NCBI GenBank assembly: GCA_963796105.1
Contig: CAWCKJ010000003.1
Span: forward strand, 448,001 to 512,000
Source of the DNA: a candidate division FCPU426 bacterium
GTDB taxonomy: Bacteria; Oederibacteriota; Muellerivitia; Muellerivitales; Muellerivitaceae
Direction of reading: 5' to 3'
Length of the DNA: 64,000 bases
How positions within the stretch are numbered: position 1 is the stretch's first letter; the number at the start of each line of letters is the position of its first letter. Below, piece by piece: positions 1 through 64,000 of the stretch. The notes beneath the pieces were generated by a model that was not told where the DNA came from, did not search any database, and saw only the letters and a program-made list of their open reading frames with translations. A program made the position numbers and the translations under genes.

Positions 1-1126
1 CAACATTATGTTTAACAGTACGATTAACTTCATAGTTAGTAGTATTTTCTTCTTTCGAATACTGTGCATTGCTACCAGCAACAGCTTGATAGCCCGGAAT
101 ATTAGAATCGGTACCAGGGACACCCCCGACAAAAGTTGAGGGAAAACCACCATCACCAACATATTGCTCTTTTTTAACTTGGCTTGAACGCGCAATTCCC
201 TGCCCATCAACAACGGGTTCAAATATTTCAGAATCATTTTCTGTTTTATCAAAATTAAGTTCAGCAGAAACAGATACAGCGATTCGATTATTTCCGCCCA
301 TAACTTTCGTCAACATGGAAGTGATTTTTCGTTCTAAATCTTTTTCAAAATTTTGTTGTACTTCCAACTGATGAAGAGTAAGTTTCGCCTGTTGAGTAAG
401 CGTACCGCCATTATTTAGGTTATCCGAATTATTGTCAGCAGCCTCTTCTTGTAAAAAGCTTGAGAGAATGTTTCCCTTGCTATCAATAACCTCTACATTT
501 TCTGTTTTTAAACCTTCAACGCTCGCAGCCACTAAATGAACAATTCCACGAACTTGTTCTTTTTTCAATATGGCATCTTGCTTAAGTTGCAACACAACCG
601 AGGCTGTTGTCGGTTTTTCTTTCTCTGTAAACAACTCCGGTTCTGGAATAACTATACTAACCCGGGCATTTTCAATTTGCTGCAAATTACCAATTGTTCT
701 CTGTAATTCGCCTTCCAATGCTCTTTTATAATTCACTTTCTGGGTGAAATCAGTTGTTCCCCATTTAGGTTGATCGAAAATCTCATAACCAACACCACTA
801 CCACGGGGCAAACCTTGACCCGCCAAATTTAAACGCGTATCGTATACTTTTTCCGAAGGCACCAATACTAAAACATAACTATCTTTACTCCCCAATCGAT
901 AGGGAATGTTTTCCTTTTTCAATTCAGCTGTTACTTCTGCGGCATCTTTCTGGTCTAAATGAGAATACAAAACCTCATAATGCGAACGAGTTGAGATAAA
1001 AATAAAAATAATTAGTGAAAAAAACAATAAAACGGGAATAACGATCAGTAAAGTCTTTTGCAACCTATTAAACTTCCCCCACACTTCTTTAAACTGCTGG
1101 ATTAATTGTTGTAAAAAATTATTCAA
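1..1126 (-). CDS. fliF: Flagellar M-ring protein FliF (3' end outside window)
   Basis: Manual translation from TTG at 1126: MNNFLQQLIQQFKEVWGKFNRLQK...YEVLYSHLDQKDAAEV...RLNLAGQGLP...GYEIFD...RALEGELQRTI; follows fliE; absent from ORF track because it runs off the edge. Confidence 0.93.
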   Translation of the reverse strand, partial: MNNFLQQLIQQFKEVWGKFNRLQKTLLIVIPVLLFFSLIIFIFISTRSHYEVLYSHLDQKDAAEVTAELKKENIPYRLGSKDSYVLVLVPSEKVYDTRLNLAGQGLPRGSGVGYEIFDQPKWGTTDFTQKVNYKRALEGELQRTIGNLQQIENARVSIVIPEPELFTEKEKPTTASVVLQLKQDAILKKEQVRGIVHLVAASVEGLKTENVEVIDSKGNILSSFLQEEAADNNSDNLNNGGTLTQQAKLTLHQLEVQQNFEKDLERKITSMLTKVMGGNNRIAVSVSAELNFDKTENDSEIFEPVVDGQGIARSSQVKKEQYVGDGGFPSTFVGGVPGTDSNIPGYQAVAGSNAQYSKEENTTNYEVNRTVKHNV

Positions 1127-1185
1127 TTTTCATCATCCTTAAATTACTAGTTGTATCCGCCGAATCGCACCTTAATGATAATAAA

Positions 1186-1518
1186 TTAAATTTGCATTTG
1201 AATAACAGATTGATACGCCTCTAACATTTTATTACGTATTTGTATTGCATATTGCAAAGAAATGCTAGCTTTTTCCATTGATATAATTACATCATGAAGA
1301 TTATCAGTACCACCGCTTGCTATATTTTTTATTGAATCATTGGCACCAACTTGACTAGCATTTAAATCATTTAAAGCTTTCTTCAATAAATCTTTAAAAT
1401 TAGCAGGAGAAACCTCCGCAACATTGTTCAAATTTGATTCAGTAAGAGGATTTGTAAAAGAAGGTAAAACTTGTGTTAATGATATCGGCATTTGAATTGG
1501 TTGAATTTCCATTATCAA
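1186..1518 (-). CDS. fliE: Flagellar hook-basal body protein FliE
   Basis: NLHDVIISMEKASISLQYAIQIRNKMLEAYQSVIQMQI C-terminus; between flgC and fliF. Confidence 0.95.
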   Translation of the reverse strand: MIMEIQPIQMPISLTQVLPSFTNPLTESNLNNVAEVSPANFKDLLKKALNDLNASQVGANDSIKNIASGGTDNLHDVIISMEKASISLQYAIQIRNKMLEAYQSVIQMQI

Positions 1519-1538
1519 ACCTTAAAAAGTATTCTAAC

Positions 1539-1994
1539 TTACTTCCCTATTCCTAATGCTTGAAGTGCCATGGACTTTGTGGCATTAAAAGCTGTGATAT
1601 TGGCCTCATATGCTCTTGTTGCTGAAATAAGATCTACCATTTCATTTACCACATTAACATTTGGATAAGCCACGTAACCTTCCGCATTCGCGTCAGGATG
1701 ACCAGGATCAAAAACCATACGTGGCGGAGACGGATCTTTTTGAATGCCTGTAACTCTAACTCCAGCAGGTAATCCATCTGTAGTCATCATGGATTCTAAA
1801 GGGGAAAATATTGGAGAAGCATCAAATCTCGGTGCAAAAACAACTCGTTGACGTATATATGGACCACCATCCATGGTCCGTGTTGTATTTGCGTTGGCAA
1901 TGTTATTTGAGATAACATCCATCCTCAAACGTTCTGCTGTTAAAGCAGAAGCTGAAATTGCAAAAGGAGCAAAAACCCCGGACAATGCACCCAT
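1539..1994 (-). CDS. flgC: Flagellar basal-body rod protein FlgC
   Basis: SASALTAERLRMDVISNNIANANTTR, DPGHPDA, YPNVNVVNEMVDLISATRAYEAN. Confidence 0.97.
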   Translation of the reverse strand: MGALSGVFAPFAISASALTAERLRMDVISNNIANANTTRTMDGGPYIRQRVVFAPRFDASPIFSPLESMMTTDGLPAGVRVTGIQKDPSPPRMVFDPGHPDANAEGYVAYPNVNVVNEMVDLISATRAYEANITAFNATKSMALQALGIGK

Positions 1995-1996
1995 GG

Positions 1997-2425
1997 TTAT
2001 TGCCTCCCTTCAGTAATTGAGTGTTTGATATTAGCCAAATACCTACCAGTCACATCTGCCAAGCTGTTATATATCAAGTTATTCTGTGCCAATAAACCTG
2101 ATTCCATCTCTAAATCCACGTTGTTTCCGTCATTGCGACCTATTGTTTCATTAACAGTATGAATATCAGGTTTAAAATCATCTAAAGAAATTTTTTGTGG
2201 AATAGGAAAATGCATCGGATTTGTGCACCAAAGAGGAGAATCTTGATTTTCGTTAAGAGCCATTTTCAACTTATCTTGAAAGGAAACTATTGAACGTTTA
2301 AATAACGGGGTATCTATATTAGCTAAATTGTTCGCAATGACTTGATGTTGGATGGAAATTGCATCAAGACTTTTTTGTAAAACAGTTAAAGGATCAATAA
2401 AAGCAACTGGGCTTATCACGCTCAC
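1997..2425 (-). CDS. flgB: Flagellar basal-body rod protein FlgB
   Basis: VIANNLANIDTP and RNDGNNVDLEME motifs; first gene of flgBC-fliEF. Confidence 0.96.
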   Translation of the reverse strand: MSVISPVAFIDPLTVLQKSLDAISIQHQVIANNLANIDTPLFKRSIVSFQDKLKMALNENQDSPLWCTNPMHFPIPQKISLDDFKPDIHTVNETIGRNDGNNVDLEMESGLLAQNNLIYNSLADVTGRYLANIKHSITEGRQ

Positions 2426-2524
2426 TCCCGAGGAACAATAATAGATTAAAAAACGCCGTTAAATTCAAGCGCAATATCTCTAAAAAAAACTAAATCGAAT
2501 TCCTAATTAAGCAACTTAAAATTA

Positions 2525-2557
2525 TTGTCATTATGACAAAGGTTTTATGACTGTCAA
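2525..2557 (-). promoter_or_regulatory. Putative sigma70 promoter of flgB operon with overlapping palindrome
   Basis: Minus strand TTGACA (2557-2552)-N16-CATAAT (2535-2530); palindrome TTGTCAT-T-ATGACAA at 2525-2539. Confidence 0.5.
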
Positions 2558-2640
2558 GAACTATGCAAGCAATAACCCCTGATTAATAAGGCTATTAAAC
2601 ACATTTTCCTTTTAAGGAATTAATACAAGCTTAAAAAGTT

Positions 2641-2901
2641 TTAATGTCGATAACCTACCACAACTAATTTTGTTTTATTGTTTTTCTCCTGGGCAAGGAG
2701 GGCTTTTATTCCCCGAAGATTTATCCCCTGTTCAGAAAAAAAAACAATTTTTTTGCACAGAAGAAAATCTTTTTTATTATAAACTCGTGTTCGATTTGCG
2801 CCAAAACGGGAGATCTTTATGAGACCAAGTCTTTCCCAATTTCTGAGGGTTTGCTCATGAACCCCAAGCCTAGATGCAATCTCAGTAATGGTTTGAAACA
2901 T
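2641..2901 (-). CDS. MerR-family HTH regulator (short, HspR/GlnR-like)
   Basis: TITEIASRLGVHEQTLRNWERLGLI...RTRVY...GINLRGIK; ATG at 2901 is the likely start. Confidence 0.85.
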   Translation of the reverse strand: MFQTITEIASRLGVHEQTLRNWERLGLIKISRFGANRTRVYNKKDFLLCKKIVFFSEQGINLRGIKALLAQEKNNKTKLVVVGYRH

Positions 2902-3027
2902 CGAAACCCTTTTTGTTGATAAATGCAATACTCAACAAGTTGATAACGGTATTGTAAATAGTCATTAGTTGCTTAAAAGCTTTAAGGATAAAGAAGCGTC
3001 TGTAAAATTAGATTTTCACTCCAAGCC

Positions 3028-3073
3028 ACACCATATATTGTGGGGTTATATTTTCAACTACTATATATTGTTT
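3028..3073. promoter_or_regulatory. Tandem NrdR-box-like sites
   Basis: ACACCATATATTGTGG (3028-3043) and CTACTATATATTGTTT (3058-3073) match the NrdR consensus acaCwAtATaTwGtgt; 30 bp apart. Confidence 0.6.
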
Positions 3074-3086
3074 TTAACGACTTAAT

Positions 3087-5207
3087 TCAATTTCCCTTAT
3101 ATTTTTTGAAGCAGTTTCTACCATTTTTCTTTGCATCATATAGAGCAATATCCGCATTCATAATTAGTGTTTTCTGTTCTGAGGCGTCAAAAGGATAAGA
3201 AGCAATACCTAATGATATAGTCACATTATATGAAGTTTTCCCATTTCCCACAAATTCACATTTTTCAATCTTTTTTCTTATTCTTTCGGCCATTTCCATG
3301 GCACTATTTCCATCAATTTCAGGAAATATAATTGCGAATTCTTCCCCACCATATCTTGATAATGTATCTATTTTATTCCTAATTGTTGACTGGATTAATT
3401 CTGTAACTATTTTCAGTACTTTATCGCCTTCTTGATGTCCAAAAGTATCATTAAATTTTTTAAAGTGATCAACATCTAATAAAATAAGGCTTAAATCTTT
3501 GTTGTATCTTTCTGCTTTTACAATTTCCTCATAAAGTTTCTCTTGAAAATATCGATGATTATAAACACCAGTTAAACCGTCTTTAATCGCCATCTCTTGA
3601 ATTTGTTTAATCATCATTGCATTTTCTAATGCCATTGCCGTTTGATTAGCAAGTGTCGTTATAACATCTTTGTCATACTCTTGATAAGCGTTTGATTTAA
3701 TACTATTGAGTCTAATAATTCCGAGCATATTCTCGCCTGATAATAGCGGTATCATTAAAAACGACTTTATCGTTCCTAACATTCCTTCTTTTTTAGTGAA
3801 ATTTTGGGGTGTATTTTCTTTTTTCCCATCTGTGTAAAGAATAGGTTTTTTGTTCCCAATAATCCACGAAGTTAATTCATCTTCCAAACGAATTGATCTT
3901 CCCTTTTCTTGATCCGGACCCACCCAAGCGCAAATATCAAATCCCTTGTCGTCGCTCCGAATTAATGCAATTAAGGCAGAATCACTATTTGTCATTCGTA
4001 GAGCAGTTTTTAAAGACGTTTGCAAAACTTTATCAATATCAATGATATTTTTATTGAAAGAATTTGATAACTCATTTAGCTCTTGGAGATTTTTCGTCTT
4101 AACACTTGAAAAATGAAGAACACGAGAACCTTGTATAGTTTCAGCTAATGTTTTCACAAAGGAATCAATCAAATCTAATTGCAGTTCTGAAAACACATCT
4201 TGTTTTAAATGGTCCAATACTAAGACACCAACAAGCTCTTTTTCCTCTGTCAAATTCAATTCCGTATTTGAGCCAGTTATATAAATGGGTTGAATAATTA
4301 AAGATTTAATAGGTTGAGGCTTTAAATAATAAGGAAGCGCTGACGCACTTTCCGAAGTAATGGGGTCAAGGATTATTTTTCTTTTTTCCTTTGCAGTCAA
4401 GCCAATCAATGTTTCACCAATTAATATAGTTACATCTTGGGCTATTGATTCAGAATCAGTTGAAAACGCCCGAAGTCGCAAAACATTTTTATCGCCGATT
4501 GTTGTCACCAAAAAACAAGCCACCGTATAGGCTTGAATAGGTTTTTGAAATATTTTTAATTTTCTATTTAATGATTCCTCTAATTCCATAACAGTTCCGA
4601 CTCTTGCTGAAAATTTTTTCTCCTCACGTAAAAGATTATCTTTTTGCAAATTAAAAGAAGACGGTTCTGCTAATGTTGCTAAATTTTCCGCCTCTTCCTT
4701 GAGGAAATTCAAACGCAAATTAAGTTTTTCTTTTTCTTTTCTTGTTTTAACGATTTGGTTGAAAAATAATGCGGTAACTAGATAACCTGCCCAATGGAGG
4801 AAAAGAGGGAGATCTTCAGGAAGATTTTCATGATGAAATGAAATGGCTTCCAAAAAACCAAAAATTAACCCGGCAATAAAGCCATATACTGATTTGCCTT
4901 CCCATGCAACTACACCAATGAATAAGAAAGCAAAATAAATTAAAGGGGATTGATCACCACCTGTTCTTTGGATTAATAATTCAAATAAACTGATACTTCC
5001 TAAAACAATATAAAGCTTTAGTGGATTTATTAGTAATTTAAAGTGGATTAATAAAAATAACCACATACAGGCAAAACCCCAACAAACAAGTAAAGTTAAA
5101 GAATTCACTTGCAGTTGAGGTTTTATTAATAATCCACTAAGGGACAATAAAATAATCGAAGAAACAATTACAAATAAAGCGACTTTAAGAATCTTAAAAT
5201 TCTTCAA
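3087..5207 (-). CDS. Membrane diguanylate cyclase (TM region + 2 GAF + GGDEF)
   Basis: Hydrophobic N-terminus; two GAF-like segments; DGLTGVYNHR, DVDHFKKFNDTFGHQEGD, RYGGEEF. Confidence 0.92.
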   Translation of the reverse strand: MKNFKILKVALFVIVSSIILLSLSGLLIKPQLQVNSLTLLVCWGFACMWLFLLIHFKLLINPLKLYIVLGSISLFELLIQRTGGDQSPLIYFAFLFIGVVAWEGKSVYGFIAGLIFGFLEAISFHHENLPEDLPLFLHWAGYLVTALFFNQIVKTRKEKEKLNLRLNFLKEEAENLATLAEPSSFNLQKDNLLREEKKFSARVGTVMELEESLNRKLKIFQKPIQAYTVACFLVTTIGDKNVLRLRAFSTDSESIAQDVTILIGETLIGLTAKEKRKIILDPITSESASALPYYLKPQPIKSLIIQPIYITGSNTELNLTEEKELVGVLVLDHLKQDVFSELQLDLIDSFVKTLAETIQGSRVLHFSSVKTKNLQELNELSNSFNKNIIDIDKVLQTSLKTALRMTNSDSALIALIRSDDKGFDICAWVGPDQEKGRSIRLEDELTSWIIGNKKPILYTDGKKENTPQNFTKKEGMLGTIKSFLMIPLLSGENMLGIIRLNSIKSNAYQEYDKDVITTLANQTAMALENAMMIKQIQEMAIKDGLTGVYNHRYFQEKLYEEIVKAERYNKDLSLILLDVDHFKKFNDTFGHQEGDKVLKIVTELIQSTIRNKIDTLSRYGGEEFAIIFPEIDGNSAMEMAERIRKKIEKCEFVGNGKTSYNVTISLGIASYPFDASEQKTLIMNADIALYDAKKNGRNCFKKYKGN

Positions 5208-5236
5208 TCTTAAACCTGTCTTAACAGAAAGATTTT

Positions 5237-5341
5237 TTAAAGTCGCCCTTGCCTTCTTAATAAAGCACGCATTTTACGTCGGTGTTTTTTCCTTTTATGC
5301 GTCTTAATTTTTTGGCGATGCCGTTTTTTTCCACAAGGCAT
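5237..5341 (-). CDS. Small basic protein, bS22/AURKAIP1-COX24 (mS38)-like ribosomal protein
   Basis: Manual translation MPCGKKRHRQKIKTHKRKKHRRKMRALLRRQGRL*; GGGAGG RBS just upstream. Confidence 0.8.
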   Translation of the reverse strand: MPCGKKRHRQKIKTHKRKKHRRKMRALLRRQGRL

Positions 5342-5504
5342 TCAATTCCCTCCCGAGAAAATTCATTTTAATTTTCATACTTATTTTAATTTTCTAAATA
5401 AAGTTTAGTAATATTTAAGTTAAATAATTAATTTAATGTTTCAACATTTCTCAATAGTTTAACAGAGAAATATCAATGAAGTAAAATTGTTCATTAACAT
5501 GTTC

Positions 5505-6548
5505 TCAACAATTACTCTTCAAAGTTTTTTCAAACGGAGGTCGGCAAATGCCTTTCTCCAAAACAATCGCAGTAATTAATAATCCGGGTGTAATGTCAAA
5601 TGAAGGATTATAAGCGGGATATTCTTGTTTAGTTATTGGAAACCCTAACGGTTGTGTTACTTCGCTTGAATTTCGTTCCTCTATTTTAATATTACTCCCG
5701 TTTTTTCTGTTCAAGTCAAGGGTAGTAGATGGTGCAATTACATAAAACGGTATTTTATGTTCCTTTGCTAAAACCGCCAAACTATAAGTACCTATCTTAT
5801 TTGCGGTATCTCCATTTGCCGCAATTCTATCTGCGCCGACTATGACCGCATCAACTTTATTCTGTTTCATAATAAAAGCAGCCATATTATCAGTAATCAA
5901 ATGAAAATTAATCTTTGCCCGGTCCATTTCAAATGCAGTTAATCGTGCACCTTGCAAATAGGGTCTTGTTTCATCCACCCAAACATGAAGGTTTTTATTT
6001 TTTTTTGCAGCTTCTGTTATCACGGCTATAGCTGTTCCAATACCGCCAGTCGCCAACGCCCCTGCATTGCAATGGGTTAAAACATTCTTGCATTTTTTTA
6101 GCAATATTGAACCATGTCGTGCTAACTTCAAACACAACTGCTTATCTTCTTCGTGTATTTGTAACGCTTCCTTTTCTAATTTTAAAATTTGATTCGAAAT
6201 GGATTCGTTAACCCAAAATTTTAGAGTTTTTCGCATTCGTTCAAGCGACCAAAAAAGATTTACAGCGGTTGGACGTGTCTTCCATAATCTCTCAATCGCT
6301 TTTTCTATATTCTTTTGAAAAGACTTATTATTAACATTTTTGTTTTTATAAGCCGCTAACACAACACCATAACTAGAAGTCACACCGATAGCAGGAGCCC
6401 CTCTAACCGTCATGTTTTCTATCGCACGCGCCACCTTTTCTGAAGTATCGCATTTGATCCAAACCTCTTTAAATGGTAACTTTCTTTGGTCAAGTAAAAA
6501 TAAAGTATTATTGTTCCAGTAAATTGGGCTTAAGGGATTTTTCATCAT
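5505..6548 (-). CDS. mtnA: Methylthioribose-1-phosphate isomerase
   Basis: LLDQRKLP, VRGAPAIG, TRPTAVNL, THCNAGALAT, DETRPYLQGARLT, ANKIGTY. Confidence 0.97.
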   Translation of the reverse strand: MMKNPLSPIYWNNNTLFLLDQRKLPFKEVWIKCDTSEKVARAIENMTVRGAPAIGVTSSYGVVLAAYKNKNVNNKSFQKNIEKAIERLWKTRPTAVNLFWSLERMRKTLKFWVNESISNQILKLEKEALQIHEEDKQLCLKLARHGSILLKKCKNVLTHCNAGALATGGIGTAIAVITEAAKKNKNLHVWVDETRPYLQGARLTAFEMDRAKINFHLITDNMAAFIMKQNKVDAVIVGADRIAANGDTANKIGTYSLAVLAKEHKIPFYVIAPSTTLDLNRKNGSNIKIEERNSSEVTQPLGFPITKQEYPAYNPSFDITPGLLITAIVLEKGICRPPFEKTLKSNC

Positions 6549-6558
6549 TTTCCAATAA

Positions 6559-7398
6559 TTATTTATTTTCTAGAGAAAAAATAACTTCCTGCATTAACTC
6601 GGTCAATTTCGGTTCCGCTTCTTGAGAATATCTAATTATTTTTTTAATATCAGCGGGTTCAAGAATATCCGGAATACATTGATCAGTAACCACTGAAATG
6701 CCAAGAACTTTTAACCCACAATGAACAGCAACAATTACTTCAGGTACCGTTGACATTCCTACAACATCCGCCAAACTTGAAAGCCAACGGTACTCTGCAC
6801 GAGTTTCCAAATTTGGGCCCGTCACTGCAACATAGATGCCCTTATGTATTGGTATTCTTTTTTCCCAGGCGATTTTTTCCGCCAAGAGGATCAATTCCCT
6901 CGAATATGGTTCAGACATATCTGGCCATCGTGGACCTAGCTTGTCATCGTTTTTACCTATTAAAGGATTGTCCCCCATCATATTAATATGATCCTCAATT
7001 ATCATTAAGTCTCCAGGCTGAAAAGTCCTGTTCATTCCACCACAAGCGTTTGATACAAGAAGATATTCGATTCCAAGAGCTTTCATAACCCTTACCGGAA
7101 ATGTGACTTGCTCAAGTGAATAACCTTCGTATCGGTGAAAACGTCCCTTCATAGCAATTACTTGTGTATTTCCCATTTTCCCCAATACTAATTCACCGGC
7201 ATGTGATTCGACTGTCGAAAGTGGAAAATTAGGTATGTTTTTATACGATATTCGTATTGGTTCCTTAATTTCTGATGAAAGCGCCCCTAATCCAGTCCCC
7301 AAAATAATTCCTACTTTTGGTTTTTTTTTGGTATATTTCAAAATTATTGAAGTTGATTCGTTAATTTTCTCTAATAAATCATTCATTTTGGTTCCCAA
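6559..7398 (-). CDS. Purine nucleoside phosphorylase (trimeric type)
   Basis: GIILGTGLG, STVESHAG, GRFHRYEGY, GPNLETRAE, DVVGMSTVPE. Confidence 0.94.
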   Translation of the reverse strand: MGTKMNDLLEKINESTSIILKYTKKKPKVGIILGTGLGALSSEIKEPIRISYKNIPNFPLSTVESHAGELVLGKMGNTQVIAMKGRFHRYEGYSLEQVTFPVRVMKALGIEYLLVSNACGGMNRTFQPGDLMIIEDHINMMGDNPLIGKNDDKLGPRWPDMSEPYSRELILLAEKIAWEKRIPIHKGIYVAVTGPNLETRAEYRWLSSLADVVGMSTVPEVIVAVHCGLKVLGISVVTDQCIPDILEPADIKKIIRYSQEAEPKLTELMQEVIFSLENK

Positions 7399-7463
7399 CT
7401 CTCCCTCTCGGTTTTTCTAATCAATGACCTAATTTCATCAGAATTGAATCCGTAAAAATTAAT

Positions 7464-7684
7464 TATTTTTTTTGTGATGTTATACCTTTCGTAATTTTCA
7501 AAAATCTTTTTTTCAAATCTAGTTTTCCAGCTCTTAATTAAATATTCTCTTTATTCGCATTTACTTCTACAGGCGCAGAGTGACATTTTATCTTTAAATA
7601 ACCATCCTCCACACTGACAATTTCATTCCTAGACGCTCGTTGTAATGACTTTAAATGAGACGCTACAATATCCCTCATGGTCAT
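7464..7684 (-). pseudogene. yggU: DUF167/YggU family pseudogene
   Basis: Translation ...QRASRNEIVSVEDGYLKIKCHSAPVEVNANKENI*LRAGKLDLKKRFLKITKGITSQKK*; in-frame TAA at 7538-7540; yggS-proC-yggT-yggU synteny. Confidence 0.7.
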
Positions 7685-7714
7685 AGATAATTATTTCTTA
7701 TAAATTCGAGTTCT

Positions 7715-8014
7715 TTAACCTCTCAGTGTGTAGCAAATTAGCAATATCCAAGAAAAACCCAAGTGGGCCATAAATAATAGTAATATCAATAAGATTAATC
7801 CACGGCTATCAAATGATTTCCATTTAATCTGAAGAATATCAAACCCAGCACTTAATAAGGGTCGAATACTTAAAAATATTATTCTCCTCAAATAATTCAA
7901 CTTAGAATTTGGGAGCAAATGGAATATGAAATCTAAGAATAAAGCTAATGCGAGTAAGTCGCTGCTTATGACAATAAAATAACCAACTATTAAACCTAAT
8001 GAACCCATTAACAC
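7715..8014 (-). CDS. yggT: YggT-family membrane protein (divergent)
   Basis: Small hydrophobic ORF directly after proC; synteny with yggS/proC/yggU. Confidence 0.6.
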   Translation of the reverse strand: MLMGSLGLIVGYFIVISSDLLALALFLDFIFHLLPNSKLNYLRRIIFLSIRPLLSAGFDILQIKWKSFDSRGLILLILLLFMAHLGFSWILLICYTLRG

Positions 8015-8024
8015 TAATCCTTAT

Positions 8025-8843
8025 TTACTTACGCAAGTCCTTACTACGTTGAACCGCCGCAGCAATAGCAGAATACATTACTTCAGCAAAATGCAAATTA
8101 TCCATTTCAAGTAATGCTGCTTGAGTGGTGCCTCCCGGAGATGTAACTTGCATTGTCAGTTCTTCTGGTTTTTTCCCAGAGTTTAATATCATTTTCGCTG
8201 CCCCATAAATTGTTTGTGAAACCAGGTAAAAAGCAGTTGTTGAATTTAACCCGTGTTTTTTACCTGCCGTTGTTAAAATCTCTACTAAACGAAAAAAATA
8301 TGCAGGCCCACTTCCGGAAAGGGCTGTGACTATGTCCATTTGGTTTTCTTTGACAACAATAGTTTTTCCTACTGAGGAAAATAACGATAATACCAACTTC
8401 AATTGTGCTCTATTTGCCCTTCTTCCTGGAGATATTGCCGACATTCCCGCGCCTAATAGTGCCGGGGTGTTTGGCATGACACGAATGACAGGACATCCTT
8501 GCGGAAGAGCTTTTTCCAATTGATTTGTAGAAATACCAGCGGCAATAGATACAACCAATGCTTTTTTAGGGAAAAGGGGTCCTACCGTTGATAATAACTT
8601 TTCCATTTGTTGAGGTTTTACCGAAATAAGAATTAATTTTGTTCCCTTGAGTACAGAAACAGGATTATTGGTAGTTTTTATCCTTAAAGTTCTAGGTTGA
8701 TATTTAAATTTTTTCAAATCAATATCAACGGCTGTAATTCTGTCTCTTTTAATTATTTTTGTAGAAACCCAACCGGAAGCTAATGCTTTCCCCATTGCTC
8801 CAAATCCAAGAATCGTCGTTTTACCCAGGAATTTCACTCTCAT
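8025..8843 (-). CDS. proC: Pyrroline-5-carboxylate reductase
   Basis: GFGAMG, SVKPQ, SIAAG, RVMPNTP, ALSGSGPAY, VTSPGGTT. Confidence 0.97.
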   Translation of the reverse strand: MRVKFLGKTTILGFGAMGKALASGWVSTKIIKRDRITAVDIDLKKFKYQPRTLRIKTTNNPVSVLKGTKLILISVKPQQMEKLLSTVGPLFPKKALVVSIAAGISTNQLEKALPQGCPVIRVMPNTPALLGAGMSAISPGRRANRAQLKLVLSLFSSVGKTIVVKENQMDIVTALSGSGPAYFFRLVEILTTAGKKHGLNSTTAFYLVSQTIYGAAKMILNSGKKPEELTMQVTSPGGTTQAALLEMDNLHFAEVMYSAIAAAVQRSKDLRK

Positions 8844-8910
8844 CCTTTTAAATTATATAAATTTTGAAAAACACTTGAAATTAATAATTTTAACTCTTTA
8901 AGGATAAAGT

Positions 8911-9594
8911 TTAATTAAACCTATTTCCAAATAAAGCAGTCCCCAGTCTCACTAATGTGGAACCTTCTTCAATGGCTACTTCAAAATCGGAACTCATCCC
9001 CATAGAAAGAATATCAAAGCATTCTTTATTAATAGTAAGTGCCCTTACTTGATCATATATTTCTTTCAACCTTTTAAAGGAATTCCTTTGTTTATCAATG
9101 TCATTTGTTAATGGTCCAATTGTCATAAGACCTCTTAATTTCAAGAACGGCAAGTCAGTGATCATTTTAATAATCTCTAATACTTTTGAAACTTCCACGC
9201 CTGCTTTAGAGTTTTCTCCAGAAATATTTACTTCTAATAATATTTCCTGATTTCGTCCATCAAGTCGCTTTTCCAGGGCTAAGGCCAACTCTGTTGAGTC
9301 AATGGATTGAATTAATACAAATTTATTCTTGATTTTATTTATTTTATTCGTTTGTAGTCGTCCAAGTAAATGCCATCGAATGTCAGCGGGCAGCAACTCT
9401 ATTTTTTTTAACGCTTCTTGTATCTTATTTTCTCCAAATTCCTTCAAACCATAACCATATGCTATTTTTATAATTTCTACTGGCCAAGTCTTGGTTACCG
9501 CCAATAATTTTATATCCTCGGGTTTTCGCTTCGATCGCAATGCGGCAGAAGCTATCCTGTTTTTCACTTCATGAAATCGCGACTGGAAATCCAT
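8911..9594 (-). CDS. yggS: PLP homeostasis protein YggS
   Basis: LLAVTKT, FGENKIQE, WHLLGRLQTNK, LRGLMTIG, LSMGMSSDF, GSTLVRLGTALFG. Confidence 0.96.
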   Translation of the reverse strand: MDFQSRFHEVKNRIASAALRSKRKPEDIKLLAVTKTWPVEIIKIAYGYGLKEFGENKIQEALKKIELLPADIRWHLLGRLQTNKINKIKNKFVLIQSIDSTELALALEKRLDGRNQEILLEVNISGENSKAGVEVSKVLEIIKMITDLPFLKLRGLMTIGPLTNDIDKQRNSFKRLKEIYDQVRALTINKECFDILSMGMSSDFEVAIEEGSTLVRLGTALFGNRFN

Positions 9595-9654
9595 CGATCA
9601 ATAGTTTCCCTTTATTTCGAGTGAATTATGGAAATAAGTTGATAAAAGAAGAGA

Positions 9655-10614
9655 CTAGATTTTTTCTTGGTTATTTTTAGGATTGGATAGAAGATGCCAC
9701 TCAACTAGAATCGGACTCGCGACAAAAACAGACGAATATGTACCTACAATAACACCCGCCTGAAGGGTCCAAGCAAAATCTTTTAAAGTGTCGCCTCCTA
9801 TGAGGCAAAGAGGTAATAGGGTTAAAAAAACAGTCAAACTAGTATTAATTGTTCTGCTCAATGTTTCATTAACGCTTAAATTAACTAAACCAGTGAAAGT
9901 TTCATCTTTTAATAGAAGTTTCAAATTTTCCCGGATTCTGTCAAAATTAACGACAGTATCATTCAAGGAATAACCAGCAAGAGTTAAAAGTGCCGTCACC
10001 TGAAGTAGGTTAAATTCTTTTCCAGTCAATATTATAAAAGCCATGACTACAAGAATATCATGAAATGTACAAATAATAGCTGCCACACCAAATCGAAAAT
10101 CAAATCTCCAAGCAATGTAAATCAAAATCCCAATCATGGCGATCATGAAAGCTTTTGTAGCGTCATCCCTCAGTTTTTGGGAAACCGCGGGACCAACTTC
10201 ATCACTTCCATCTAAAGAAAAATGGTCATTAGAAAATGATTTGTTAAATAAATCTAATATTTCCGCCCCGATACTACCAACTGCTTTTGTGGGATCATGT
10301 TTTATTTTTATAATGAAACGAAAAATTTTCGAATCGTTATCATTTACTTGCTGTATTTGGGCTTCTTGAAATCCGTCAACTTTCAAAACTTGACGAATTT
10401 TATCAATCCCAACATTAGTTGATGATGACATCCGGAGAAGAACACCAGCTCCAAAATCGGTTCCGAGATTGGCTTTTCCTTGTGACAACAAGTAACAAGC
10501 ATAAATACCAGCTAAACAAGCAAAAGCTGAAAGTGACATGAAAATTCGTCTTGGTTTCATAAAGTTGATTTTAGGTTCATTAAACCATTGGATCATGTAA
10601 AGCCTTCCAAACAT
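9655..10614 (-). CDS. secF: Protein translocase subunit SecF
   Basis: LGTDFGAG, EVGPAVS, YIAWRF, HDILV, GYSLNDTVVNFDRIREN, TLSRTINTS. Confidence 0.96.
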   Translation of the reverse strand: MFGRLYMIQWFNEPKINFMKPRRIFMSLSAFACLAGIYACYLLSQGKANLGTDFGAGVLLRMSSSTNVGIDKIRQVLKVDGFQEAQIQQVNDNDSKIFRFIIKIKHDPTKAVGSIGAEILDLFNKSFSNDHFSLDGSDEVGPAVSQKLRDDATKAFMIAMIGILIYIAWRFDFRFGVAAIICTFHDILVVMAFIILTGKEFNLLQVTALLTLAGYSLNDTVVNFDRIRENLKLLLKDETFTGLVNLSVNETLSRTINTSLTVFLTLLPLCLIGGDTLKDFAWTLQAGVIVGTYSSVFVASPILVEWHLLSNPKNNQEKI

Positions 10615-10663
10615 TGAGATGTATCAAAACGTCCTAATAAACATTTAAAAACTAAAAATGAAA

Positions 10664-11965
10664 TTAGATACTCAACACGTGATATTCTTTTCGAGCGTCA
10701 AAAATCATTTTTGTGATGACAACTGCAGTAAACAAACTTAATGCCACACCAAGACTTAATGTAACCGCAAAACCCTTTATCGGGCCAGTTCCAAATTGGA
10801 ATAATACTGCTGCCGATATTAATGTTGTCACATGCGTATCGATAATTGCAACTAGTGCTCTTTTATATCCTGCTTCAATAGCTGCTCGTATCGTTTTACC
10901 AGCTTTTAACTCCTCACGAATCCTTTCAAATATTAAGACATTTGAATCTACCGACAACCCGAGAGTTAAAATTATGCCAGCAATGCCTGGCAATGTAAGG
11001 GTAGCTTTTAAATATGAAAGCGCACCCACCAAATAAACCATGTTTACAATTAAACCCATGTTCGCTATAAAACCAGAAACCCGGTAATAAATGGCCATAA
11101 AAAACAAAACTAATAGGAGACCATACAATGCAGCTAATGTGCCCTTTTTAACCGAATCAGACCCTAAAGTTGGACCGACCTGAAATTGACCCGTCACTTT
11201 TAATGGCGCTGGTAAGGTACCAGCCCTAAGAACTAGAGCCAGATCCCTTGATTCCTCGTCGGTAAAACTCCCTGTAATAATTCCTTTTCCACCAGGTATG
11301 CGGGTTTGTATTTCAGGAGCAGAATAAACAATTCCATCAAGAATTATGGCGAGTTGGCGATGAATATTATCACCGGTTATAATGCCAAATTTATGCCCAC
11401 CTTCTGCATTCAAGGTAAAAGCAATATAGGGACGGCCATAAGTATCTGTTTGAACCTGAGCATCCACCAATGATTCCCCGGTGAGTAGAACTTCTTCACA
11501 CAGGTATTCACGATTTTCTTTCCCTGGAAAATAGGTAATGCCTTTGGGAAGTTTTTCTTTTTCCACTTTACCATCTTTATCTAAAAAATCCGATTCGCGA
11601 AGTTTTGAGACTAAGCGAAATTCTAATTGCGCAGTTGAAAGAATAATGTCTCTTGCCCTTTTAATATCCGATAAGCCCGGGAGTTGAATAACAATATCAG
11701 AAATTCCTTCTCTTTCTAAAACCGGTTCGCTTACTCCTAAACCGTCTATCCGATTACGAAGAATTTCCAAAGCCCGATCGGCAGCATCGGATATTTCCTG
11801 ATCGGTCTTTCCCTGAATTTTGTCCCTGTCAACCTCCAGGTTTAAATGCAATCCCCCACGAATATCTAAACCCAATTTGAGTTTTTGTGAAGGAGGATAG
11901 GTCCCATAAACACAAACCCCAATAAGGGCAATTACTATTAATGCCATCCATTTTTGAAAATTCAC
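10664..11965 (-). CDS. secD: Protein translocase subunit SecD
   Basis: KLGLDIRGG, RIDGLGVSEP, LRAGTLPAP, VGPTLG, VDSNVLIFERIREE, GPIKGFAVTL. Confidence 0.96.
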   Translation of the reverse strand: MNFQKWMALIVIALIGVCVYGTYPPSQKLKLGLDIRGGLHLNLEVDRDKIQGKTDQEISDAADRALEILRNRIDGLGVSEPVLEREGISDIVIQLPGLSDIKRARDIILSTAQLEFRLVSKLRESDFLDKDGKVEKEKLPKGITYFPGKENREYLCEEVLLTGESLVDAQVQTDTYGRPYIAFTLNAEGGHKFGIITGDNIHRQLAIILDGIVYSAPEIQTRIPGGKGIITGSFTDEESRDLALVLRAGTLPAPLKVTGQFQVGPTLGSDSVKKGTLAALYGLLLVLFFMAIYYRVSGFIANMGLIVNMVYLVGALSYLKATLTLPGIAGIILTLGLSVDSNVLIFERIREELKAGKTIRAAIEAGYKRALVAIIDTHVTTLISAAVLFQFGTGPIKGFAVTLSLGVALSLFTAVVITKMIFDARKEYHVLSI

Positions 11966-12121
11966 AAACTACCTTTCGATCATAATATTAAATACAAGCC
12001 ACCGTTTTTGCCGAATCGGCGAAAGTGAATAAATTTAAGAGAATTATTAAAACCGACGCAGTATAAAGAAAAAATCAACTTCCTGCAACGATTTACTAAT
12101 TCAGTAAGTTAATATCATTAA

Positions 12122-12451
12122 TCAGATGTTAAGAATTTCTTGAATTTCTTCGACTAGTTTAGTCTTTGGGTGGGCCCCAACAAGCTGTTTAACCATTTGT
12201 CCGTTTTTAAAAAACAATAATGTTGGAATACTTCTAATATGAAAATCAATTGAGACTTGCTGATTTTCATCCACATTTACTTTAGCAATTTTAATTTTTC
12301 CTTCATACTCCTTTGCCAACTCATCCAGCAAAGGTGAGACCAACCTGCATGGGCCACACCATTCCGCCCAAAAATCAACCAGAACTGGTATTTTAGAATC
12401 CATTACATCATTTTTAAAATTTGCATCAGTTGTGTGAACGGTGTTTCCCAT
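12122..12451 (-). CDS. trxA: Thioredoxin
   Basis: VLVDFWAEWCGPC, IRSIPTL; likely ATG at 12451 after GAGGAAG. Confidence 0.96.
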   Translation of the reverse strand: MGNTVHTTDANFKNDVMDSKIPVLVDFWAEWCGPCRLVSPLLDELAKEYEGKIKIAKVNVDENQQVSIDFHIRSIPTLLFFKNGQMVKQLVGAHPKTKLVEEIQEILNI

Positions 12452-12760
12452 AACTTCCTCCGCCTTTTCGAATTCCATATCAGTTATATTAAAATTATCA
12501 ATCAAAAGTCTAAGTTTCGCTCCATTGAGTGTCAAGGACAGATAATTGTTTGTTGATATAAAATTTAAGCATTATCCCTTTGGATGTAATATTCTCGAGA
12601 CCCTAGCTTCATAATATTAAACAAAAATTTTACTAAACCTTTAATCGTTTTCGGATTTCAATATTTTGTTGGATTTGATCAAGAAAAAACGCCAACTCAC
12701 AAGAACCAGCAATTCGAAAAATAAATATCACAGCACAATTATGTTTAGAAATATTATTTT

Positions 12761-15700
12761 TCAGGGCAAGGCTAATAATTTGTAAATCTTTTGAATTTTT
12801 CTATTGGTAGCACTTATTTCTATTCTAAGATAGTATAATCCTCCAGCCACTTTTCCGCCGTCACGATCATGAAAATCCCAATATATAAAAGAATTTCCAT
12901 TTGAAAGACCACCTCCCCATGCAATTTTCCTGAAAGCAGTCGTAAAAACAGACCATTCGACGGTATAGGAATCAGAATAATAAATTTTTACGGTTACTGG
13001 TCTTGTTCCATCACCAGGATTTGGATAGGGTCGCGAAATTGAAATAGACTCGGATTTTGGCGTGAGGATTAATGTAGGCGTATTGGTCAATGTAATTGCA
13101 AAAGTTTTTGTTGCAGTATATGTCGGTGTATTTGTATAGGTATCAACATAAGTGTTTGTTGAGGTAAATGTAGTTGAAGGAGTTTGAGAGGGTGCAAAAG
13201 TGAAGGTATAAGTCGGAGAATAAGTCATTGTACTTGTTGAATTACCTGTCGGGGTATTGGTGGATTTAGGCGTTGATGTTAGTGTCGGTGTAATGGTGGG
13301 GGTGGAAGTCGGAGTGCTGGTGGAAGTAGAGGTGTTGGTTAAGGTAAGGGTTGGTGTCATCGTAGAAGTCGGCGTGGATATATTCGTTGGCGTAAAGGTG
13401 TGTGTAGAAGTCGATGAAGGCGTAAGAGTTATTGTTAGCATCGGTGTCGGAGTATTGGTGGATGTGTTGGTCTGAGTATTCGTGGAAGTGGACGTGAAAG
13501 TCATAGTTGGGGTACTGGTGGTCGTATTCGTGGGCGCCTGAGTCTCTGTAGGTGTATTCGTAAGGGTAGGCGTAATGGACGAGGTGGGGGTATTGGTGGG
13601 CGTAGAAGTCGGGGTATTGGTTGGGGTAGAAGTAGGAGTATTCGTCGGTGTTGGGGTGGAGGTTACCGTAGGAGAAGGAGTTGGTATGGGTGTTGGAGTC
13701 CCACTAGGAGTGGAAGTCGGCATCGGTGTGGGAGTTTTAGTGGATGTGGGTATTGGGGTATTACTGGATGTGGATGTCGGAGTATTCGTGGGCGAGGGTG
13801 TGGGGGTCACGGTTGGTGTGTCAGTAGGTGTCGATGTCAGGGTCTTGGTCGGGGTGATAGTGGGCGTATTGGTGGGCGACTGGGTTCCGGTCGGCGTATT
13901 CGTGGCTGTGAGAATAATGGTAGGTGTGGGTGTCATAGTGGGTGTGGGAGTAGTCGTTGGCGTTGGAGTCGGCGTTCTCGTTAGGGAAAGGGTTGGCGTA
14001 TTCGTAGGTGTTGGAGTTGGTGTAGTTGTTTGAGTGGGGGTCGGAGTATTCGTAGGCGTGGAGGTACTGGTAGGTGTCGAGGTTGATGTTATCGTAGGAG
14101 TATTGGTCGGAGTCGGTGTGGAAGTCCTAGTCGGTGTGGTAGTTGGCGTATTGGTTGTTGTGGGCGTATGCGTTGGAGTCGGGGTAGTCGTTAGAGTGGG
14201 AGTCGTAGTATTCGTAGGCGTAGAGGTAATGGTAGGTGTCGGGGTTGAGGTCATCGTAGGAGTATTAGTCGGAGTTGGTGTGGAAGTCCTGGTCGAGGTG
14301 GGGGTCGGTGTGGTAGTTGGCGTATTGGTTGGGGTGGGCGAATGTGTTGGCGTATTCGTAGGTGTTGGAGTTGGTGTGGTTGTTGAAGTGAGAGTCGGAG
14401 TATTCGTAGGTGTAGAGGTAATGGTAGGTGTCGGGGTTGAGGTCATCGTAGGAGTATTAGTCGGAGTTGGTGTGGGAGTCCTGGTCGAGGTGGGGGTCGG
14501 TGTGGTAGTTGGCGTATTGGTTGGGGTGGGCGAATGTGTTGGTGTATTCGTAGGTGTTGGAGTTGGTGTGGTTGTTGAAGTGAGAGTCGGAGTATTCGTT
14601 GGCGTGGGGGTAATGGTAGGTGTCGGGGTTGGGGTCCTCGTAGAAGTATTGGTCGGAGTCGGCGTGGGAGTCCTGGTCGGGGTGGTAGTTGGCGTATTGG
14701 TTGGGGTGAGCGAATGCGTTGGCGTATTCGAAGGTGTTGGAGTTGGTGTGGTTGTTTGAGTGGGAGTCGGAGTATTGGTCGGGGTCGAAGTTGGAGTATT
14801 GGTATAGGTAAGGGAAGGCGTCGTCGTAGGAGTGGGCGTGGATGTATTCGACGGCGTCTTGGTTGACGTGGAAGTGGGCGTCGGTGTGGGAGTTTTAGTG
14901 GGCGTGGGTGTTGGGGTATTGCTGGATGTGGACGTCGGAGTATTCGTAGGCGTGAGGGTAATGGTAGGTGTCAAGGTTGGGGTTGTCGTAGAAATATTGG
15001 TCGGAGTCGGCGTGGGAGTCCTGGTCGGGGTGGCGGTCGGGGTGTTCGTAGGGGTCGATGTAGAAGTCCTGGTGGGGGTAGGTGTTGGTGTCGTGGTAGA
15101 CGTCGGGGTTCTTGTGGCAGTTAGTGTTAGTGTGGGAGTAGATGTTCGCGTATAAGTGTTTGTCGCTGAACTCGTTATTGTATTGGTTAGAGTTCGGGTG
15201 GCCGTGAAAGTGTTGCTAGAGGTGATAGTCGGAGTACTTGTGAATGTTCGGGTTGGTGTTATCGTTGTGGTACGGGTTGCTGTGGAAGTAAAAGTAGATG
15301 TTGAAGGGCAGTTTAAAATAGCCGTTCGAGTGGGACTAAGTGTAATAATAGGTGTACAGGTCGCGTTTCCACATGGCGAATTGATATCATAAGCGTGCTT
15401 TACAGCCCAAATGGTATTAGCTCGCATATAATAGGGCGCACGAATATTGGTCAACCCAGTCATCCAAGCTTCTGGGGTTCGAAACCACATTTGCCCAGTA
15501 TTCCAAATGCTGTTGTATAGACTGTTCCCGATGGAAACAGCCTGGGTGAACATTCCTTCCTGAATCATCCCAGCCACTGCTCCCCAGGTCGTACCTACCC
15601 AGACTTCCTCACCCTGCGAGGTGCTGGTGTCAGCTGTTCCGCTGGTGGTCATGACGTTGACAGCGCCATGCGCTCCCGAATCGAATTTGGCCCAATTGTT

Positions 15701-17704
15701 ATCATGCACAACCTGCCAGGCACTGACAGCGTGCGCGGCAGGCACGACATCCCCAAGCCCACAAGCTTTGGCGTACCATTCCCCGCATAACTGATCAGTC
15801 ATGATTCTCGCAACCCCGGTGACCCCTCCTGCACCGCTTCCAGTGTCGATGTTGTAATAATTACCGGTCGAATTCCAGAGGTTCGTTTCAAAGTCGGATT
15901 GGCCGAGTGTAAGCCAGGATTGGTAAGTGTTGGTCAGACTGGTGTTCCCTTCTGAAATTGCGATTTGCAGGGCCGCCTCGCAGGCCGCCAAATAAAGGCT
16001 TCCGCAATAGGCGGTTTCTCCTGTCAGGCCCAGGTTGTCGTAGGTTTGGTCGATGCCATTTGATATGGGAAGGTTATAGGTAACACCGCTCGAAATGCAT
16101 TGGCTATGCACCTTATTCATGGATACCTGAATAGCGGGCCAGCAGTAATTCAAAAAGGTCGAATCGCTTTTGCCAGTGATTTCCCAGGCCCTGTATGCCA
16201 TTAAAACCAATTTTGAGTTTAAATCTTTCCAAGTGGTGGAATCCCGGTAAGTATAGTCATTCCACGCTGTAAAGACGTCGTTCAAGCCCCCTATATCGTG
16301 AGCGCAAGTGCCGATAGCCGCGGGCCTTGGCAGTGCCTGAGCACCTGCCACCTGGGTAACGCTGTCGCAAAACTGTTCGATTTCTTGTTTGTCAATATTG
16401 GGCCAGTTCATTGCCAAGGCCCAGGAGCTGTAAAAACGCACATCCGAAGTTCCATAGGTGGAATAGGCATAACATTCCAGGCTGCTGAACATGTCCGGGC
16501 CGCTGTCATACATGGCGGAACCGTACTGACCAGCCTCCCAGAGCGTTCCAGCAACGACATAGTAATAAAGCTCGTTGAATAGCATCTGCTTATACCAATC
16601 TGGATAAGGCCCTGAAAGAATACCGCTTTGCCATGAATCTATAGAAGATTCCCAGGTCGTATAATTATTCAGGGCGTCATTGGCGATGGAGAAGGAATTC
16701 AGGCCTGTTTTTCCGTAAGGGCGAGTGTACTCCCGATACCATTGGGCGCCCGTTCCTGGCTTGGCCAGAGGAATATCCCAAGCCAAGACGATGGGAATTT
16801 TAACTGATTGTCCAGGCGATAGGGTGACCTTGATTGCAATTCCACCGATGGTATTGGAACCCACTGAATCGTTCAGGAGGCCAGCTGATCCGAATGCTGT
16901 TTCAAGGGTGCTTACCGCCGTAGCGGATTCATAGGTCACAGTTACACCCGTTGAGGACTGTGTAGCTAGAGCAAATTCACCCTGGGTAGAAGTAGTAGCA
17001 TTCCCGTTATTTCTAGTCAGGATCAAACCTGTATTGTTTCCAGATGTAGTCACTGCCGCATTGGTACCTCCAAAGGTATTATCCCAAGTCAACATGATTG
17101 CCACGTCTGTTGATGTGCAAGTGTTATTGGAAATATCCCATTCATAAATACCTTCTGGAAAACTGCTTCTTGTGTAATCGCCCGGAATGAGCGGTGAAAA
17201 TTGTGTAACTCTTGCTTTGCAGGGAAAATCAGAACCGGCGTAGTCAACCCAAGACTTTGGATATAAGGAATAATAGGTGGCCTGTCCAGTACCCAGGGCT
17301 GTGCCATTTAGACGATAGGTAACCGCAGATTGTCCTGAAGGTTTTTGGTACATATAAAAATGGCAATTACTGTCAACCGAATAGGGAGCGTTATTAGTCC
17401 ATGTTGTGGGTGCGTTAGCAACATTTAGACGTTGTAGGTAAAAATCACCTGTAAAATTCCACGTATAAGAGCCTGCCCCAAATCCGCCTGCAGGAGACCC
17501 GTCAAGATAACCACCAGCGTTAATATCACGACTCCAAGCTTGAGAAGGAATATTTGTTGCTGAAAAACCAGGAATATAAATTAAATAAAAAAGCAGAACC
17601 ACTAATAACCTAAATGGTATTGGCAAATAAGAATTTCGAAAATTAAAAATAAGATTGAGAAACATCAAAGCATAACCACTCCAATTTGAAATAGCCGAAA
17701 GCAA
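12761..17704 (-). CDS. Secreted GH116 beta-glucosidase-like protein + Thr/Pro stalk + T9SS-CTD-like domain
   Basis: [52 protein letters not shown] (GH116 motifs); long TxTx stalk; C-terminal PYPNP...WD...[10 protein letters not shown]. True start uncertain. Confidence 0.85.
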
Positions 17705-17853
17705 TCGTTTATCTAAAATTTACCACAAAAAGGTGTTTTGAGTGGATTATCGTTGTGATGAAACCGGTTTTATTGGCTGAAAGAAGTTATTAAACCTAAC
17801 TAACACCTTAAACAGCTTTTTAGCACCATGATTTAAGCAAAATATTTTTCTAA

Positions 17854-20800
17854 TTATTGTTCGACAAGAATCTTTAACGTTTGCTTGGCGATGATTTTCC
17901 CGGTGAGATCCTTCTGTTCCACCTTGGCGATGTAGAGCCCGCTTGAGATTCCTGCGGCATTCCAGGTCACCCTGCTTGTTCCTCCCGCGCCTTTCAGCTC
18001 CGTCACCAGCTCTCCCGCCAGGTCATAGATCCTCACCGTCAGGTTGATCCCAAGATTTGAGGCCTGGAACTCCACTTGGCTGAATCCGGAAGTTAAGGGG
18101 TTCGGATAGGCCCAGACTTTCGGTACCGTCTGTTTCGGATTGTTCAACACCATCACCGATGTCACGATCACCGTCTCCCCGCCTTTTCCGTCGGTGGAGT
18201 GCACCTCGATGAAGTATTTCCCGTTCGGCACCACCGCCCCGCTTGAGGAATATCCCGTCCAAGTGGCCGTCACGCCGTTATTGGTCGTAATGATCAGGTT
18301 CCCATCCGTCGGTGATCCCGGCTCCAAAACCGTCCCTGACAGCTTCACCCCTGTGATCACCGTCCCTTGTGGGTCCTCCACCACGCTGTAGAGCGTGTCC
18401 ACGATCTCTCCAGCCTCGTTGTAGATGTCGATCGTCACCTTCTCCAACGACCTGCTCACCACCACGTTCAATACCACGCTCTTATCCACCCCGAAGGAAT
18501 CGACATTGTCCACTTTCACGTAATAATCACCATTGGGCACCGGGTTCCCGTTCTGGTCCGTCCCGTTCCACACCGTGATCTGGGTATTCTGGTCATATAT
18601 CAGGATGGGGTCATTCAGCCCATTAATCAGGTCCCCGTTCTTCAACTGCAGGTCCACCAAGGGCTGGGAATATTGGGTTACCAACAGTGTCTTTACCAGT
18701 TCTCCTGCCTCGTTATATACCCCGATCTTCACCGTGTAGCTCCCTGTCACCATTAATGTGGCGCAGGAACTCAATGGTGAGATTCCCGGATAGTTTAAGA
18801 CCGCGCAGTTCACAATGGGTCCCGCGGGCGTGAAGCTGTTAATCGACACCGTATAGGTCAGTTGGTAGTTCCCTGGGGTAAGAGTGGGCAATGTCCAGTT
18901 CATCATGGTCACCCCGCCTGAAACGGTGGTTACGGCCGATGTTCCTGCTGGTGAGACCCCGAAGGCCGTGAAAGTGCAGTTGGGAGGCAGTTGGTCCTGC
19001 ACCACTACCCCGGGAGCGTTGGCGTTGGAGACATTCACATTCAAGGTATAGGTCACCATATCCCCCGAGGAACCTGTTGATTCTGACTCCTGTTTTTGCA
19101 AGGCCAATACCGCGGCAGGCGTGGGGGTGGGAGTAAAGGTCGCCGTGGGGGTAGGTGTCAGGGTATTAGTATTAGTGGGTGTATTCGTGGCTGTAAGCGT
19201 ATTCGTGGGAGTGGAAGTGTTAGTAGGCGTCCTGGTGGAAGTAGGAGTAGGCGTATTGGTAGGAGTATTGGTGTTAGTCGGGGTGTTGGTATTGGTGGGG
19301 GTATTGGTGGCCGTATAGGTGTTGGTAGGAGTAGAGGTGTTGGTAGCGGTGGGAGTATTAGTGGGCGTATTGGTGTTGGTCAGGGTATTGGTGGGAGTAG
19401 GGGTCGGGGTATTAGTTGGCGTGTTAGTGGGGCTATAGGTATTCGTGGGTGTGGAAGTCTCCGTTGGAGTGTTGGTGTTGGTGGGAGTGTTAGTGGATGT
19501 TGGAGTGGGGGTATTAGTCGGCGTGTTCGTGGGTGTGTTGGTGTTAGTGGGGGTGGAAGTGTCGGTAGGGGTATTGGTGTTTGTAAAGGTGAAAAGAGGC
19601 GTGTCAGTGGAGGTATCGGTTGGCGTAGGAGTGGGTGTTTGTGTGGGAGTAGATGTGTAAGTGGAGGTGGGAGTAATTGTAGGGGTATTAGTAGCTGTAG
19701 GTGTTGGGGTGGAAGTGGGTGTGGAAGTCGGGGTATTGGACGGAGTTGATGTCGGTGTGGGGGTTGGGGTTGGTGTCGGTGTATTCGTGGGGGTATTAGT
19801 CGGGGTGGGTGAAGACGTCAGGGTCGGAGTGACTGTAAAGGTGTTCGTGGGGGATGTTGTCCCAGTCGAGGTGTTGGTTGGGGTTGGTGTAACGGTTGGC
19901 GTGGGTGTCGGAGTGTTCGAGTGTGTACTCGTGGGGGTATTGGTAGGTGTCGGCGAGGGTGTCAGCGTTGGGGTGGGTGTCGGGGTATTTGTGGGCGTAG
20001 AGGTAGGTGTATTAGTGGGTGTAGGGGTGGATGTGGTCGTAGGAGTAGGGGTCGGGGTATTCGTCGGAGTCCTTGTGGGTGTAGAAGTCGGCGTCGGCGT
20101 GGGAGTCGTGGTAGGTGTTGGCGTCGGCGTATTGGTAGGCGTGTTCGTTGGGGTATTCGTGGACGTTGGAGTAGGTGTCACAGTCGGAGTGGGTGTAGGA
20201 GTAGACGTCGGGGTCTTGGTCGGGGTGATGGTAGGAGTATTCGTGGGAGACTGAGTTCCTGTAGGCGTATTGGTTGGAGTCGGTGTGATGGTTGGCGTGT
20301 TGGTGGGGGTCGGAGTCGGGGTTGTGGTGGGTGTAGGGGTATTCGTGGAGGTAGGAGTGGGTGTTGGTGTCCTAGTCGGAGTAGGTGTCGGGGTGGTCGT
20401 GGGGGTGGGTGTAGGCGTATTCGTAGGGGTAGGCGTCGGGGTTCTCGTTGGAGTAGGGCTCGGGGTAGTTGTAGGAGTGAGTGTAGGAGTATTCGTAGGG
20501 GTAGGGGTTGGGGTATTGGTGGGTGTAGGGGTCGGGGTGGTCGTTGGAGTGGGAGTGGGCGTCCTCGTGGGGGTTGGGGTGGGCGTATTAGTGGGTGTAG
20601 GAGTTGGTGTCGTTGTTGGAGTGGGTGTTGTCGTATTGGTAGGTGTTGGTGTCGGAGTCCTCGTAGGAGTGGATGTCGGCGTCGTGGTTGGAGTAGGCGT
20701 GGGCGTATTGGTCGGGGTGGGTGTCGGGGTATTCGTCGGCGTGGGCGTGGGAGTCGTCGTCGGGGTTGGAGTCGGGGTAGGCGTTGGCGTCCGAGTCGGT

Positions 20801-23800
20801 GTATTGGTCGGCGTGGGTGTGGGTGTAATAGTAGGTGTAGGAGTTGGAGTAGGTGTCGGTGTCCGAGTCGGAGTTATGGTTGGAGTGTTCGTGGGCGACT
20901 GGGTCCCGGTTGGAGTATTCGTGGGCGTCGGGGTAATAGTTGGCGTGTTGGTGGGGGTTGGAGTCGGGGTTGTGGTCGGTGTGGGAGTCGGGGTAGGGGT
21001 GGGCGTTCTTGTGGGCGTATTGGTAGGAGTGGGTGTCGGAGTGGTTGTCGGTGTTGGTGTCGGGGTGTTAGTAGGGGTAGGTGTGGGAGTTCTCGTCGGG
21101 GTAGGCGTTGGAGTTGTCGTGGGTGTGGGCGTCGGCGTATTTGTGGGTGTATTGGTGGGTGTCAGGGTAGGAGTATTCGTCGGGGTTCGGGTCGGGGTTG
21201 GAGTCGGCGTGTTAGTAGGTGTCGGAGTGGGTGTATTGGTCGGAGTCGGGGTGGGAGTGGTTGTCGGTGTCGGAGTAGGCGTTCTTGTCGGGGTCGGCGT
21301 GGGAGTATTCGTGGGGGTGGGTGTCGGGGTTGTGGTCGGAGTGGGTGTCGGAGTGTTAGTAGGCGTGGGAGTAGGAGTCCTGGTTGGGGTCGGTGTTGGC
21401 GTCGTAGTGGGGGTTGGAGTCGGGGTGTTCGTGGGAGTGGGAGTTGGAGTATTCGTTGGTGTTGGGGTCGGGGTCCTGGTTGGAGTGGGAGTAGGCGTTA
21501 CAGTCGGAGTGGGGGTAGGTGTGTTAGTGGGAGTCGACGTGGGAGTAGTTGTGGGTGTGGGTGTTGGAGTCCTAGTCGGGGTTGGGGTGAGCGATGGTGT
21601 CGGGGTGGGGGTAGGAGTATTCGTAGGAGTTGGTGTCGGGGTGTTGGTGGGGGTAGGGGTCCTGGTTGGCGTGGGTGTCGGGGAAACGGTGGGTGTCGGG
21701 GTCGGCGTGGAGGTATTCGTGGGGGTGGGTGTTGGTGTCCTTGTTGGGGTTGGAGTAGGTGAGAGGGTCGGGGTGGGTGTCGGGGTAGGGGATGGTGTGG
21801 GAGTCGGGGTATTCGTGGGAGTAGGAGTTGGGGTTCTGGTCGGGGTGTTAGTCGGTGTCGGGGTAGGGGTATTCGTTGGGGTCGGGGTGGGTGTACGAGT
21901 GGGGGTTGGGGTGGGTGAAGGTGTCGGAGTGAGGGTTGGGGTATTTGTTGGTGTGGGTGTCGGGGTCGGAGTCCTAGTTGGAGTTGGGGATGGAGTAGGT
22001 GTTGGAGTATTAGTAGGAGTCGGCGAGGGTGTCCGAGTGGGCGTATTGGTCGAGGTTGGAGTGTTAGTTGGAGTATTAGTACGGGTTGGAGTGGGAGATA
22101 CCGTTGGGGTATTAGTTACTGTAAATGTATTAGTATAGGTATTCGTATACGTAAAAGTTGGAGTAGAACACTGAAGAATGGCGGTAACGGAATTAGACGT
22201 CACAGCAGCCATTCCATTTGCCGTGATTGAGGATGCATTCACAAACGTTTGAGAAGAACTTCCCCCGCAAGCAACTGTTCCCCACCATGTAATTGCGCCA
22301 GATAAATCATAGACTGTTGCGGGAAAAGCCCAAGAAAGTGTGGAACCGTTCGTGAAATTTATGCCGGCCACACCGCCGGCAGCAGTGGATTCCCCGCCAT
22401 AAGTAATTCCGGTAGGCACAGGGTCTTTCAGGACTGTGTTCACAACTGCGTCAGCCTTGAAAAGGCTTAAATTTGAATAGTAATTGGTACCCGCAGTTCC
22501 GTCACCTTGCCAGCCATATGACGTTGACATGGAACAAATACAACTATCAACAGCCGTATCGGTCCAGTTTAGCGAAGCAACTGCCGAGGGATCCCCTTTG
22601 GGCCAAATGCTGACACTAAAGACCATTTGGCCCCCTACATCCTGCACGCTGACATTCATGGTGTACCAAACCCCTGCAGTAAAAGCAAAAGGTGTCCCAT
22701 TAAAGGTAATTCCCATTCCGGTACCGGGTAATGCGCCGTCTTTCTGGATAAATAAATTCGCAGGATTGGGATCCAACGACATTCCTATGGTATAAGCAAC
22801 CGTGGTGGCCCCACAAATTCCATAAGCAACAACCATATGGGCGTCAGCTTGGGGCGATGCACCCGCAACTCCAGAAGCGGTAGCAGGAACCTGTAAATCG
22901 CCCTGGATGATGTAGGGTTGCCCACTGCAAAGACTAATGGGACTGTTTCGAAGCATCATGGGATAAGGCCCGCAAGACTGTCCGCCGACTGTAGAATCAG
23001 TAAAAACATCAAGGTAATGATTTCCTTTGGAATCGGTATTCACAGTCCAAGTCCCAGCTCCCTGGCATGTCCCATTCGTTCCTACCAAGGTATAATTAGT
23101 AGTACCGTCATAACCTAGTCCCGAACCGGTCGTTGAACCGGTTCCGATATTGTCGTATGAATCATAAAATTGCAAACTGGCTTGCTGGATATGGTAAAAA
23201 AGAGTGTAAGTTTCCGTTTGGCCATTTGACAAATTAGAAAGAGACTGGCTTTTCATTAAAGTAAATCCCGCCGAGGTAGAATTGGCCGATACCGTATTGG
23301 TATTTACCGTTCCTGAGGAGTTTTTATAACCCGCGGTGTTTGAAATAGCTCCGGTAGTTGTGGCCCTCACCAACATCCACACCTCGCCCTTAGCATCCGC
23401 CCCTGAATCAGCAGGTAGAGTCCAGGAAACGGAAGACCCAGCTGCGGTCCCCGCGTCTCCACCGTCAGGGCTCAAAGAAACCAGAGTTGTACCGGCAGGA
23501 ACAGTATCCGTTATAACGTAACTGGAAGAATCGTTTACATAATCATAGTCAATAGCAAAAAGGAGAAGGTCCCCAACTGCGGCTTGCGTTCCTTGGACTG
23601 ATTTTATCGCAGTTGAGTTAAATGCCGGGATGGGTACGGTTACTGTGGCAAACCCATATATTCCTCCTGCCGTTACAGGTTGTCCACAGGTGTAATAGCT
23701 GGTTTTCCCTTCGACCACAACATCATAGGTTCCCCCGTAGGCTGCGTTTGGAATGGTTTCCACAAAAGTCAGTGGACCGCATGGATGAGCTTGGTCGTGC

Positions 23801-24282
23801 ATATCCCAGCTCGCTTGAGTTCCGCCAGTAAATGCCCCAAATGCTTGGTCTTGTTGCTGGGTTCCATTTCCATCAATCCACAGATAGCTTCCATTCACCG
23901 GGATTGAACATTGAGTAATAGTCGTTGGGCTTGGAACAGTCGCGTTGTTGTTTACTTGCATTACCAATTGAGTGTCATTGTATGGATCTGGGCAATAATT
24001 GATAACAACCGTAACCGGTTCTGTAGGGCTGTTTAAGCTGGGATCCAATATGGTAACAATAGGATTAGCCCCATTTTGAGTTTGCGCATAGGCATTAGAA
24101 GAAAATAAAAAAGAAAAGAGAAAAAGCGTTACCAAAAAAATATAAAAATAACACTTAAAATAAGATTTCTGAATAAAGTTGTCATTTCTCCGATTCAAGG
24201 TATTCCTTTCAATATATTTATAATAATGCAATTTTCTTGCCATTACAAAGTCACGTAAAGCCTTTAAGTAATAACATTTCAC
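17854..24282 (-). CDS. Giant secreted protein: DUF11-like repeats, Pro-Thr stalk, two FlgD-Ig-like domains, T9SS-CTD-like tail
   Basis: Signal-like [27 protein letters not shown] / LKDPVPTG / VQDQLPP motifs; two YNEAGE.V..L...W.G....G..VPNG.Y units; AYPNP...IYDLAGELV...SSGLYI. True start uncertain. Confidence 0.8.
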
Positions 24283-24373
24283 GCTAAATAAAAGAATTTT
24301 AGGATCATTTGAATCAGAAAGTCATTTGTTCGACTTTATGTCAAATTAACAACAGCTGATTTTATTTATTCAT

Positions 24374-24414
24374 AAAAAAACCGGTGAAAACCATATCGGA
24401 TTTCACCGGTTTTT
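24374..24414. terminator. Intrinsic terminator hairpin
   Basis: AAAAACCGGTGAAA...TTTCACCGGTTTTT just downstream of the 24453-31394 gene. Confidence 0.8.
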
Positions 24415-24452
24415 AAATTAGTATCTGTACGAAGGATTTAAAAAAAGTTTTT

Positions 24453-27400
24453 TTATTTTAATACCAGAATTTTGTATACCTTATCCATTGTTTGAAGCCC
24501 ATACATTTCAACTCGAAGGTAGTATAAACCATCCGCCACTTGCTTACCGTATTGGTCTTTTAAGTCCCAAACAATCAAACCAGTATTCGTTATTGTTATT
24601 TCGCCACCCACAATCTTTCTCAAGGCCAAGCTAAATACGGACCATTTCACCACAGTCGTTCCCGGCACTGAAATCTGCAATGATACCGGCCCGTTCACCA
24701 CAGGGTTGGGATATGGCGGAATACAAGTAGGCTTTGCCACAAGAGTCGGAGTTAACGTAACTGTCGGTGTAAAGGTTTGTGTTGGCGCTGCCACATCGAC
24801 AACAGCTCCTGCGACCGGTAATCCGTTCACTCGCACCGTTTGACCGTTTGTTCCGGTGGCTCCCGTCGCGCTGACAATGTAAGTCCCTGACGCCGAGGAC
24901 GAGAAGCTGGTTACAACCATGTAGGTGTTTCCATTCGATCCCAATGTATTGTTAATGGTAAAGGTGGCCGCTCCAGAACCCAATATTCCTGTGGCGATCG
25001 GCACCCCGTTTTCCAATAGTGTTACAGGTCCCATATCCGCAGGGTTTCCGGTTCCCGTCACCGTTAGCGTTAGGCTGGTTAGGGTAACCGTGCTGGAGCT
25101 TGGATTAGTGAATTGGACTTGGAGAACCGTCACTCCCGTCGCTCCGGGTATCTGGGTCGTCGGAGACGATGAAACTTGATTAGCCTGGACTGTGACCACT
25201 GTACTCGTGCTTGTGGGCGTAATGGTTGGCGTCGAGGAAAACGTACAGGTCGCTGTTGATGTCCATGTGGTGGTGGATGTGAAAGTCATCGTTGGGGTAG
25301 TCGTGGGTGTGTTTGTCAAAGTGTGGGTGAAAGTATTCGTTGGGGTAAAGGTGAATGTGTTCGTAGCTGTGGAGGTATTTGTTAAAGTCGGAGTCGCTGT
25401 GTATGTCGGTGTAACTGTAGGGGTATTCGTCGGCGATTGCGTCCCAGTCGGAGTGTTGGTAGGCGTATAGGTAATGGTTGGTGTATTGGTCCAGGTGGAT
25501 GTGAAAGTCTCAGTCGGGGTGTTGGTTGGCGTGGAGGTGGGTGTCCAAGTGGGCGAAAACGTATTTGTCGGGGTTAGAGTCGATGTAAGGGTAGGTGTAT
25601 AAGTTAGGGTCAAAGTAGAAGTAAAAGTAGGAGTGGATGTTGGAGTGGGCGTATTAGTGAATGTTGGTGTCAAACTCTTAGTTGGGGTAATAGTGGGTGT
25701 ACTTGTAGGCGACTGCGTTCCAGTAGGAGTGTTTGTGGGGGTATTGGTGATGGTCGGTGTATTTGTTTGGGTCGGGGTAAAGGTCGATGTCGGGCTGTTT
25801 GTGGGTGTTGAAGTCAATGTGTGTGTGGGGGTATTGGTGCTTGTGTATGTATTAGTAGGCGAGTTGGTGGATGTATAAGTCGGTGTATTGGTTCTGGTGT
25901 TCGTAGGAGTACCAGTCAGCGTGTTTGTGGGTGTGCTTGTAAACGTTGAAGTAGAAGTAACTGTATGTGTACTCGTTAAAGTTGGTGTGGAAGTATGTGT
26001 TGGTGTATTGGTTGCCGTATTCGTTGGGGTAGCTGTATTGGTCATAGTTATCGTGTTTGTTGAAGTCGGCGTCGATGTATATGTCGAAGTGATGGTTGGC
26101 GTATTGGTGGGTGACTGAGTACCTGTTTGAGTATTTGTGGGGGTTAAAGTAATTGTCGGCGTATTTGTTCTCGTTAATGTTGGCGTCAGTGTAGCGGAAT
26201 AAGTAGGTGTTCCCGTTGGTGTGTTTGATGGGGTTGATGTCGATGTTTTAGTAGGCGTTAAGGTGTTGGTTAAAGTATTCGTCGAAGTTGAAGTCGGCGT
26301 ATTCGTCAGTGTCGAGGTGGAGGTTCGCGTTGGAGTTATGGTAGGCGTATTCGTCGGTGAAGTCGTGCCTGTTGTGGTGTTGGTTGATGTCGGTGTAACA
26401 GTAGGTGTAGCCGTATTCGTTGGGGTGTTTGTCCTTGTTAATGTCGGCGTCGGCGTCCCGCTATAAGTGGGCGTTCCCGTAGGGGTGTTCGTAACTGTAT
26501 TTGTTTGGGTGTTAGAAGGTGTAGAAGTAAATGTCCTAGTTGGCGTAAGGGTGCTGGTAGAAGTATTCGTCGAAGTCGAAGTAGCCGTTGATGTCGGTGT
26601 ATTTGTCAGTGTCAGGGTCGAGGTTCGCGTTGGTGTTATGGTAGGCGTATTCGTCGGTGAAGTCGTGCCTGTTGTGGTGTTGGTTGCTGTCGGTGTAACA
26701 GTAGGTGTAGCCGTATTCGTTGGGGTGTTTGTCCTCGTTAATGTCGGCGTCGGCGTTCCGCTATAAGTGGGCGTTCCCGTTGGTGTGTTTGATGGGGTTG
26801 ATGTCGATGTTCTAGTGGGCGTTAAGGTGTTGGTTAAAGTATTCGTCAAAGTTGAAGTCGGCGTATTCGTCAGTGTCGGAGTGGAGGTTCGCGTTGGAGT
26901 TATGGTTGGTGTATTTGTCGGTGAAGTCGTGCCCGTTGTAGTGTTGGTTGCAGTCGGTGTAACAGTAGGTGTAGCCGTATTCGTTGGCGTATTGGTTCGT
27001 GTTAATGTCGGCGTCGGCGTTCCTGTGGGCGTATTTGTAGCGGTATTTGTTTGGGTGTTAGAAGGTGTAGAAGTAAATGTCCTAGTTGGCGTAAAGGTGC
27101 TGGTAGAAGTATTCGTCGAAGTCGAAGTAGCCGTTGATGTCGGCGTATTTGTCAGTGTCGGGGTCGAGGTTCTCGTTGGTGTTATGGTAGGCGTATTTGT
27201 CGGTGAAGTCGTGCCTGTTGTGGTGTTGGTTGCTGTCGGCGTAACAGTAGGTGTAGCCGTATTCGTTGGCGTATTGGTTCGTGTTAATGTAGGAGTCGGC
27301 GTTCCTGTAGGCGTATTTGTAGCGGTATTTGTTTGGGTGTTAGAAGGTGTAGAAGTAAATGTCCTAGTTGGCGTAAGGGTGCTGGTAGAAGTATTCGTCA

Positions 27401-30400
27401 AGGTTGGAGTCGCCGTCAATGTCGGCGTATTTGTCAGTGTCGGGGTCGAGGTTCTCGTTGGAGTTATGGTAGGCGTATTTGTCGGTGAAGTCGTGCCCGT
27501 GTTGGTATAAGTAACGGTATTAGTTACTGTTGGAGTATTAGTTGAAGTGGCGGTATTAGTGGGTGTGTTAGTTCTCGTCAGTGTTGGGGTAAGGGTAAAT
27601 GTATTTGTCGGCGAAGAGGTTGCTGTGTTGGTTTGTGTGTTTGTCCTTGTTGGTGTTTGGGTTTGCGTCGCTGTATTTGAAGGCGTAATTGTTTGAGTGT
27701 TTGTCGGTGAAGAGGTCGCTGTGCTGGTCTGCGTGTTTGTCCTTGTTGGTGTCTGGGTTTGCGTCGCTGTATTCGTAGGCGTAATTGTTTGAGTGTTTGT
27801 CGGCGAAGAGGTCGCTGTGCTGGTCTGAGTGTTTGTCCTTGTTGGCGTCTGGGTTAAAGTCGCGGTATTCGTGCTTGTATTAGTTTGAGTATTTGTCCTT
27901 GTTGGTGTTTGGGTTTGCGTCGCTGTATTCGTAGGCGTAATTGTTTGAGTGTTTGTCGGCGAAGAGGTCGCTGTGCTGGTCTGAGTGTTTGTCCTTGTTG
28001 GCGTCTGGGTTTGTGTCGCGGTATTCGTAGCTGTATTAGTCTGGGTATTTGTCCTTGTTGGTGTTTGGGTTTGCGTCGCTGTATTCGTAGGCGTAATTGT
28101 TTGAGTGTTTGTCGGCGAAGAGGTCGCTGTGCTGGTCTGAGTGTTTGTCCTTGTTGGCGTCTGAGTTTGTGTCGCGGTATTCGTAGCTGTATTAATCTGA
28201 GTATTTGTCCTTGTTGGTGTTTGGGTTTGCGTCGCTGTATTTGTAGGCGTAATTGTTTGAGTGTTTGTCGGAGAAGGGGTTGCTGTGTTGGTCTGAGTAT
28301 TGGTTCTTGTTGGCGTCTGGGTCTGTGTCGCGGTATTCGTAGTTGTATTAGTCTGAGTATTTGTTCGTGTTGGGGTTTGGGTTTGCGTCGCTGTATTCGT
28401 AGGCGTAATTGTTTGAGTGTTTGTTTGAGTACTCGTTGGCGTAATAGTTAAAGTCGGGGTCTTTGTATAGGTTGCTGTATTGGCGGGCGGAATAGTGGCG
28501 GTATAGGTAGGAGTACCTGTCGGAGGATTATTCGTTAAAATACAAACCTCATCTACCCAGAAAGTCACCGAAGCGGTGTTGTTAGACTCGGATTCCCACA
28601 TGAGACCCGTAACTTGAGTTAAAGCCTGCGCCAAAGTCGGCGGGTTGGTCATCGACCCCCAAGATTCCCGGGTTATGCTTGAAAGCGGAACGGTATAAAG
28701 CGTCCACGCTGTGCTTGGAGAATCAATGCTATACCCATAGTCGTCACTGTCTCCCGCATCAATTGTGGGATTTTTCACCTCAAAACGGAAGGTTGTAGCG
28801 CTAGATGAAGCTTTAAAATAGAAACTAAATCCATTACAGAAATATGCCAAATTCTCGTTCGTACCTGAATTCGGTATCAATCCTTCAAGTGCAAATCCAT
28901 CCGTGCTTGAATTAGGGGACGTTCCATATTCCATAGCACAATAATTTGTTCCATTGGCACCAGGGGTTTGTAATGAAGCCGTTCCATTCGTTCCGTTTCC
29001 CCAATGCGTGGTGCTCATCAAGCCACCGAAAGTATCGTATAAAGTTTGTTGTTCGTTATTATCGAAAACATAGCATTGCTGGGTAGGAGTGATCGTAGCT
29101 GTAGGGCCGCCAGTATTTGTTTTAGTTGGAGTTTGTGTAGCCGTCGGACAGGTTCCAATAAATTGAAGATCATTGAAATAAAGAGTCGCGGTAGAACCCG
29201 CAGTAGCGAAATTGACTTCCACGTCAATTTCCCAAATATTAGATTGCGTGACACCTGTGAAGGAAAATGACGACAAGGGAATACTTACAGCCGTCCAACT
29301 ATTTGTCAGCGACGTGGCAAAGGTCACAGCACTGCTTTTGTTGTTGCTTGAATCGACCAAGTAAACATAAGCCGCAGAAATCCCAGGACTTGCCGTCGAG
29401 CTTTCAATCGCAAAGTCCAGGCAGCTTTGATTGGCAACATTGATATAACATTTGGAATTGCCAGTAAAAGACCCCGCCCAGTTGTAGCCCACCTCAGCCC
29501 AGTTCGCTGTTCCAGTCGAAGCCATGCTCATGACCAAACCTGTCGTGGCTCCGCTGGCGGCATATGCCGCCGCAGTGGACTGGGTGATATTAGTGGAAGT
29601 TGAAACAGGGGATCCCCACGTTGAAGCAGCCACTCCATCGTAAGTTACGCTTCCGTTATAGAGCGTGGTCCCGCAACCACTGCACGGCGCAGGAGTATTC
29701 GTATATGTGGGTGTATTGCCGATTGTATTCGTACGAGTAGGGGTTGAAGTGGCCGAGCAGGTCCCTACGAAGGTTATATCGTTCATATAGAGAGTTGCCG
29801 CAGTTCCAGCAGTTGAATACAGTGCTTCCACATCAAGTTCCCAGGTATTGCTCGTGACGAATGTAGAAGGGTATGTAAATGAAGACATCTGGACGTTTAC
29901 GGATGTCCAACTATTGGTGATGGTTGTGGATAAGGTCACTGGATTGGATTTTGTGTTATTAGAATCCACCAAGAAAATGACCACAGCGGCGATTCCTGGG
30001 CTGGCAGTTGAACTCTCAATAGCGAAATCCAAACATGTTTGAGCGGCGGCATTGATATAGGCCTTGGAATTACCCGTATAAGAGCCGGCCCAGTTATAAC
30101 CTACCTCGGCCCAGTTCCCAGTTCCCGTCGAAGCCATACTCATAACCAAACCTGTTGTCGCTCCGCTCGCGGCATAAGCCGCCGCTGTGGACTGGGTAAT
30201 ATTTGTTGAAGTCGAAACCGGCGAGCCCCAAGTCGAAGCAGCTACCCCGTCATAAGTCTCACTTCCGTTGTAAATTGTCGTCGCACAGCCGCTGCAAGGA
30301 GGAAGTGTAGGTGTTATGGTAGGAGTACTGGTTTTAGTTGGAGTAAATGTAGGTGTCGCTGTAGGACCATTCGTAAAAGTCCGGGTAGGAGTGTTCGTGT

Positions 30401-31394
30401 TCACAGGCGTAGAATTGCATCCCGGTACCTGTCCGCTCGTCGAAGGGTTTCCAGGAGGCGCCGCTTCACTCGGAGAATAACTTCCGCCGTTCAACCCAAT
30501 TGTGACTGGAGTGTTTGATTCCCAGCTAGTGATTTGAAAATATTCCGTCCCCGAGTAGGCGCTGCTGCCGTACCAAAAATTCGGAAGACTGCTGCCAGTA
30601 TCCCGGGTGATGGACGTGAAAGGGCCAGAAGAACTTGAGCCATAAGCCACTGATTTGATTGGAATAATCGTATCCAGGAACATAAGCGGGTTCCATCCGC
30701 TTGACGCACTGTTAGCCCATTCATAGGCGATGTTTCCAGTCGTGTTATCAAAGGTAACTGCGGCTTGTCCAGTCAAGGGGCATTGAACAAAATACCACTC
30801 AACAGTCGAATTATCACGTCCGGATTGATCGGTGTTACTTGGAAAGCTTGCGTTATTTGATAAATAATTATAAGCGGTTAGAGAAATGTCCAAGTGGTAT
30901 GACCCGTTCCAACAGTTATTTAGGTTAACTCCTCCCACCGGGCATTCATCCACAATCATGACGGTACAAGCCCTGGCATTCGAAGTGTTCGTTAATGCCG
31001 CACAGGCGCCACATACAACCCCTCCTTCGCCACCACCGTTTCCACCAGACGCTGATGTATCCCCAAAGTCATAACTGTCAATGGCGGCAAAATAGTTCGG
31101 ATCATAAGTACCAGTGGGGTAACCACAAGCTGTTAAAGTAGGAGCTGTGTAATAGGTCGGCTGGTTCTCTTGGTATATCTGCTGTGTGTCTCCGGGGCAA
31201 AACTGAGGAGTCGCTATAAGGGTAGGAATGGCTACCGCGGAAGTGGACGCAGTGTGGATTGTTTGCGCAGACAAAAATGTTACGTTATTCACCCAAAATA
31301 TAACAGCTAATAGGGTGAAAACCCCAAAATGAAGATCAAATTTTCTTTGGAAAACCGGTTTCATAACGCCAACTTCTTTTATATTGTTTTTCAA
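24453..31394 (-). CDS. Giant secreted protein: expansin-like head, three CBM-like domains, Thr-rich stalk, T9SS-CTD-like tail
   Basis: TYY...ACGY...FAAI...CGAC...VMIVDECP...HLDIS (DPBB/expansin); two near-identical [12 protein letters not shown] domains; GFSFYFK...[10 protein letters not shown] (CBM11/CIA30-like); PYPNP...[10 protein letters not shown]. Confidence 0.8.
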
Positions 31395-31706
31395 TTTTTC
31401 TGTCCCTCAAACCTTAAAATGATTTCCTCAAACTTTTAAAAAGCTCAAAATCATTAAACAAGCTTCACTGAAATATTACCGCAATTTTGGTAAAAAACCA
31501 AAGTTTTCAAAGAATTTATCTCTCTTTAGTGAACCGTGTTTTAACGGTAAATCCTTTTTCGTTATTTTTTACTGAAACACACAACATTTAATGGTTTTTC
31601 CCTGTTTTTATCCACAATATATAGACGGAGTTGCTTGTCTTTTATTCCCAATTATAAAATTATTCCTTCTTTTGGATAATTTCTTAAAAAGGATTTTAAG
31701 AATAAC

Positions 31707-32327
31707 ATGTTAAAAAATAAAAAAAGTTTTACCTCCTTTTTCCTAATGATAACTCTGATATCCACTTCGATTGCTTACATAGGTGGTTGTGGCAACTCCG
31801 GTCAAGTACAGCAAGTTGACAAGCCCGGCGGTTTAACCCTTGGGGATAAAGCGGCTGATTTTAGCTTAATGGATGAAAATGGGCATTTGTTCAAATCATC
31901 CGAGGTCCAACCCGGATGGTTCCTCATCCTTATTTTTTACCGCGGTTACTGGTGTGGCGATTGCAAGAATCAGCTTTGGAATCTCAAGCAGGATTACTCC
32001 AAGTTCATGACAGCGCGTGTCGCCGTTGCCGCAATTAGCACAGACTCGATTGAAGACTCAGCTGACTTCAACCAAAATTGGCGGTTCCCTTTTCCGCTTC
32101 TTTCCGATCCAAATCTCCACTTGATAGACGCTTACGGCCTTCGCCATCCCCACGGGCACGGGATTCACGACATCAGCCATCCATCGATGATCATCATCGA
32201 TCCGCAAAAAACAATCCAATTCAAATATGTCGGGAAGAATCCCCAAGACCGCCTTCAAGACGACGAGATACTTTACGTCATCCAACAAATCAGAAACAGA
32301 CTCGCGAAAACAACAAATCAAAAATAA
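31707..32327 (+). CDS. Peroxiredoxin-like (AhpC/TSA) protein, probable lipoprotein
   Basis: Hydrophobic N-terminus ending IGGC; GDKAADFSL, FYRGYWCGDC, FPLLSDP. Confidence 0.85.
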   Translation: MLKNKKSFTSFFLMITLISTSIAYIGGCGNSGQVQQVDKPGGLTLGDKAADFSLMDENGHLFKSSEVQPGWFLILIFYRGYWCGDCKNQLWNLKQDYSKFMTARVAVAAISTDSIEDSADFNQNWRFPFPLLSDPNLHLIDAYGLRHPHGHGIHDISHPSMIIIDPQKTIQFKYVGKNPQDRLQDDEILYVIQQIRNRLAKTTNQK

Positions 32328-32370
32328 AAAACCCCATCAAGAATTTAATTATTCCTGATGAGGTTTTATT
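32324..32370. terminator. Bidirectional terminator-like hairpin
   Basis: ATAAAAAACCCCATCAAGAAT...ATTCCTGATGAGGTTTTAT between convergent genes. Confidence 0.6.
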
Positions 32371-32419
32371 ATTCGAAATTACTTTTAACAACACTACCTA
32401 TGTGAACGTTTAATCCGCG

Positions 32420-33430
32420 CTACCTTGAACCAGCGGTCGGCTCCTTATAGTTCATCAGGGTTCGGATGTACTGGGCGCGCTCAAAAGCCATGGGGTTTTC
32501 ATGCTTTTTTTGGCTCGCGCTTCCCAGCATTTCCTTCACGGACAAGTACTCATTTTCTTTCATCCAAAATTTAATTCCCTGTTCCAGTTCATGGATATGC
32601 TTGATACCGTTCTTTAAAAGGGTTGAGCACAACTGAGTGACGCAGGCCCCGGCCAGAATCATTTTGATAACGTCCTCCGAGGTGTGGATTCCAGTGGACG
32701 CGGCAAGATCTGTTTTCACTCTCCCGTGGAGGATCGCGATCCAACGCAACGGAAGCCGTCCTTCCTCGGATGAGCTTAGAACCACCGTGTTGTCCACATC
32801 TAGGGTTTCAAGGTTCAAATCCGGCTGGTAAAACCTGTTGAAAAGGACAATCCCATTAGCGCCCGCGTCCGCCAATCTGCTAACCGCCGCGGGAAGGGAG
32901 GTAAAAAACGGGGAGAGTTTTATGGCCACGGGAATCTTCACCATGCTTTTGACGCCCGAAAGGATTTCCAAGTATTCCTTTTCCAGGTCCTCCCCTCCCA
33001 CTTTCACTTCGGTGGGAACGTTGTAAAAATTCAATTCCAGGGCATCCGCCCCGGCATCGGCCAGTTTTTTCGCGAAACGGGTCCACCCCCCCGGGGTCAC
33101 CCCGTTCAACGAGGCAATAACAGGGATTTTCACGGCCTTTTTCACTTTTAGAAGTTGATCAAGGTATTCCTTCGGCTCTGGCAGGAACTCCTCGTACCGG
33201 GGGAAATAACTGAGAGCCTCGGCGTAACTTTCCGTCCCCTGCGCCAAACCCTTCTCAACCTGGTATTGGTCGCTCAAAATCTGTTCCTCAAAAAGGGATT
33301 TGAGCACGACCGCGGACGCGCCAGCTTCCTCAAGGCGTTTAATGCTTTCCACCTCAACCGTGAGGGGAGAGGCGGCGGCGACCAGGGGCGACCTTAACTT
33401 CAGCCCCATATATGTAGTTGTTATGTCCAT
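32420..33430 (-). CDS. Dihydroorotate dehydrogenase-like flavoprotein
   Basis: YMGLKLRSPLVAAASP, AVVLKSLFEEQI, IPVIASLNG, KLSPFF, VLFNRFYQPD; directly downstream of PFOR. Confidence 0.9.
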   Translation of the reverse strand: MDITTTYMGLKLRSPLVAAASPLTVEVESIKRLEEAGASAVVLKSLFEEQILSDQYQVEKGLAQGTESYAEALSYFPRYEEFLPEPKEYLDQLLKVKKAVKIPVIASLNGVTPGGWTRFAKKLADAGADALELNFYNVPTEVKVGGEDLEKEYLEILSGVKSMVKIPVAIKLSPFFTSLPAAVSRLADAGANGIVLFNRFYQPDLNLETLDVDNTVVLSSSEEGRLPLRWIAILHGRVKTDLAASTGIHTSEDVIKMILAGACVTQLCSTLLKNGIKHIHELEQGIKFWMKENEYLSVKEMLGSASQKKHENPMAFERAQYIRTLMNYKEPTAGSR

Positions 33431-33465
33431 ATCATTACCCCCGGATTAAAAATTTTATAATTTTC

Positions 33466-36400
33466 TTAACTTGCGGCAGTTGCAGTCTCCGCCACCGGTC
33501 CCGGCCCGGCCACATCGGCGGAGGCCAGCTTCTTATAGTAGGCGTACTTCTCCCGGACATCCTTTTGCGCCTGTCCAATCAGCCGTTTGGACTCTTCCGG
33601 ATTTGCCTTCATGAGGATCTTAAAGCGGTTTTCCTTGGTGATATATTCCTCCAAGGGCAAGGTCGGCTCGCTAGAATCCAATTGCAAGGGATTCTTGCCC
33701 GCCGCGGCCAAACGGGGATCATACCGGTAGAGGATCCATTGGCCCGACTGGACCGCGGCCTTCTGCTGTTTCAAGCCGTTGACCATGTCGATGCCGTGGG
33801 AGATGCAATGGCTGTAGGCGATGATGAGGGCCGACCCGTCGTAAGATTCGGCTTCGTTAAACGCCTTCAGGGTCTGGGCGTCGTTGGCTCCCATGGCCAC
33901 CCGGGCCACGTAGATGTTGCCGTAGCTCATGGCGATGAGTCCGAAATCCTTCTTCGCCATCAACTTGCCAGCGGCCGCGAATTTCGCGACTGCCCCCCGC
34001 GGGGTGGACTTGGACATCTGCCCCCCCGTGTTGGAATACACTTCCGTGTCCAGGACCAGCACCTTCACGTTGCGGCCGGTAGCCAGCACATGGTCCAAGC
34101 CCCCATAGCCGATATCGTAGGCCCAGCCGTCGCCTCCCATGATCCAGACGCTCTTTCGCACCAAATAGTCGGCGTTCAGGACAAGTTCCTTCGCCTCCGC
34201 CGAGGATTCCTTAACCAATTTTTCCTTTAATTGCTTCACGCGGGCGCGCTGTTGTTCCATCCCCGCGAAAGTCTTTTCCTCGGGGGCCAACAGGGCGCTG
34301 ACCAAGTCGGGCCCAGCGAGGGGCTCCAGTTTTTTCAGAAGATATTGGGCCCTGGCCCGGGTCTGGTCAACGGACAGCCTCATGCCCAGCCCGAATTCAG
34401 CGTTGTTCTCAAAAAGCGAGTTGCTCCAGGTGGGTCCCCGGCCGTTCGCGTCCTTGGACCAGGGCGTGGTCGGCAGGTTTCCCCCATAGATGGAGGAACA
34501 ACCGGTGGCGTTGGCAATCAAGGCATGGTCCCCCACCAACTGGGAAAGGAGTTTCACGTAGGGTGTCTCCCCGCAGCCTCCGCAGGCCCCCGAAAACTCG
34601 AAATAGGGCTGTAATAACTGCTGTTGCATGATCAGGGAAAGGTTCAGGCTCTTGGGGTCCCGGGGCGGCAGGGTCAGGAAGAAATCCCAATTCGCCGACT
34701 CCTGCTTGACCAAGGGGTGCTGGGGCTGGAGATCCAGCGCCTTGTGCTTGTTTTCGGTTTTGCTTTTTCCCGGGCATACGTCCACGCAGAGCCCGCAACC
34801 CGTGCAATCCTCCGGTGCGACCTGGACCGAGTATTTCAAACCCTTCCAATCGCGGTACTTGGCGTCCGCCGACTTGAAGCCGGTTGGCGCTTTTCCCAGT
34901 AAAGACGGCTCATAAACGTTGACCCGGATGGTCCCATGGGGGCAGACGAAGGAGCATTTCGAGCATTGGATGCAGATTTCCGGGTCCCAAACGGGGATAT
35001 CCTGGGCGATATCCCGCTTTTCATATTGGGTGGTTCCGGTAGGGAATGTCCCGTCCACGGGAAACGCCGAGACCGGCAGGTCGTCCCCATGACCCGTGAT
35101 GATCGATCCCATGACCTTCCTCACGAATTCCGGCGCGCTATCCGGGACGGGCTTGCGCATGGTGACCTGGCTCAGGGACTTTCCAGCGTATTGCACCTCG
35201 TGCAGGTTGGCCAGGGTTTGGTCCACCGCCCGAAGGTTGGCCTGCACCACCTCGTCGCCCTTTTTCTTGTAGGTGTTGATGATGGATTTCTTGATCTTAT
35301 CGATGGCTTCATCCTTGGGCAGAACCCCCGAGATGGCGAAAAAGCATACCTGCATGATGGTATTGATCCGACCGCCCATGCCCGTTTCCTTGGCCACCTT
35401 GTAGGCGTCAATCACGTAAAATTTGGCTTTCTTCTTCTGGAGCGACTCCTGGACCGGCCTGGGAAGGGTTTCCCAAACCTTGTCGGCGGGAACTGCGGTG
35501 TTGTAGAGGAATGTCCCTCCATCCACCAGACTGACCAACATGTCGGAACGGTCGATGAATTGGGGTTGGTGGCAAGCGACAAAATTCGCCTTTGAGATGA
35601 GGTAGGAGGAATGAATCGCGTTGGGGCCGAACCGCAAGTGGGAGACAGTCATGCTGCCGGATTTTTTCGAGTCGTAAACGAAATAACCCTGGGCCCAGTT
35701 ATCCGTGTTTTCGCCGATGATTTTGATGGTGTTCTTATTGGCGCCGACAGTCCCATCCGCCCCCAACCCGAAGAAAAGGGACCGGTTGACGGCATCAGGC
35801 TCTGTGTTGAAATGAGGATCGTAGGGTAGGCTCAGGTGGGTCACGTCATCGTTGATGCCGATGGTGAAATGGTTCTTGAGCTTGGCTTCCTTCAAGTGAT
35901 CCAGGACCCCCTTGACCATGGCTGGGGTGAATTCCTTGGAGGACAATCCGTAACGGCCCCCGATGACCCGGGGCTTATTTTTAAGCGAACCCCAGCCGTT
36001 CTCAGCAGATTCGGCGACTGACAACAGGATATCCTGGTACAGAGGTTCCCCGGCCGATCCCGGCTCTTTGGTACGGTCCATGACCGCAATGGACTTGACG
36101 GTGGAGGGCAGGGCCTCCATGAAATGCTTGGGGGAGAAGGGACGGAACAGCCTTACCTTCAAAATGCCTGTTTTCTCGCCCTTGGCGTTCAAGGCGTCCA
36201 CGGCCTCATGGGCCACTTCCGCACCCGAACCCATCATCACCAGCACACGCTCGGCGTCCGGGGCCCCGTGATAGTCGAATAGATGGTACTGGCGTCCCGT
36301 GACCTTGGCGACCCGATCCATGGCTTTTTGGACGATTCCCGGTACCGCCAGGTAAAAGGAGTTGCAGGCTTCCCGGGCCTGGAAAAACACATCTGGGTTC

Positions 36401-37062
36401 TGGGCGGTTCCCCGGATAATGGGCTTGTCGGGCGTCATGGCCCGCGACCGGTGTTCTTCCACCTTTTTCATGTCCACCACCGCCCGGACGTCGTCATCGG
36501 AAATCAGGCTGACCTTGGCCACCTCATGGGAGGTCCGGAAACCATCGAAGAAATGCATGAAGGGCACCCTTGAATCCAGGGTGGAGGCGTGGGCCACCAG
36601 GGCCATGTCCATGGCTTCTTGGACCGAGTTGGAGCAAAGCAGGGCGAAACCCGTGGAGCGGATCGCCATGACGTCCGATTGGTCCCCAAATATGGAAAGG
36701 GCGTGGGTGGCCACGGTTCGGGCCGTGACGTGTAAAACGGTCGGAGTCAGCTCGCCCGCGATCTTGAACATGTCCGGAATCATTAACAGAAGGCCTTGGG
36801 AGGCGGTGAAGGTGGTGGCGAGGGAACCCCCTTGGAGGGCGCCGTGCAGGGCGCCGGCCGCCCCGCTTTCGCTTTGCATTTCCATGATGCTGGGAATGTT
36901 TCCCCAGAGGTTCGTCTTACCCATGGCAGCCCAGTCGTCGGCCCATTCCGCCATAGGGGAGGAAGGTGTGATGGGGTAAATACTGATGACCTCGCTTAAG
37001 CGGTACGCGATCCTGGCGACCGCCTCATTGGCGTCCAGCGTGTAAACTTTAGAATCTCCCAT
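33466..37062 (-). CDS. nifJ: Pyruvate:ferredoxin (flavodoxin) oxidoreductase
   Basis: YPITPSS, EMQSE, TFTASQGLLLM, GLGADGTVGANK, two CxxCxxCxxxCP, GGDGWAYDIG; ATG at 37062 after AAGGAG. Confidence 0.97.
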   Translation of the reverse strand: MGDSKVYTLDANEAVARIAYRLSEVISIYPITPSSPMAEWADDWAAMGKTNLWGNIPSIMEMQSESGAAGALHGALQGGSLATTFTASQGLLLMIPDMFKIAGELTPTVLHVTARTVATHALSIFGDQSDVMAIRSTGFALLCSNSVQEAMDMALVAHASTLDSRVPFMHFFDGFRTSHEVAKVSLISDDDVRAVVDMKKVEEHRSRAMTPDKPIIRGTAQNPDVFFQAREACNSFYLAVPGIVQKAMDRVAKVTGRQYHLFDYHGAPDAERVLVMMGSGAEVAHEAVDALNAKGEKTGILKVRLFRPFSPKHFMEALPSTVKSIAVMDRTKEPGSAGEPLYQDILLSVAESAENGWGSLKNKPRVIGGRYGLSSKEFTPAMVKGVLDHLKEAKLKNHFTIGINDDVTHLSLPYDPHFNTEPDAVNRSLFFGLGADGTVGANKNTIKIIGENTDNWAQGYFVYDSKKSGSMTVSHLRFGPNAIHSSYLISKANFVACHQPQFIDRSDMLVSLVDGGTFLYNTAVPADKVWETLPRPVQESLQKKKAKFYVIDAYKVAKETGMGGRINTIMQVCFFAISGVLPKDEAIDKIKKSIINTYKKKGDEVVQANLRAVDQTLANLHEVQYAGKSLSQVTMRKPVPDSAPEFVRKVMGSIITGHGDDLPVSAFPVDGTFPTGTTQYEKRDIAQDIPVWDPEICIQCSKCSFVCPHGTIRVNVYEPSLLGKAPTGFKSADAKYRDWKGLKYSVQVAPEDCTGCGLCVDVCPGKSKTENKHKALDLQPQHPLVKQESANWDFFLTLPPRDPKSLNLSLIMQQQLLQPYFEFSGACGGCGETPYVKLLSQLVGDHALIANATGCSSIYGGNLPTTPWSKDANGRGPTWSNSLFENNAEFGLGMRLSVDQTRARAQYLLKKLEPLAGPDLVSALLAPEEKTFAGMEQQRARVKQLKEKLVKESSAEAKELVLNADYLVRKSVWIMGGDGWAYDIGYGGLDHVLATGRNVKVLVLDTEVYSNTGGQMSKSTPRGAVAKFAAAGKLMAKKDFGLIAMSYGNIYVARVAMGANDAQTLKAFNEAESYDGSALIIAYSHCISHGIDMVNGLKQQKAAVQSGQWILYRYDPRLAAAGKNPLQLDSSEPTLPLEEYITKENRFKILMKANPEESKRLIGQAQKDVREKYAYYKKLASADVAGPGPVAETATAAS

Positions 37063-37256
37063 GGCAAGGCTCCTTAGATGTTGATTGTCGGGACTCATAT
37101 TAGATTTCAAGAGTCCGCATCAGTATGACACGGCTCATAATTTCTCAGGACAAAAATTAAAATATTTTTTCGCGGGGCGAATTTTCAGTTGAAATCTTCA
37201 TTTGAAGTTTGAAAGGAATGGGATATCAATCGATTGTCGGGATCATTCGGTAGGGG

Positions 37257-37586
37257 AAAATCAAAAAACCAAAAAAATTCAAACCTATCCAAAATAATAC
37301 TTAGCCACGGATACATGGGATTCATGGGATTTAAAGCGCATTTTGATCATGTTCTATGGTCCAGCTGGCGGTCGATGGAAAAATTAATTTTTTCACGGTC
37401 CGCAGACTTGACCATAACGCCCATCGGGCGCAAGAGCATTGCTCTTGTCATGATCTGAGATCTCTTTGAATTGTTCATCGTGCATTTTCCATTTTGTTCA
37501 TTTGTATTCATCCCCTGCATCCCCTGAATCCGTGGCTAAGGACTTGGTTTTGCTTGAAGCTTTTGGATTTAAGTATTTTTGATTTT
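37257..37586. repeat. Long imperfect inverted repeat (MITE/REP-like)
   Basis: CTTAGCCACGGAT (37300-37312) pairs with ATCCGTGGCTAAG (37528-37540); extends inward through 9-bp GGGAT units; outer AAAATCAAAAA/TTTTTGATTTT. Confidence 0.6.
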
Positions 37587-37638
37587 TACAATCTTTGTTT
37601 CCTGGATTTTGTTTTATTTGGACAGTTATAAAAAAAAT

Positions 37639-39867
37639 TCACTCAATAGGCATGGTTCCCTTTTCAAGGATTTCATCCGTGATTCCCCTCTGCTTCATGA
37701 CCACGTGAAGTTTATGCCGAAGGATCGGCATGCGTTTGGCGAGTTCCCGGAATTCCCTGCCGGAGATGACCAGAGTCGCGACTTCCGTCTCGGCTTTCGC
37801 GGTGGCGTTCCTCTTGTCGGTATAGCCCAAGGCCACGTTCTCCCCGAAGAAATCACCGGCCCTCAACCCCGTCGAGAAGACGACTTTTCCATTCTCGTTT
37901 TTCTGGAGTATCTCGACCTGTCCCCTTGAGATGACGAAAAAGTCATCGGTCTTCCCCCCCTGGCGGACGATCAATTCCCCCTCGGCAAAAACCTGGCTTC
38001 GAGCCATCAGGGAAATCTCGTGCTTGGCCGTGGGGTCCAGGTCCCTGAAAATCGAGATGGAGGAAATGAGGGGGCGCCTGATCCACATGCTGGAAAAGTT
38101 TTCCTTCAGGTCGTTTTTCTCCACGAACTCCAGGAACAAGTCCCCCGCGAGCTTGAACAGGACCACCGGCGTCTTGGAGACGACCGTGGCATTGGTCTTG
38201 GATTTGTTGAGGATCGACATTTCCCCGAAAAAATCCCCTCCTTCCAGGGTGGCCATCAGGGGTTCCCCGGGGTTTTCCGGGTCCAGGACATCCAGGGTTC
38301 CCGATAGGATGAAATAGAAGGAATCGCCCTCCTGGCCCTTCTTCACCACCTCCGTGGCGGAGGGGAACTCCACGACCTTGCCCCGGGAGAAAATAACGTT
38401 CAGCCAGGCCGGGTCCTTCACGTGAAACAGCTTGAGGGCCTGGACCACCCCGCTGTAAACGGATTGGGGAAATTGCCTCTCTTTCAAATAGGTTTTCCCC
38501 CATCCAGGTTTGGCCACCTGGTACTTCTCCCCCTTCACCTGGGAGGGATTCACGTGGTAGAAAAGAAATTCCGTGTTGGGGAAACGCTCCATCAAGGAAT
38601 CCCAATCAGATGGCTCGCCGTGGATCATCCCCCCGCCCCCGTCGATCATGGCCAGGGCCTCGTCGCCCCGGACCAATCCCCTCATCCGCTCCAAATGCTC
38701 ACCGCTGATGGCGCCTTCCTCCGCCAGCTTTTTCATGGCCTTGAAATGAGCCAGGTCGCTGGAATGCAGGAGGGCCAAGGGAGCGCCATTTTCATCCGGG
38801 ACTGTTACCCTAAATCCAATGGTCGGGATGGAATGGACTGTGTAAAAGAATTCCCAGGATGCCCCGTACATTTGATAGGTCCTGCCTGGAATCACCTCGA
38901 CAAACTCCATCATTTGCTTCACTGTCTCGACCGGTTCCCCAATGACCATGGCCACCTTCATTACAGCCGACTCGTATATTTCCCTGGTGGAAATCAAGGC
39001 GAAGGAATGTTCGGAAAGGATCAGTTCGCTCAAGGAGCAATGGTCGTCATGGACGTGGGTTTGAATGATGGCCGTCAGCCGGTCCTTGGAAACCCCGACT
39101 TGTTTAAGGGTCCTGCCGACCCCCGCTGGAGAGTCGATTAAAAAGCCGTTTCCGTTGATCCATAAAAGCATTCCCGTGGTGGGCCCTCCGGGGTCAAAGC
39201 CGGTATAACAGCCCAGGATTTTCAATCTCAGGGTTTCCGGTTTTTCTTTTTCTTGCGATAAATCCACGAGCGGGGGAAGTTGTTCCCCGCTAAAACTCAA
39301 ATCCAATATGGACAATTTCCCCTGGTCCGAGACCTCGAACCTGTTCCCTCCCAAAGGTTTGATGAGGTATTCGGAAGACCCGGAAAAGATCGGGATTTGG
39401 CCCTGCTCGGCCCCCTCGGGGAAAGGGATAAACTCGAACAGATCCTCGACCTGCAGGATGACCCCGGCTTTTTTAAGCGCCAACCCGTCCGACATCCGGG
39501 CGAGCATTTCGGCTCGGCCTTTGCTCAATCCCCATTTTTTCATTTCCGCGAGGCTGGGGCCCAGCAGGGTGATGCGGAGGATTTCCCGGAGCCTGTCGCA
39601 CATGTCGCGGCTCCCCAGGATCCTGAATTTCTTCCCGTTTTGGTATCCCTGGTCGATGAACAAGAACCAATAACCCAGGAACTCAAAGGCCATTTGGGAC
39701 ACGCCGTTGATATGGGACACATCCGGAAGAATTCCCGCGTGGGGGATTTTTTTCTTTTGCTTGAGGAGGACTTTCAGGATTTCAGGGGGACTTCCCAGCA
39801 AGGCGCTGGTTTGGGGGCCCTCCAAATGGAAACAGCCTGGGACGACGGGGGTGATTCGCATAACCAT
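37639..39867 (-). CDS. Metallo-beta-lactamase-fold hydrolase with two cNMP-binding domains
   Basis: THVHDDH, HSIPT, SSD; two cNMP units GDFFGEMSIL...NATV and GDFFGENVAL...RNATA. Confidence 0.88.
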   Translation of the reverse strand: MVMRITPVVPGCFHLEGPQTSALLGSPPEILKVLLKQKKKIPHAGILPDVSHINGVSQMAFEFLGYWFLFIDQGYQNGKKFRILGSRDMCDRLREILRITLLGPSLAEMKKWGLSKGRAEMLARMSDGLALKKAGVILQVEDLFEFIPFPEGAEQGQIPIFSGSSEYLIKPLGGNRFEVSDQGKLSILDLSFSGEQLPPLVDLSQEKEKPETLRLKILGCYTGFDPGGPTTGMLLWINGNGFLIDSPAGVGRTLKQVGVSKDRLTAIIQTHVHDDHCSLSELILSEHSFALISTREIYESAVMKVAMVIGEPVETVKQMMEFVEVIPGRTYQMYGASWEFFYTVHSIPTIGFRVTVPDENGAPLALLHSSDLAHFKAMKKLAEEGAISGEHLERMRGLVRGDEALAMIDGGGGMIHGEPSDWDSLMERFPNTEFLFYHVNPSQVKGEKYQVAKPGWGKTYLKERQFPQSVYSGVVQALKLFHVKDPAWLNVIFSRGKVVEFPSATEVVKKGQEGDSFYFILSGTLDVLDPENPGEPLMATLEGGDFFGEMSILNKSKTNATVVSKTPVVLFKLAGDLFLEFVEKNDLKENFSSMWIRRPLISSISIFRDLDPTAKHEISLMARSQVFAEGELIVRQGGKTDDFFVISRGQVEILQKNENGKVVFSTGLRAGDFFGENVALGYTDKRNATAKAETEVATLVISGREFRELAKRMPILRHKLHVVMKQRGITDEILEKGTMPIE

Positions 39868-40265
39868 CCTTTCGCTTTCCGTACTTCGCTTGAATCGGCA
39901 ATGCCTCTTCAGGTTTCAGGAAGCCAGCAGGGCTCGGAGGCGGACAGGGGGTTTACTTGAATTTTTCAACCATTTCCCGCTTCCAACAGCACAATTACCT
40001 TAACACAATTTAAGCCGAATATCAGGACCATCCTTTTAAATTACTCAACTTTGGAAAATTCCGGAAGGCATGCATTAGATAGCTATTCCCCCCTTCCCCC
40101 ATGCCTCTCTTTGAAAAACAAAGGCATTGAGCATGGGGACGTCCCCATTTTCCATTTATTATTTTCACATGGATGAAATGGGGGTGAAAGAGGGGGAGAC
40201 ATAGTGTGACCCGCAAATTTGCCCGCGTCAATTTTAGTGAAAACAATTTCACGTCGTTTTTCTGT

Positions 40266-40502
40266 TTAAATCTTGTCCAACAGCTCCAAATATTTTTCCG
40301 GGGTTATTTCAACTTCCCGTAGAATTTCCCGAATCAATGGCCTTGCTATATCTTGTCCCCCGTGATTGGGAACCGTTGTTGTCTTCCCATCAGAAATCCG
40401 CCGGAAAAATACATGGCTTCCCTTTTGCCTTACAGGCTCGAAACCCAAATTCCTAAGCAGTTTATCCATTACACGGAAAGGAATGACGGGCAGTTTGCTC
40501 AA
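40266..40502 (-). CDS. hicA: HicA-family toxin
   Basis: LRNLGFEPVRQKGSHVFF...TTVPNH. Confidence 0.9.
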   Translation of the reverse strand: MSKLPVIPFRVMDKLLRNLGFEPVRQKGSHVFFRRISDGKTTTVPNHGGQDIARPLIREILREVEITPEKYLELLDKI

Positions 40503-40717
40503 ACCCCCACCTCAACCTGTTGCAGGCCAACGAATTGGGGCAATTCGGCAAGCAGGTCCTTGTTTTCTTCCACGCATAGTTCCAAGACTTCTTTTAGGTT
40601 TTTTTGAAGCTCATCCAGGGTTTTTCCCTGAGTGTGCGCTCCTGGAATTCCCGGAACGATACCCACATACTGTTTTGTTTCCGAATCAAACTCAACGTAA
40701 GCTGTTAATGTCTTCAT
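40499..40717 (-). CDS. hicB: HicB-family antitoxin (short)
   Basis: YVGIVPGIPGAHTQGKTLDELQKNLKEVLEL; ATG 40717 after GGAGGA; 4-bp overlap with hicA. Confidence 0.9.
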   Translation of the reverse strand: MKTLTAYVEFDSETKQYVGIVPGIPGAHTQGKTLDELQKNLKEVLELCVEENKDLLAELPQFVGLQQVEVGV

Positions 40718-40802
40718 AAATCCTCCCTTTTCCTCAAATAGAATAACCTCTTGGGAAAAAATATAAAAGGGGTGCAAATCACCAGGTTTAGAACATTACT
40801 CA

Positions 40803-41213
40803 TCATAACTGAAGCAGTTCCACCATCCTTCTGGGCGTGACGATCTCGACACCCTCAAAACGCCCCAAGGGTAGAAGGTGTTCTTTGTCCCCCGTAAGCA
40901 GGTATGAGGCGCGGCCGGCTACCGCGCATTCCAAGATATGGTTGTCAGCCTCGCGAGTTTTACTGGCATGGATCGGTCGGGTTGGTCCCACCAGCAGGCA
41001 GTGCAGGATCATATATTTAACGCGTTCTTCCACCATCGGGCCCGGCAGTTCGAGTTTGCCCGATAATGCTTCCTCTACTTCCCTCAAAATGAACTTGGAT
41101 GTGATTAATTCCACGGATTCCCGCTTCCTGGCCCGCGCCACCCTCTCGCAAAAACCCCCGGGCGTTAAAAAAGCCGAGATCCATACGTTTGAATCCAGCG
41201 CCAAGCGGATCAA
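40803..41213 (-). CDS. PIN-domain toxin
   Basis: LDSNVWISAF...DNHILECAVAG...LLTGDKEHLL; likely TTG start at 41213. Confidence 0.88.
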   Translation of the reverse strand: MIRLALDSNVWISAFLTPGGFCERVARARKRESVELITSKFILREVEEALSGKLELPGPMVEERVKYMILHCLLVGPTRPIHASKTREADNHILECAVAGRASYLLTGDKEHLLPLGRFEGVEIVTPRRMVELLQL

Positions 41214-41214
41214 A

Positions 41215-41469
41215 TCAGGCTTTACCCTTGGGGGATTTGCGGATCTCCCGCACGAGATTTTCCACATCCTGCTCCGTCCGAATGCCCTTGGCTTGGGCGT
41301 AAGGCGCGGCTTCCTCCTGCATACTGTGCCAGCGGTGATCGTCCAAATATTGGAGCACGGCTTCCTTTATGAGCTCACTTCGGGACTGGTGTTTCTCCTT
41401 GGCGATTTTCTCCGCCTCCTTCAGGATTTCCGCCGGAAGGGAAACGGAAGTAATGATTCTATTGGACAT
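41215..41469 (-). CDS. Ribbon-helix-helix antitoxin
   Basis: ITSVSLP...SRSELIKEAVLQY; directly upstream of the PIN gene. Confidence 0.85.
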   Translation of the reverse strand: MSNRIITSVSLPAEILKEAEKIAKEKHQSRSELIKEAVLQYLDDHRWHSMQEEAAPYAQAKGIRTEQDVENLVREIRKSPKGKA

Positions 41470-41632
41470 AATGACCTCTTATTAATTGTTAATAATTACT
41501 AATATATATTAGCACAAATTGAATTCAATTTTGGCTCGATTTTCAAAACTGAAATTTTGGTTCGAATTCCGAATCCTGGAAATCTTCAGCCATTATTCAT
41601 TTTTCATTGTTCATTTTAAATTGCCGTTGAAA

Positions 41633-41848
41633 TGCGGGCAGGACACCCGAAACCTGCGGGCAGGACACCCGAAACCTGCTCCTAGGACCCCGGAACTTGC
41701 TCCTAGGTACGGCCGGTTCTGCTACTAGGAACACTAAACCTGCTACTAGGCACCCCGGATCTGCTACTAGGAACGCCAAAACCTGCTACTAGGTACGATC
41801 GGTTCTGCTACTAGGAACACTGAAACCTGCTACTAGGAACCATGGAAC
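41633..41848. repeat. Array of 10 units, 21-22 bp period: core TGCTACTAGG plus variable linker
   Basis: Cores start at 41633, 41655, 41677, 41698, 41720, 41741, 41762, 41784, 41806, 41828. Confidence 0.9.
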
Positions 41849-42127
41849 CCGGGAATCCCGAAACTCCTGGAACGGGTTCGATAAACTCACCGCTAGCTGG
41901 CCTGGAACCGTCCATGTCTCCGGAAACACCGACCCATGTCGCCGGGAACTTCATAATCCAACGAAAGCGCGCATTCCCTCCAATTAAATCCGCGCACTAA
42001 ATCCAATCCAAAGCGCGCATTTAGAAGGTGTTCGACGCGGGGTTATTCTGGTTTTAAATTCCTTTGACTGATTTATTAATTTCCGATGCTACACGGCCAA
42101 GAACCAATTCTGAAAGAAGAAAATGGT

Positions 42128-42877
42128 TTAGCCGTCAGGGTTGGCCTGGATTTTACGATTTTTCCGCATGGATTCTCCTTTCAAGACGATGGAATGGGAG
42201 TTGTGGATTAGCCGGTCAAGAATGGCGTCAGCTAAAGTCGGGTCTCCGATGATTTCGTGCCAATGGCTTGGCGGGACTTGGGAAGTTACCAAGGTGGATC
42301 GCCGGTCATATCGGTCCTCCAATATCTCAAACAAGTCCTTGCGTTGCTCATCGGTGAGAACCGCCGTTCCCCAATCGTCCAGGATCAAAAGGTCATAGTG
42401 GGAGAAGGAGACGAGGATTTTCCCATATCGTCCATCCGCCTTGGCCAGGGCCAAGTCTTGGAAAAGTTTGGGAACCCTCAAGTAAAGAACGTGGAACCCT
42501 TCACGGCAGCCCTGGTGCCCCAGGGCACAGGCTAGGTAGCTCTTTCCACAGCCCGTGGGCCCTGTAATCAGGCAGTTGTCATGGGATCGAAGCCAAGCGC
42601 AGGATGCCAGTGACAGGATTTTCGCCTTGTCTAGACCGCGGGGCTGTTGGTAATCCACGTCCTCCATCGTTGCCGGAAGACGTAGTTTCGCCCTTTGCAG
42701 CCTGGCGGTGAGGCGGCTGTTGGATCTCATCATCTCCTCCCGGTCCAACAACAAAGCGAACCTTTCCTCGAAACTCAAGGAACTGCATTCAGGATTTTCC
42801 ATCTGCTCTTGCAGGGCCTTGAGCATGCCGGGCAATCTCAGTTGATAAAGCTTGTCCAGGGTAGGGTGTTGAAGCAT
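42128..42877 (-). CDS. istB: IS21 helper ATPase IstB
   Basis: GPTGCGKS Walker A, LLILDDWG, ADAILDRLIH, GESMRK. Confidence 0.95.
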   Translation of the reverse strand: MLQHPTLDKLYQLRLPGMLKALQEQMENPECSSLSFEERFALLLDREEMMRSNSRLTARLQRAKLRLPATMEDVDYQQPRGLDKAKILSLASCAWLRSHDNCLITGPTGCGKSYLACALGHQGCREGFHVLYLRVPKLFQDLALAKADGRYGKILVSFSHYDLLILDDWGTAVLTDEQRKDLFEILEDRYDRRSTLVTSQVPPSHWHEIIGDPTLADAILDRLIHNSHSIVLKGESMRKNRKIQANPDG

Positions 42878-42898
42878 ACGTCCTCCTTGTGATTGATT

Positions 42899-44434
42899 TC
42901 AAAGCTGGTAATAGGCCGATCCCCGTACGTTGTCGTGCAGGGGAAGGGGTAAACACACCACTTGGCTTTCCAAGGGACGCTGATCCAGGCCGGTCTTGAG
43001 GATGGACTGGATGCTCCTTCGGGAAACAGCGTTGGAAGCCAAAGCGCGCGAGCAGGCGGCGTTGAGCCTCGCCGCGCCGAACTGCTTGGAAAGTTGGATA
43101 AGTCCCAGACAGGCCCGGTAACCCTGCTGGGGATGAACTTTGGAAGCCAATATCTGTTCCACGCATTTCTCGACTGAATCCCCCAGCGAATGAGCCCAGC
43201 GCAAAAGTCTTTCGGGGCTCCAATCCCCGTAGTCCTTGTGATTCTTGGGCATATGGTCCTTGCAGGTAGTGTGATAGCCTTTCACGAAGGACCGTAAATG
43301 GCTGGCCACCCGCTTGTGTTGGTGGAAACATTCCACGATGGAGGATGTGGTTCGAACCCAAATACTTTGGCCGACCAATTGGTAGGGAATGCTGTAATAG
43401 TGTCGGTCGATTTCGACGTGGTAGTCGATATGCACCCGGGCTTGTTTCCATTGGGCGAAGTCGTAGGGAACCTCAGGAAGAGGCTTCAAAAGGGGCTTTT
43501 CCAGCTCCTCAAAGAGGGACTTTCGGGAACCGGGAATCTTCTGGAAGGGTTTGGCATTGAACTTCACCAAAAGCTCGGCGATGGCCTCGTTGAGGTCGGC
43601 GAGGGAGAAAAATTGCCGGTGGCGAAGAACCGCTAGGATTTGACGCTCGATATCCTGAACGCCTTTTTCTACCTTGGCCTTGTCCCTTGGTTTTCGGACC
43701 CGGGCCGGAAGGATGGCAGTACCGTAATGGTTGGCGAGTTCCTGGTAGGTGGCATTGGGTTGGGGCTCATAGCGGCAAGGACGGGTAATGCCGCTTTTGA
43801 GATTGTCGGGAACTATCAACTCGTGGATACCACCGAAGAATCTGAAAGCCCTTTGGTGGGAGGCGATCCAATCTGGAAGTCCCTGGGTCCAGGTGGCCTC
43901 GGCATAGGCGTAATTACTGGCGCAGGACACGGCCACGAAGATTTGGGCTTCACGAATTTCCCCGGTCAAGCGATCCACAACGGGCATGGTTAGGCCGGCG
44001 TAATCGACCATTAACTTTTCACCGGCCTTGTGGTCCAACCGCATGGAAACATCCAAGGTTTGGGTCCAGTCCCGGTAGAGCCCGAAGAAACGGCTTCGCA
44101 GGTATCCATCGGGATGGATATTCTTGTACTCTTGCCACAAGAGCTCCATGGTAACGCCCTTGCGTTTAAGTTCCTGGTGGATTTGATTCCAGGTGGGCAG
44201 GGGTCTGGATTTATTTCTGGGTTCGATGGGACCCGAGGGGAATAGTCGTGTTTCCAACGTGGCATCGTCCAAATCGGCTGGAAGCGGCCAAACCAACCCG
44301 GCTTTCTGCGCCCTGATGATATATTCCCGAACAGTTGTTTCGCCTAGTCCACAGCCTCGGGCAATATTTCGAAGACTCAGCCCCTTCTCGTACTTCAACC
44401 GCAATACTTCCCTGATTTGACGCATGGATGTCAC
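42899..44434 (-). CDS. istA: IS21 transposase IstA (original first codons displaced to 47200-47223)
   Basis: MRQIREVLRL, VDYAG, VPDNLKSG, PRDKAKVEKGV. Confidence 0.92.
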   Translation of the reverse strand: MTSMRQIREVLRLKYEKGLSLRNIARGCGLGETTVREYIIRAQKAGLVWPLPADLDDATLETRLFPSGPIEPRNKSRPLPTWNQIHQELKRKGVTMELLWQEYKNIHPDGYLRSRFFGLYRDWTQTLDVSMRLDHKAGEKLMVDYAGLTMPVVDRLTGEIREAQIFVAVSCASNYAYAEATWTQGLPDWIASHQRAFRFFGGIHELIVPDNLKSGITRPCRYEPQPNATYQELANHYGTAILPARVRKPRDKAKVEKGVQDIERQILAVLRHRQFFSLADLNEAIAELLVKFNAKPFQKIPGSRKSLFEELEKPLLKPLPEVPYDFAQWKQARVHIDYHVEIDRHYYSIPYQLVGQSIWVRTTSSIVECFHQHKRVASHLRSFVKGYHTTCKDHMPKNHKDYGDWSPERLLRWAHSLGDSVEKCVEQILASKVHPQQGYRACLGLIQLSKQFGAARLNAACSRALASNAVSRRSIQSILKTGLDQRPLESQVVCLPLPLHDNVRGSAYYQL

Positions 44435-44686
44435 TGGCCAGCCACTTTAACCCCCCTGGCCGCCTACTTTGCCCCCCCTCTTTTGGGCACTTCGAGGGGT
44501 GCCTGTTTCGGGGACTTCGACCCCTGCCTTGCGGGGCCTCTTTTTTAGATTAATTTAGACCCATCAAACTCCTTTCACAAGATGCGTTTTGCTTCCCCAA
44601 CATTGGATGATACGAAGTCCCGCGCAAATCCCGTAACCAATAGGCGCAAGATTGCACGAATAAGACAGCATCGAACGATGGGTTTC

Positions 44687-45466
44687 TCATAGTTTTGCCT
44701 CTTTTTCCCTGCTGTGTTCTTTTTTCATTTCTTCGCGCATGGAACGGGTCCGAAAGGAAGGGCCCTGAATGACGACGGCAGTGGCATGGTGGACCAGGCG
44801 GTCCATGGCAGCCGAGGCTAGGAGGGCGTCGCCGAAAAGCTCCGGCCACTCCCGCAGACTGCGGTTGGTGGTAAAAATCAAGGAGCCCTTTTCATAACGC
44901 TCACAGATGATGTCGTAAAAATCCTCGGCGACCTTGGTGTCGAAGGGCTTGAGACCCCAGTCGTCCAGGATCAAGAGGTCGGGTTTCAGGAAGGATGCGA
45001 ATCGGTTTTCCCAGGTACCGTCCCCGCGCGAGGCCGCTAATCGTTGGGCCGCATGCGAGGTCTTGATAAAGAGTACCTCATAACCCTTGCGGCAGACTTC
45101 ATGGGCCAAAGCGCAGGCCAAATGGGTTTTGCCCACACCTGAGGGACCGATGAAAAATAGGTTCTCTTTTCGCTCCACGAAAGAACAAGTACCCAAATCC
45201 AGGATTTGTTGCCGGTTGATGGCCGGGTTGAAGGCGAAATCGAACCCCGTTAGAGTCATATGGGTTGAGAAGCCCGCCTTTTTCAGCCTTCTTTGGAGTT
45301 GGCCCACTTGGCGGCGCTCCAGCTCATCCAACAGCAACTGGCCCAGGAAATCCATATAACCGATCTGGGATTCAATGGCCTGCTGGTTTCGGATTTCCAG
45401 CGTCTCCAACATACCTGCGAGTTTTAACCTTCTCAGGTGCGGCTCCAACTGATGTTTATTTTCCAT
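44687..45466 (-). CDS. istB: IS21 helper ATPase IstB
   Basis: GPSGVGKT, LLILDDWG, AMDRLVH, GPSFR; ATG 45466 after GAGGAGG. Confidence 0.94.
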   Translation of the reverse strand: MENKHQLEPHLRRLKLAGMLETLEIRNQQAIESQIGYMDFLGQLLLDELERRQVGQLQRRLKKAGFSTHMTLTGFDFAFNPAINRQQILDLGTCSFVERKENLFFIGPSGVGKTHLACALAHEVCRKGYEVLFIKTSHAAQRLAASRGDGTWENRFASFLKPDLLILDDWGLKPFDTKVAEDFYDIICERYEKGSLIFTTNRSLREWPELFGDALLASAAMDRLVHHATAVVIQGPSFRTRSMREEMKKEHSREKEAKL

Positions 45467-45479
45467 ATATGCTTCCTCC

Positions 45480-47036
45480 TCAATTTTTATCCAGAGCCAA
45501 GGCACGGAGGAAATCCTCCGCGGGCCGGGCGAAATCGAAAGACGACTGGGGTTTGAGTGAAGGATCCGACGGCGGGTCCAACGGGTTTTGATCGAGGTTC
45601 TTTTGAAGGATGTTTTTGATGGATTGGTACGTGTAGTTTCCGAAATGGAGGGCCCTTAGACAGGCTGCCTCCAGACGGGAAGGCAGGTACTTTTCCCTCA
45701 AGCGCAGAATGCCCTGGGCTTTGCGCAGATGGTCCAGGGGGTGGGAGTGTTCCAGCAGGAGTTGGATTAATTGATGGGTATTAGGTCCAATGGCCTGGGC
45801 CTGTTTGAGGCACCATTGTGGGGTTCGTTCCAAGAAGACCGCTTTTTCAGGGGGATAGTGGCCCGGGTTGGTGCGCCAGGTTCCCTTGCGTGTGGCCTTG
45901 GCGTGGGAAGCCACGCATTCGTGTTTGAGAAATATATCAACGGTGGTGTCGGTTAATTGGGCCAGTAGTTTTTGGCCCCGAAGACGGTAGGGAGCCGAGT
46001 AATAGGAACCTTCCACGACTACGTGGCAATCGGGGTGCAGAGTGGCTTCTTTGAAGAAAGTTGGATGGTAAGCCGCGGTAGGCAGGGGCAAAAGGGCCTT
46101 CTGTTCCACGCTCTGGAAGACGGCCAAGGGTTGAAGCCGGGTGGTGCCATGATCCCGTAAACCTGCCTTGTTCATCACCCAATCGCGGAGTTGATGGTTG
46201 GCATCGGTGCGGCCCTGGAAGGAACGACCCTTGAAGAAGGAATTACGGACATAGGGCACGCCGCGTTCAACTTTACCCTTGTGGCGTGGAGTGGCGACGC
46301 GGCAAGGGGAGATGATGAAGCCGTAATGGTTGGCGCATTCCACGTAGGTACGGTTGGCCAAGGGATCATAGAGGGCCGCCTTGACGATGGCGCTTTTCAG
46401 GTTATCGATTACGATTTTTTTAGGGACTGAATTGAAGAACTCGAAAGCCCGGCGGTGGCAGGCGATCCAGGTTCTCACGTCCTGTGCGAATACAATCTCG
46501 GCGTACATATGCCGGGAATGGGAAAGGGTCATCACGAAAACCCAGGCCTTGGCTTGCTTGCCACGCGTCTCGTCCCACAAGCGGCCCAAAAGCCCGAAAT
46601 CCACTTGGGCCTCCTCGCCGGGCGCAACCTCCAGCCTCACGTAGGCGGGTTTCTCATTGCGAAAAGGCTCCGTATACCTCTTCAGGGTCGAGTAACTCCC
46701 CTTCCACCCGTGCCGCTCTTGAAGCATCTCCTGGATGCGAATCAAGGTGAAATCTTCCTTCAACCATTCTTGGATGATTCCCTTGAGGGCCTCCAAGGCA
46801 TGAGCGGGAACGGGCGTGGATTTTTCGCCGTCTTCCCAAGCCTTCGCCAAATCCTTTTCCAGGGGAAGTTCCCCTTGGAGAAAGCCATGTTCTTTCGCCC
46901 AACGCACGTATTGCTTGACCGTGTGCTTATTGCATCCCAGGGCCCGGGCAGTGGGTTTGAACCCGCCCAAGGCCTGGTAAGTCCTCAAAATCTCACGAAT
47001 AGTCGCCATGTCGCTCTGCCTCCCTTGTCGGGTCAT
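45480..47036 (-). CDS. istA: IS21 transposase IstA
   Basis: PGEEAQVDFG, IDNLKSA, PRHKGKVERGV, YYSAPY. Confidence 0.94.
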   Translation of the reverse strand: MTRQGRQSDMATIREILRTYQALGGFKPTARALGCNKHTVKQYVRWAKEHGFLQGELPLEKDLAKAWEDGEKSTPVPAHALEALKGIIQEWLKEDFTLIRIQEMLQERHGWKGSYSTLKRYTEPFRNEKPAYVRLEVAPGEEAQVDFGLLGRLWDETRGKQAKAWVFVMTLSHSRHMYAEIVFAQDVRTWIACHRRAFEFFNSVPKKIVIDNLKSAIVKAALYDPLANRTYVECANHYGFIISPCRVATPRHKGKVERGVPYVRNSFFKGRSFQGRTDANHQLRDWVMNKAGLRDHGTTRLQPLAVFQSVEQKALLPLPTAAYHPTFFKEATLHPDCHVVVEGSYYSAPYRLRGQKLLAQLTDTTVDIFLKHECVASHAKATRKGTWRTNPGHYPPEKAVFLERTPQWCLKQAQAIGPNTHQLIQLLLEHSHPLDHLRKAQGILRLREKYLPSRLEAACLRALHFGNYTYQSIKNILQKNLDQNPLDPPSDPSLKPQSSFDFARPAEDFLRALALDKN

Positions 47037-47429
47037 GCCGTTCTCCTCACATGAAGTGAAAAAAGAAAGGAATGACGGTTAGAGAGGCCCTTGGCAAGGG
47101 GGTCAAAGTCGGTGGCCAGACAGGGGGTCAAAGTGACTGGCCAGAGGTGGGGTCAAAGTGCTTGGCCAGCTAGGGGGTTAAAGCTCGCGGCCAATGACAC
47201 ATGGATGAACGCTCCCTTGGCATTCCGACCTCCTTGGTTTTGGAACAACCAAAAAAGGCCAAGAATAACCCTGTTGAAGGTTATCCCGCATCGTTCGCCC
47301 TCCCTTCAAACCCTAGAAATAGCTTTCTAGGGGTGCACGCTTTCGATTGGATTAGGTGCGCGCTTTGGATTGGATTTAGTGCGCGGATTCGATTGGATTG
47401 GGTGCGCGCTTTCAATTGGAATATGCACA

Positions 47430-48050
47430 ATACTGGGTTGAGCCCTCTCATACTGGGTTGTACTGGGTTGAGCCCCCCATACTGGGTTGTACTGGGTTGC
47501 CAGCCTCCAATACTGGGTTGGGCCCTCTCATACTGGGTTGTACTGGGTTGCGAGCCTCCAATACTGGGTTGGGCCCTCTCATACTGGGTTGTACTGGGTT
47601 GCGAGCCTCCAATACTGGGTTGAGCCCTCTCATACTGGGTTGTACTGGGTTGCCAGCCTCCAATACTGGGTTGCGAGCCTCCAATACTGGGTTGGGCCCT
47701 CTCATACTGGGTTGTACTGGGTTGCGAGCCTCCAATACTGGGTTGAGCCCTCACATACTGGGTTGTACTGGGTTGCCAGCCTCCAATACTGGGTTGAGCC
47801 CTCTCATACTGGGTTGTACTGGGTTGCCAGCCTCCAATACTGGGTTGAGCCCTCTCATACTGGGTTGTACTGGGTTGCCAGCCTCCAATACTGGGTTGAG
47901 CCCTCTCATACTGGGTTGTACTGGGTTGAGAACCTCCAATACTGGGTTGGGCCCTCTCATACTGGGTTGTACTGGGTTGAGCCCTCTCATACTGGGTTGT
48001 ACTGGGTTGAGAACCTCCAATACTGGGTTGCTGCCCCAAATACCGGGTTG
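47430..48050. repeat. Tandem array of ~36 TACTGGGTTG cores in a 51-bp super-unit
   Basis: ATACTGGGTTG-RGCCCTCTC-ATACTGGGTTG-TACTGGGTTG-CSAGCCTCCA repeated, with 21- and 30-bp variants. Confidence 0.95.
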
Positions 48051-48106
48051 TCCGCTTTCAGAATTCAAGCGTGGAATCTGGTAGATATTTTGGAGGAGTA
48101 TTCGTT

Positions 48107-48139
48107 GTTTGAATACGGCGGCAGTCGCCGTATTCAAAC
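48107..48139. promoter_or_regulatory. Perfect 14-bp inverted repeat upstream of the XRE gene
   Basis: GTTTGAATACGGCG-GCAGT-CGCCGTATTCAAAC. Confidence 0.55.
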
Positions 48140-48164
48140 TGCCGGATTTAAATACTATGCGTGT

Positions 48165-48416
48165 ATGTTTGAAAAAGAGGTCGCTGAACTTACGGAAAAA
48201 ACCTTGGGAGATCTATCGCGTCGGATCTCGGAAATGAGGCATGCAAATAATTGGACCCAAGGGAAAGTCGCTGAAATGATTCGCGTTGACGTAAGAACAT
48301 ATCAAAGATGGGAATATGGGGAGATTGCCCATAATGCCATTCCTCATTTATGCAGGCTCGCGATAGTCTTCAAATGTTCTGTGCATGATTTCTTTGATGA
48401 TGCAAGACAACCGTAA
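48165..48416 (+). CDS. XRE-family HTH regulator
   Basis: RISEMRHANNWTQGKVAEMIRVDVRTYQRWEYGE...LCRLAIVFKCSVHDFF. Confidence 0.82.
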   Translation: MFEKEVAELTEKTLGDLSRRISEMRHANNWTQGKVAEMIRVDVRTYQRWEYGEIAHNAIPHLCRLAIVFKCSVHDFFDDARQP

Positions 48417-48814
48417 TTTGGCCGTGGCTGCCCTTATGGTTTTCCTCGAAAGAATTCTATGATGAACCAAAACCTTAATAATAATTTGTGGTCGTCCCAG
48501 GGAAAATAAAAACGGGATTTGATCAGTCAAGCCGAGTGGTTCTTTTGGTCGGCTTTACTATATCTGGCTGAACTTCAGAGGGGATTTACCCACCAATCAA
48601 CCACACCTGCCGTGAGCACACACGGCGAACGGCAAGATTTGGTTGTACCAACTGCCATAAGCAGCTGGTACAAGTTGATTGGTGACGGTTGGTAATGGCT
48701 TGCAAATGGCCTTACGAATAGCTTTCCATAAACCATTTGTGGTGTCGGGCGAATTACCCGACCAATTTAAAACAATTGGTATCGCGGGATAAAGCAGGAA
48801 TATTTCTCAAGTAC

Positions 48815-49006
48815 CTAAAGTGATGACTGGTCACTGCACCAAGCTAGGGGCTTGGTGCCTGACCCCTGATTTCCTGTATTGGAATTGAATCCGGTTTGGG
48901 AATCATGGCCGAATATCTTCACCGCGGCGATGACCGCGACCGCTATTAAAGCAACTATCAAGAGGTATTCCGCCATCCCTTGGCCTTTTTGATTTAGCTT
49001 TTTCAT
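48815..49006 (-). CDS. Flp/type IVb pilin-like protein (possibly truncated)
   Basis: MKKLNQKGQGMAEYLLIVALIAVAVIAAV: prepilin G|Q...EY motif; GGGAGG RBS. Confidence 0.75.
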   Translation of the reverse strand: MKKLNQKGQGMAEYLLIVALIAVAVIAAVKIFGHDSQTGFNSNTGNQGSGTKPLAWCSDQSSL

Positions 49007-49270
49007 GAATAAAACCTCCCAGTCTTTGTGCACTCTAAAACTATTTAGAAGTGTTCCCTAAACCATATTCTTGGTATCTGGCCTATTTTAATATTACCTG
49101 GTTTTTCTTTAAATTGTTGTTTCCACAAAATCCCTCAAAAATTCTGCCCAAAACGGCAAAGCTGGGCTGAAAATTAAAAGAAGTTGGCGGAAGATGAGAA
49201 GTTAGCGCAAAAGCTGATAAAGTGATGAATGATCACTGCCACACGCTGCGGAGCGTGTGGCCTGACCCCT

Positions 49271-49430
49271 ATGTTTCATCATGGAGTCAACGTGAAATAT
49301 CTGCCTGGATACTTGAGCGAATATACTTATCGGTTCAATCGTCGCCATGACCCAGATTCCTTATTTCACCGGGCCTTAACCGCTTGCGCTTTGGCAAAAC
49401 CCATTACTGCGCAAGCGTTGTTCGGATAGG
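49271..49430 (+). pseudogene. IS1595-family transposase C-terminal fragment
   Basis: FHHGVNVKYLPGYLSEYTYRFNRR motif; N-terminal part absent. Confidence 0.75.
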
Positions 49431-50004
49431 CATGGAAAATTGTATTCAAAAGAACGGGACAAACTCGAGAAAGAATTCAAGGGGACATTCGCAAAGAAGA
49501 CCGAGAAGTTTTTTGTCAGTACGCTCTGCCGGTCGTGCTATGAAGATTCGGTTTTCAGTGGTACGCTAAGTTCTTTGAAAGATGATGTTGACATTGAATC
49601 TGCATTTGAACTTATCCAAATCAGGCCGAATTCGGCGAAACGTTGAAAAAATCCAATAATTACAGGCTCCTGCACATGGCTGTCGCAAAAAGGATGGTGT
49701 GCAACGATTTAAGGCCCCACGCCTATAAGAATATCTAAAGAAGGAATCTGGATTTCCAATCAAGACCTCTTCAAACACTTGAAGAAGCTGTAAAAGGGAA
49801 TTACCCCGCAGGATACGACTTCGAGAACCGGAAATTTGATTCCCGCCGATAAGAAAACCGGCGTTTCAAAGCCATATAAAAGGCTATCTGACATTCAGTG
49901 TGTCCCCGCCGGTTGAAAAGTGTGACGGTGGGCGGTCCAAAAGTGTGACACCCCCCGCCTTCCACGAGCCTTACGGTTCATGGTCGTTGGTTTGTCTTTA
50001 GTCT

Positions 50005-50781
50005 TTACCCTTCCTTCTTGTCTTTGTGCCTTAGCCGTTTTTTCGATTCTGTTAATCTATAACTTTGGCCGTTGGCCTCCAGAATATGCACCCGATGGGT
50101 CAAACGGTCAATAAGAGCCCCCGTCATCCTCTCAGAACCCATGATTTCCACCCAGTTTTCGAAGGGCAGGTTGGTCGTTACCAGCAGGCTGGTCCGCTCG
50201 TAGGCCTTGCTGACAACCTCGAAGAGCAACTCGGCCCCCGCCTTGGTGAAAGGCACGTAACCCAGTTCATCCAGGACGATCAGATGGAGCCTGGCTAGCT
50301 GACGGTGGAACTTGGCCAATTGTTTCTCCTCCCGGCGCTCCAGAAGCTCCGTCACTAGGCCGGTGACGGAGAAGAACTTTACCGCTCGGCCCTGGCAACA
50401 GGCCTGGAAGGCTAGGGCCGAGGCCAGATGGGTTTTACCCGTTCCGGAGTTGCCGATCAGCAGGATGTTTTCTTTTTTGTCCATGTACTCGCCCCGCATG
50501 AGTTCCCGGATTAATTCCTGGTTGATCGAGGGCTGGGCCTTGAAATCAAATGTGTCCAAAGTCTTGAGCACGGGAAAACCGGCATCCCGGATGCGCCTCT
50601 CCTTGGCCCGGCGCTCCCGATCCAGAAGCTCTAACTCGGCCAGCTTGAGAAGGTACTGGGGATAGTCGCTGCGCTCAGTGCGGCAGAGCTGGGCCATCTT
50701 GTCGTACTCGCGCTGCATCGTGGGCAGTTTGAGTTTTTTGAGATGATGTTCCAGTAAGAGGGTCTTTTTTGATTCGCTCAT
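50005..50781 (-). CDS. istB: IS21 helper ATPase IstB
   Basis: GNSGTGKT, IVLDELGY, ALIDRLTH, GQSYR. Confidence 0.95.
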   Translation of the reverse strand: MSESKKTLLLEHHLKKLKLPTMQREYDKMAQLCRTERSDYPQYLLKLAELELLDRERRAKERRIRDAGFPVLKTLDTFDFKAQPSINQELIRELMRGEYMDKKENILLIGNSGTGKTHLASALAFQACCQGRAVKFFSVTGLVTELLERREEKQLAKFHRQLARLHLIVLDELGYVPFTKAGAELLFEVVSKAYERTSLLVTTNLPFENWVEIMGSERMTGALIDRLTHRVHILEANGQSYRLTESKKRLRHKDKKEG

Positions 50782-52337
50782 GCTTCACCTCCCACGGGCA
50801 TCAGTTCGCGGTAGGCCGAAAGATCCGTCCGGGCCACCTGAACATGACGCAAGTGCTCACGACCGGCAAGGCTGAAGGTGGTTAGCCTGAAATCTTCCCT
50901 GGAGTAGAGAAGTTGAGCGACAGCGTCTCGGGTATAGATCTCCATCCCCACGGCCTTCTTCACTGCCCGGTGGAGCCTGCCCATGGAATGTTTTTCCAAA
51001 AGCCTCATCGTCTTGATGAATTCCCGTGTTCCCTCGCCGTGGAGCTTTTCCTTGGATTTCATACGGCGGTGCAGAAGGGTGAAACTTTCCGGAAGATTCC
51101 AGTCTTCCAGGGGTCTGGCATGATCAAATGCTCCCGGTTTTCCCTCCAAGATCGCCAAATAATGCACTGGATTGAAGGATATGCCTTCCTTGCACCAAAG
51201 GCGATCATGCTTCGCAATACGTTTGTCCCTGTAGAAAACATCCACCCGGTCGATGTATCCCTTCACCACTACAGGATGGTGTGCCCACTCCGAAGGCACA
51301 GAATAGTCGTTGGTGTCGAAACGCACCAGGGACGAGGACGTTGCCGTTGTGGACTGCTTCAGACAGGCGTCAAAAGATGTGGCCGGCAAAGGCCGGAATT
51401 TGGCCTTATCCTCGTCAAGAAGCTGTTTTTTGGGGAGGAACTTGCCGCGCAATTTTCGTTCGAGATCCTCGCGGCATTTCACTTTCAATTGTTCGTTTAG
51501 TTCTTCTAGGGTTCCCACTTGCGGCACTGGCACCATGAAATTTAGCCGGACATATTTCACCCCGCCTTCCACGACACCTTTTTCATTTCCACGGCGTATC
51601 GTGCAAAAGTGGTGATCAAAGAGATAGTGGCTTTCCAACTGCTGAAAACTCCGTGCCAACACCCGTTTATGCACCCCGATAATTTTCGTCACGAGGGTTT
51701 TGGCGTTGTCGTAACTGATCCGCCAGGGCACTCCACCAAAGTATTCAAAAGCCCGGATGTGGCCTTCCCACACAAACTCCGTACTCTCTCGCTCAAACAT
51801 CTGTACGAAAAAGGCATCCGAATAGGGCAAGGCCATTACAAAAAACGGACGTTTGACCAACACACCGTTGAGCTTCACCAAGGCGTGCCCAAAATCCACC
51901 TGCGCCTCGCCGGGTCGGTGGATCAAAGGTACGAACACCTCGCTATTTCTCTTTTTAATCCCCCGGACCGCTCTTTTTACCTGGGTATAACAGCCGGTGT
52001 ATCCATCTTCGGCTTTCAGGCGTTCAAAAATGCGCTTAGCGCTGTGGCGCTGTTTTTTGTGGACGTGCTTGTCGTCCTCCAGGATTTGCTTGATCCGACC
52101 CAGGAAAGGCCCTACCTTCGGTTGGGGCCTCTCTTGACTCATTTGGTAACCTGGAGGCTCACTATTGGCGAGTATTTTCTTGAGGGTTTCCCAGTGAATG
52201 CCTTCTTCTGCCATCACCTGGCGCTTGGGAACGCCCTCCACCAGGATTTTCTTGCGGATTTTCGTCCATTTGTCCATGTCTTTGTACACTCCTTTTCCTT
52301 CCGGTTTCTGTAGTTCCATTTTCTGGAACCACATCAT
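50778..52337 (-). CDS. istA: IS21 transposase IstA
   Basis: PGEAQVDFG, SYDNAK, GNEKGVVE, DYSVP. Confidence 0.95.
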   Translation of the reverse strand: MMWFQKMELQKPEGKGVYKDMDKWTKIRKKILVEGVPKRQVMAEEGIHWETLKKILANSEPPGYQMSQERPQPKVGPFLGRIKQILEDDKHVHKKQRHSAKRIFERLKAEDGYTGCYTQVKRAVRGIKKRNSEVFVPLIHRPGEAQVDFGHALVKLNGVLVKRPFFVMALPYSDAFFVQMFERESTEFVWEGHIRAFEYFGGVPWRISYDNAKTLVTKIIGVHKRVLARSFQQLESHYLFDHHFCTIRRGNEKGVVEGGVKYVRLNFMVPVPQVGTLEELNEQLKVKCREDLERKLRGKFLPKKQLLDEDKAKFRPLPATSFDACLKQSTTATSSSLVRFDTNDYSVPSEWAHHPVVVKGYIDRVDVFYRDKRIAKHDRLWCKEGISFNPVHYLAILEGKPGAFDHARPLEDWNLPESFTLLHRRMKSKEKLHGEGTREFIKTMRLLEKHSMGRLHRAVKKAVGMEIYTRDAVAQLLYSREDFRLTTFSLAGREHLRHVQVARTDLSAYRELMPVGGEA

Positions 52338-52418
52338 CCCGGAAAATCGGGGAGCGTCACACTTTTCGACCGCCTTTTTTGCCCTCTAGACCGTCACACT
52401 TTTGGAACGGCGTTTACA

Positions 52419-54020
52419 AATAAGGCTACCATCTTTTCTATAACCATTCCAAATTATTACATCGTCACGTTGTAAATTATTGTCACTGTTATCTTGAAGA
52501 GTAAAATATGGATTATTTCCAAATTGCGGAGCTCTGAATAATGGTGTTAAAAAGCAATAACTGATAAATTCAGAACAATCCATTTTAGGTGGTTTAGATT
52601 CAACAGTTATAGTTCCATCCGCAAACCCCCCATATGAAGCCCCGTAGGGAAGGCCTAAAATATCCATACCTCTTTTAATAGGATCAATACGGTTTTCTAA
52701 AATAGGCGCATATAATTTTGCACTATTACAAGTAATATCCGTTAAATTAACTGATATGTTTGCTTCCCCTCCGGAAATCATTTTCCCATTTGGATCATTA
52801 TTGTTTATTCCATCATCCTCCCCAAAAATATACTTGTGTAAACTCATCGGGTCTTCCTGATCACCCTCATAACTATCCATCCCCGTAAATCTACCAATAG
52901 CCGGGTTCATGTAACGGGCCCTCAGGCAATAATTCCCAGTCTCCTTGTCCATCCTTTCTCCGTCATATAAATAATCGTTGTTGGTAGTGCCATTGCTGTA
53001 GAGAAGGTTTCCAAAGGCGTCAAACTGGTACGAATCAGTCACATTGCCGTTGGCATCCGTCAGGTTCCTCACGCTGTTCTGGCCGTCCAAACAGTAGTAG
53101 CTGACAACAAACGAAGAACCATTCGAGGCTTCCTGCGATATCAGCATGTGGCCGAAGGTGAACCTCTTCACAACCTGCCCGTTCTGGATTTCAGCGAGGA
53201 CTTGGCTGTAACCAGTTGGGTTCACCGTATCTACCACGTAATCTGTCCTCACGCCGTTCAGGGTTTTGGCGGTCCTGTTCCCGTCTCCATCATACTCATA
53301 AGTTGCGTTGAGGCTCGTACCTGTTACAGAAACAAGGTGGTTTTCGGCGTCGTAGGTGTAACTGTTGTTACTTGGATCGGTCAGTGTGTCTCCGCCATCA
53401 GAGTAGGTGTACCCCGCCGTCAGCCTATCATTGGTGTCATATGCTCCATTGAAGTTTTGGCTAGATATGACGGTCGTTGCCGCCCCAAGATTGCCATTCA
53501 GGTTCAAGCGGTTCCCCACATTGTCGTAGGCGTAGTTCACCTGTCCGGTGGGGTCGGGGATGTTGAGGGAAGTGATGTTTTCACCGGTAAGTCTCATGAG
53601 GTTGTCGTAGGTCCAGTTGATCTTGCGGCTGGTGGCTTCCACCACGTTGGTCCTCGCTCCCGCTCCATTTAATGTGTATCCATATGAGTTTATGGTCACA
53701 GGCGAGTTAGGTCCTGTCACAGTCAGGCTAGTGAGCCGGTTCCTATTGTCATATCCCCAGGTGTGGGTCACCCCGTTGGTGTAGCCCATGGATTGAAGGT
53801 TGTTGGAGTTGTCGTATCCGTAGGCTGTTGTGCCAAGATGATTATCGTTCACATGGATCAACTTGTTGGCCCTGTCGTAGTCGTAAGTAACAGATGGTCC
53901 ATTTGAATCGTTCGACATCTGGATGCTGTTCACGTTCCCCACTGAGTCGTAGCCATATGAAAGGGCGCAGAGGGTCGAGGAAGAAGAAGTATAGGCCGTC
54001 TTGGTGGAGAGACGGTCACA
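52419..54020 (-). pseudogene. RHS/YD-repeat toxin fragment with NlpC/P60-like C-terminus, truncated at both ends
   Basis: YD repeats; YLYDGERMDKETGNYCLRARYMNPAIGRF...DPNG core end; KMDCSEF; cut by IS21 at 52418. Confidence 0.85.
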
Positions 54021-54186
54021 ACGGGCGGATTCCAAGGGAATACCGCCCGAATTAGGAATTTTGAATGTTGAATTAGGAATTGAAGAATCGGCGAGAAAAG
54101 AAAAGGGCTGGGAGAAACCCCAGCCTTGAGTGTGTTTAGGCATATCTAGACACCTTCACATGGATGAAACGCCATTCCCTGCTTGT

Positions 54187-54552
54187 TTATTGGAGCGTCT
54201 TGGCGTTGGCGTCGAGGGCCTGGTTAATTTGGCTCTCCTGATCCGGAGTCATTGCTTTCTTCCCGTTGGCCTTCATGAAGTCCAGTTGTTGCTTACGGAT
54301 GGACTTCACCTTGTCCCGCAAGCCCTTGGCCTGGTCTTTCGTAATTTTCCCTGAGTGCTGGGCCTTGGCGATGTCCCGCATTTGCTCCATCATCTTTATA
54401 TTAATATTCTTCAAAGCGGGGTTAGGCGTCACGACCGCTTTGGGAGCAGAAACAGCCTTGGGTCCTGGTGTCGGCGCGGATGTTGCCGCCTGGGCCAGGC
54501 TTACCCCCATCGTGATCGTCGCCGCCACAGCGATTAAAATTAAACGCTTCAT
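54187..54552 (-). CDS. Small secreted hypothetical protein
   Basis: Signal peptide MKRLILIAVAATITMGVSLAQA; AAGGAGG RBS; helical-looking body. Confidence 0.75.
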   Translation of the reverse strand: MKRLILIAVAATITMGVSLAQAATSAPTPGPKAVSAPKAVVTPNPALKNINIKMMEQMRDIAKAQHSGKITKDQAKGLRDKVKSIRKQQLDFMKANGKKAMTPDQESQINQALDANAKTLQ

Positions 54553-54620
54553 AACTGCCTCCTTAAACTATTATTTTCACGACTCAAATTTCTTATTTAT
54601 ATTCCGGACGTTGAACATTA

Positions 54621-55052
54621 CTACTTAAGATATATTTCTTCTCCCTTAAAAAGTTTGTAAAGTTTATTATTTATATACCAGATTTTATATTTATCAGGAT
54701 AATGACCAACAATATAAAGATTTATTGCACCGCCATTTATCAGAACACCTGATTGGGGGCCAAAACCATTCTCTTCGGATGGATATCTGTTAATAACATT
54801 CCGAATGTATTTGTTGAAAATAAACTCATAATTTTTTCTGAATTGTTTTTTGTTTTTTATATAAACCGTTTTTCCGGCAACATATGTTTTCAAGGGAAAC
54901 CTTATCATTTCGTCAATACTCGCTATATCATTATTAGTAATTGCCAATTTTAAATTTTTCATAAATGAATTTATTGAAACCTCGTTATACTCGGGATCAT
55001 TTGGCACGTAATGCTTTTTCACCCCCCTTGAACATGAAAAAGAAAAATACAT
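54621..55052 (-). CDS. AT-rich hypothetical protein, candidate orphan immunity protein
   Basis: Low-GC ORF in an RHS context; N-terminal FSFSC may be a clipped lipoprotein signal. Confidence 0.5.
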   Translation of the reverse strand: MYFSFSCSRGVKKHYVPNDPEYNEVSINSFMKNLKLAITNNDIASIDEMIRFPLKTYVAGKTVYIKNKKQFRKNYEFIFNKYIRNVINRYPSEENGFGPQSGVLINGGAINLYIVGHYPDKYKIWYINNKLYKLFKGEEIYLK

Positions 55053-55402
55053 TAAGAACGGTATTCCCGCTTGGGTTCCGGGAGCTTGTCCGCCGGGTTG
55101 AATAGGATTTGCTGGGAGGATTCAAGCCACTCAAAAAACCGCTTCAAGGCCCGTATCTTCAAAGCCCCGGTGGAATGGCTGTAGGGCTTCCCGTCCTGCC
55201 TCTTGTCCTGGAAAACGTGTAGCTGGTAAGCCTTGAGGGTTTCCCGGCCTACCCGTTTGATCTCACCAATCCCCTGCTCCCGTAGGAAGTCAAAAAACTC
55301 CCCCAGCCTCACCCGGTAAATGCCCAACGTTGTTGGGGCATAATTCTTGGCCTTCGCATGGGCCAAGAACCCCTCCAACACTTCCGAAAAGTTGTCCTTC
55401 AT
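55052..55402 (-). pseudogene. XerD-like tyrosine recombinase, N-terminal SAM-like domain only
   Basis: FLAHAKAKNYAPTTLGIY...LKRFFEWL...FNPADKLPEPK then stop; GGAGGTGG RBS; no catalytic domain. Confidence 0.8.
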
Positions 55403-56070
55403 GTGTGCCACCTCCAATAGGCTTCCCGCGCCAACCCGCCAAGTACCCCCGCCCTTGGACGCAAACTCCCGGAACCACCGATGGTTTAGCCGTTCGCTTC
55501 TACGCCTCCAAGTACCCACCAACCACCCTTCAAGTCCACCTTGTTACCCTGCCCCCCGTGCCTGCGTCTGTGCTTCACCCAACCCTACCGCACCACAAAA
55601 ACTGATACAGAGGGGGTGGGGGCTGGCGTCGCTCGTTTCATTTGGTGCAGGAAAATCCTAGAAAAAATCCATGTTCGAGCCTTAATCAGATTCAACTTCC
55701 GTGTAAAGCCGTTTTACCTCTCGCTTTACCTTGCGCGTGTCACTGACACTGATACGGATGGGGCCTGGTCGGGCGTCGCTCAATTCACAAAAACCAGATA
55801 ACACAATAACTTTAGGCCCAAAACCAGTTCACCTTGACTGTCCTACCTCCTTCACCTTTCTTTCACCTCCGGTCTGTATAACCACAGGAAAAAATAAGGG
55901 TTTCTTGATACCTCTCACCTCTAACTACTTGATGCAGATCAAGGGGGGTTCGCCATAGCTTTTTCCAGAAACCGGCCATCCACCCCGGCAAAAGGCCCCT
56001 TTTCATGTCCTACTGTAGGACATTTCATTTCCATGGCGCGGAAATGCCATTTCCATGGGACGCAACGCAA

Positions 56071-56225
56071 TCACCCCGCTTCAGGCAGGGCCAACCCATC
56101 CAAAAAGGGCTTCCCGTCCTCTCCGCCCTCCGGGGACACCAGCTCGTAGACGTACTCCTTGCCCTTCTTGCCCGTCACCGAGTACAGGTATTCCAGGTTC
56201 TCCAACTCCCCGATATGGGTCTTTA
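56071..56225 (-). pseudogene. C-terminal remnant of RHS-element-associated DNA primase-like protein
   Basis: IKTHIGELENLEYLYSVTGKKGKEYVYEL...PFLDGL resembles, from memory, the tail of primases found next to XerD pairs and RHS genes; cut by IS21. Confidence 0.55.
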
Positions 56226-56306
56226 TGTAAACGCCGTTCCAAAAGTGTGACGGTCTAGAGGGCAAAAAAGGCGGTCGAAAAGTGTGACGCTCCCCGATTT
56301 TCCGGG

Positions 56307-57866
56307 ATGATGTGGTTCCAGAAAATGGAACTACAGAAACCGGAAGGAAAAGGAGTGTACAAAGACATGGACAAATGGACGAAAATCCGCAAGAAAATCC
56401 TGGTGGAGGGCGTTCCCAAGCGCCAGGTGATGGCAGAAGAAGGCATTCACTGGGAAACCCTCAAGAAAATACTCGCCAATAGTGAGCCTCCAGGTTACCA
56501 AATGAGTCAAGAGAGGCCCCAACCGAAGGTAGGGCCTTTCCTGGGTCGGATCAAGCAAATCCTGGAGGACGACAAGCACGTCCACAAAAAACAGCGCCAC
56601 AGCGCTAAGCGCATTTTTGAACGCCTGAAAGCCGAAGATGGATACACCGGCTGTTATACCCAGGTAAAAAGAGCGGTCCGGGGGATTAAAAAGAGAAATA
56701 GCGAGGTGTTCGTACCTTTGATCCACCGACCCGGCGAGGCGCAGGTGGATTTTGGGCACGCCTTGGTGAAGCTCAACGGTGTGTTGGTCAAACGTCCGTT
56801 TTTTGTAATGGCCTTGCCCTATTCGGATGCCTTTTTCGTACAGATGTTTGAGCGAGAGAGTACGGAGTTTGTGTGGGAAGGCCACATCCGGGCTTTTGAA
56901 TACTTTGGTGGAGTGCCCTGGCGGATCAGTTACGACAACGCCAAAACCCTCGTGACGAAAATTATCGGGGTGCATAAACGGGTGTTGGCACGGAGTTTTC
57001 AGCAGTTGGAAAGCCACTATCTCTTTGATCACCACTTTTGCACGATACGCCGTGGAAATGAAAAAGGTGTCGTGGAAGGCGGGGTGAAATATGTCCGGCT
57101 AAATTTCATGGTGCCAGTGCCGCAAGTGGGAACCCTAGAAGAACTAAACGAACAATTGAAAGTGAAATGCCGCGAGGATCTCGAACGAAAATTGCGCGGC
57201 AAGTTCCTCCCCAAAAAACAGCTTCTTGACGAGGATAAGGCCAAATTCCGGCCTTTGCCGGCCACATCTTTTGACGCCTGTCTGAAGCAGTCCACAACGG
57301 CAACGTCCTCGTCCCTGGTGCGTTTCGACACCAACGACTATTCTGTGCCTTCGGAGTGGGCACACCATCCTGTAGTGGTGAAGGGATACATCGACCGGGT
57401 GGATGTTTTCTACAGGGACAAACGTATTGCGAAGCATGATCGCCTTTGGTGCAAGGAAGGCATATCCTTCAATCCAGTGCATTATTTGGCGATCTTGGAG
57501 GGAAAACCGGGAGCATTTGATCATGCCAGACCCCTGGAAGACTGGAATCTTCCGGAAAGTTTCACCCTTCTGCACCGCCGTATGAAATCCAAGGAAAAGC
57601 TCCACGGCGAGGGAACACGGGAATTCATCAAGACGATGAGGCTTTTGGAAAAACATTCCATGGGCAGGCTCCACCGGGCAGTGAAGAAGGCCGTGGGGAT
57701 GGAAATCTATACCCGAGACGCTGTCGCTCAACTTCTCTACTCCAGGGAAGATTTCAGGCTAACCACCTTCAGCCTTGCCGGTCGTGAGCACTTGCGTCAT
57801 GTTCAGGTGGCCCGGACGGATCTTTCGGCCTACCGCGAACTGATGCCCGTGGGAGGTGAAGCATGA
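56307..57866 (+). CDS. istA: IS21 transposase IstA
   Basis: Protein identical to 50778-52337. Confidence 0.95.
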   Translation: MMWFQKMELQKPEGKGVYKDMDKWTKIRKKILVEGVPKRQVMAEEGIHWETLKKILANSEPPGYQMSQERPQPKVGPFLGRIKQILEDDKHVHKKQRHSAKRIFERLKAEDGYTGCYTQVKRAVRGIKKRNSEVFVPLIHRPGEAQVDFGHALVKLNGVLVKRPFFVMALPYSDAFFVQMFERESTEFVWEGHIRAFEYFGGVPWRISYDNAKTLVTKIIGVHKRVLARSFQQLESHYLFDHHFCTIRRGNEKGVVEGGVKYVRLNFMVPVPQVGTLEELNEQLKVKCREDLERKLRGKFLPKKQLLDEDKAKFRPLPATSFDACLKQSTTATSSSLVRFDTNDYSVPSEWAHHPVVVKGYIDRVDVFYRDKRIAKHDRLWCKEGISFNPVHYLAILEGKPGAFDHARPLEDWNLPESFTLLHRRMKSKEKLHGEGTREFIKTMRLLEKHSMGRLHRAVKKAVGMEIYTRDAVAQLLYSREDFRLTTFSLAGREHLRHVQVARTDLSAYRELMPVGGEA

Positions 57867-58639
57867 GCGAATCAAAAAAGACCCTCTTACTGGAACATCA
57901 TCTCAAAAAACTCAAACTGCCCACGATGCAGCGCGAGTACGACAAGATGGCCCAGCTCTGCCGCACTGAGCGCAGCGACTATCCCCAGTACCTTCTCAAG
58001 CTGGCCGAGTTAGAGCTTCTGGATCGGGAGCGCCGGGCCAAGGAGAGGCGCATCCGGGATGCCGGTTTTCCCGTGCTCAAGACTTTGGACACATTTGATT
58101 TCAAGGCCCAGCCCTCGATCAACCAGGAATTAATCCGGGAACTCATGCGGGGCGAGTACATGGACAAAAAAGAAAACATCCTGCTGATCGGCAACTCCGG
58201 AACGGGTAAAACCCATCTGGCCTCGGCCCTAGCCTTCCAGGCCTGTTGCCAGGGCCGAGCGGTAAAGTTCTTCTCCGTCACCGGCCTAGTGACGGAGCTT
58301 CTGGAGCGCCGGGAGGAGAAACAATTGGCCAAGTTCCACCGTCAGCTAGCCAGGCTCCATCTGATCGTCCTGGATGAACTGGGTTACGTGCCTTTCACCA
58401 AGGCGGGGGCCGAGTTGCTCTTCGAGGTTGTCAGCAAGGCCTACGAGCGGACCAGCCTGCTGGTAACGACCAACCTGCCCTTCGAAAACTGGGTGGAAAT
58501 CATGGGTTCTGAGAGGATGACGGGGGCTCTTATTGACCGTTTGACCCATCGGGTGCATATTCTGGAGGCCAACGGCCAAAGTTATAGATTAACAGAATCG
58601 AAAAAACGGCTAAGGCACAAAGACAAGAAGGAAGGGTAA
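57863..58639 (+). CDS. istB: IS21 helper ATPase IstB
   Basis: Protein identical to 50005-50781. Confidence 0.95.
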   Translation: MSESKKTLLLEHHLKKLKLPTMQREYDKMAQLCRTERSDYPQYLLKLAELELLDRERRAKERRIRDAGFPVLKTLDTFDFKAQPSINQELIRELMRGEYMDKKENILLIGNSGTGKTHLASALAFQACCQGRAVKFFSVTGLVTELLERREEKQLAKFHRQLARLHLIVLDELGYVPFTKAGAELLFEVVSKAYERTSLLVTTNLPFENWVEIMGSERMTGALIDRLTHRVHILEANGQSYRLTESKKRLRHKDKKEG

Positions 58640-58743
58640 AGACTAAAGACAAACCAACGACCATGAACCGTAAGGCTCGTGGAAGGCGGGGGGTGTCACA
58701 CTTTTGGACCGCCCACCGTCACACTTTTCAACCGGCGGGGACA

Positions 58744-58806
58744 GTATCGCCATCAGCCACATATACCTGGGTTTGAGCGTCAACAGCAACTCCCCTTGGG
58801 CTTGAG
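58744..58806 (-). pseudogene. NHL-repeat fragment between two IS elements
   Basis: Translation LKPRGVAVDAQTQVYVADGD fits the NHL consensus P.GVAVD....VYVAD. Confidence 0.6.
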
Positions 58807-58903
58807 TGTAGGGTGTAACAAAAGTCTTTCCATATTTTTTATGTAGCAGCGATGGTAATTCCGCCTCTCAAGCCGGGAAATAAGCCCCGGCAGGAGGGGT
58901 AAA

Positions 58904-60742
58904 ATGGACGAAAACCAGCAGCAATTAGATCAAGCAGAAGCAGTTCCTTCACCTAGCACACCCATTCAAAACAATTCGCAGGACCCAACTTTGACGCCTA
59001 CACGGGTAAAAAAACCTGTGGACAGCCTTGAAAAACGTCTGTTTTGGGTCAAGGAATACTTGAAAAACGGGGGTTCCCAGAGATCTTTTTGTAACACTCA
59101 TGGAATAAATAGTACGACCTTCCATTGCTGGCTAAAGGAGTATCGGACCGAGGGTGAGGAGCAGATGCGCAAGCGGCACAACCAATACCTCGCATCAGGA
59201 CACCACGATGGGCCGTTCAAGCCCGAGGAACGTCGCCAGGCTGTGGAAATGTATATAAAATCCGGGTCGTCAATCCGTGAATTCGCAAAGGTATGGGGCG
59301 TAAGCGAAAACACATTAGAAAGTTGGCATCTGAAGTACCGCACAGGAGGGCCTAAAGCCCTTGAAGGCAGGAAACCTGGTGGCCGACCCCGGCGAAAAGG
59401 AGTGCGGGAACTCATTGAGAAGGTAAAACAGGAAAACCCGGATTTCGGTTTGAGGAAAGTGAAAAATTTTCTAGGCCGAATCGCCGGCGTCAGGGTAAGT
59501 ACCAGCAGTGTCCGTAACGCTCTCAAAGGCAAAGGGTTTCCAAGCGGGAGGATGAAGAGAAGGCGGGAAAAGTCACAACTACCTCGGCGTTTTGAGCGGT
59601 CTCGCGCGGGGGACTTGTGGCAAAGCGACATCACGAGTTTCGTCCTCCCCCGTTACGGGCAACGGGTTTACTTGACTGTGTTCCTGGACGACTACAGTCG
59701 GTACATTGTTTCTTGGAGGCTGGCCTTTCAACAAAAACAAGAAATCGTGGTAGACGCGCTGCTTGCGGGTATAGACCGGTTTGGGCAACCCAAGGAAGTC
59801 CTCACAGACCAAGGGCGGCAGTATTTCGCTTGGCGGGGGAAAGGCGATTTCCAACGGCTCTTGCGTAAAAAAGGTATCCAACATGTGGTTGCGCGTACCC
59901 ATCATCCACAGACAGTTGGAAAGACAGAGCGTTTCTGGGCAACGGTCATGGAAGAATTCTGGGGACGATATCAGCCACAGGATTTAGCCGAGGCAAAAGA
60001 ACGATTAGGACATTTCATCAACCACTACAATCATTTTCGGCCACATCAGGGAATCGATGGAATGGTGCCAGCGGACCGGTTTTTCGGGGTGGAAAATGAG
60101 GTCAGAAAAGCGCTGGAAGCGGCCATGCAAAAGAACGAATTGCGTTTGGCTGTAGGTGAAGAACCAAGGAAGCCGGTATATTTGGTGGGTCAAATTGGGG
60201 ACCAACAAGTGTCCATGCATGGGGAGAAAGGGAAAGTAGTTATCCAGACGCCGGATGGGCGTGTACAAGAACTAGGGTTGAACGGTTTGGGCGTGAAAAT
60301 CCAGGAGGATACCAATGGAAGAGGCCGAGAAGAGCGAAAAGAAGCGGATTTCCAAGGGCCGCATGAAGAGAAAATTCAAGTTTCAAATGAATGTGGCATT
60401 GCCAATGAAGGCCTTGTGGGAAACGGCAAGTCTGGAGGAGAAGGAGAAAGCACACCAAACGGCGGCGGTGATGTTGGAATATTGGATGGGTCGCGTCACG
60501 AAGGAGGAAGCGGCGCAGAAACTGGAAATACCACCGTTGAGAGTGTGGCAATTGTCCCAACAAGCGTTGGCGGGCCTGGCGGCGGGGTTGGTGAAGCAAC
60601 CCAAGGCAGGCAAGAAAAAGATGAGGGAGGCCTTGCCGCCGGAGGAGGACCCGAAGCAACTGAACAAAAAAATCCAGAACCTGGAAAGGGACCTCGATCT
60701 AATGAAAGACCTGGTGAAGCTATTGAGGGAGCTGCCGGGTAA
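58904..60742 (+). CDS. IS481-like DDE transposase with tandem HTH domains and long tail
   Basis: LWQSDIT, FLDDYSRY, VLTDQGRQY, HPQTVGKTERFW, YNHFRPHQGI; AGGAGG RBS. Confidence 0.9.
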   Translation: MDENQQQLDQAEAVPSPSTPIQNNSQDPTLTPTRVKKPVDSLEKRLFWVKEYLKNGGSQRSFCNTHGINSTTFHCWLKEYRTEGEEQMRKRHNQYLASGHHDGPFKPEERRQAVEMYIKSGSSIREFAKVWGVSENTLESWHLKYRTGGPKALEGRKPGGRPRRKGVRELIEKVKQENPDFGLRKVKNFLGRIAGVRVSTSSVRNALKGKGFPSGRMKRRREKSQLPRRFERSRAGDLWQSDITSFVLPRYGQRVYLTVFLDDYSRYIVSWRLAFQQKQEIVVDALLAGIDRFGQPKEVLTDQGRQYFAWRGKGDFQRLLRKKGIQHVVARTHHPQTVGKTERFWATVMEEFWGRYQPQDLAEAKERLGHFINHYNHFRPHQGIDGMVPADRFFGVENEVRKALEAAMQKNELRLAVGEEPRKPVYLVGQIGDQQVSMHGEKGKVVIQTPDGRVQELGLNGLGVKIQEDTNGRGREERKEADFQGPHEEKIQVSNECGIANEGLVGNGKSGGEGESTPNGGGDVGILDGSRHEGGSGAETGNTTVESVAIVPTSVGGPGGGVGEATQGRQEKDEGGLAAGGGPEATEQKNPEPGKGPRSNERPGEAIEGAAG

Positions 60743-60887
60743 TCGGGAAGTGTTAAAAAAAGCGGAGGAGTTGGGAGGGAAAAAAAAGAAGCCCAAGGTG
60801 GTTCGCCCGGCAAGTGGGAACGTTGTTGGAGATGAGAAATTGCCGGGGCCAACGGAGTCTTCTATCCAGCCAACTTCAAGTGAGTGA
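60315..60887 (+). CDS. HTH/coiled-coil protein overlapping the transposase tail
   Basis: AGGAGG RBS before ATG 60315; TKEEAAQKLEIPPLRVWQL HTH-like segment then coiled coil. Confidence 0.65.
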   Translation: MEEAEKSEKKRISKGRMKRKFKFQMNVALPMKALWETASLEEKEKAHQTAAVMLEYWMGRVTKEEAAQKLEIPPLRVWQLSQQALAGLAAGLVKQPKAGKKKMREALPPEEDPKQLNKKIQNLERDLDLMKDLVKLLRELPGNREVLKKAEELGGKKKKPKVVRPASGNVVGDEKLPGPTESSIQPTSSE

Positions 60888-61830
60888 GAGGACGCTGAAT
60901 AATTGGATTCGCGGGGCGCGTAATCAAAAAAGAACGCAGGGACGCCCCGCGTATTCCGCAAGTGCAAGGTATCGGGCCAAGTTGGCAGTGAGGCGTCAAG
61001 TGAGGGATTTCGGTTGGACTACGGGATGGAGATCTATTGCGGACATCCTTCGCGGCAAAGTATCGACGAGGTTGGTGCAGGAAAGTCTGTCCCAAATAAA
61101 GGCTAGACACCGGAAAAAGTTGAGGGAGTTGGCCGAGAAAAACCGGGTGAGCGTAGAGGTGTTGGCAAAAGATGTGATCTGGGCGCAGGACGCGGCCCAC
61201 ATCGGGCGTATTGGAAAAGTAGTGCTACAGGCAGAAGTAATCAAAGATCGAGCGACTTTGGGTTTTAAAGGGCTGACAGTCGGACCCGCCGCTAAAGCGG
61301 AAAATATATTGACCATGTTGGAGCTGCAAAAAAAGAAAACGGGACTGCCTTTGGTTTGGGCGACCGACAATGGTTCGGCCTACAAGAACGAAAAACTGAC
61401 AAACTACCTACAGCGAGAAAAAGTGATTCATCTGCTTTCTCGGCCCCGGACACCGCAAGACAATGGGGCCGCTGAGCGAGGAATCGGCGAATTAAAGGCG
61501 GAATCCGGGCTAGAAAAAGGGGTTGGATTTCGTGCTGTGCGGGAAGTTGTATCGTGCTTAGCGAAAACGTGGCACCTGCTAGATGGCCGACCTAGGGCCA
61601 GCAAAGGCTATCAGAGCGCCCTGCAGCTTGAAAACAGCCTTGTGAAAGGCCCTTCGTTGGTTGATCGGGAGGCTTTCTACCTGGAAGCTTGCAGGAATAT
61701 TAAAAAAGCGGTACAAGGAGGTGGAACACCCAGAGAAAAACGAAAAGCGGAGCGTTTAGCTATTTACGAAACACTAGAGAAAAATCACTTAATTAACATT
61801 CTGAGGGGCGGAAAAAATTGTCGTGCTTAA
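60814..61830 (+). CDS. Second rve/DDE integrase-core protein
   Basis: IWAQDAAH, WATDNGSAY, PRTPQDNGAAERGIGELK; start uncertain. Confidence 0.85.
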   Translation: MGTLLEMRNCRGQRSLLSSQLQVSERTLNNWIRGARNQKRTQGRPAYSASARYRAKLAVRRQVRDFGWTTGWRSIADILRGKVSTRLVQESLSQIKARHRKKLRELAEKNRVSVEVLAKDVIWAQDAAHIGRIGKVVLQAEVIKDRATLGFKGLTVGPAAKAENILTMLELQKKKTGLPLVWATDNGSAYKNEKLTNYLQREKVIHLLSRPRTPQDNGAAERGIGELKAESGLEKGVGFRAVREVVSCLAKTWHLLDGRPRASKGYQSALQLENSLVKGPSLVDREAFYLEACRNIKKAVQGGGTPREKRKAERLAIYETLEKNHLINILRGGKNCRA

Positions 61831-61865
61831 CAGGAAATTCAGGAAGATATTTTGTGAACACTACA

Positions 61866-64000
61866 AGTAAAGGTATCCGTCGAAGTGTTGGTTGGGGTAT
61901 TTGTGGGGGTGTTCGTCGGCGTATAAGAAGGAGTATTTGTCGGAGTGAAAGAGGGGGTATCGGTAAAAGTGAGAGTGTAGGTATTAGTGTAAGTGCTTGT
62001 AAAAGTATTTGTCGGTGTATTGGTAAAAGTGTCCGTGTAAGTTGAAGTCCATGTATTTGTGTTGGTCGGGGTGTCTGTTGGGGTATCCGTCGAAGTAAAC
62101 GTTGGGGTATCCGTGGGTGTATTAGTGGGAGTATTTGTTGGAGTAAAAGAAGGAGTGTCCGTAAAAGTGGAGGTGTAGGTATTCGTATAGGTGTAAGTGA
62201 AGGTGTTGGTGGGTGTATTAGTAGGGGTGTTTGTGGGAGTGAAGGAAGGGGTATCTGTGAATGTGGGAGTGTAGGTGTTAGTAACGGTATCAGTGGGAGT
62301 ATTCGTGAATGAAGGCGTATAGGTGTTAGTCCAGGTAAAAGTATTGGTGGAAGTGTCGGTCGGAGTATTTGTTGGGGTAAAAGAAGGGGTATCGGTTGGA
62401 GTGTTTGTGGGTGTCCAGGTATTCGTATTGGTAGAGGTAAAGGTGTCCGTGAAGGTATAGGTCCATGTATTAGTGTTAGTCGGAGTGTTGGTGGGTGTAT
62501 TTGTTGGAGTGAAAGAAGGTGTATCAGTGAAAGTGGGGGTATAGGAATTGGTGTAAGTGTTCGTAAAAGTATTTGTCGGTGTATCGGTTGGAGTGTTAGT
62601 TGGTGTCCAGGTATTCGTGTTGGTGGGGGTAAAGGTATCGGTAAAAGTATAGGTCCAGGTATTGGTGTTAGTGGGAGTATTTGTGGGGGTAAAAGAAGGG
62701 GTCTCGGTCGAAGTGTACGTGTAGGTGTAAGTGGGTGTCGGTGTGGCGGTCCAAGTAAAGGTATTAGTCGGTGTATTGGTAGGGGTATTTGTGTAGGTAT
62801 AGGTAAAAGTGGGTGTCGGAGTAGAAGTCCAAGTAAAAGAATTAGTCAGTGTGTTGGTGAAAGTCTTAGTAAATGTATTGGTAGGTGTATTGGTTGGGGT
62901 GTTCGAGGGTGTGTAGCTATAGGTATAAGTGTATGTATAGGTTTTTGTGAAGGTATTAGTTGGAGTAATAGTAGGGGTATTAGTGACTGTGGGTGTTTTG
63001 GTCAGGGTTTTGGTGAAGGTAGGTGTTATGGTGGGTGTATAAGTTTTTGTAGTTGTAAATGTTGTTGTTGGAGTGCAGGTTCCGCCTCCAGGAGGAACAC
63101 CTGATTCAGGGTCCAGGTTCCCACCGGTTTTTACTTCCTGCAATAGAACTCCGTTGGAATAGAGCGCGAAGTGGTGGTCGTCGAAATATGGACCGGATTG
63201 GTTTCCATTACAGGATGTTTGGGTAGAAGGTAGGCTTGAATAATCATCCGTGAAGCTGTCCCAATTGCCGCTTACGTTTCCACATTGGGAAGACGACGTG
63301 GCGATGATGGCGAAACCCTGCATCCATCCGCCGGCAGGAATGACAGACACCCCGCTTTGGTAAGTGAGGGTGACAGAACCGGATTGGTTGGAGATGTGGC
63401 TGGAATTTTCAGTGTATGTGGGAAGGGATGTATCGATGGAATAGGCGCTACCCGCCAACACCATCGGGCCAACTTGAACACCGGAGGAGTTGTAAACTAT
63501 CCCGTTGTTCCCTACCAAAGACGTGCAACGAAGCTGGCTCTCATAAACCCAAATTCTCATGGACAAATTAGTGGCGCTTAAGGTAAGCGGCGATGAGCCG
63601 TTGTTAACGATCAGGAAAGTCCAGCGACGGTCCTGGAGACCCTGTTCACTGCAATTGACCATCAAGTCAAGTTTGAGGCTGGTCGAGGCGCCGCAAACCG
63701 GGAATCCGGATGTCAAAGGAGAAAAACCACTTCCAGGACCGTTAGACCAATAAGGCTGCATGGTAGCGGTTTGAGTCATGGTCGGAGTATTAGTGGGTGT
63801 AGTAGCTTTACTGTCCTTGGACTTTAGGTCAGGAGTCGGGGAAATCGTGGGTGTGATGGTGGGTGTTGGTATTAGGGTTGGCGAGAATGTCGGGGTAAGT
63901 GTTGGAGTTGGAGGAGATTTTAACTCTACACAATTTTCATTCGAGGGTTCACTTTCACCAATTGGATTCATGATGAAAGCTGTCACCTCGTAACACCAAT
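61866..64000 (-). pseudogene. Fourth Thr-stalk surface protein (FN3 end + CBM3-like + TxTx), 3'-truncated by IS; 5' end outside window
   Basis: Frame open to the window edge: WCYEVTAF...GESEPSN (FN3-like); [20 protein letters not shown] and FTDDYS...[10 protein letters not shown] (CBM3-like); stalk ends at the IS boundary. Confidence 0.75.

Follow-up and report, generated by a model that had tools for sequence, protein, structure and literature searches.

Three adjacent genes with a common plan

The window, meaning the whole stretch of 64,000 nucleotides that was analysed, carries on its minus strand three adjacent genes, designated A (12761-17704, 1647 aa), B (17854-24282, an ORF of 2142 aa) and C (24453-31394, an ORF of 2313 aa). 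As described in a preliminary description of this DNA, all three encode a hydrophobic N-terminus, heads that differ from gene to gene, a Thr stalk and a C-terminal tail. In A, the signal-like N-terminus is followed by a GH116 head, the stalk and a type A-like tail. In B, it is followed by an unknown beta domain, a weak DUF11 copy, a legume-lectin-fold domain and the stalk, behind which lie DUF11, two FlgD-Ig-like domains and a type A tail. In C, the expansin comes next after the signal-like N-terminus; three CBM-like modules of beta-sandwich type precede the stalk, and an Ig-like domain stands between the stalk and the type A-like tail. Each N-terminus contains a hydrophobic stretch of 11 residues (Kyte-Doolittle mean 2.7-3.0).

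The array is bordered by conserved flanks, downstream by trxA, secD and secF (9655-12535, minus strand) and upstream by an AhpC/TSA-family gene (31707-32327, plus strand). It is syntenic within the family, with an identical A-B-C order in the relative genome G053, and the GH116-stalk-tail architecture was present in 19 of 20 fetched relatives. The head of a flagellar cluster, consisting of part of fliF with fliE, flgC and flgB (1-2425, minus strand), lies outside the system. The presence of fliF and flgBC had been reported, and all four genes exceeded their NCBIfam cut-offs. The flagella are incidental to the system, since all 13 genomes of four families are devoid of fliF and retain SprA, PorV and the tails.

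A supposed fourth member at 61.9-64 kb had to be withdrawn. Gene D (61839-64000, minus strand, start outside the window) measures 932 aa as a whole ORF, with a 421-aa stalk and no tail, and ends at an IS-like terminus adjoining an IS481-family transposase. At present D is not a member of the tail family, and it is the IS that truncates it.

The stalks occupy 13052-15346 in A (residues 787-1551, 765 aa), 19099-22191 in B (residues 698-1728, 1031 aa, Pro 30%) and 25179-28535 in C (residues 954-2072, 1119 aa), all on the minus strand. Thr makes up 47-49% of each, positions of one parity being 90-95% Thr and those of the other 3-5%, with about 3 charged residues per 100. The stalk of C is composed of diverged in-frame tandem duplications with units of 48-282 bp. 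At 765-1119 aa, the stalks far exceed typical Pro/Thr cellulase linkers.

Heads of A, B and C

The head of A (15401-17500, minus strand) is of the GH116 beta-glucosidase family, with an E-value of 6e-135 to solved GH116 structures (5bvu/5npf) and of 7e-86 and 9e-49 to the GH116 Pfam models. Glu410 and the DQTYD motif (552-556) align with the motifs of the solved enzyme, which we take to provide the nucleophile Glu and the acid/base Asp of GH116. By sequence, A carries the N-terminal and catalytic domains of a GH116 protein in an intact head, and its activity is predicted.

The concanavalin-A/legume-lectin-fold domain of B (22441-23187, minus strand) was recognised in a predicted model (pLDDT 66.7), which superposed on a legume lectin (Z 15.2, rmsd 3.4, 186 aligned) and on galactocerebrosidase (Z 16.4, rmsd 3.5, 186 aligned). 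As modelled, the head of B is a lectin by fold only and not an enzyme. The DUF11 copy behind the stalk scored 36 bits, above its cut-off, and the copy in the head was weak. Of the heads announced earlier, the GH116 of A, the expansin and CBM-like modules of C and the DUF11 of B were recovered, with the correction that the head of B itself has a lectin fold.

In C, profile and model identified an expansin of two domains, a double-psi barrel and a CBM63-like domain (30420-31214, minus strand). Profile matches included 7wvr (E 2e-43) and Bacillus subtilis EXLX1 (E 2e-23), and Foldseek ranks 1-12 for the model (pLDDT 74) were all expansins or expansin-family allergens. Asp149 and Asp169 are near-invariant among 38 homologues, and C possesses the double-psi barrel, the CBM63-like domain and the HLDL-type motif Asp of an EXLX expansin. 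On the binding face, judged by eye, C seems to retain a single Trp out of the three aromatics of the EXLX1 triad on domain 2. Between expansin and stalk (28515-30404, minus strand) lie three modules joined by short Thr linkers, one of them CBM11-like and the two others related to each other but of unclear family. The CBM11-like module matched PF03425 with E 8e-6 and 26.4 bits, just below the cut-off of 27, and CelH CBM11 with E 0.07; the two others gave only weak MAM/SGBP matches.

The tail family and its probable cargo

The tails of A (12764-13048) and C (24456-24740), both on the minus strand, are of one subtype and 40% identical; that of C shows the invariant Gly-x-Tyr and terminal Lys. The base of B (17857-19095, minus strand) comprises the DUF11 and FlgD-Ig-like domains and the tail, which passed both PF18962 (39.2 bits, cut-off 27) and TIGR04183 (38.4 bits, cut-off 23). 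Scanned alone, the tails of A and C passed neither model, A having no match and C a faint one to FlgD_ig (E 0.09). The A-C alignment was strong (0 of 1000 shuffles reached its score), B-C was marginal (score 46, best shuffle 44) and A-B was not significant by itself (42 of 1000 shuffles). The tail that had been called shared is, by sequence comparison, two subtypes united by the genome-wide profile.

This profile gave 125 matches, of which 123 were C-terminal, and none in the reversed control. At least 30 stalk residues were present in 99 of the 123 tail-ending ORFs and at least 1000 in 29, and the gene plan of A-C is not specific to this locus. In 65 of 97 tail proteins the stalk ends at most 130 aa from the C-terminus. 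All 43 aligned tails have the terminal Lys. The likeness to T9SS type A tails was supported, as the 43-tail profile matched the PorU CTD (E 1e-8), the translocon-bound CTDs 8glk_D and 8glj_D, and PorZ, all ahead of FlgD (7e-5); 28 of the 43 tails matched PF18962 at E≤0.01. Tails were found in 99 of 99 phylum genomes. None of the findings named beforehand as contradicting the description was made, although the tails of A and B align poorly as a pair.

Among 40 tail-protein heads scanned, 7 were glycoside hydrolases, and the others included proteases, lectins and propellers. The locus had been described as a glycan display system; A and C do have predicted glycan-active heads, but the cargo is broader and, as judged from these scans, amounts to a general secretome. 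The reported absence of cohesin holds genome-wide (PF00963, 0 matches; one control above cut-off).

The stalk pattern occurred in 81 of 99 phylum genomes. The link between stalks and glycosylation enzymes appears loose by gene content: genomes of family f3 have 15-33 PMT_2 matches each yet lack the stalk pattern, and genome G043 has stalks with only 7 PMT_2 matches.

SprA, PorV and the search for other T9SS components

A search for SprA, PorV, PorU and PorK-N had been proposed. It detected SprA and 19 PorV-family barrels; PorU, GldK-like, GldL, GldM and GldN proteins were not detected, in searches that mostly had no positive control. SprA (2017 aa) scored 207.6 bits with TIGR04189, against a cut-off of 200. 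Its gene adjoins lpxD/C/A and lptFG, and its homologues include named SprA proteins. The solved SprA was not matched in a single-sequence search, and the match to PF14349 was weak (E 0.007); the SprA sequence of this genome is divergent. SprA was found in 92 of 99 phylum genomes, only 7 of the 99 passing the TIGR04189 cut-off. In 17 sprA neighbourhoods, lptFG, a comF-like gene and a tail-bearing gene were recurrent, and no motor-like family was.

All seven PorV-family barrels scanned passed NF033709; the PorV equivalog NF033710 was not passed (75 against 250), and the assignment to PorV is at family level only. One barrel matched the solved Flavobacterium johnsoniae PorV with E 5e-8. Ten of the 19 genes lie directly behind a tail gene, and none of the 19 adjoins A, B or C. 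Many paralogues have extra domains, OmpA and FN3 being confirmed for two. PorV was present in 99 of 99 phylum genomes.

When the conserved stand-alone PorV was modelled together with the C tail, the complex scored 0.71, the best of three controls scoring 0.00; runs shared at least 85% of contacts, with a partner pLDDT of at least 82. Of solved pairs, 116 of 157 attained the mark set for such models, as did 2 of 215 mismatched ones. Since similar complexes have already been solved and the prediction may reproduce them, it is a sign of resemblance rather than of binding. Within the model, the invariant Lys contacts the PorV residue aligned with F115, the contact that has been described for RemZ (PMC10994853).

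GldL and GldM gave no match in the genome, in a search with no T9SS-positive control and in which strong divergence could be missed; GldM_1st (PF12081) was above cut-off in 0 of 99 phylum genomes, likewise with no such control. GldN gave no match, the controls being silent too. For PorP/SprF (PF11751) nothing exceeded the cut-off, in the genome or in controls, and one weak match (E 0.012) lay inside a PorV-family gene.

Interpretation

The host lies outside the FCB group. The nearest named relatives of its SecD are from Ca. Goldbacteria (52-54%), which places it near Goldbacteria/FCPU426, a lineage for which similar Thr-Pro-rich proteins had been named beforehand, and sets it apart from Bacteroidota. 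Two papers state that the T9SS is absent outside the FCB group (PMC11285876, PMC12618676). The Ca. Goldbacteria cellulose degraders of Doud et al. resemble this host in SecD, flagellar genes, GH5/8/9/44 and CBM11, the latter numerous there, and a term search of that paper's main text returned no mention of a T9SS, threonine stalks or an outer membrane (PMC7031533).

The evidence tips slightly towards A, B and C being cargo of a reduced T9SS, probably exported through SprA and tethered uncleaved on PorV-type barrels as a predicted surface enzyme brush. Of the T9SS-like or novel route first suggested, the T9SS-like half is retained, with SprA and the 19 PorV-family genes, in a reduced rather than novel form. 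Export by such a system is likely because a SprA pore and a PorV shuttle occur with no detectable motor or anchoring enzyme; the proteins would be held above the surface, tethered uncleaved because the PorU sortase was undetected. Judging by the hydrophobic N-termini, Sec would export the proteins into the periplasm. Inside the SprA lumen, the folded tail may then bind a barrel of the PorV family, as modelled from genes that are present, and the pair would exit SprA with no recognisable GldKLMN motor, using another energy source or none. According to one report, leaving the translocon requires the motor in F. johnsoniae (PMC10994853), and a motor-less system here therefore needs an unexplained step. 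The tail would then act as anchor and the stalk as a spacer of at most 0.24-0.40 micrometre (an arithmetic upper bound), and display may occur far above the cell surface. O-glycans are probably added to the stalk by a subset of the numerous GT-C enzymes. Expansin and CBMs could loosen and grip cellulose, GH5/8/9/44 cargo encoded elsewhere in the genome could cut it, and GH116 could release glucose near the cell, giving a cellulosome-like outcome in the absence of cohesins.

We judge it rather improbable, though the strongest competitor, that the same SprA/PorV export ends in release, with the tail as export signal only and the stalk as a flexible linker or an extracellular glycoprotein gel holding enzymes near cellulose. 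Many type A cargo proteins of Bacteroidota are released (PMC10202324), some 120 cargo types would share 19 barrels, and there is no known anchoring chemistry, the PorU-type peptidase C25 (PF01364) being absent in 31 of 31 family genomes. Yet beyond the far end of the stalk A has the tail only and C the tail plus one Ig-like domain; released A and C would trail about 1000 residues with no clear gain. The same stalk is also placed beside a lipid anchor: 53 of 67 stalk proteins lacking the tail are lipoprotein-like, and in 46 of these the stalk directly follows the Cys.

A complete T9SS working as in Bacteroidota, its motor, ring and processing parts having diverged beyond the family models, seems unlikely. 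SprA itself barely passes its cut-off, and faster-evolving parts could thus be missed. The genome does encode four FGE-fold proteins, but the three scanned score 70-104 bits against a GldK cut-off of 350, and EgtB/SenA models give higher scores for the shortest two. The C25 search was positive in 8 of 99 phylum genomes, but three of these proteins score 52-72 against a PorU cut-off of 420, two having been scanned only partly. Four ExbB/TolQ-type motors exist besides MotA; against a complete system stand the lack of a GldM_1st match above cut-off throughout the phylum genomes and of any recurrent motor-like family in the 17 sprA neighbourhoods.

It is very doubtful that the tail serves as an all-purpose FlgD-Ig module binding cell wall, surface layer or another envelope polymer, with another export route and SprA/PorV otherwise employed: FlgD_ig was matched by 26 of 43 tails and the fold also occurs in probably non-exported proteins (two partners of sigma-70-type genes and one domain fused to PorV), but the profile matches are almost all C-terminal with an invariant Lys, T9SS CTDs rank above FlgD, and SprA, PorV and tails co-occur across the phylum, over half of the porV genes abutting a tail gene.

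The favoured reduced T9SS resembles that of Bacteroidota (PDB 6H3I, 8GLJ, 8GLK; TIGR04189, NF033709, TIGR04183) in a SprA/Sov translocon above cut-off, PorV-family barrels, hydrophobic N-termini, C-terminal tails of about 95 aa with a conserved terminal Lys and an LPS-bearing envelope. It differs in having no GldL, GldM, GldN, GldK-like or PorU match, no PorP/SprF above cut-off, 19 PorV-family paralogues and a host outside the FCB group. In Bacteroidota, porP/sprF sit directly behind type B cargo genes (PMC12618676), and type B anchoring is PorU-independent binding to the barrel (PMC9143113). As with SprB-SprF and PG1035-PorP, the barrel gene here often lies immediately downstream of the cargo gene, and anchorage by barrel binding would be analogous; unlike them, the tails are type A-like, the barrels PorV-like, and A, B and C have no adjacent barrel. 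The folds and catalytic-site motifs are those of the expansins EXLX1 (PDB 3D30) and Talaromyces 7WVR and of TxGH116 (PDB 5BVU), except that here they form fusions with a stalk plus a T9SS-type tail, with CBM-like modules appended in C.

In the PorZ-PorQ and PorU-PorV pairs of Porphyromonas gingivalis, type A tails stay uncleaved on the barrel. The PorU and PorZ tails are matched by our profile, but that attachment complex holds two machine parts, whereas about 120 cargo proteins would be held here. Clostridial cellulosomes and multimodular cellulases bring cellulases, CBMs and expansin near the cell on Thr/Pro-rich linkers; here, by contrast, there is no cohesin and each stalk bears one set of heads.

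A wider possibility, put forward tentatively, is that a whole non-FCB phylum has a T9SS core lacking motor and sortase, with SprA and a set of PorV barrels, the latter serving also as permanent anchors, and carries a brush of about 100 glycosylated Thr stalks of up to 0.4 micrometre that bear cellulases, expansins and lectins at their tips, amounting to a distributed cellulosome free of cohesins. If so, the translocon would seem to predate the gliding motor and to be able to work without it. If the reduced-T9SS reading is true, a machine thought to be confined to another bacterial group occurs here in reduced form.

Results

The three open reading frames claimed in the preliminary description were all found at their positions, on the minus strand: gene C (24453-31394), gene B (17854-24282) and gene A (12761-17704), in the order C, B, A with gaps of 170 and 149 bases. 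A hydrophobic stretch opens each protein, as had also been proposed. The stalks measure 765 (A), 1031 (B) and 1119 (C) residues and contain 47-49% Thr, which fills 90-95% of one residue parity and 3-5% of the other; their maximum span is 237-403 nm at 0.31-0.36 nm per residue, and as a coil they would be far shorter. The stalk DNA is made of in-frame duplications that have diverged. An assembly artefact is unlikely because the repeat copies are diverged (57-94% matches), the frames are open, and in G051, a genome of the same phylum, the orthologous expansin bears a 1032-aa stalk and the alternating-Thr pattern count is comparable (11,288 versus 13,316 in G000, the genome studied here). Promoter and terminator scans gave chance-level counts (20 versus 20.7 and 18 versus 20.7). 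Among listed sequencing runs, none of RNA contained the sequence and one of DNA did, with a share of 0.10.

The head of gene A is a complete GH116 domain (E 6e-135 against a solved enzyme), with which its Glu and DQTYD motifs, presumably catalytic, were aligned. The head of gene C is an expansin with two domains. A profile built from 38 homologues matched 7wvr (2e-43) and B. subtilis EXLX1 (2e-23), and the top twelve Foldseek matches of its model were all expansin-family structures. Two modules without an assigned family follow, then one CBM11-like module. In the gene B head no known enzyme domain was recognised; the fold of its central domain is that of legume lectins (Z 15.2, rmsd 3.4, 186 aligned, for a model of pLDDT 66.7 from 9 sequences). 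The B head had no match at 0.9 or above in the Atlas, and Foldseek with the whole head returned mostly generic Ig arrays.

Gene D, the putative fourth member, was rejected. It lacks the tail and its terminus is IS-like, and the sole Thr-rich trace between it and gene C is one stop-broken stretch of 36 residues. A paralogue of the D head (G000:C8:178282-194052) is likewise interrupted by transposase-like genes; it continues as a tailless stalked repeat protein of 2063 aa, and a gene of 1748 aa comes next. Window positions 42128-61866 form a dense mobile region with four IS21-type transposase/helper pairs (two of them an inverted pair of identical length), IS481/IS3-like transposases, an integrase fragment and an Rhs-core fragment (52386-54143). 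Short tandem repeats at 47201-48416 have open frames in several phases and no convincing protein family. Pyruvate:ferredoxin oxidoreductase and a dihydroorotate-dehydrogenase-like partner (32420-37110) fit an anaerobic fermenter.

The claim of a shared tail was upheld in part: pairwise alignment gave strong similarity for A-C, marginal similarity for B-C and none of significance for A-B, and tail B passed TIGR04183 and PF18962 while A and C failed both. A profile search started from the three tails matched 68 ORFs immediately and 125 finally, and reversed tails gave no matches; with 123 of the 125 matches C-terminal, the tail occurs genome-wide and not in the window genes alone. In an alignment of 43 tails (A-C plus 40 of the other 120, the 40 being picked for their resemblance to A and C), a Gly, a Tyr and the terminal Lys are invariant. 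Tail-bearing genes occupy 9% of G000, with stalk residues totalling 57,240. Five stalk genes (1549-1693 aa) with near-identical tails are clustered at G000:C11:5386-35216, a recent expansion. At locus L012 (G000:C12:79965-93555), each of two sigma-70-type genes has behind it a partner whose C-terminal domain is FlgD-Ig/tail-like; these pairs adjoin tail-gene/porV pairs and may provide the export system with a sensor.

The heads formed 61 clusters; of the 59 that lie outside the window, 40 were scanned. Seven of the 40 were glycoside hydrolases (GH5, GH8 twice, GH9, GH30, GH44 and GH62); others included proteases, lectins, propellers and Ig/FN3 arrays, and 12 had no Pfam match. The stalk is also present in 67 G000 proteins lacking the tail, 53 of which are lipoprotein-like by a crude rule, and about 50 lipoprotein-like proteins with the stalk immediately after the Cys would make up a second, N-anchored display class.

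The stalks may plausibly be O-glycosylated. G000 has 50 PMT_2 (GT-C) matches, 43 of them above cut-off, mostly multi-pass proteins of 700-870 aa (e.g. C8:5708-7912 and C14:87482-89641), and 30 of 31 family genomes have at least 19 each. A modest enrichment was observed within 5 kb of tail genes (17 of 50 versus 8.7 expected; 3/1000), and none of significance within 1 kb (139/1000). PMT_2 count as a strict correlate of stalks was unsupported: from family to family, the number of matches and the occurrence of stalks do not run in parallel.

G000 is 96.8% complete. The searches for SprA and PorV suggested in the preliminary description were both positive, and its remark that no cohesin was recognised agreed with a cohesin search of G000, which gave no match. 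A 2017-aa SprA is present (TIGR04189, 207.6 bits against a cut-off of 200), its gene neighboured by skp, lpxD, lpxC-fabZ, lpxA and lptFG. It is divergent, the nearest named relative being Firestonebacteria (29%), and a single-sequence search against solved structures gave no match. An iterative PorV search in G000 returned 21 matches, of which 19 were PorV-family barrels and two, FN3-only, were discarded. A tail gene directly precedes 10 of the 19 genes. All seven PorV-family proteins scanned passed NF033709 and none passed the PorV equivalog model. PorV-family pairs also lie within the flagellar cluster (G000:C3:423845-427589) and at its end (C3:401381-404943). For PorP/SprF, G000 gave one weak match only, within a PorV-family gene. 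Directly behind sprA lies a tail-bearing 1618-aa protein with weak FN3 matches (L008:13357-18213), a candidate plug or accessory part.

A conserved stand-alone PorV modelled with the gene C tail (alignments of 30 and 43 rows, respectively) scored 0.71, versus 0.00 for the best of three controls; at least 85% of contacts agreed between runs and partner pLDDT was at least 82. The mark for a complex was attained by 116 of 157 solved pairs and 2 of 215 mismatched pairs. Because like complexes are already solved, the model shows likeness to known complexes rather than binding. In it, the invariant Lys contacts the PorV residue at the position that F115 holds in the F. johnsoniae protein by alignment, a contact described for RemZ (PMC10994853).

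Tails and the PorV family were present in all 99 phylum genomes, which are kin and not independent cases, and fliF in 73. SprA was found in 92 of the 99 at E<=0.001, and above cut-off in just 7. The alternating-Thr codon pattern was present in 81, was highest in the genus of G000, and was seen in none of the 18 genomes of families f3-f7. Among 20 relatives' GH116 genes, picked from the best matches for long frames, the stalk was present in 20 and the tail at the end in 19, the other running off its contig. Expansin homologues were found in 21 of 31 family genomes. All twelve regions picked for a shared contig of expansin, GH116 or fliF matches carry one to five stalk-tail genes, with an ahpC or trxA-secD flank in 7, and genome G053 keeps the order expansin, lectin, GH116. 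The A-B-C locus is an array of cargo genes, conserved yet variable. Across 17 sprA neighbourhoods, lptFG recurred in 10, a tail-bearing gene behind sprA in 10, and a motor-like family in none. In three loci from families f8 and f9 (L134:4903-6471, L135:11915-13468, L147:12167-13684), a member of one gene family lies between lptFG and sprA; the two intervening genes scanned are PMT_2/PMT glycosyltransferases. The nearest named SecD relatives of G000 are Ca. Goldbacteria/Goldiibacteriota (52-54%), which are treated in PMC7031533 as FCPU426, with Firestonebacteria and Elusimicrobia as neighbours.

Discussion

Export via SprA/PorV in some form is very probable. It is somewhat more probable than not that the stalked proteins are cargo of a reduced T9SS and stay, uncleaved, on PorV-type barrels to form a surface brush. 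Barrel anchoring without PorU has a precedent in type B cargo (PMC9143113). Release of the cargo, rather than anchoring, is unlikely. In 46 of the 53 lipoprotein-like proteins the stalk begins within 40 residues of the Cys; the stalk thus tends to adjoin the anchor, and the tail end is therefore argued to be the anchor. Energy is the weak point of the reduced T9SS: in F. johnsoniae, cargo loading needs no energy but release needs the motor (PMC10994853 and PMC12635249). The flagellar motor was rejected as a needed source because SprA, PorV and tails persist in genomes without fliF (13 of 13 in families f4-f7, and G051).

That a full T9SS is present with its parts unrecognised is rather improbable. 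Divergent motor genes may possibly have escaped detection, as the Gld searches were run with no T9SS-positive control. PorU, GldM, GldN and GldL gave no match in G000, GldM_1st was above cut-off in none of the 99 phylum genomes, and three of four FGE-fold proteins, scanned against GldK, reached a top score of 104 against a cut-off of 350. Peptidase C25 (the PorU type) was found in none of 31 family genomes, and the same search was positive in 8 of the 99. The reduced system would work like a type A T9SS, but is not classed as canonical because motor and sortase were searched for and not found. A non-T9SS role for the tail is very improbable: the 43-tail profile matched the PorU CTD, two CTDs solved within the SprA-PorV translocon and PorZ, with FlgD ranking after. 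A few of the 123 C-terminal matches probably belong to other proteins, as their FlgD-Ig domains.

Each protein domain in the system belongs to a known family. No report of SprA, PorV or T9SS tails in Goldbacteria, FCPU426, Firestonebacteria or Elusimicrobia was found in main texts, few of them from subscription journals; the supplements of PMC7031533 may list T9SS-type domains. The parts consulted of PMC8542988, PMC11205867 and PMC12204202 held nothing on this lineage. In the literature, the T9SS is called exclusive to Bacteroidota (PMC12618676), or extended to FCB phyla and called absent elsewhere (PMC11285876); cargo ejection is said to depend on the motor (PMC10994853), and the system to derive from a machinery for gliding (PMC12635249). 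An SprA-PorV-tail set that spans the phylum, with no detectable motor or sortase, tests these statements of confinement, motor need and gliding origin. The set is a candidate for a minimal system, one open to reconstruction in F. johnsoniae mutants, and it suggests how the related Goldbacteria could bind cellulose, as PMC7031533 reports that they do.

What the first reader, a model, noticed from the sequence alone, without database searches (positions are those of the whole stretch)
58807..61865. Three-ORF IS481-like element with two different DDE proteins and a 428-nt dual-coding overlap
Seen: within TGT...ACA imperfect IRs lie a multi-HTH DDE transposase, a second ORF with its own AGGAGG RBS overlapping it in another frame (60315-60742), and a third ORF with a second complete-looking D-D-E set. 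Known: IS481 elements normally encode one transposase; IS3 elements use orfA/orfB frameshifting. Inference: a possibly undescribed IS subgroup with a heteromeric transposase, with ORF2-ORF3 perhaps fused by frameshift near the A-run at 60780-60787.
Basis: partly seen in the sequence, partly recalled or inferred. Interest (0 to 1): 0.7.

Follow-up and report, generated by a model that had tools for sequence, protein, structure and literature searches.

The report
Insertion sequence with two DDE transposases
This 3.1-kb jumping gene, like about a hundred relatives in environmental bacteria, keeps two different cut-and-join enzymes and a small predicted DNA-binding gene inside one pair of ends and leaves no target duplication, which suggests that it likely needs both enzymes to move and likely deletes host DNA where it lands.

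Summary
Confirmed and extended. Window 58807-61865 is one intact element. One pair of TGT..ACA inverted repeats encloses an IS481-like DDE transposase (ORF1), an OrfA-like HTH/coiled-coil gene (ORF2) and a second DDE transposase (ORF3, D-D35-E invariant).

Of 101 related loci, 82 carry all three genes, nearly all in the same frames. Most misses are contig ends, and there are no internal ends, so this is not two nested ISs. The overlap is under selection: 9 stops were seen against 144 expected.

ORF3 lies in the +1 frame, not IS3's -1. An A7+ run marks the junction in 24 of 55 elements, pointing to transcriptional slippage; 17 others have their own start instead.

New here: 38 elements show target duplications at chance level only, while seven other IS families of this genome have them. 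The flanks come from different, cut genes. A sister subgroup has two HTH genes.

No description was found in nine paper searches; ISfinder was not searchable. The scan noted this family twice before on other DNA. That both enzymes are needed is inferred, not shown.

The parts
58807..61865 (+). Whole element, 3059 bp, TGT...ACA ends, no target site duplication
   Evidence: 99.93%-identical copy at another site in same-genus genome G006
58807..58831 (+). Left inverted repeat (family consensus TGTGGGGTGTAACAAAAGTCTTTCCG)
58892..58897 (+). AGGAGG ribosome-binding site of ORF1
   Evidence: sequence
58904..60742 (+). ORF1, 612 aa: HTH repeats, DDE core (D242 at 59627, D302 at 59807, E342 at 59927), conserved region aa 400-450, Gly/Glu-rich tail aa 470-612
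60303..60308 (+). AGGAGG ribosome-binding site of ORF2
   Evidence: an SD match of 5 nt or more with a start in 57 of 69 representatives
60315..60887 (+). ORF2, 190 aa: predicted HTH plus coiled coil, OrfA-like
60315..60742 (+). 428-nt dual-coding overlap of the ORF1 tail with ORF2
60780..60787 (+). A8 run, likely +1 slippage site that would give an ORF2-ORF3 fusion of about 504 aa
   Evidence: precedent IS1447 (PMC6211511)
60757..61830 (+). ORF3 open frame; conserved coding from about 60787; HTH, then DDE core (D126 at 61189, D185 at 61366, E221 at 61474, K228), helical C-terminus
61842..61865 (-). Right inverted repeat (family consensus read inward TGTAGTGTTCACGAAATATCTTCCGG)
58744..58806 (-). 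Left flank: short fragment reading SSPRGVAVDAQTQVYVADGD (NHL-like; label recalled), between this element and an IS21
61866..63998 (-). Right flank: Thr/Pro-repeat gene that reads into the right end and is cut there

Best explanation
This is an intact member of a family of insertion sequences that carry two different DDE transposases and an HTH accessory gene inside one pair of ends; it likely needs both enzymes to transpose, likely makes the second enzyme as an ORF2-ORF3 fusion by +1 transcriptional slippage on the A8 run, and likely joins its two ends to non-adjacent host positions, so that it leaves deletions rather than target duplications. Shown: one unit, both triads conserved, overlap under selection, A-run enrichment, no TSD, flanks from different genes. 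Inferred, with odds: both enzymes required, about 0.7; slippage fusion in this copy, about 0.7; ends joined separately during the insertion itself rather than a TSD lost afterwards, about 0.45; one enzyme per end, about 0.3. ORF2 alone would act as an OrfA-like end-binding regulator, by analogy with IS3. The ORF1 tail is likely a disordered acidic extension; its role is unexplained.
For: Co-occurrence: of 101 loci found with ORF2, 94 have ORF1 upstream (92 in the same frame relation), 86 have ORF3 downstream (84 at +1) and 82 have both. Independent searches of 401 genomes with ORF3 and ORF1 profiles gave the same unit. The same ends enclose it in 45 loci of 2804-3501 bp. Both D-D-E triads are invariant although ORF3 evolves about 1.8 times faster, and they are kept in the distant subgroup (11 of 11). 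The ORF3 model has pLDDT 91 and matches integrase/TnsB/IstA folds. A-run 24 of 55 against 3 of 1469; A-run and SD-start tend to exclude each other (20 run only, 17 start only, 4 both, 14 neither); run phase is free (12/3/9). TSD 0/1/2/3 bp in 25/11/1/1 of 38, as in shuffled pairs; 10 near-identical recent copies in three genomes show 0-3 bp. Seven other IS families in G000 have TSDs at 105 of 106 copies. The C7 paralogue joins two genes that each run on intact in G006, and at least 38 kb and 21 kb beyond them have no close match in G000 apart from repeats. Eight elements have a Pfam domain starting or ending at one end with no continuation at the other. Left and right ends differ consistently at positions 9-12.
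Against: No experiment, transcript or protein evidence. 14 of 55 elements have neither an A7+ run nor an SD-start, so entry into ORF3 is not fully explained. In the closest pair, 6 of 8 changes in the ORF2-tail/ORF3-start overlap fall on ORF2 third positions, as if ORF2 were the constrained frame; across 13 pairs the ORF3 signal there is weak (0.14/0.15/0.20). ORF1 and ORF3 trees have 5 conflicting supported split pairs. The IS21 next door also lacks TSDs at 4 of 4 copies, so loss of TSDs is not unique to this family. Metagenomic flanks can be chimeric. No exact empty site was found, so deletion during or after insertion cannot be told apart. A few loci lack one gene despite enough DNA (L023, L164 and G225 among them). 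Relatives are not independent, so the counts overstate significance.
Confidence: 0.6

Rival explanations
1. Same two-enzyme element, but it inserts normally with a 3-4 bp TSD and then makes adjacent deletions so often that no copy keeps both original flanks.
For: Adjacent deletions explain TSD loss for IS150, and a fused IS3 OrfAB raises their rate (PMC11708052, passages). G000 holds several solo ends and truncated copies. 3-bp matches occur at L035 and L187.
Against: Two 3-bp matches among 48 elements is about what chance gives (2.5% each). Even 98.5-100% identical copies lack TSDs. The IS3-like element of the same genome keeps 9 of 9.
Confidence: 0.3
2. Only one enzyme does the transposition; the other DDE protein does a separable job (excision or circle formation, deletion-making, regulation) and is not strictly required.
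For: ORF3 diverges faster and is only about 20% identical to ORF1. Some module swapping is suggested by tree conflicts between ORF1 and ORF2/ORF3, with none between ORF2 and ORF3.
Against: Both triads are invariant in both subgroups. No intact standalone ORF3 element was seen among 16 strong full-length hits examined.
Confidence: 0.2
3. ORF3 is made from its own weak start (GTG 60814, TTG or ATG nearby) and the A-run merely encodes lysines of ORF2.
For: 17 of 55 relatives and the distant subgroup use a separate SD-start. The closest pair shows ORF2-frame constraint after the run.
Against: There is no start codon upstream of the first predicted helix in the window's ORF3 frame, and the nearby starts shift between close copies. 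Pure A-runs are rare elsewhere in these Lys-rich genes (3 of 1469). L035 stops ORF2 right after the run.
Confidence: 0.2
4. Two independent ISs (an IS481 and an IS3) are nested or in tandem by accident.
For: ORF1 resembles IS481 and ORF2/ORF3 resemble IS3 orfA/orfB; an ancient fusion may be the origin.
Against: No internal ends: best inner score 13 against a median end score of 27, apart from one duplicated right end. The unit, frames and overlap are the same down to 30-40% identity, and whole units are multi-copy.
Confidence: 0.03

Closest known systems
IS481 family (NCBIfam NF033577)
   Same: TGT..ACA ends; HTH plus rve-type DDE transposase; ORF1 scores 223.8 bits against a cut-off of 224.
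   Different: Three genes and two DDE enzymes instead of one (single ORF recalled); no TSD, whereas most IS481 make 6 bp and some about 15 bp (PMC10045372, passages); about 3 kb; long dual-coded tail.
IS3 family, especially the IS1447 subgroup (PMC6211511)
   Same: OrfA-like HTH/coiled-coil gene followed by a D-D35-E gene in the +1 frame with an A-run at the junction; IS1447 slips on A9 and A7 suffices (abstract and section 8 read).
   Different: An extra full transposase upstream; ORF3 far below the NF033516 cut-off (58 against 160 bits); ORF3 has its own N-terminal HTH and a long helical C-terminus; no 3-4 bp TSD; many members use a separate start.
Tn7 / CAST heteromeric transposase TnsA+TnsB (recalled)
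   Same: Two catalytic proteins are thought to share the work; TnsB is among the fold matches of ORF3.
   Different: TnsA is not a DDE enzyme; Tn7 uses an AAA+ ATPase and target selectors and makes 5-bp TSDs (recalled). No ATPase lies inside these ends.
IS21 family (IstA + IstB)
   Same: Two-protein IS with TG..CA ends; the IS21 next door also lacks TSDs.
   Different: The second protein is an AAA+ ATPase, not a DDE enzyme; the neighbouring IS21 is a separate multi-copy element.

Membership tests
IS481 | Ends 5'-TGT...ACA-3' with imperfect inverted repeats | tested here: met
IS481 | Transposase matches NF033577 at the curated cut-off | tested here: inconclusive
   ORF1 223.8 against 224 bits; ORF3 67
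IS481 | One transposase ORF, no frameshift (recalled) | tested here: not met
   three conserved ORFs, two DDE triads
IS481 | Target site duplication, mostly 6 bp or about 15 bp | tested here: not met
   0 of 38 with more than 3 bp, up to 45 bp of flank examined; family values from PMC10045372
IS3 | orfA (HTH, coiled coil) followed by an overlapping orfB with D-D35-E and K/R at +7 | tested here: met
   ORF2/ORF3; spacing and +7 rule recalled
IS3 | orfB in the -1 frame, fused by ribosomal frameshift (IS1447 subgroup: +1 slippage) | tested here: not met
   +1 in 84 of 86 loci; fits only the IS1447 exception
IS3 | orfA/orfB are the only transposition genes | tested here: not met
   ORF1 present in 94 of 101 loci
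IS3 | 3-4 bp target site duplication | tested here: not met
   chance level in 38 + 10 elements; control IS3-like element 9 of 9
IS3 | Copy-out-paste-in through a circle with abutted ends | tested here: inconclusive
   no right-left junction in the loci then held or in G000; contigs rarely hold circles
Tn7-like | TnsC-type AAA+ ATPase and TniQ/TnsD inside the ends | tested here: not met
   the three ORFs fill the element; none is an ATPase
Any ISfinder entry | Organisation already listed in ISfinder/TnCentral | not testable with these tools
   database not on hand; plasmid tblastn gave only 25-33% partial hits

The most novel reading that the evidence does not exclude
A new family of insertion sequences whose transpososome is built from two different active DDE enzymes, one for each end, which join the two ends to separate target sites and so delete or rearrange host DNA at every jump.
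Probability: 0.3. Interest if true: 0.9.

Novelty: new variant of a known kind. Interest (0 to 1): 0.74.

Why it matters
Described insertion sequences use one DDE enzyme, at most with an ATPase or an OrfA helper (recalled). A compact 3-kb element with two conserved DDE active sites makes division of labour in a transpososome directly testable with four point mutants. If its insertions come with deletions, it is a built-in genome-deletion engine in Planctomycetota and other uncultured lineages, and a possible tool. Annotation pipelines would miss it, calling ORF1 IS481 and leaving ORF2 hypothetical. It also adds a selected 428-nt bacterial gene overlap and a family in which slippage and a separate start alternate for the same gene.

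Tried and rejected

Sequencing runs: no RNA holder listed; two DNA runs gave only short contig pieces and no joints, so nothing is drawn from them.

ORF1-ORF3 fusion as the general rule was rejected: ORF1 stops before the A-run in 13 of 24 A-run elements, including this one; it stays possible in the other 11. ORF1-stop coupling to the ORF3 start was rejected: 1 of 17 within 15 nt.

Long or split TSDs: none up to 45 bp. One 4-bp cross-match between two G353 copies gave no gene continuity and was judged chance. The 3-bp match at L187 could not be confirmed by homologues.

Empty-site searches for L128, L016 and the window's right flank found no joined site. A search for longer fused forms of ORF3 found nothing, which is weak evidence.

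No significant RNA structure at the A-run (z -1.25); promoter scan at chance level. The Pfam Cren7 hit on ORF2 is below cut-off and was not accepted. Foldseek on the ORF2 model gave no match at E<=0.001, only weak HTH hits.

PMC7188733 and PMC13548323 (passages) were not relevant.

Full report
Observation. The element runs from 58807 to 61865 (3059 bp) between imperfect inverted repeats. ORF1 (612 aa) matches IS481 at 223.8 bits, cut-off 224. ORF2 (190 aa) has only a weak hit to the N-terminal part of the IS3 model. ORF3 matches IS481 and IS3 weakly, at 67 and 58 bits. ORF2 is +1 to ORF1 and ORF3 is +1 to ORF2. The 428-nt overlap, the AGGAGG sites and the A8 run are as described. The IS21 at 56226-58743 is a separate multi-copy element.

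One unit. The genome holds a second full copy on C7 at 47/48/38% protein identity with the same frames and an A8 run, plus solo ends and remnants. An ORF2 alignment retrieved 21 genome loci (titles mostly Planctomycetota) and the best 80 of 152 metagenome matches. Of these 101, 94 have ORF1 upstream (92 in the same frame relation), 86 have ORF3 downstream (84 at +1) and 82 have both. Most misses are contig ends; L023 and L085 are real truncations. The ORF2 profile finds 362 clusters at 50% identity.

Reciprocal searches. To avoid circularity I searched 401 genomes with the ORF3 profile. Of the 30 loci returned, the 16 strong full-length ones all have ORF2 upstream and 15 have ORF1. The ORF1 profile in the same kind of sample hit 41 genomes. 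I fetched 16 further stretches: the second DDE gene follows in 9, ORF2 follows in 1 that ends at a contig edge, 4 have too little downstream DNA, and 2 (G225, and a frameshifted copy in G260) lack it.

Ends and trees. The same ends enclose the unit in 45 loci of 2804-3501 bp. Inner end-like sites score at most 13 against a median of 27 for true ends, apart from one duplicated right end. Trees of the three proteins are correlated (Mantel 0.40-0.52). ORF2 and ORF3 never conflict; ORF1 conflicts with ORF3 in 5 supported split pairs (31 full-length representatives only). The element is recently mobile: G006 has one copy at 99.93% at another site and four at about 94.6%.

Both enzymes look active. 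ORF1 D242/D302/E342 are invariant in 31 sequences. ORF3 D126/D185/E221 are invariant in 67, with K228 at 94%. The two proteins are homologous from HTH to core but only 20% identical. The ORF3 model (pLDDT 91) matches RSV and PFV integrase, TnsB and IstA. The ORF2 model (pLDDT 69) is an HTH-like bundle and a long helix; Foldseek gave only weak HTH hits, and the Atlas places it next to HTH_28/HTH_Tnp_1 clusters.

Sister subgroup. A more distant subgroup (G353, G336, G229, G290, G392 and others) has a shorter ORF1 tail, usually two HTH genes and, at least in G353, a separately started second DDE gene. All 11 examined keep D-D-E.

The overlap is selected. In 62 of 69 representatives below 80% identity (7 dropped for too little flanking codon data), the ORF1 frame across the ORF2 core has 9 stops against 144 expected and is open in 55 against 9.8. 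The third frame shows no depletion, 344 against 291. Synonymous T before AA/AG/GA is used in 12 of 1216 cases against 10% elsewhere in ORF2; single-coding controls show 9-12% against 15%. The tail is 23% Gly and 21% Ala and shows little conservation of its own. Why it stays open is unexplained; coupling to the ORF3 start is not supported.

Entry into ORF3. Conserved ORF3-frame residues begin about 9 codons before the GTG at 60814 and form the first helix of the model. The window has no start codon upstream of that point, and the GTG is GCG in the G006 copy. An A7+ run lies at the junction in 24 of 55 representatives against 3 of 1469 control windows; 20 have the run only, 17 an SD-start only, 4 both and 14 neither (Fisher p 0.005, kin not independent). 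The run's codon phase varies, which fits transcriptional slippage. IS1447 is the precedent: +1 slippage on A9, with A7 sufficient (PMC6211511, abstract and section 8). Against this, the closest pair shows ORF2-frame constraint after the run (6 of 8 changes) and the pairwise signal is weak.

No target duplication. Among 38 elements with both flanks (7 of 45 dropped for short or duplicate flanks), exact duplications are 0, 1, 2 and 3 bp in 25, 11, 1 and 1, matching shuffled pairs. Near-identical copies give 0,0,0,2,3 (G353), 0,1,0 (G336) and 1,0 (G229). As a control, seven other IS families in G000 have TSDs at 9/9, 30/30, 24/24, 19/20, 10/10, 9/9 and 4/4 copies. I left out repeats whose ends were partial or undefined. 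The IS21 also lacks TSDs at 4 of 4, which limits how special the trait is.

The flanks are not contiguous. The C7 copy joins a flagellar rod/hook gene (Pfam Flg_bb_rod) to a glycosidase-like gene (label recalled). Each continues intact in G006, and at least 38 kb and 21 kb beyond them have no match at 85% or more in G000 apart from repeats. Pfam domains start or end at one end with no continuation at the other in L001, L019, L044, both G034 copies, L185, L186 and L189; no element had the same family on both sides. Most flank segments had no hit, so power is limited. IS481 members mostly make 6 or about 15 bp TSDs (PMC10045372, passages). Adjacent deletion is the known cause of TSD loss (PMC11708052, passages).

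Mechanism. The most likely reading is a two-enzyme transposase in which ORF1 and the ORF2-ORF3 product both cut and join, ORF2 alone regulates, and the two ends are joined to separate target positions. The conserved left/right end difference would suit one enzyme per end, but IS3 ends are asymmetric for promoter reasons too (recalled). Insertion followed by very frequent adjacent deletion is the main rival. No binding, expression or activity was measured.

Novelty. It fails defining tests of IS481 and IS3 yet works with their chemistry, so I class it as a new variant, probably a new family. Nine full-text searches (listings seen, five papers opened in part, no supplements read) found no description. 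Subscription papers and ISfinder were not searchable. Two earlier AI notes of this scan describe the same family on other DNA. I saw them after forming this reading, and they are not independent support.

Noticed in passing
window 56226-58743: IS21 (istA 56307-57866, istB 57863-58639); 4 full copies in G000, none with a target duplication, unlike seven other IS families of the genome.
   Followed up: partly
window 55052-55522 and 56071-56265 (- strand): Tyrosine-recombinase-like N-terminal fragment and a short remnant cut by the IS21; labels recalled, not searched.
   Followed up: no
window 61839-63998 (- strand): Long Thr/Pro-repeat gene cut by the element; the genome holds very many such repeats.
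   Followed up: partly
G000 C3:534922, C4:658519, C6:87706, C12:303797; C3:318454-318790; C12:298.7-300.2 kb: Solo ends and ORF3 remnants of at least two further family members.
   Followed up: partly
L183-L189, L200, L201, L250-L257, L263: Distant subgroup of 3.4-4.3 kb: ORF1 with a shorter tail, usually two HTH genes, second DDE gene; multi-copy in G353, G336 and G229.
   Followed up: yes
flanks of 55 left and 60 right ends: Weak symmetric target bias: C at -6, purine at -5 and few A at -1; few T at +1, pyrimidine at +5 and G at +6. Not tested statistically.
   Followed up: no
L055:3651-3674 and L020 near its right end: The last 12 bp of the right end are tandemly duplicated in L055; L020 carries a second right end just inside the first.
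   Followed up: no
L122 (G034:C1:1403000-1421000): Two 92.5%-identical copies in direct orientation 7.2 kb apart enclose about 4 kb of host genes, like a composite transposon, between a cut subtilase gene and an FlgD-Ig fragment.
   Followed up: partly
window 58814-58819 and 61852-61857: TGTAAC in the left end and TTGTGA in the right end could form a -10/-35 pair across a circle junction, as in IS3 (inference; no junction found).
   Followed up: partly
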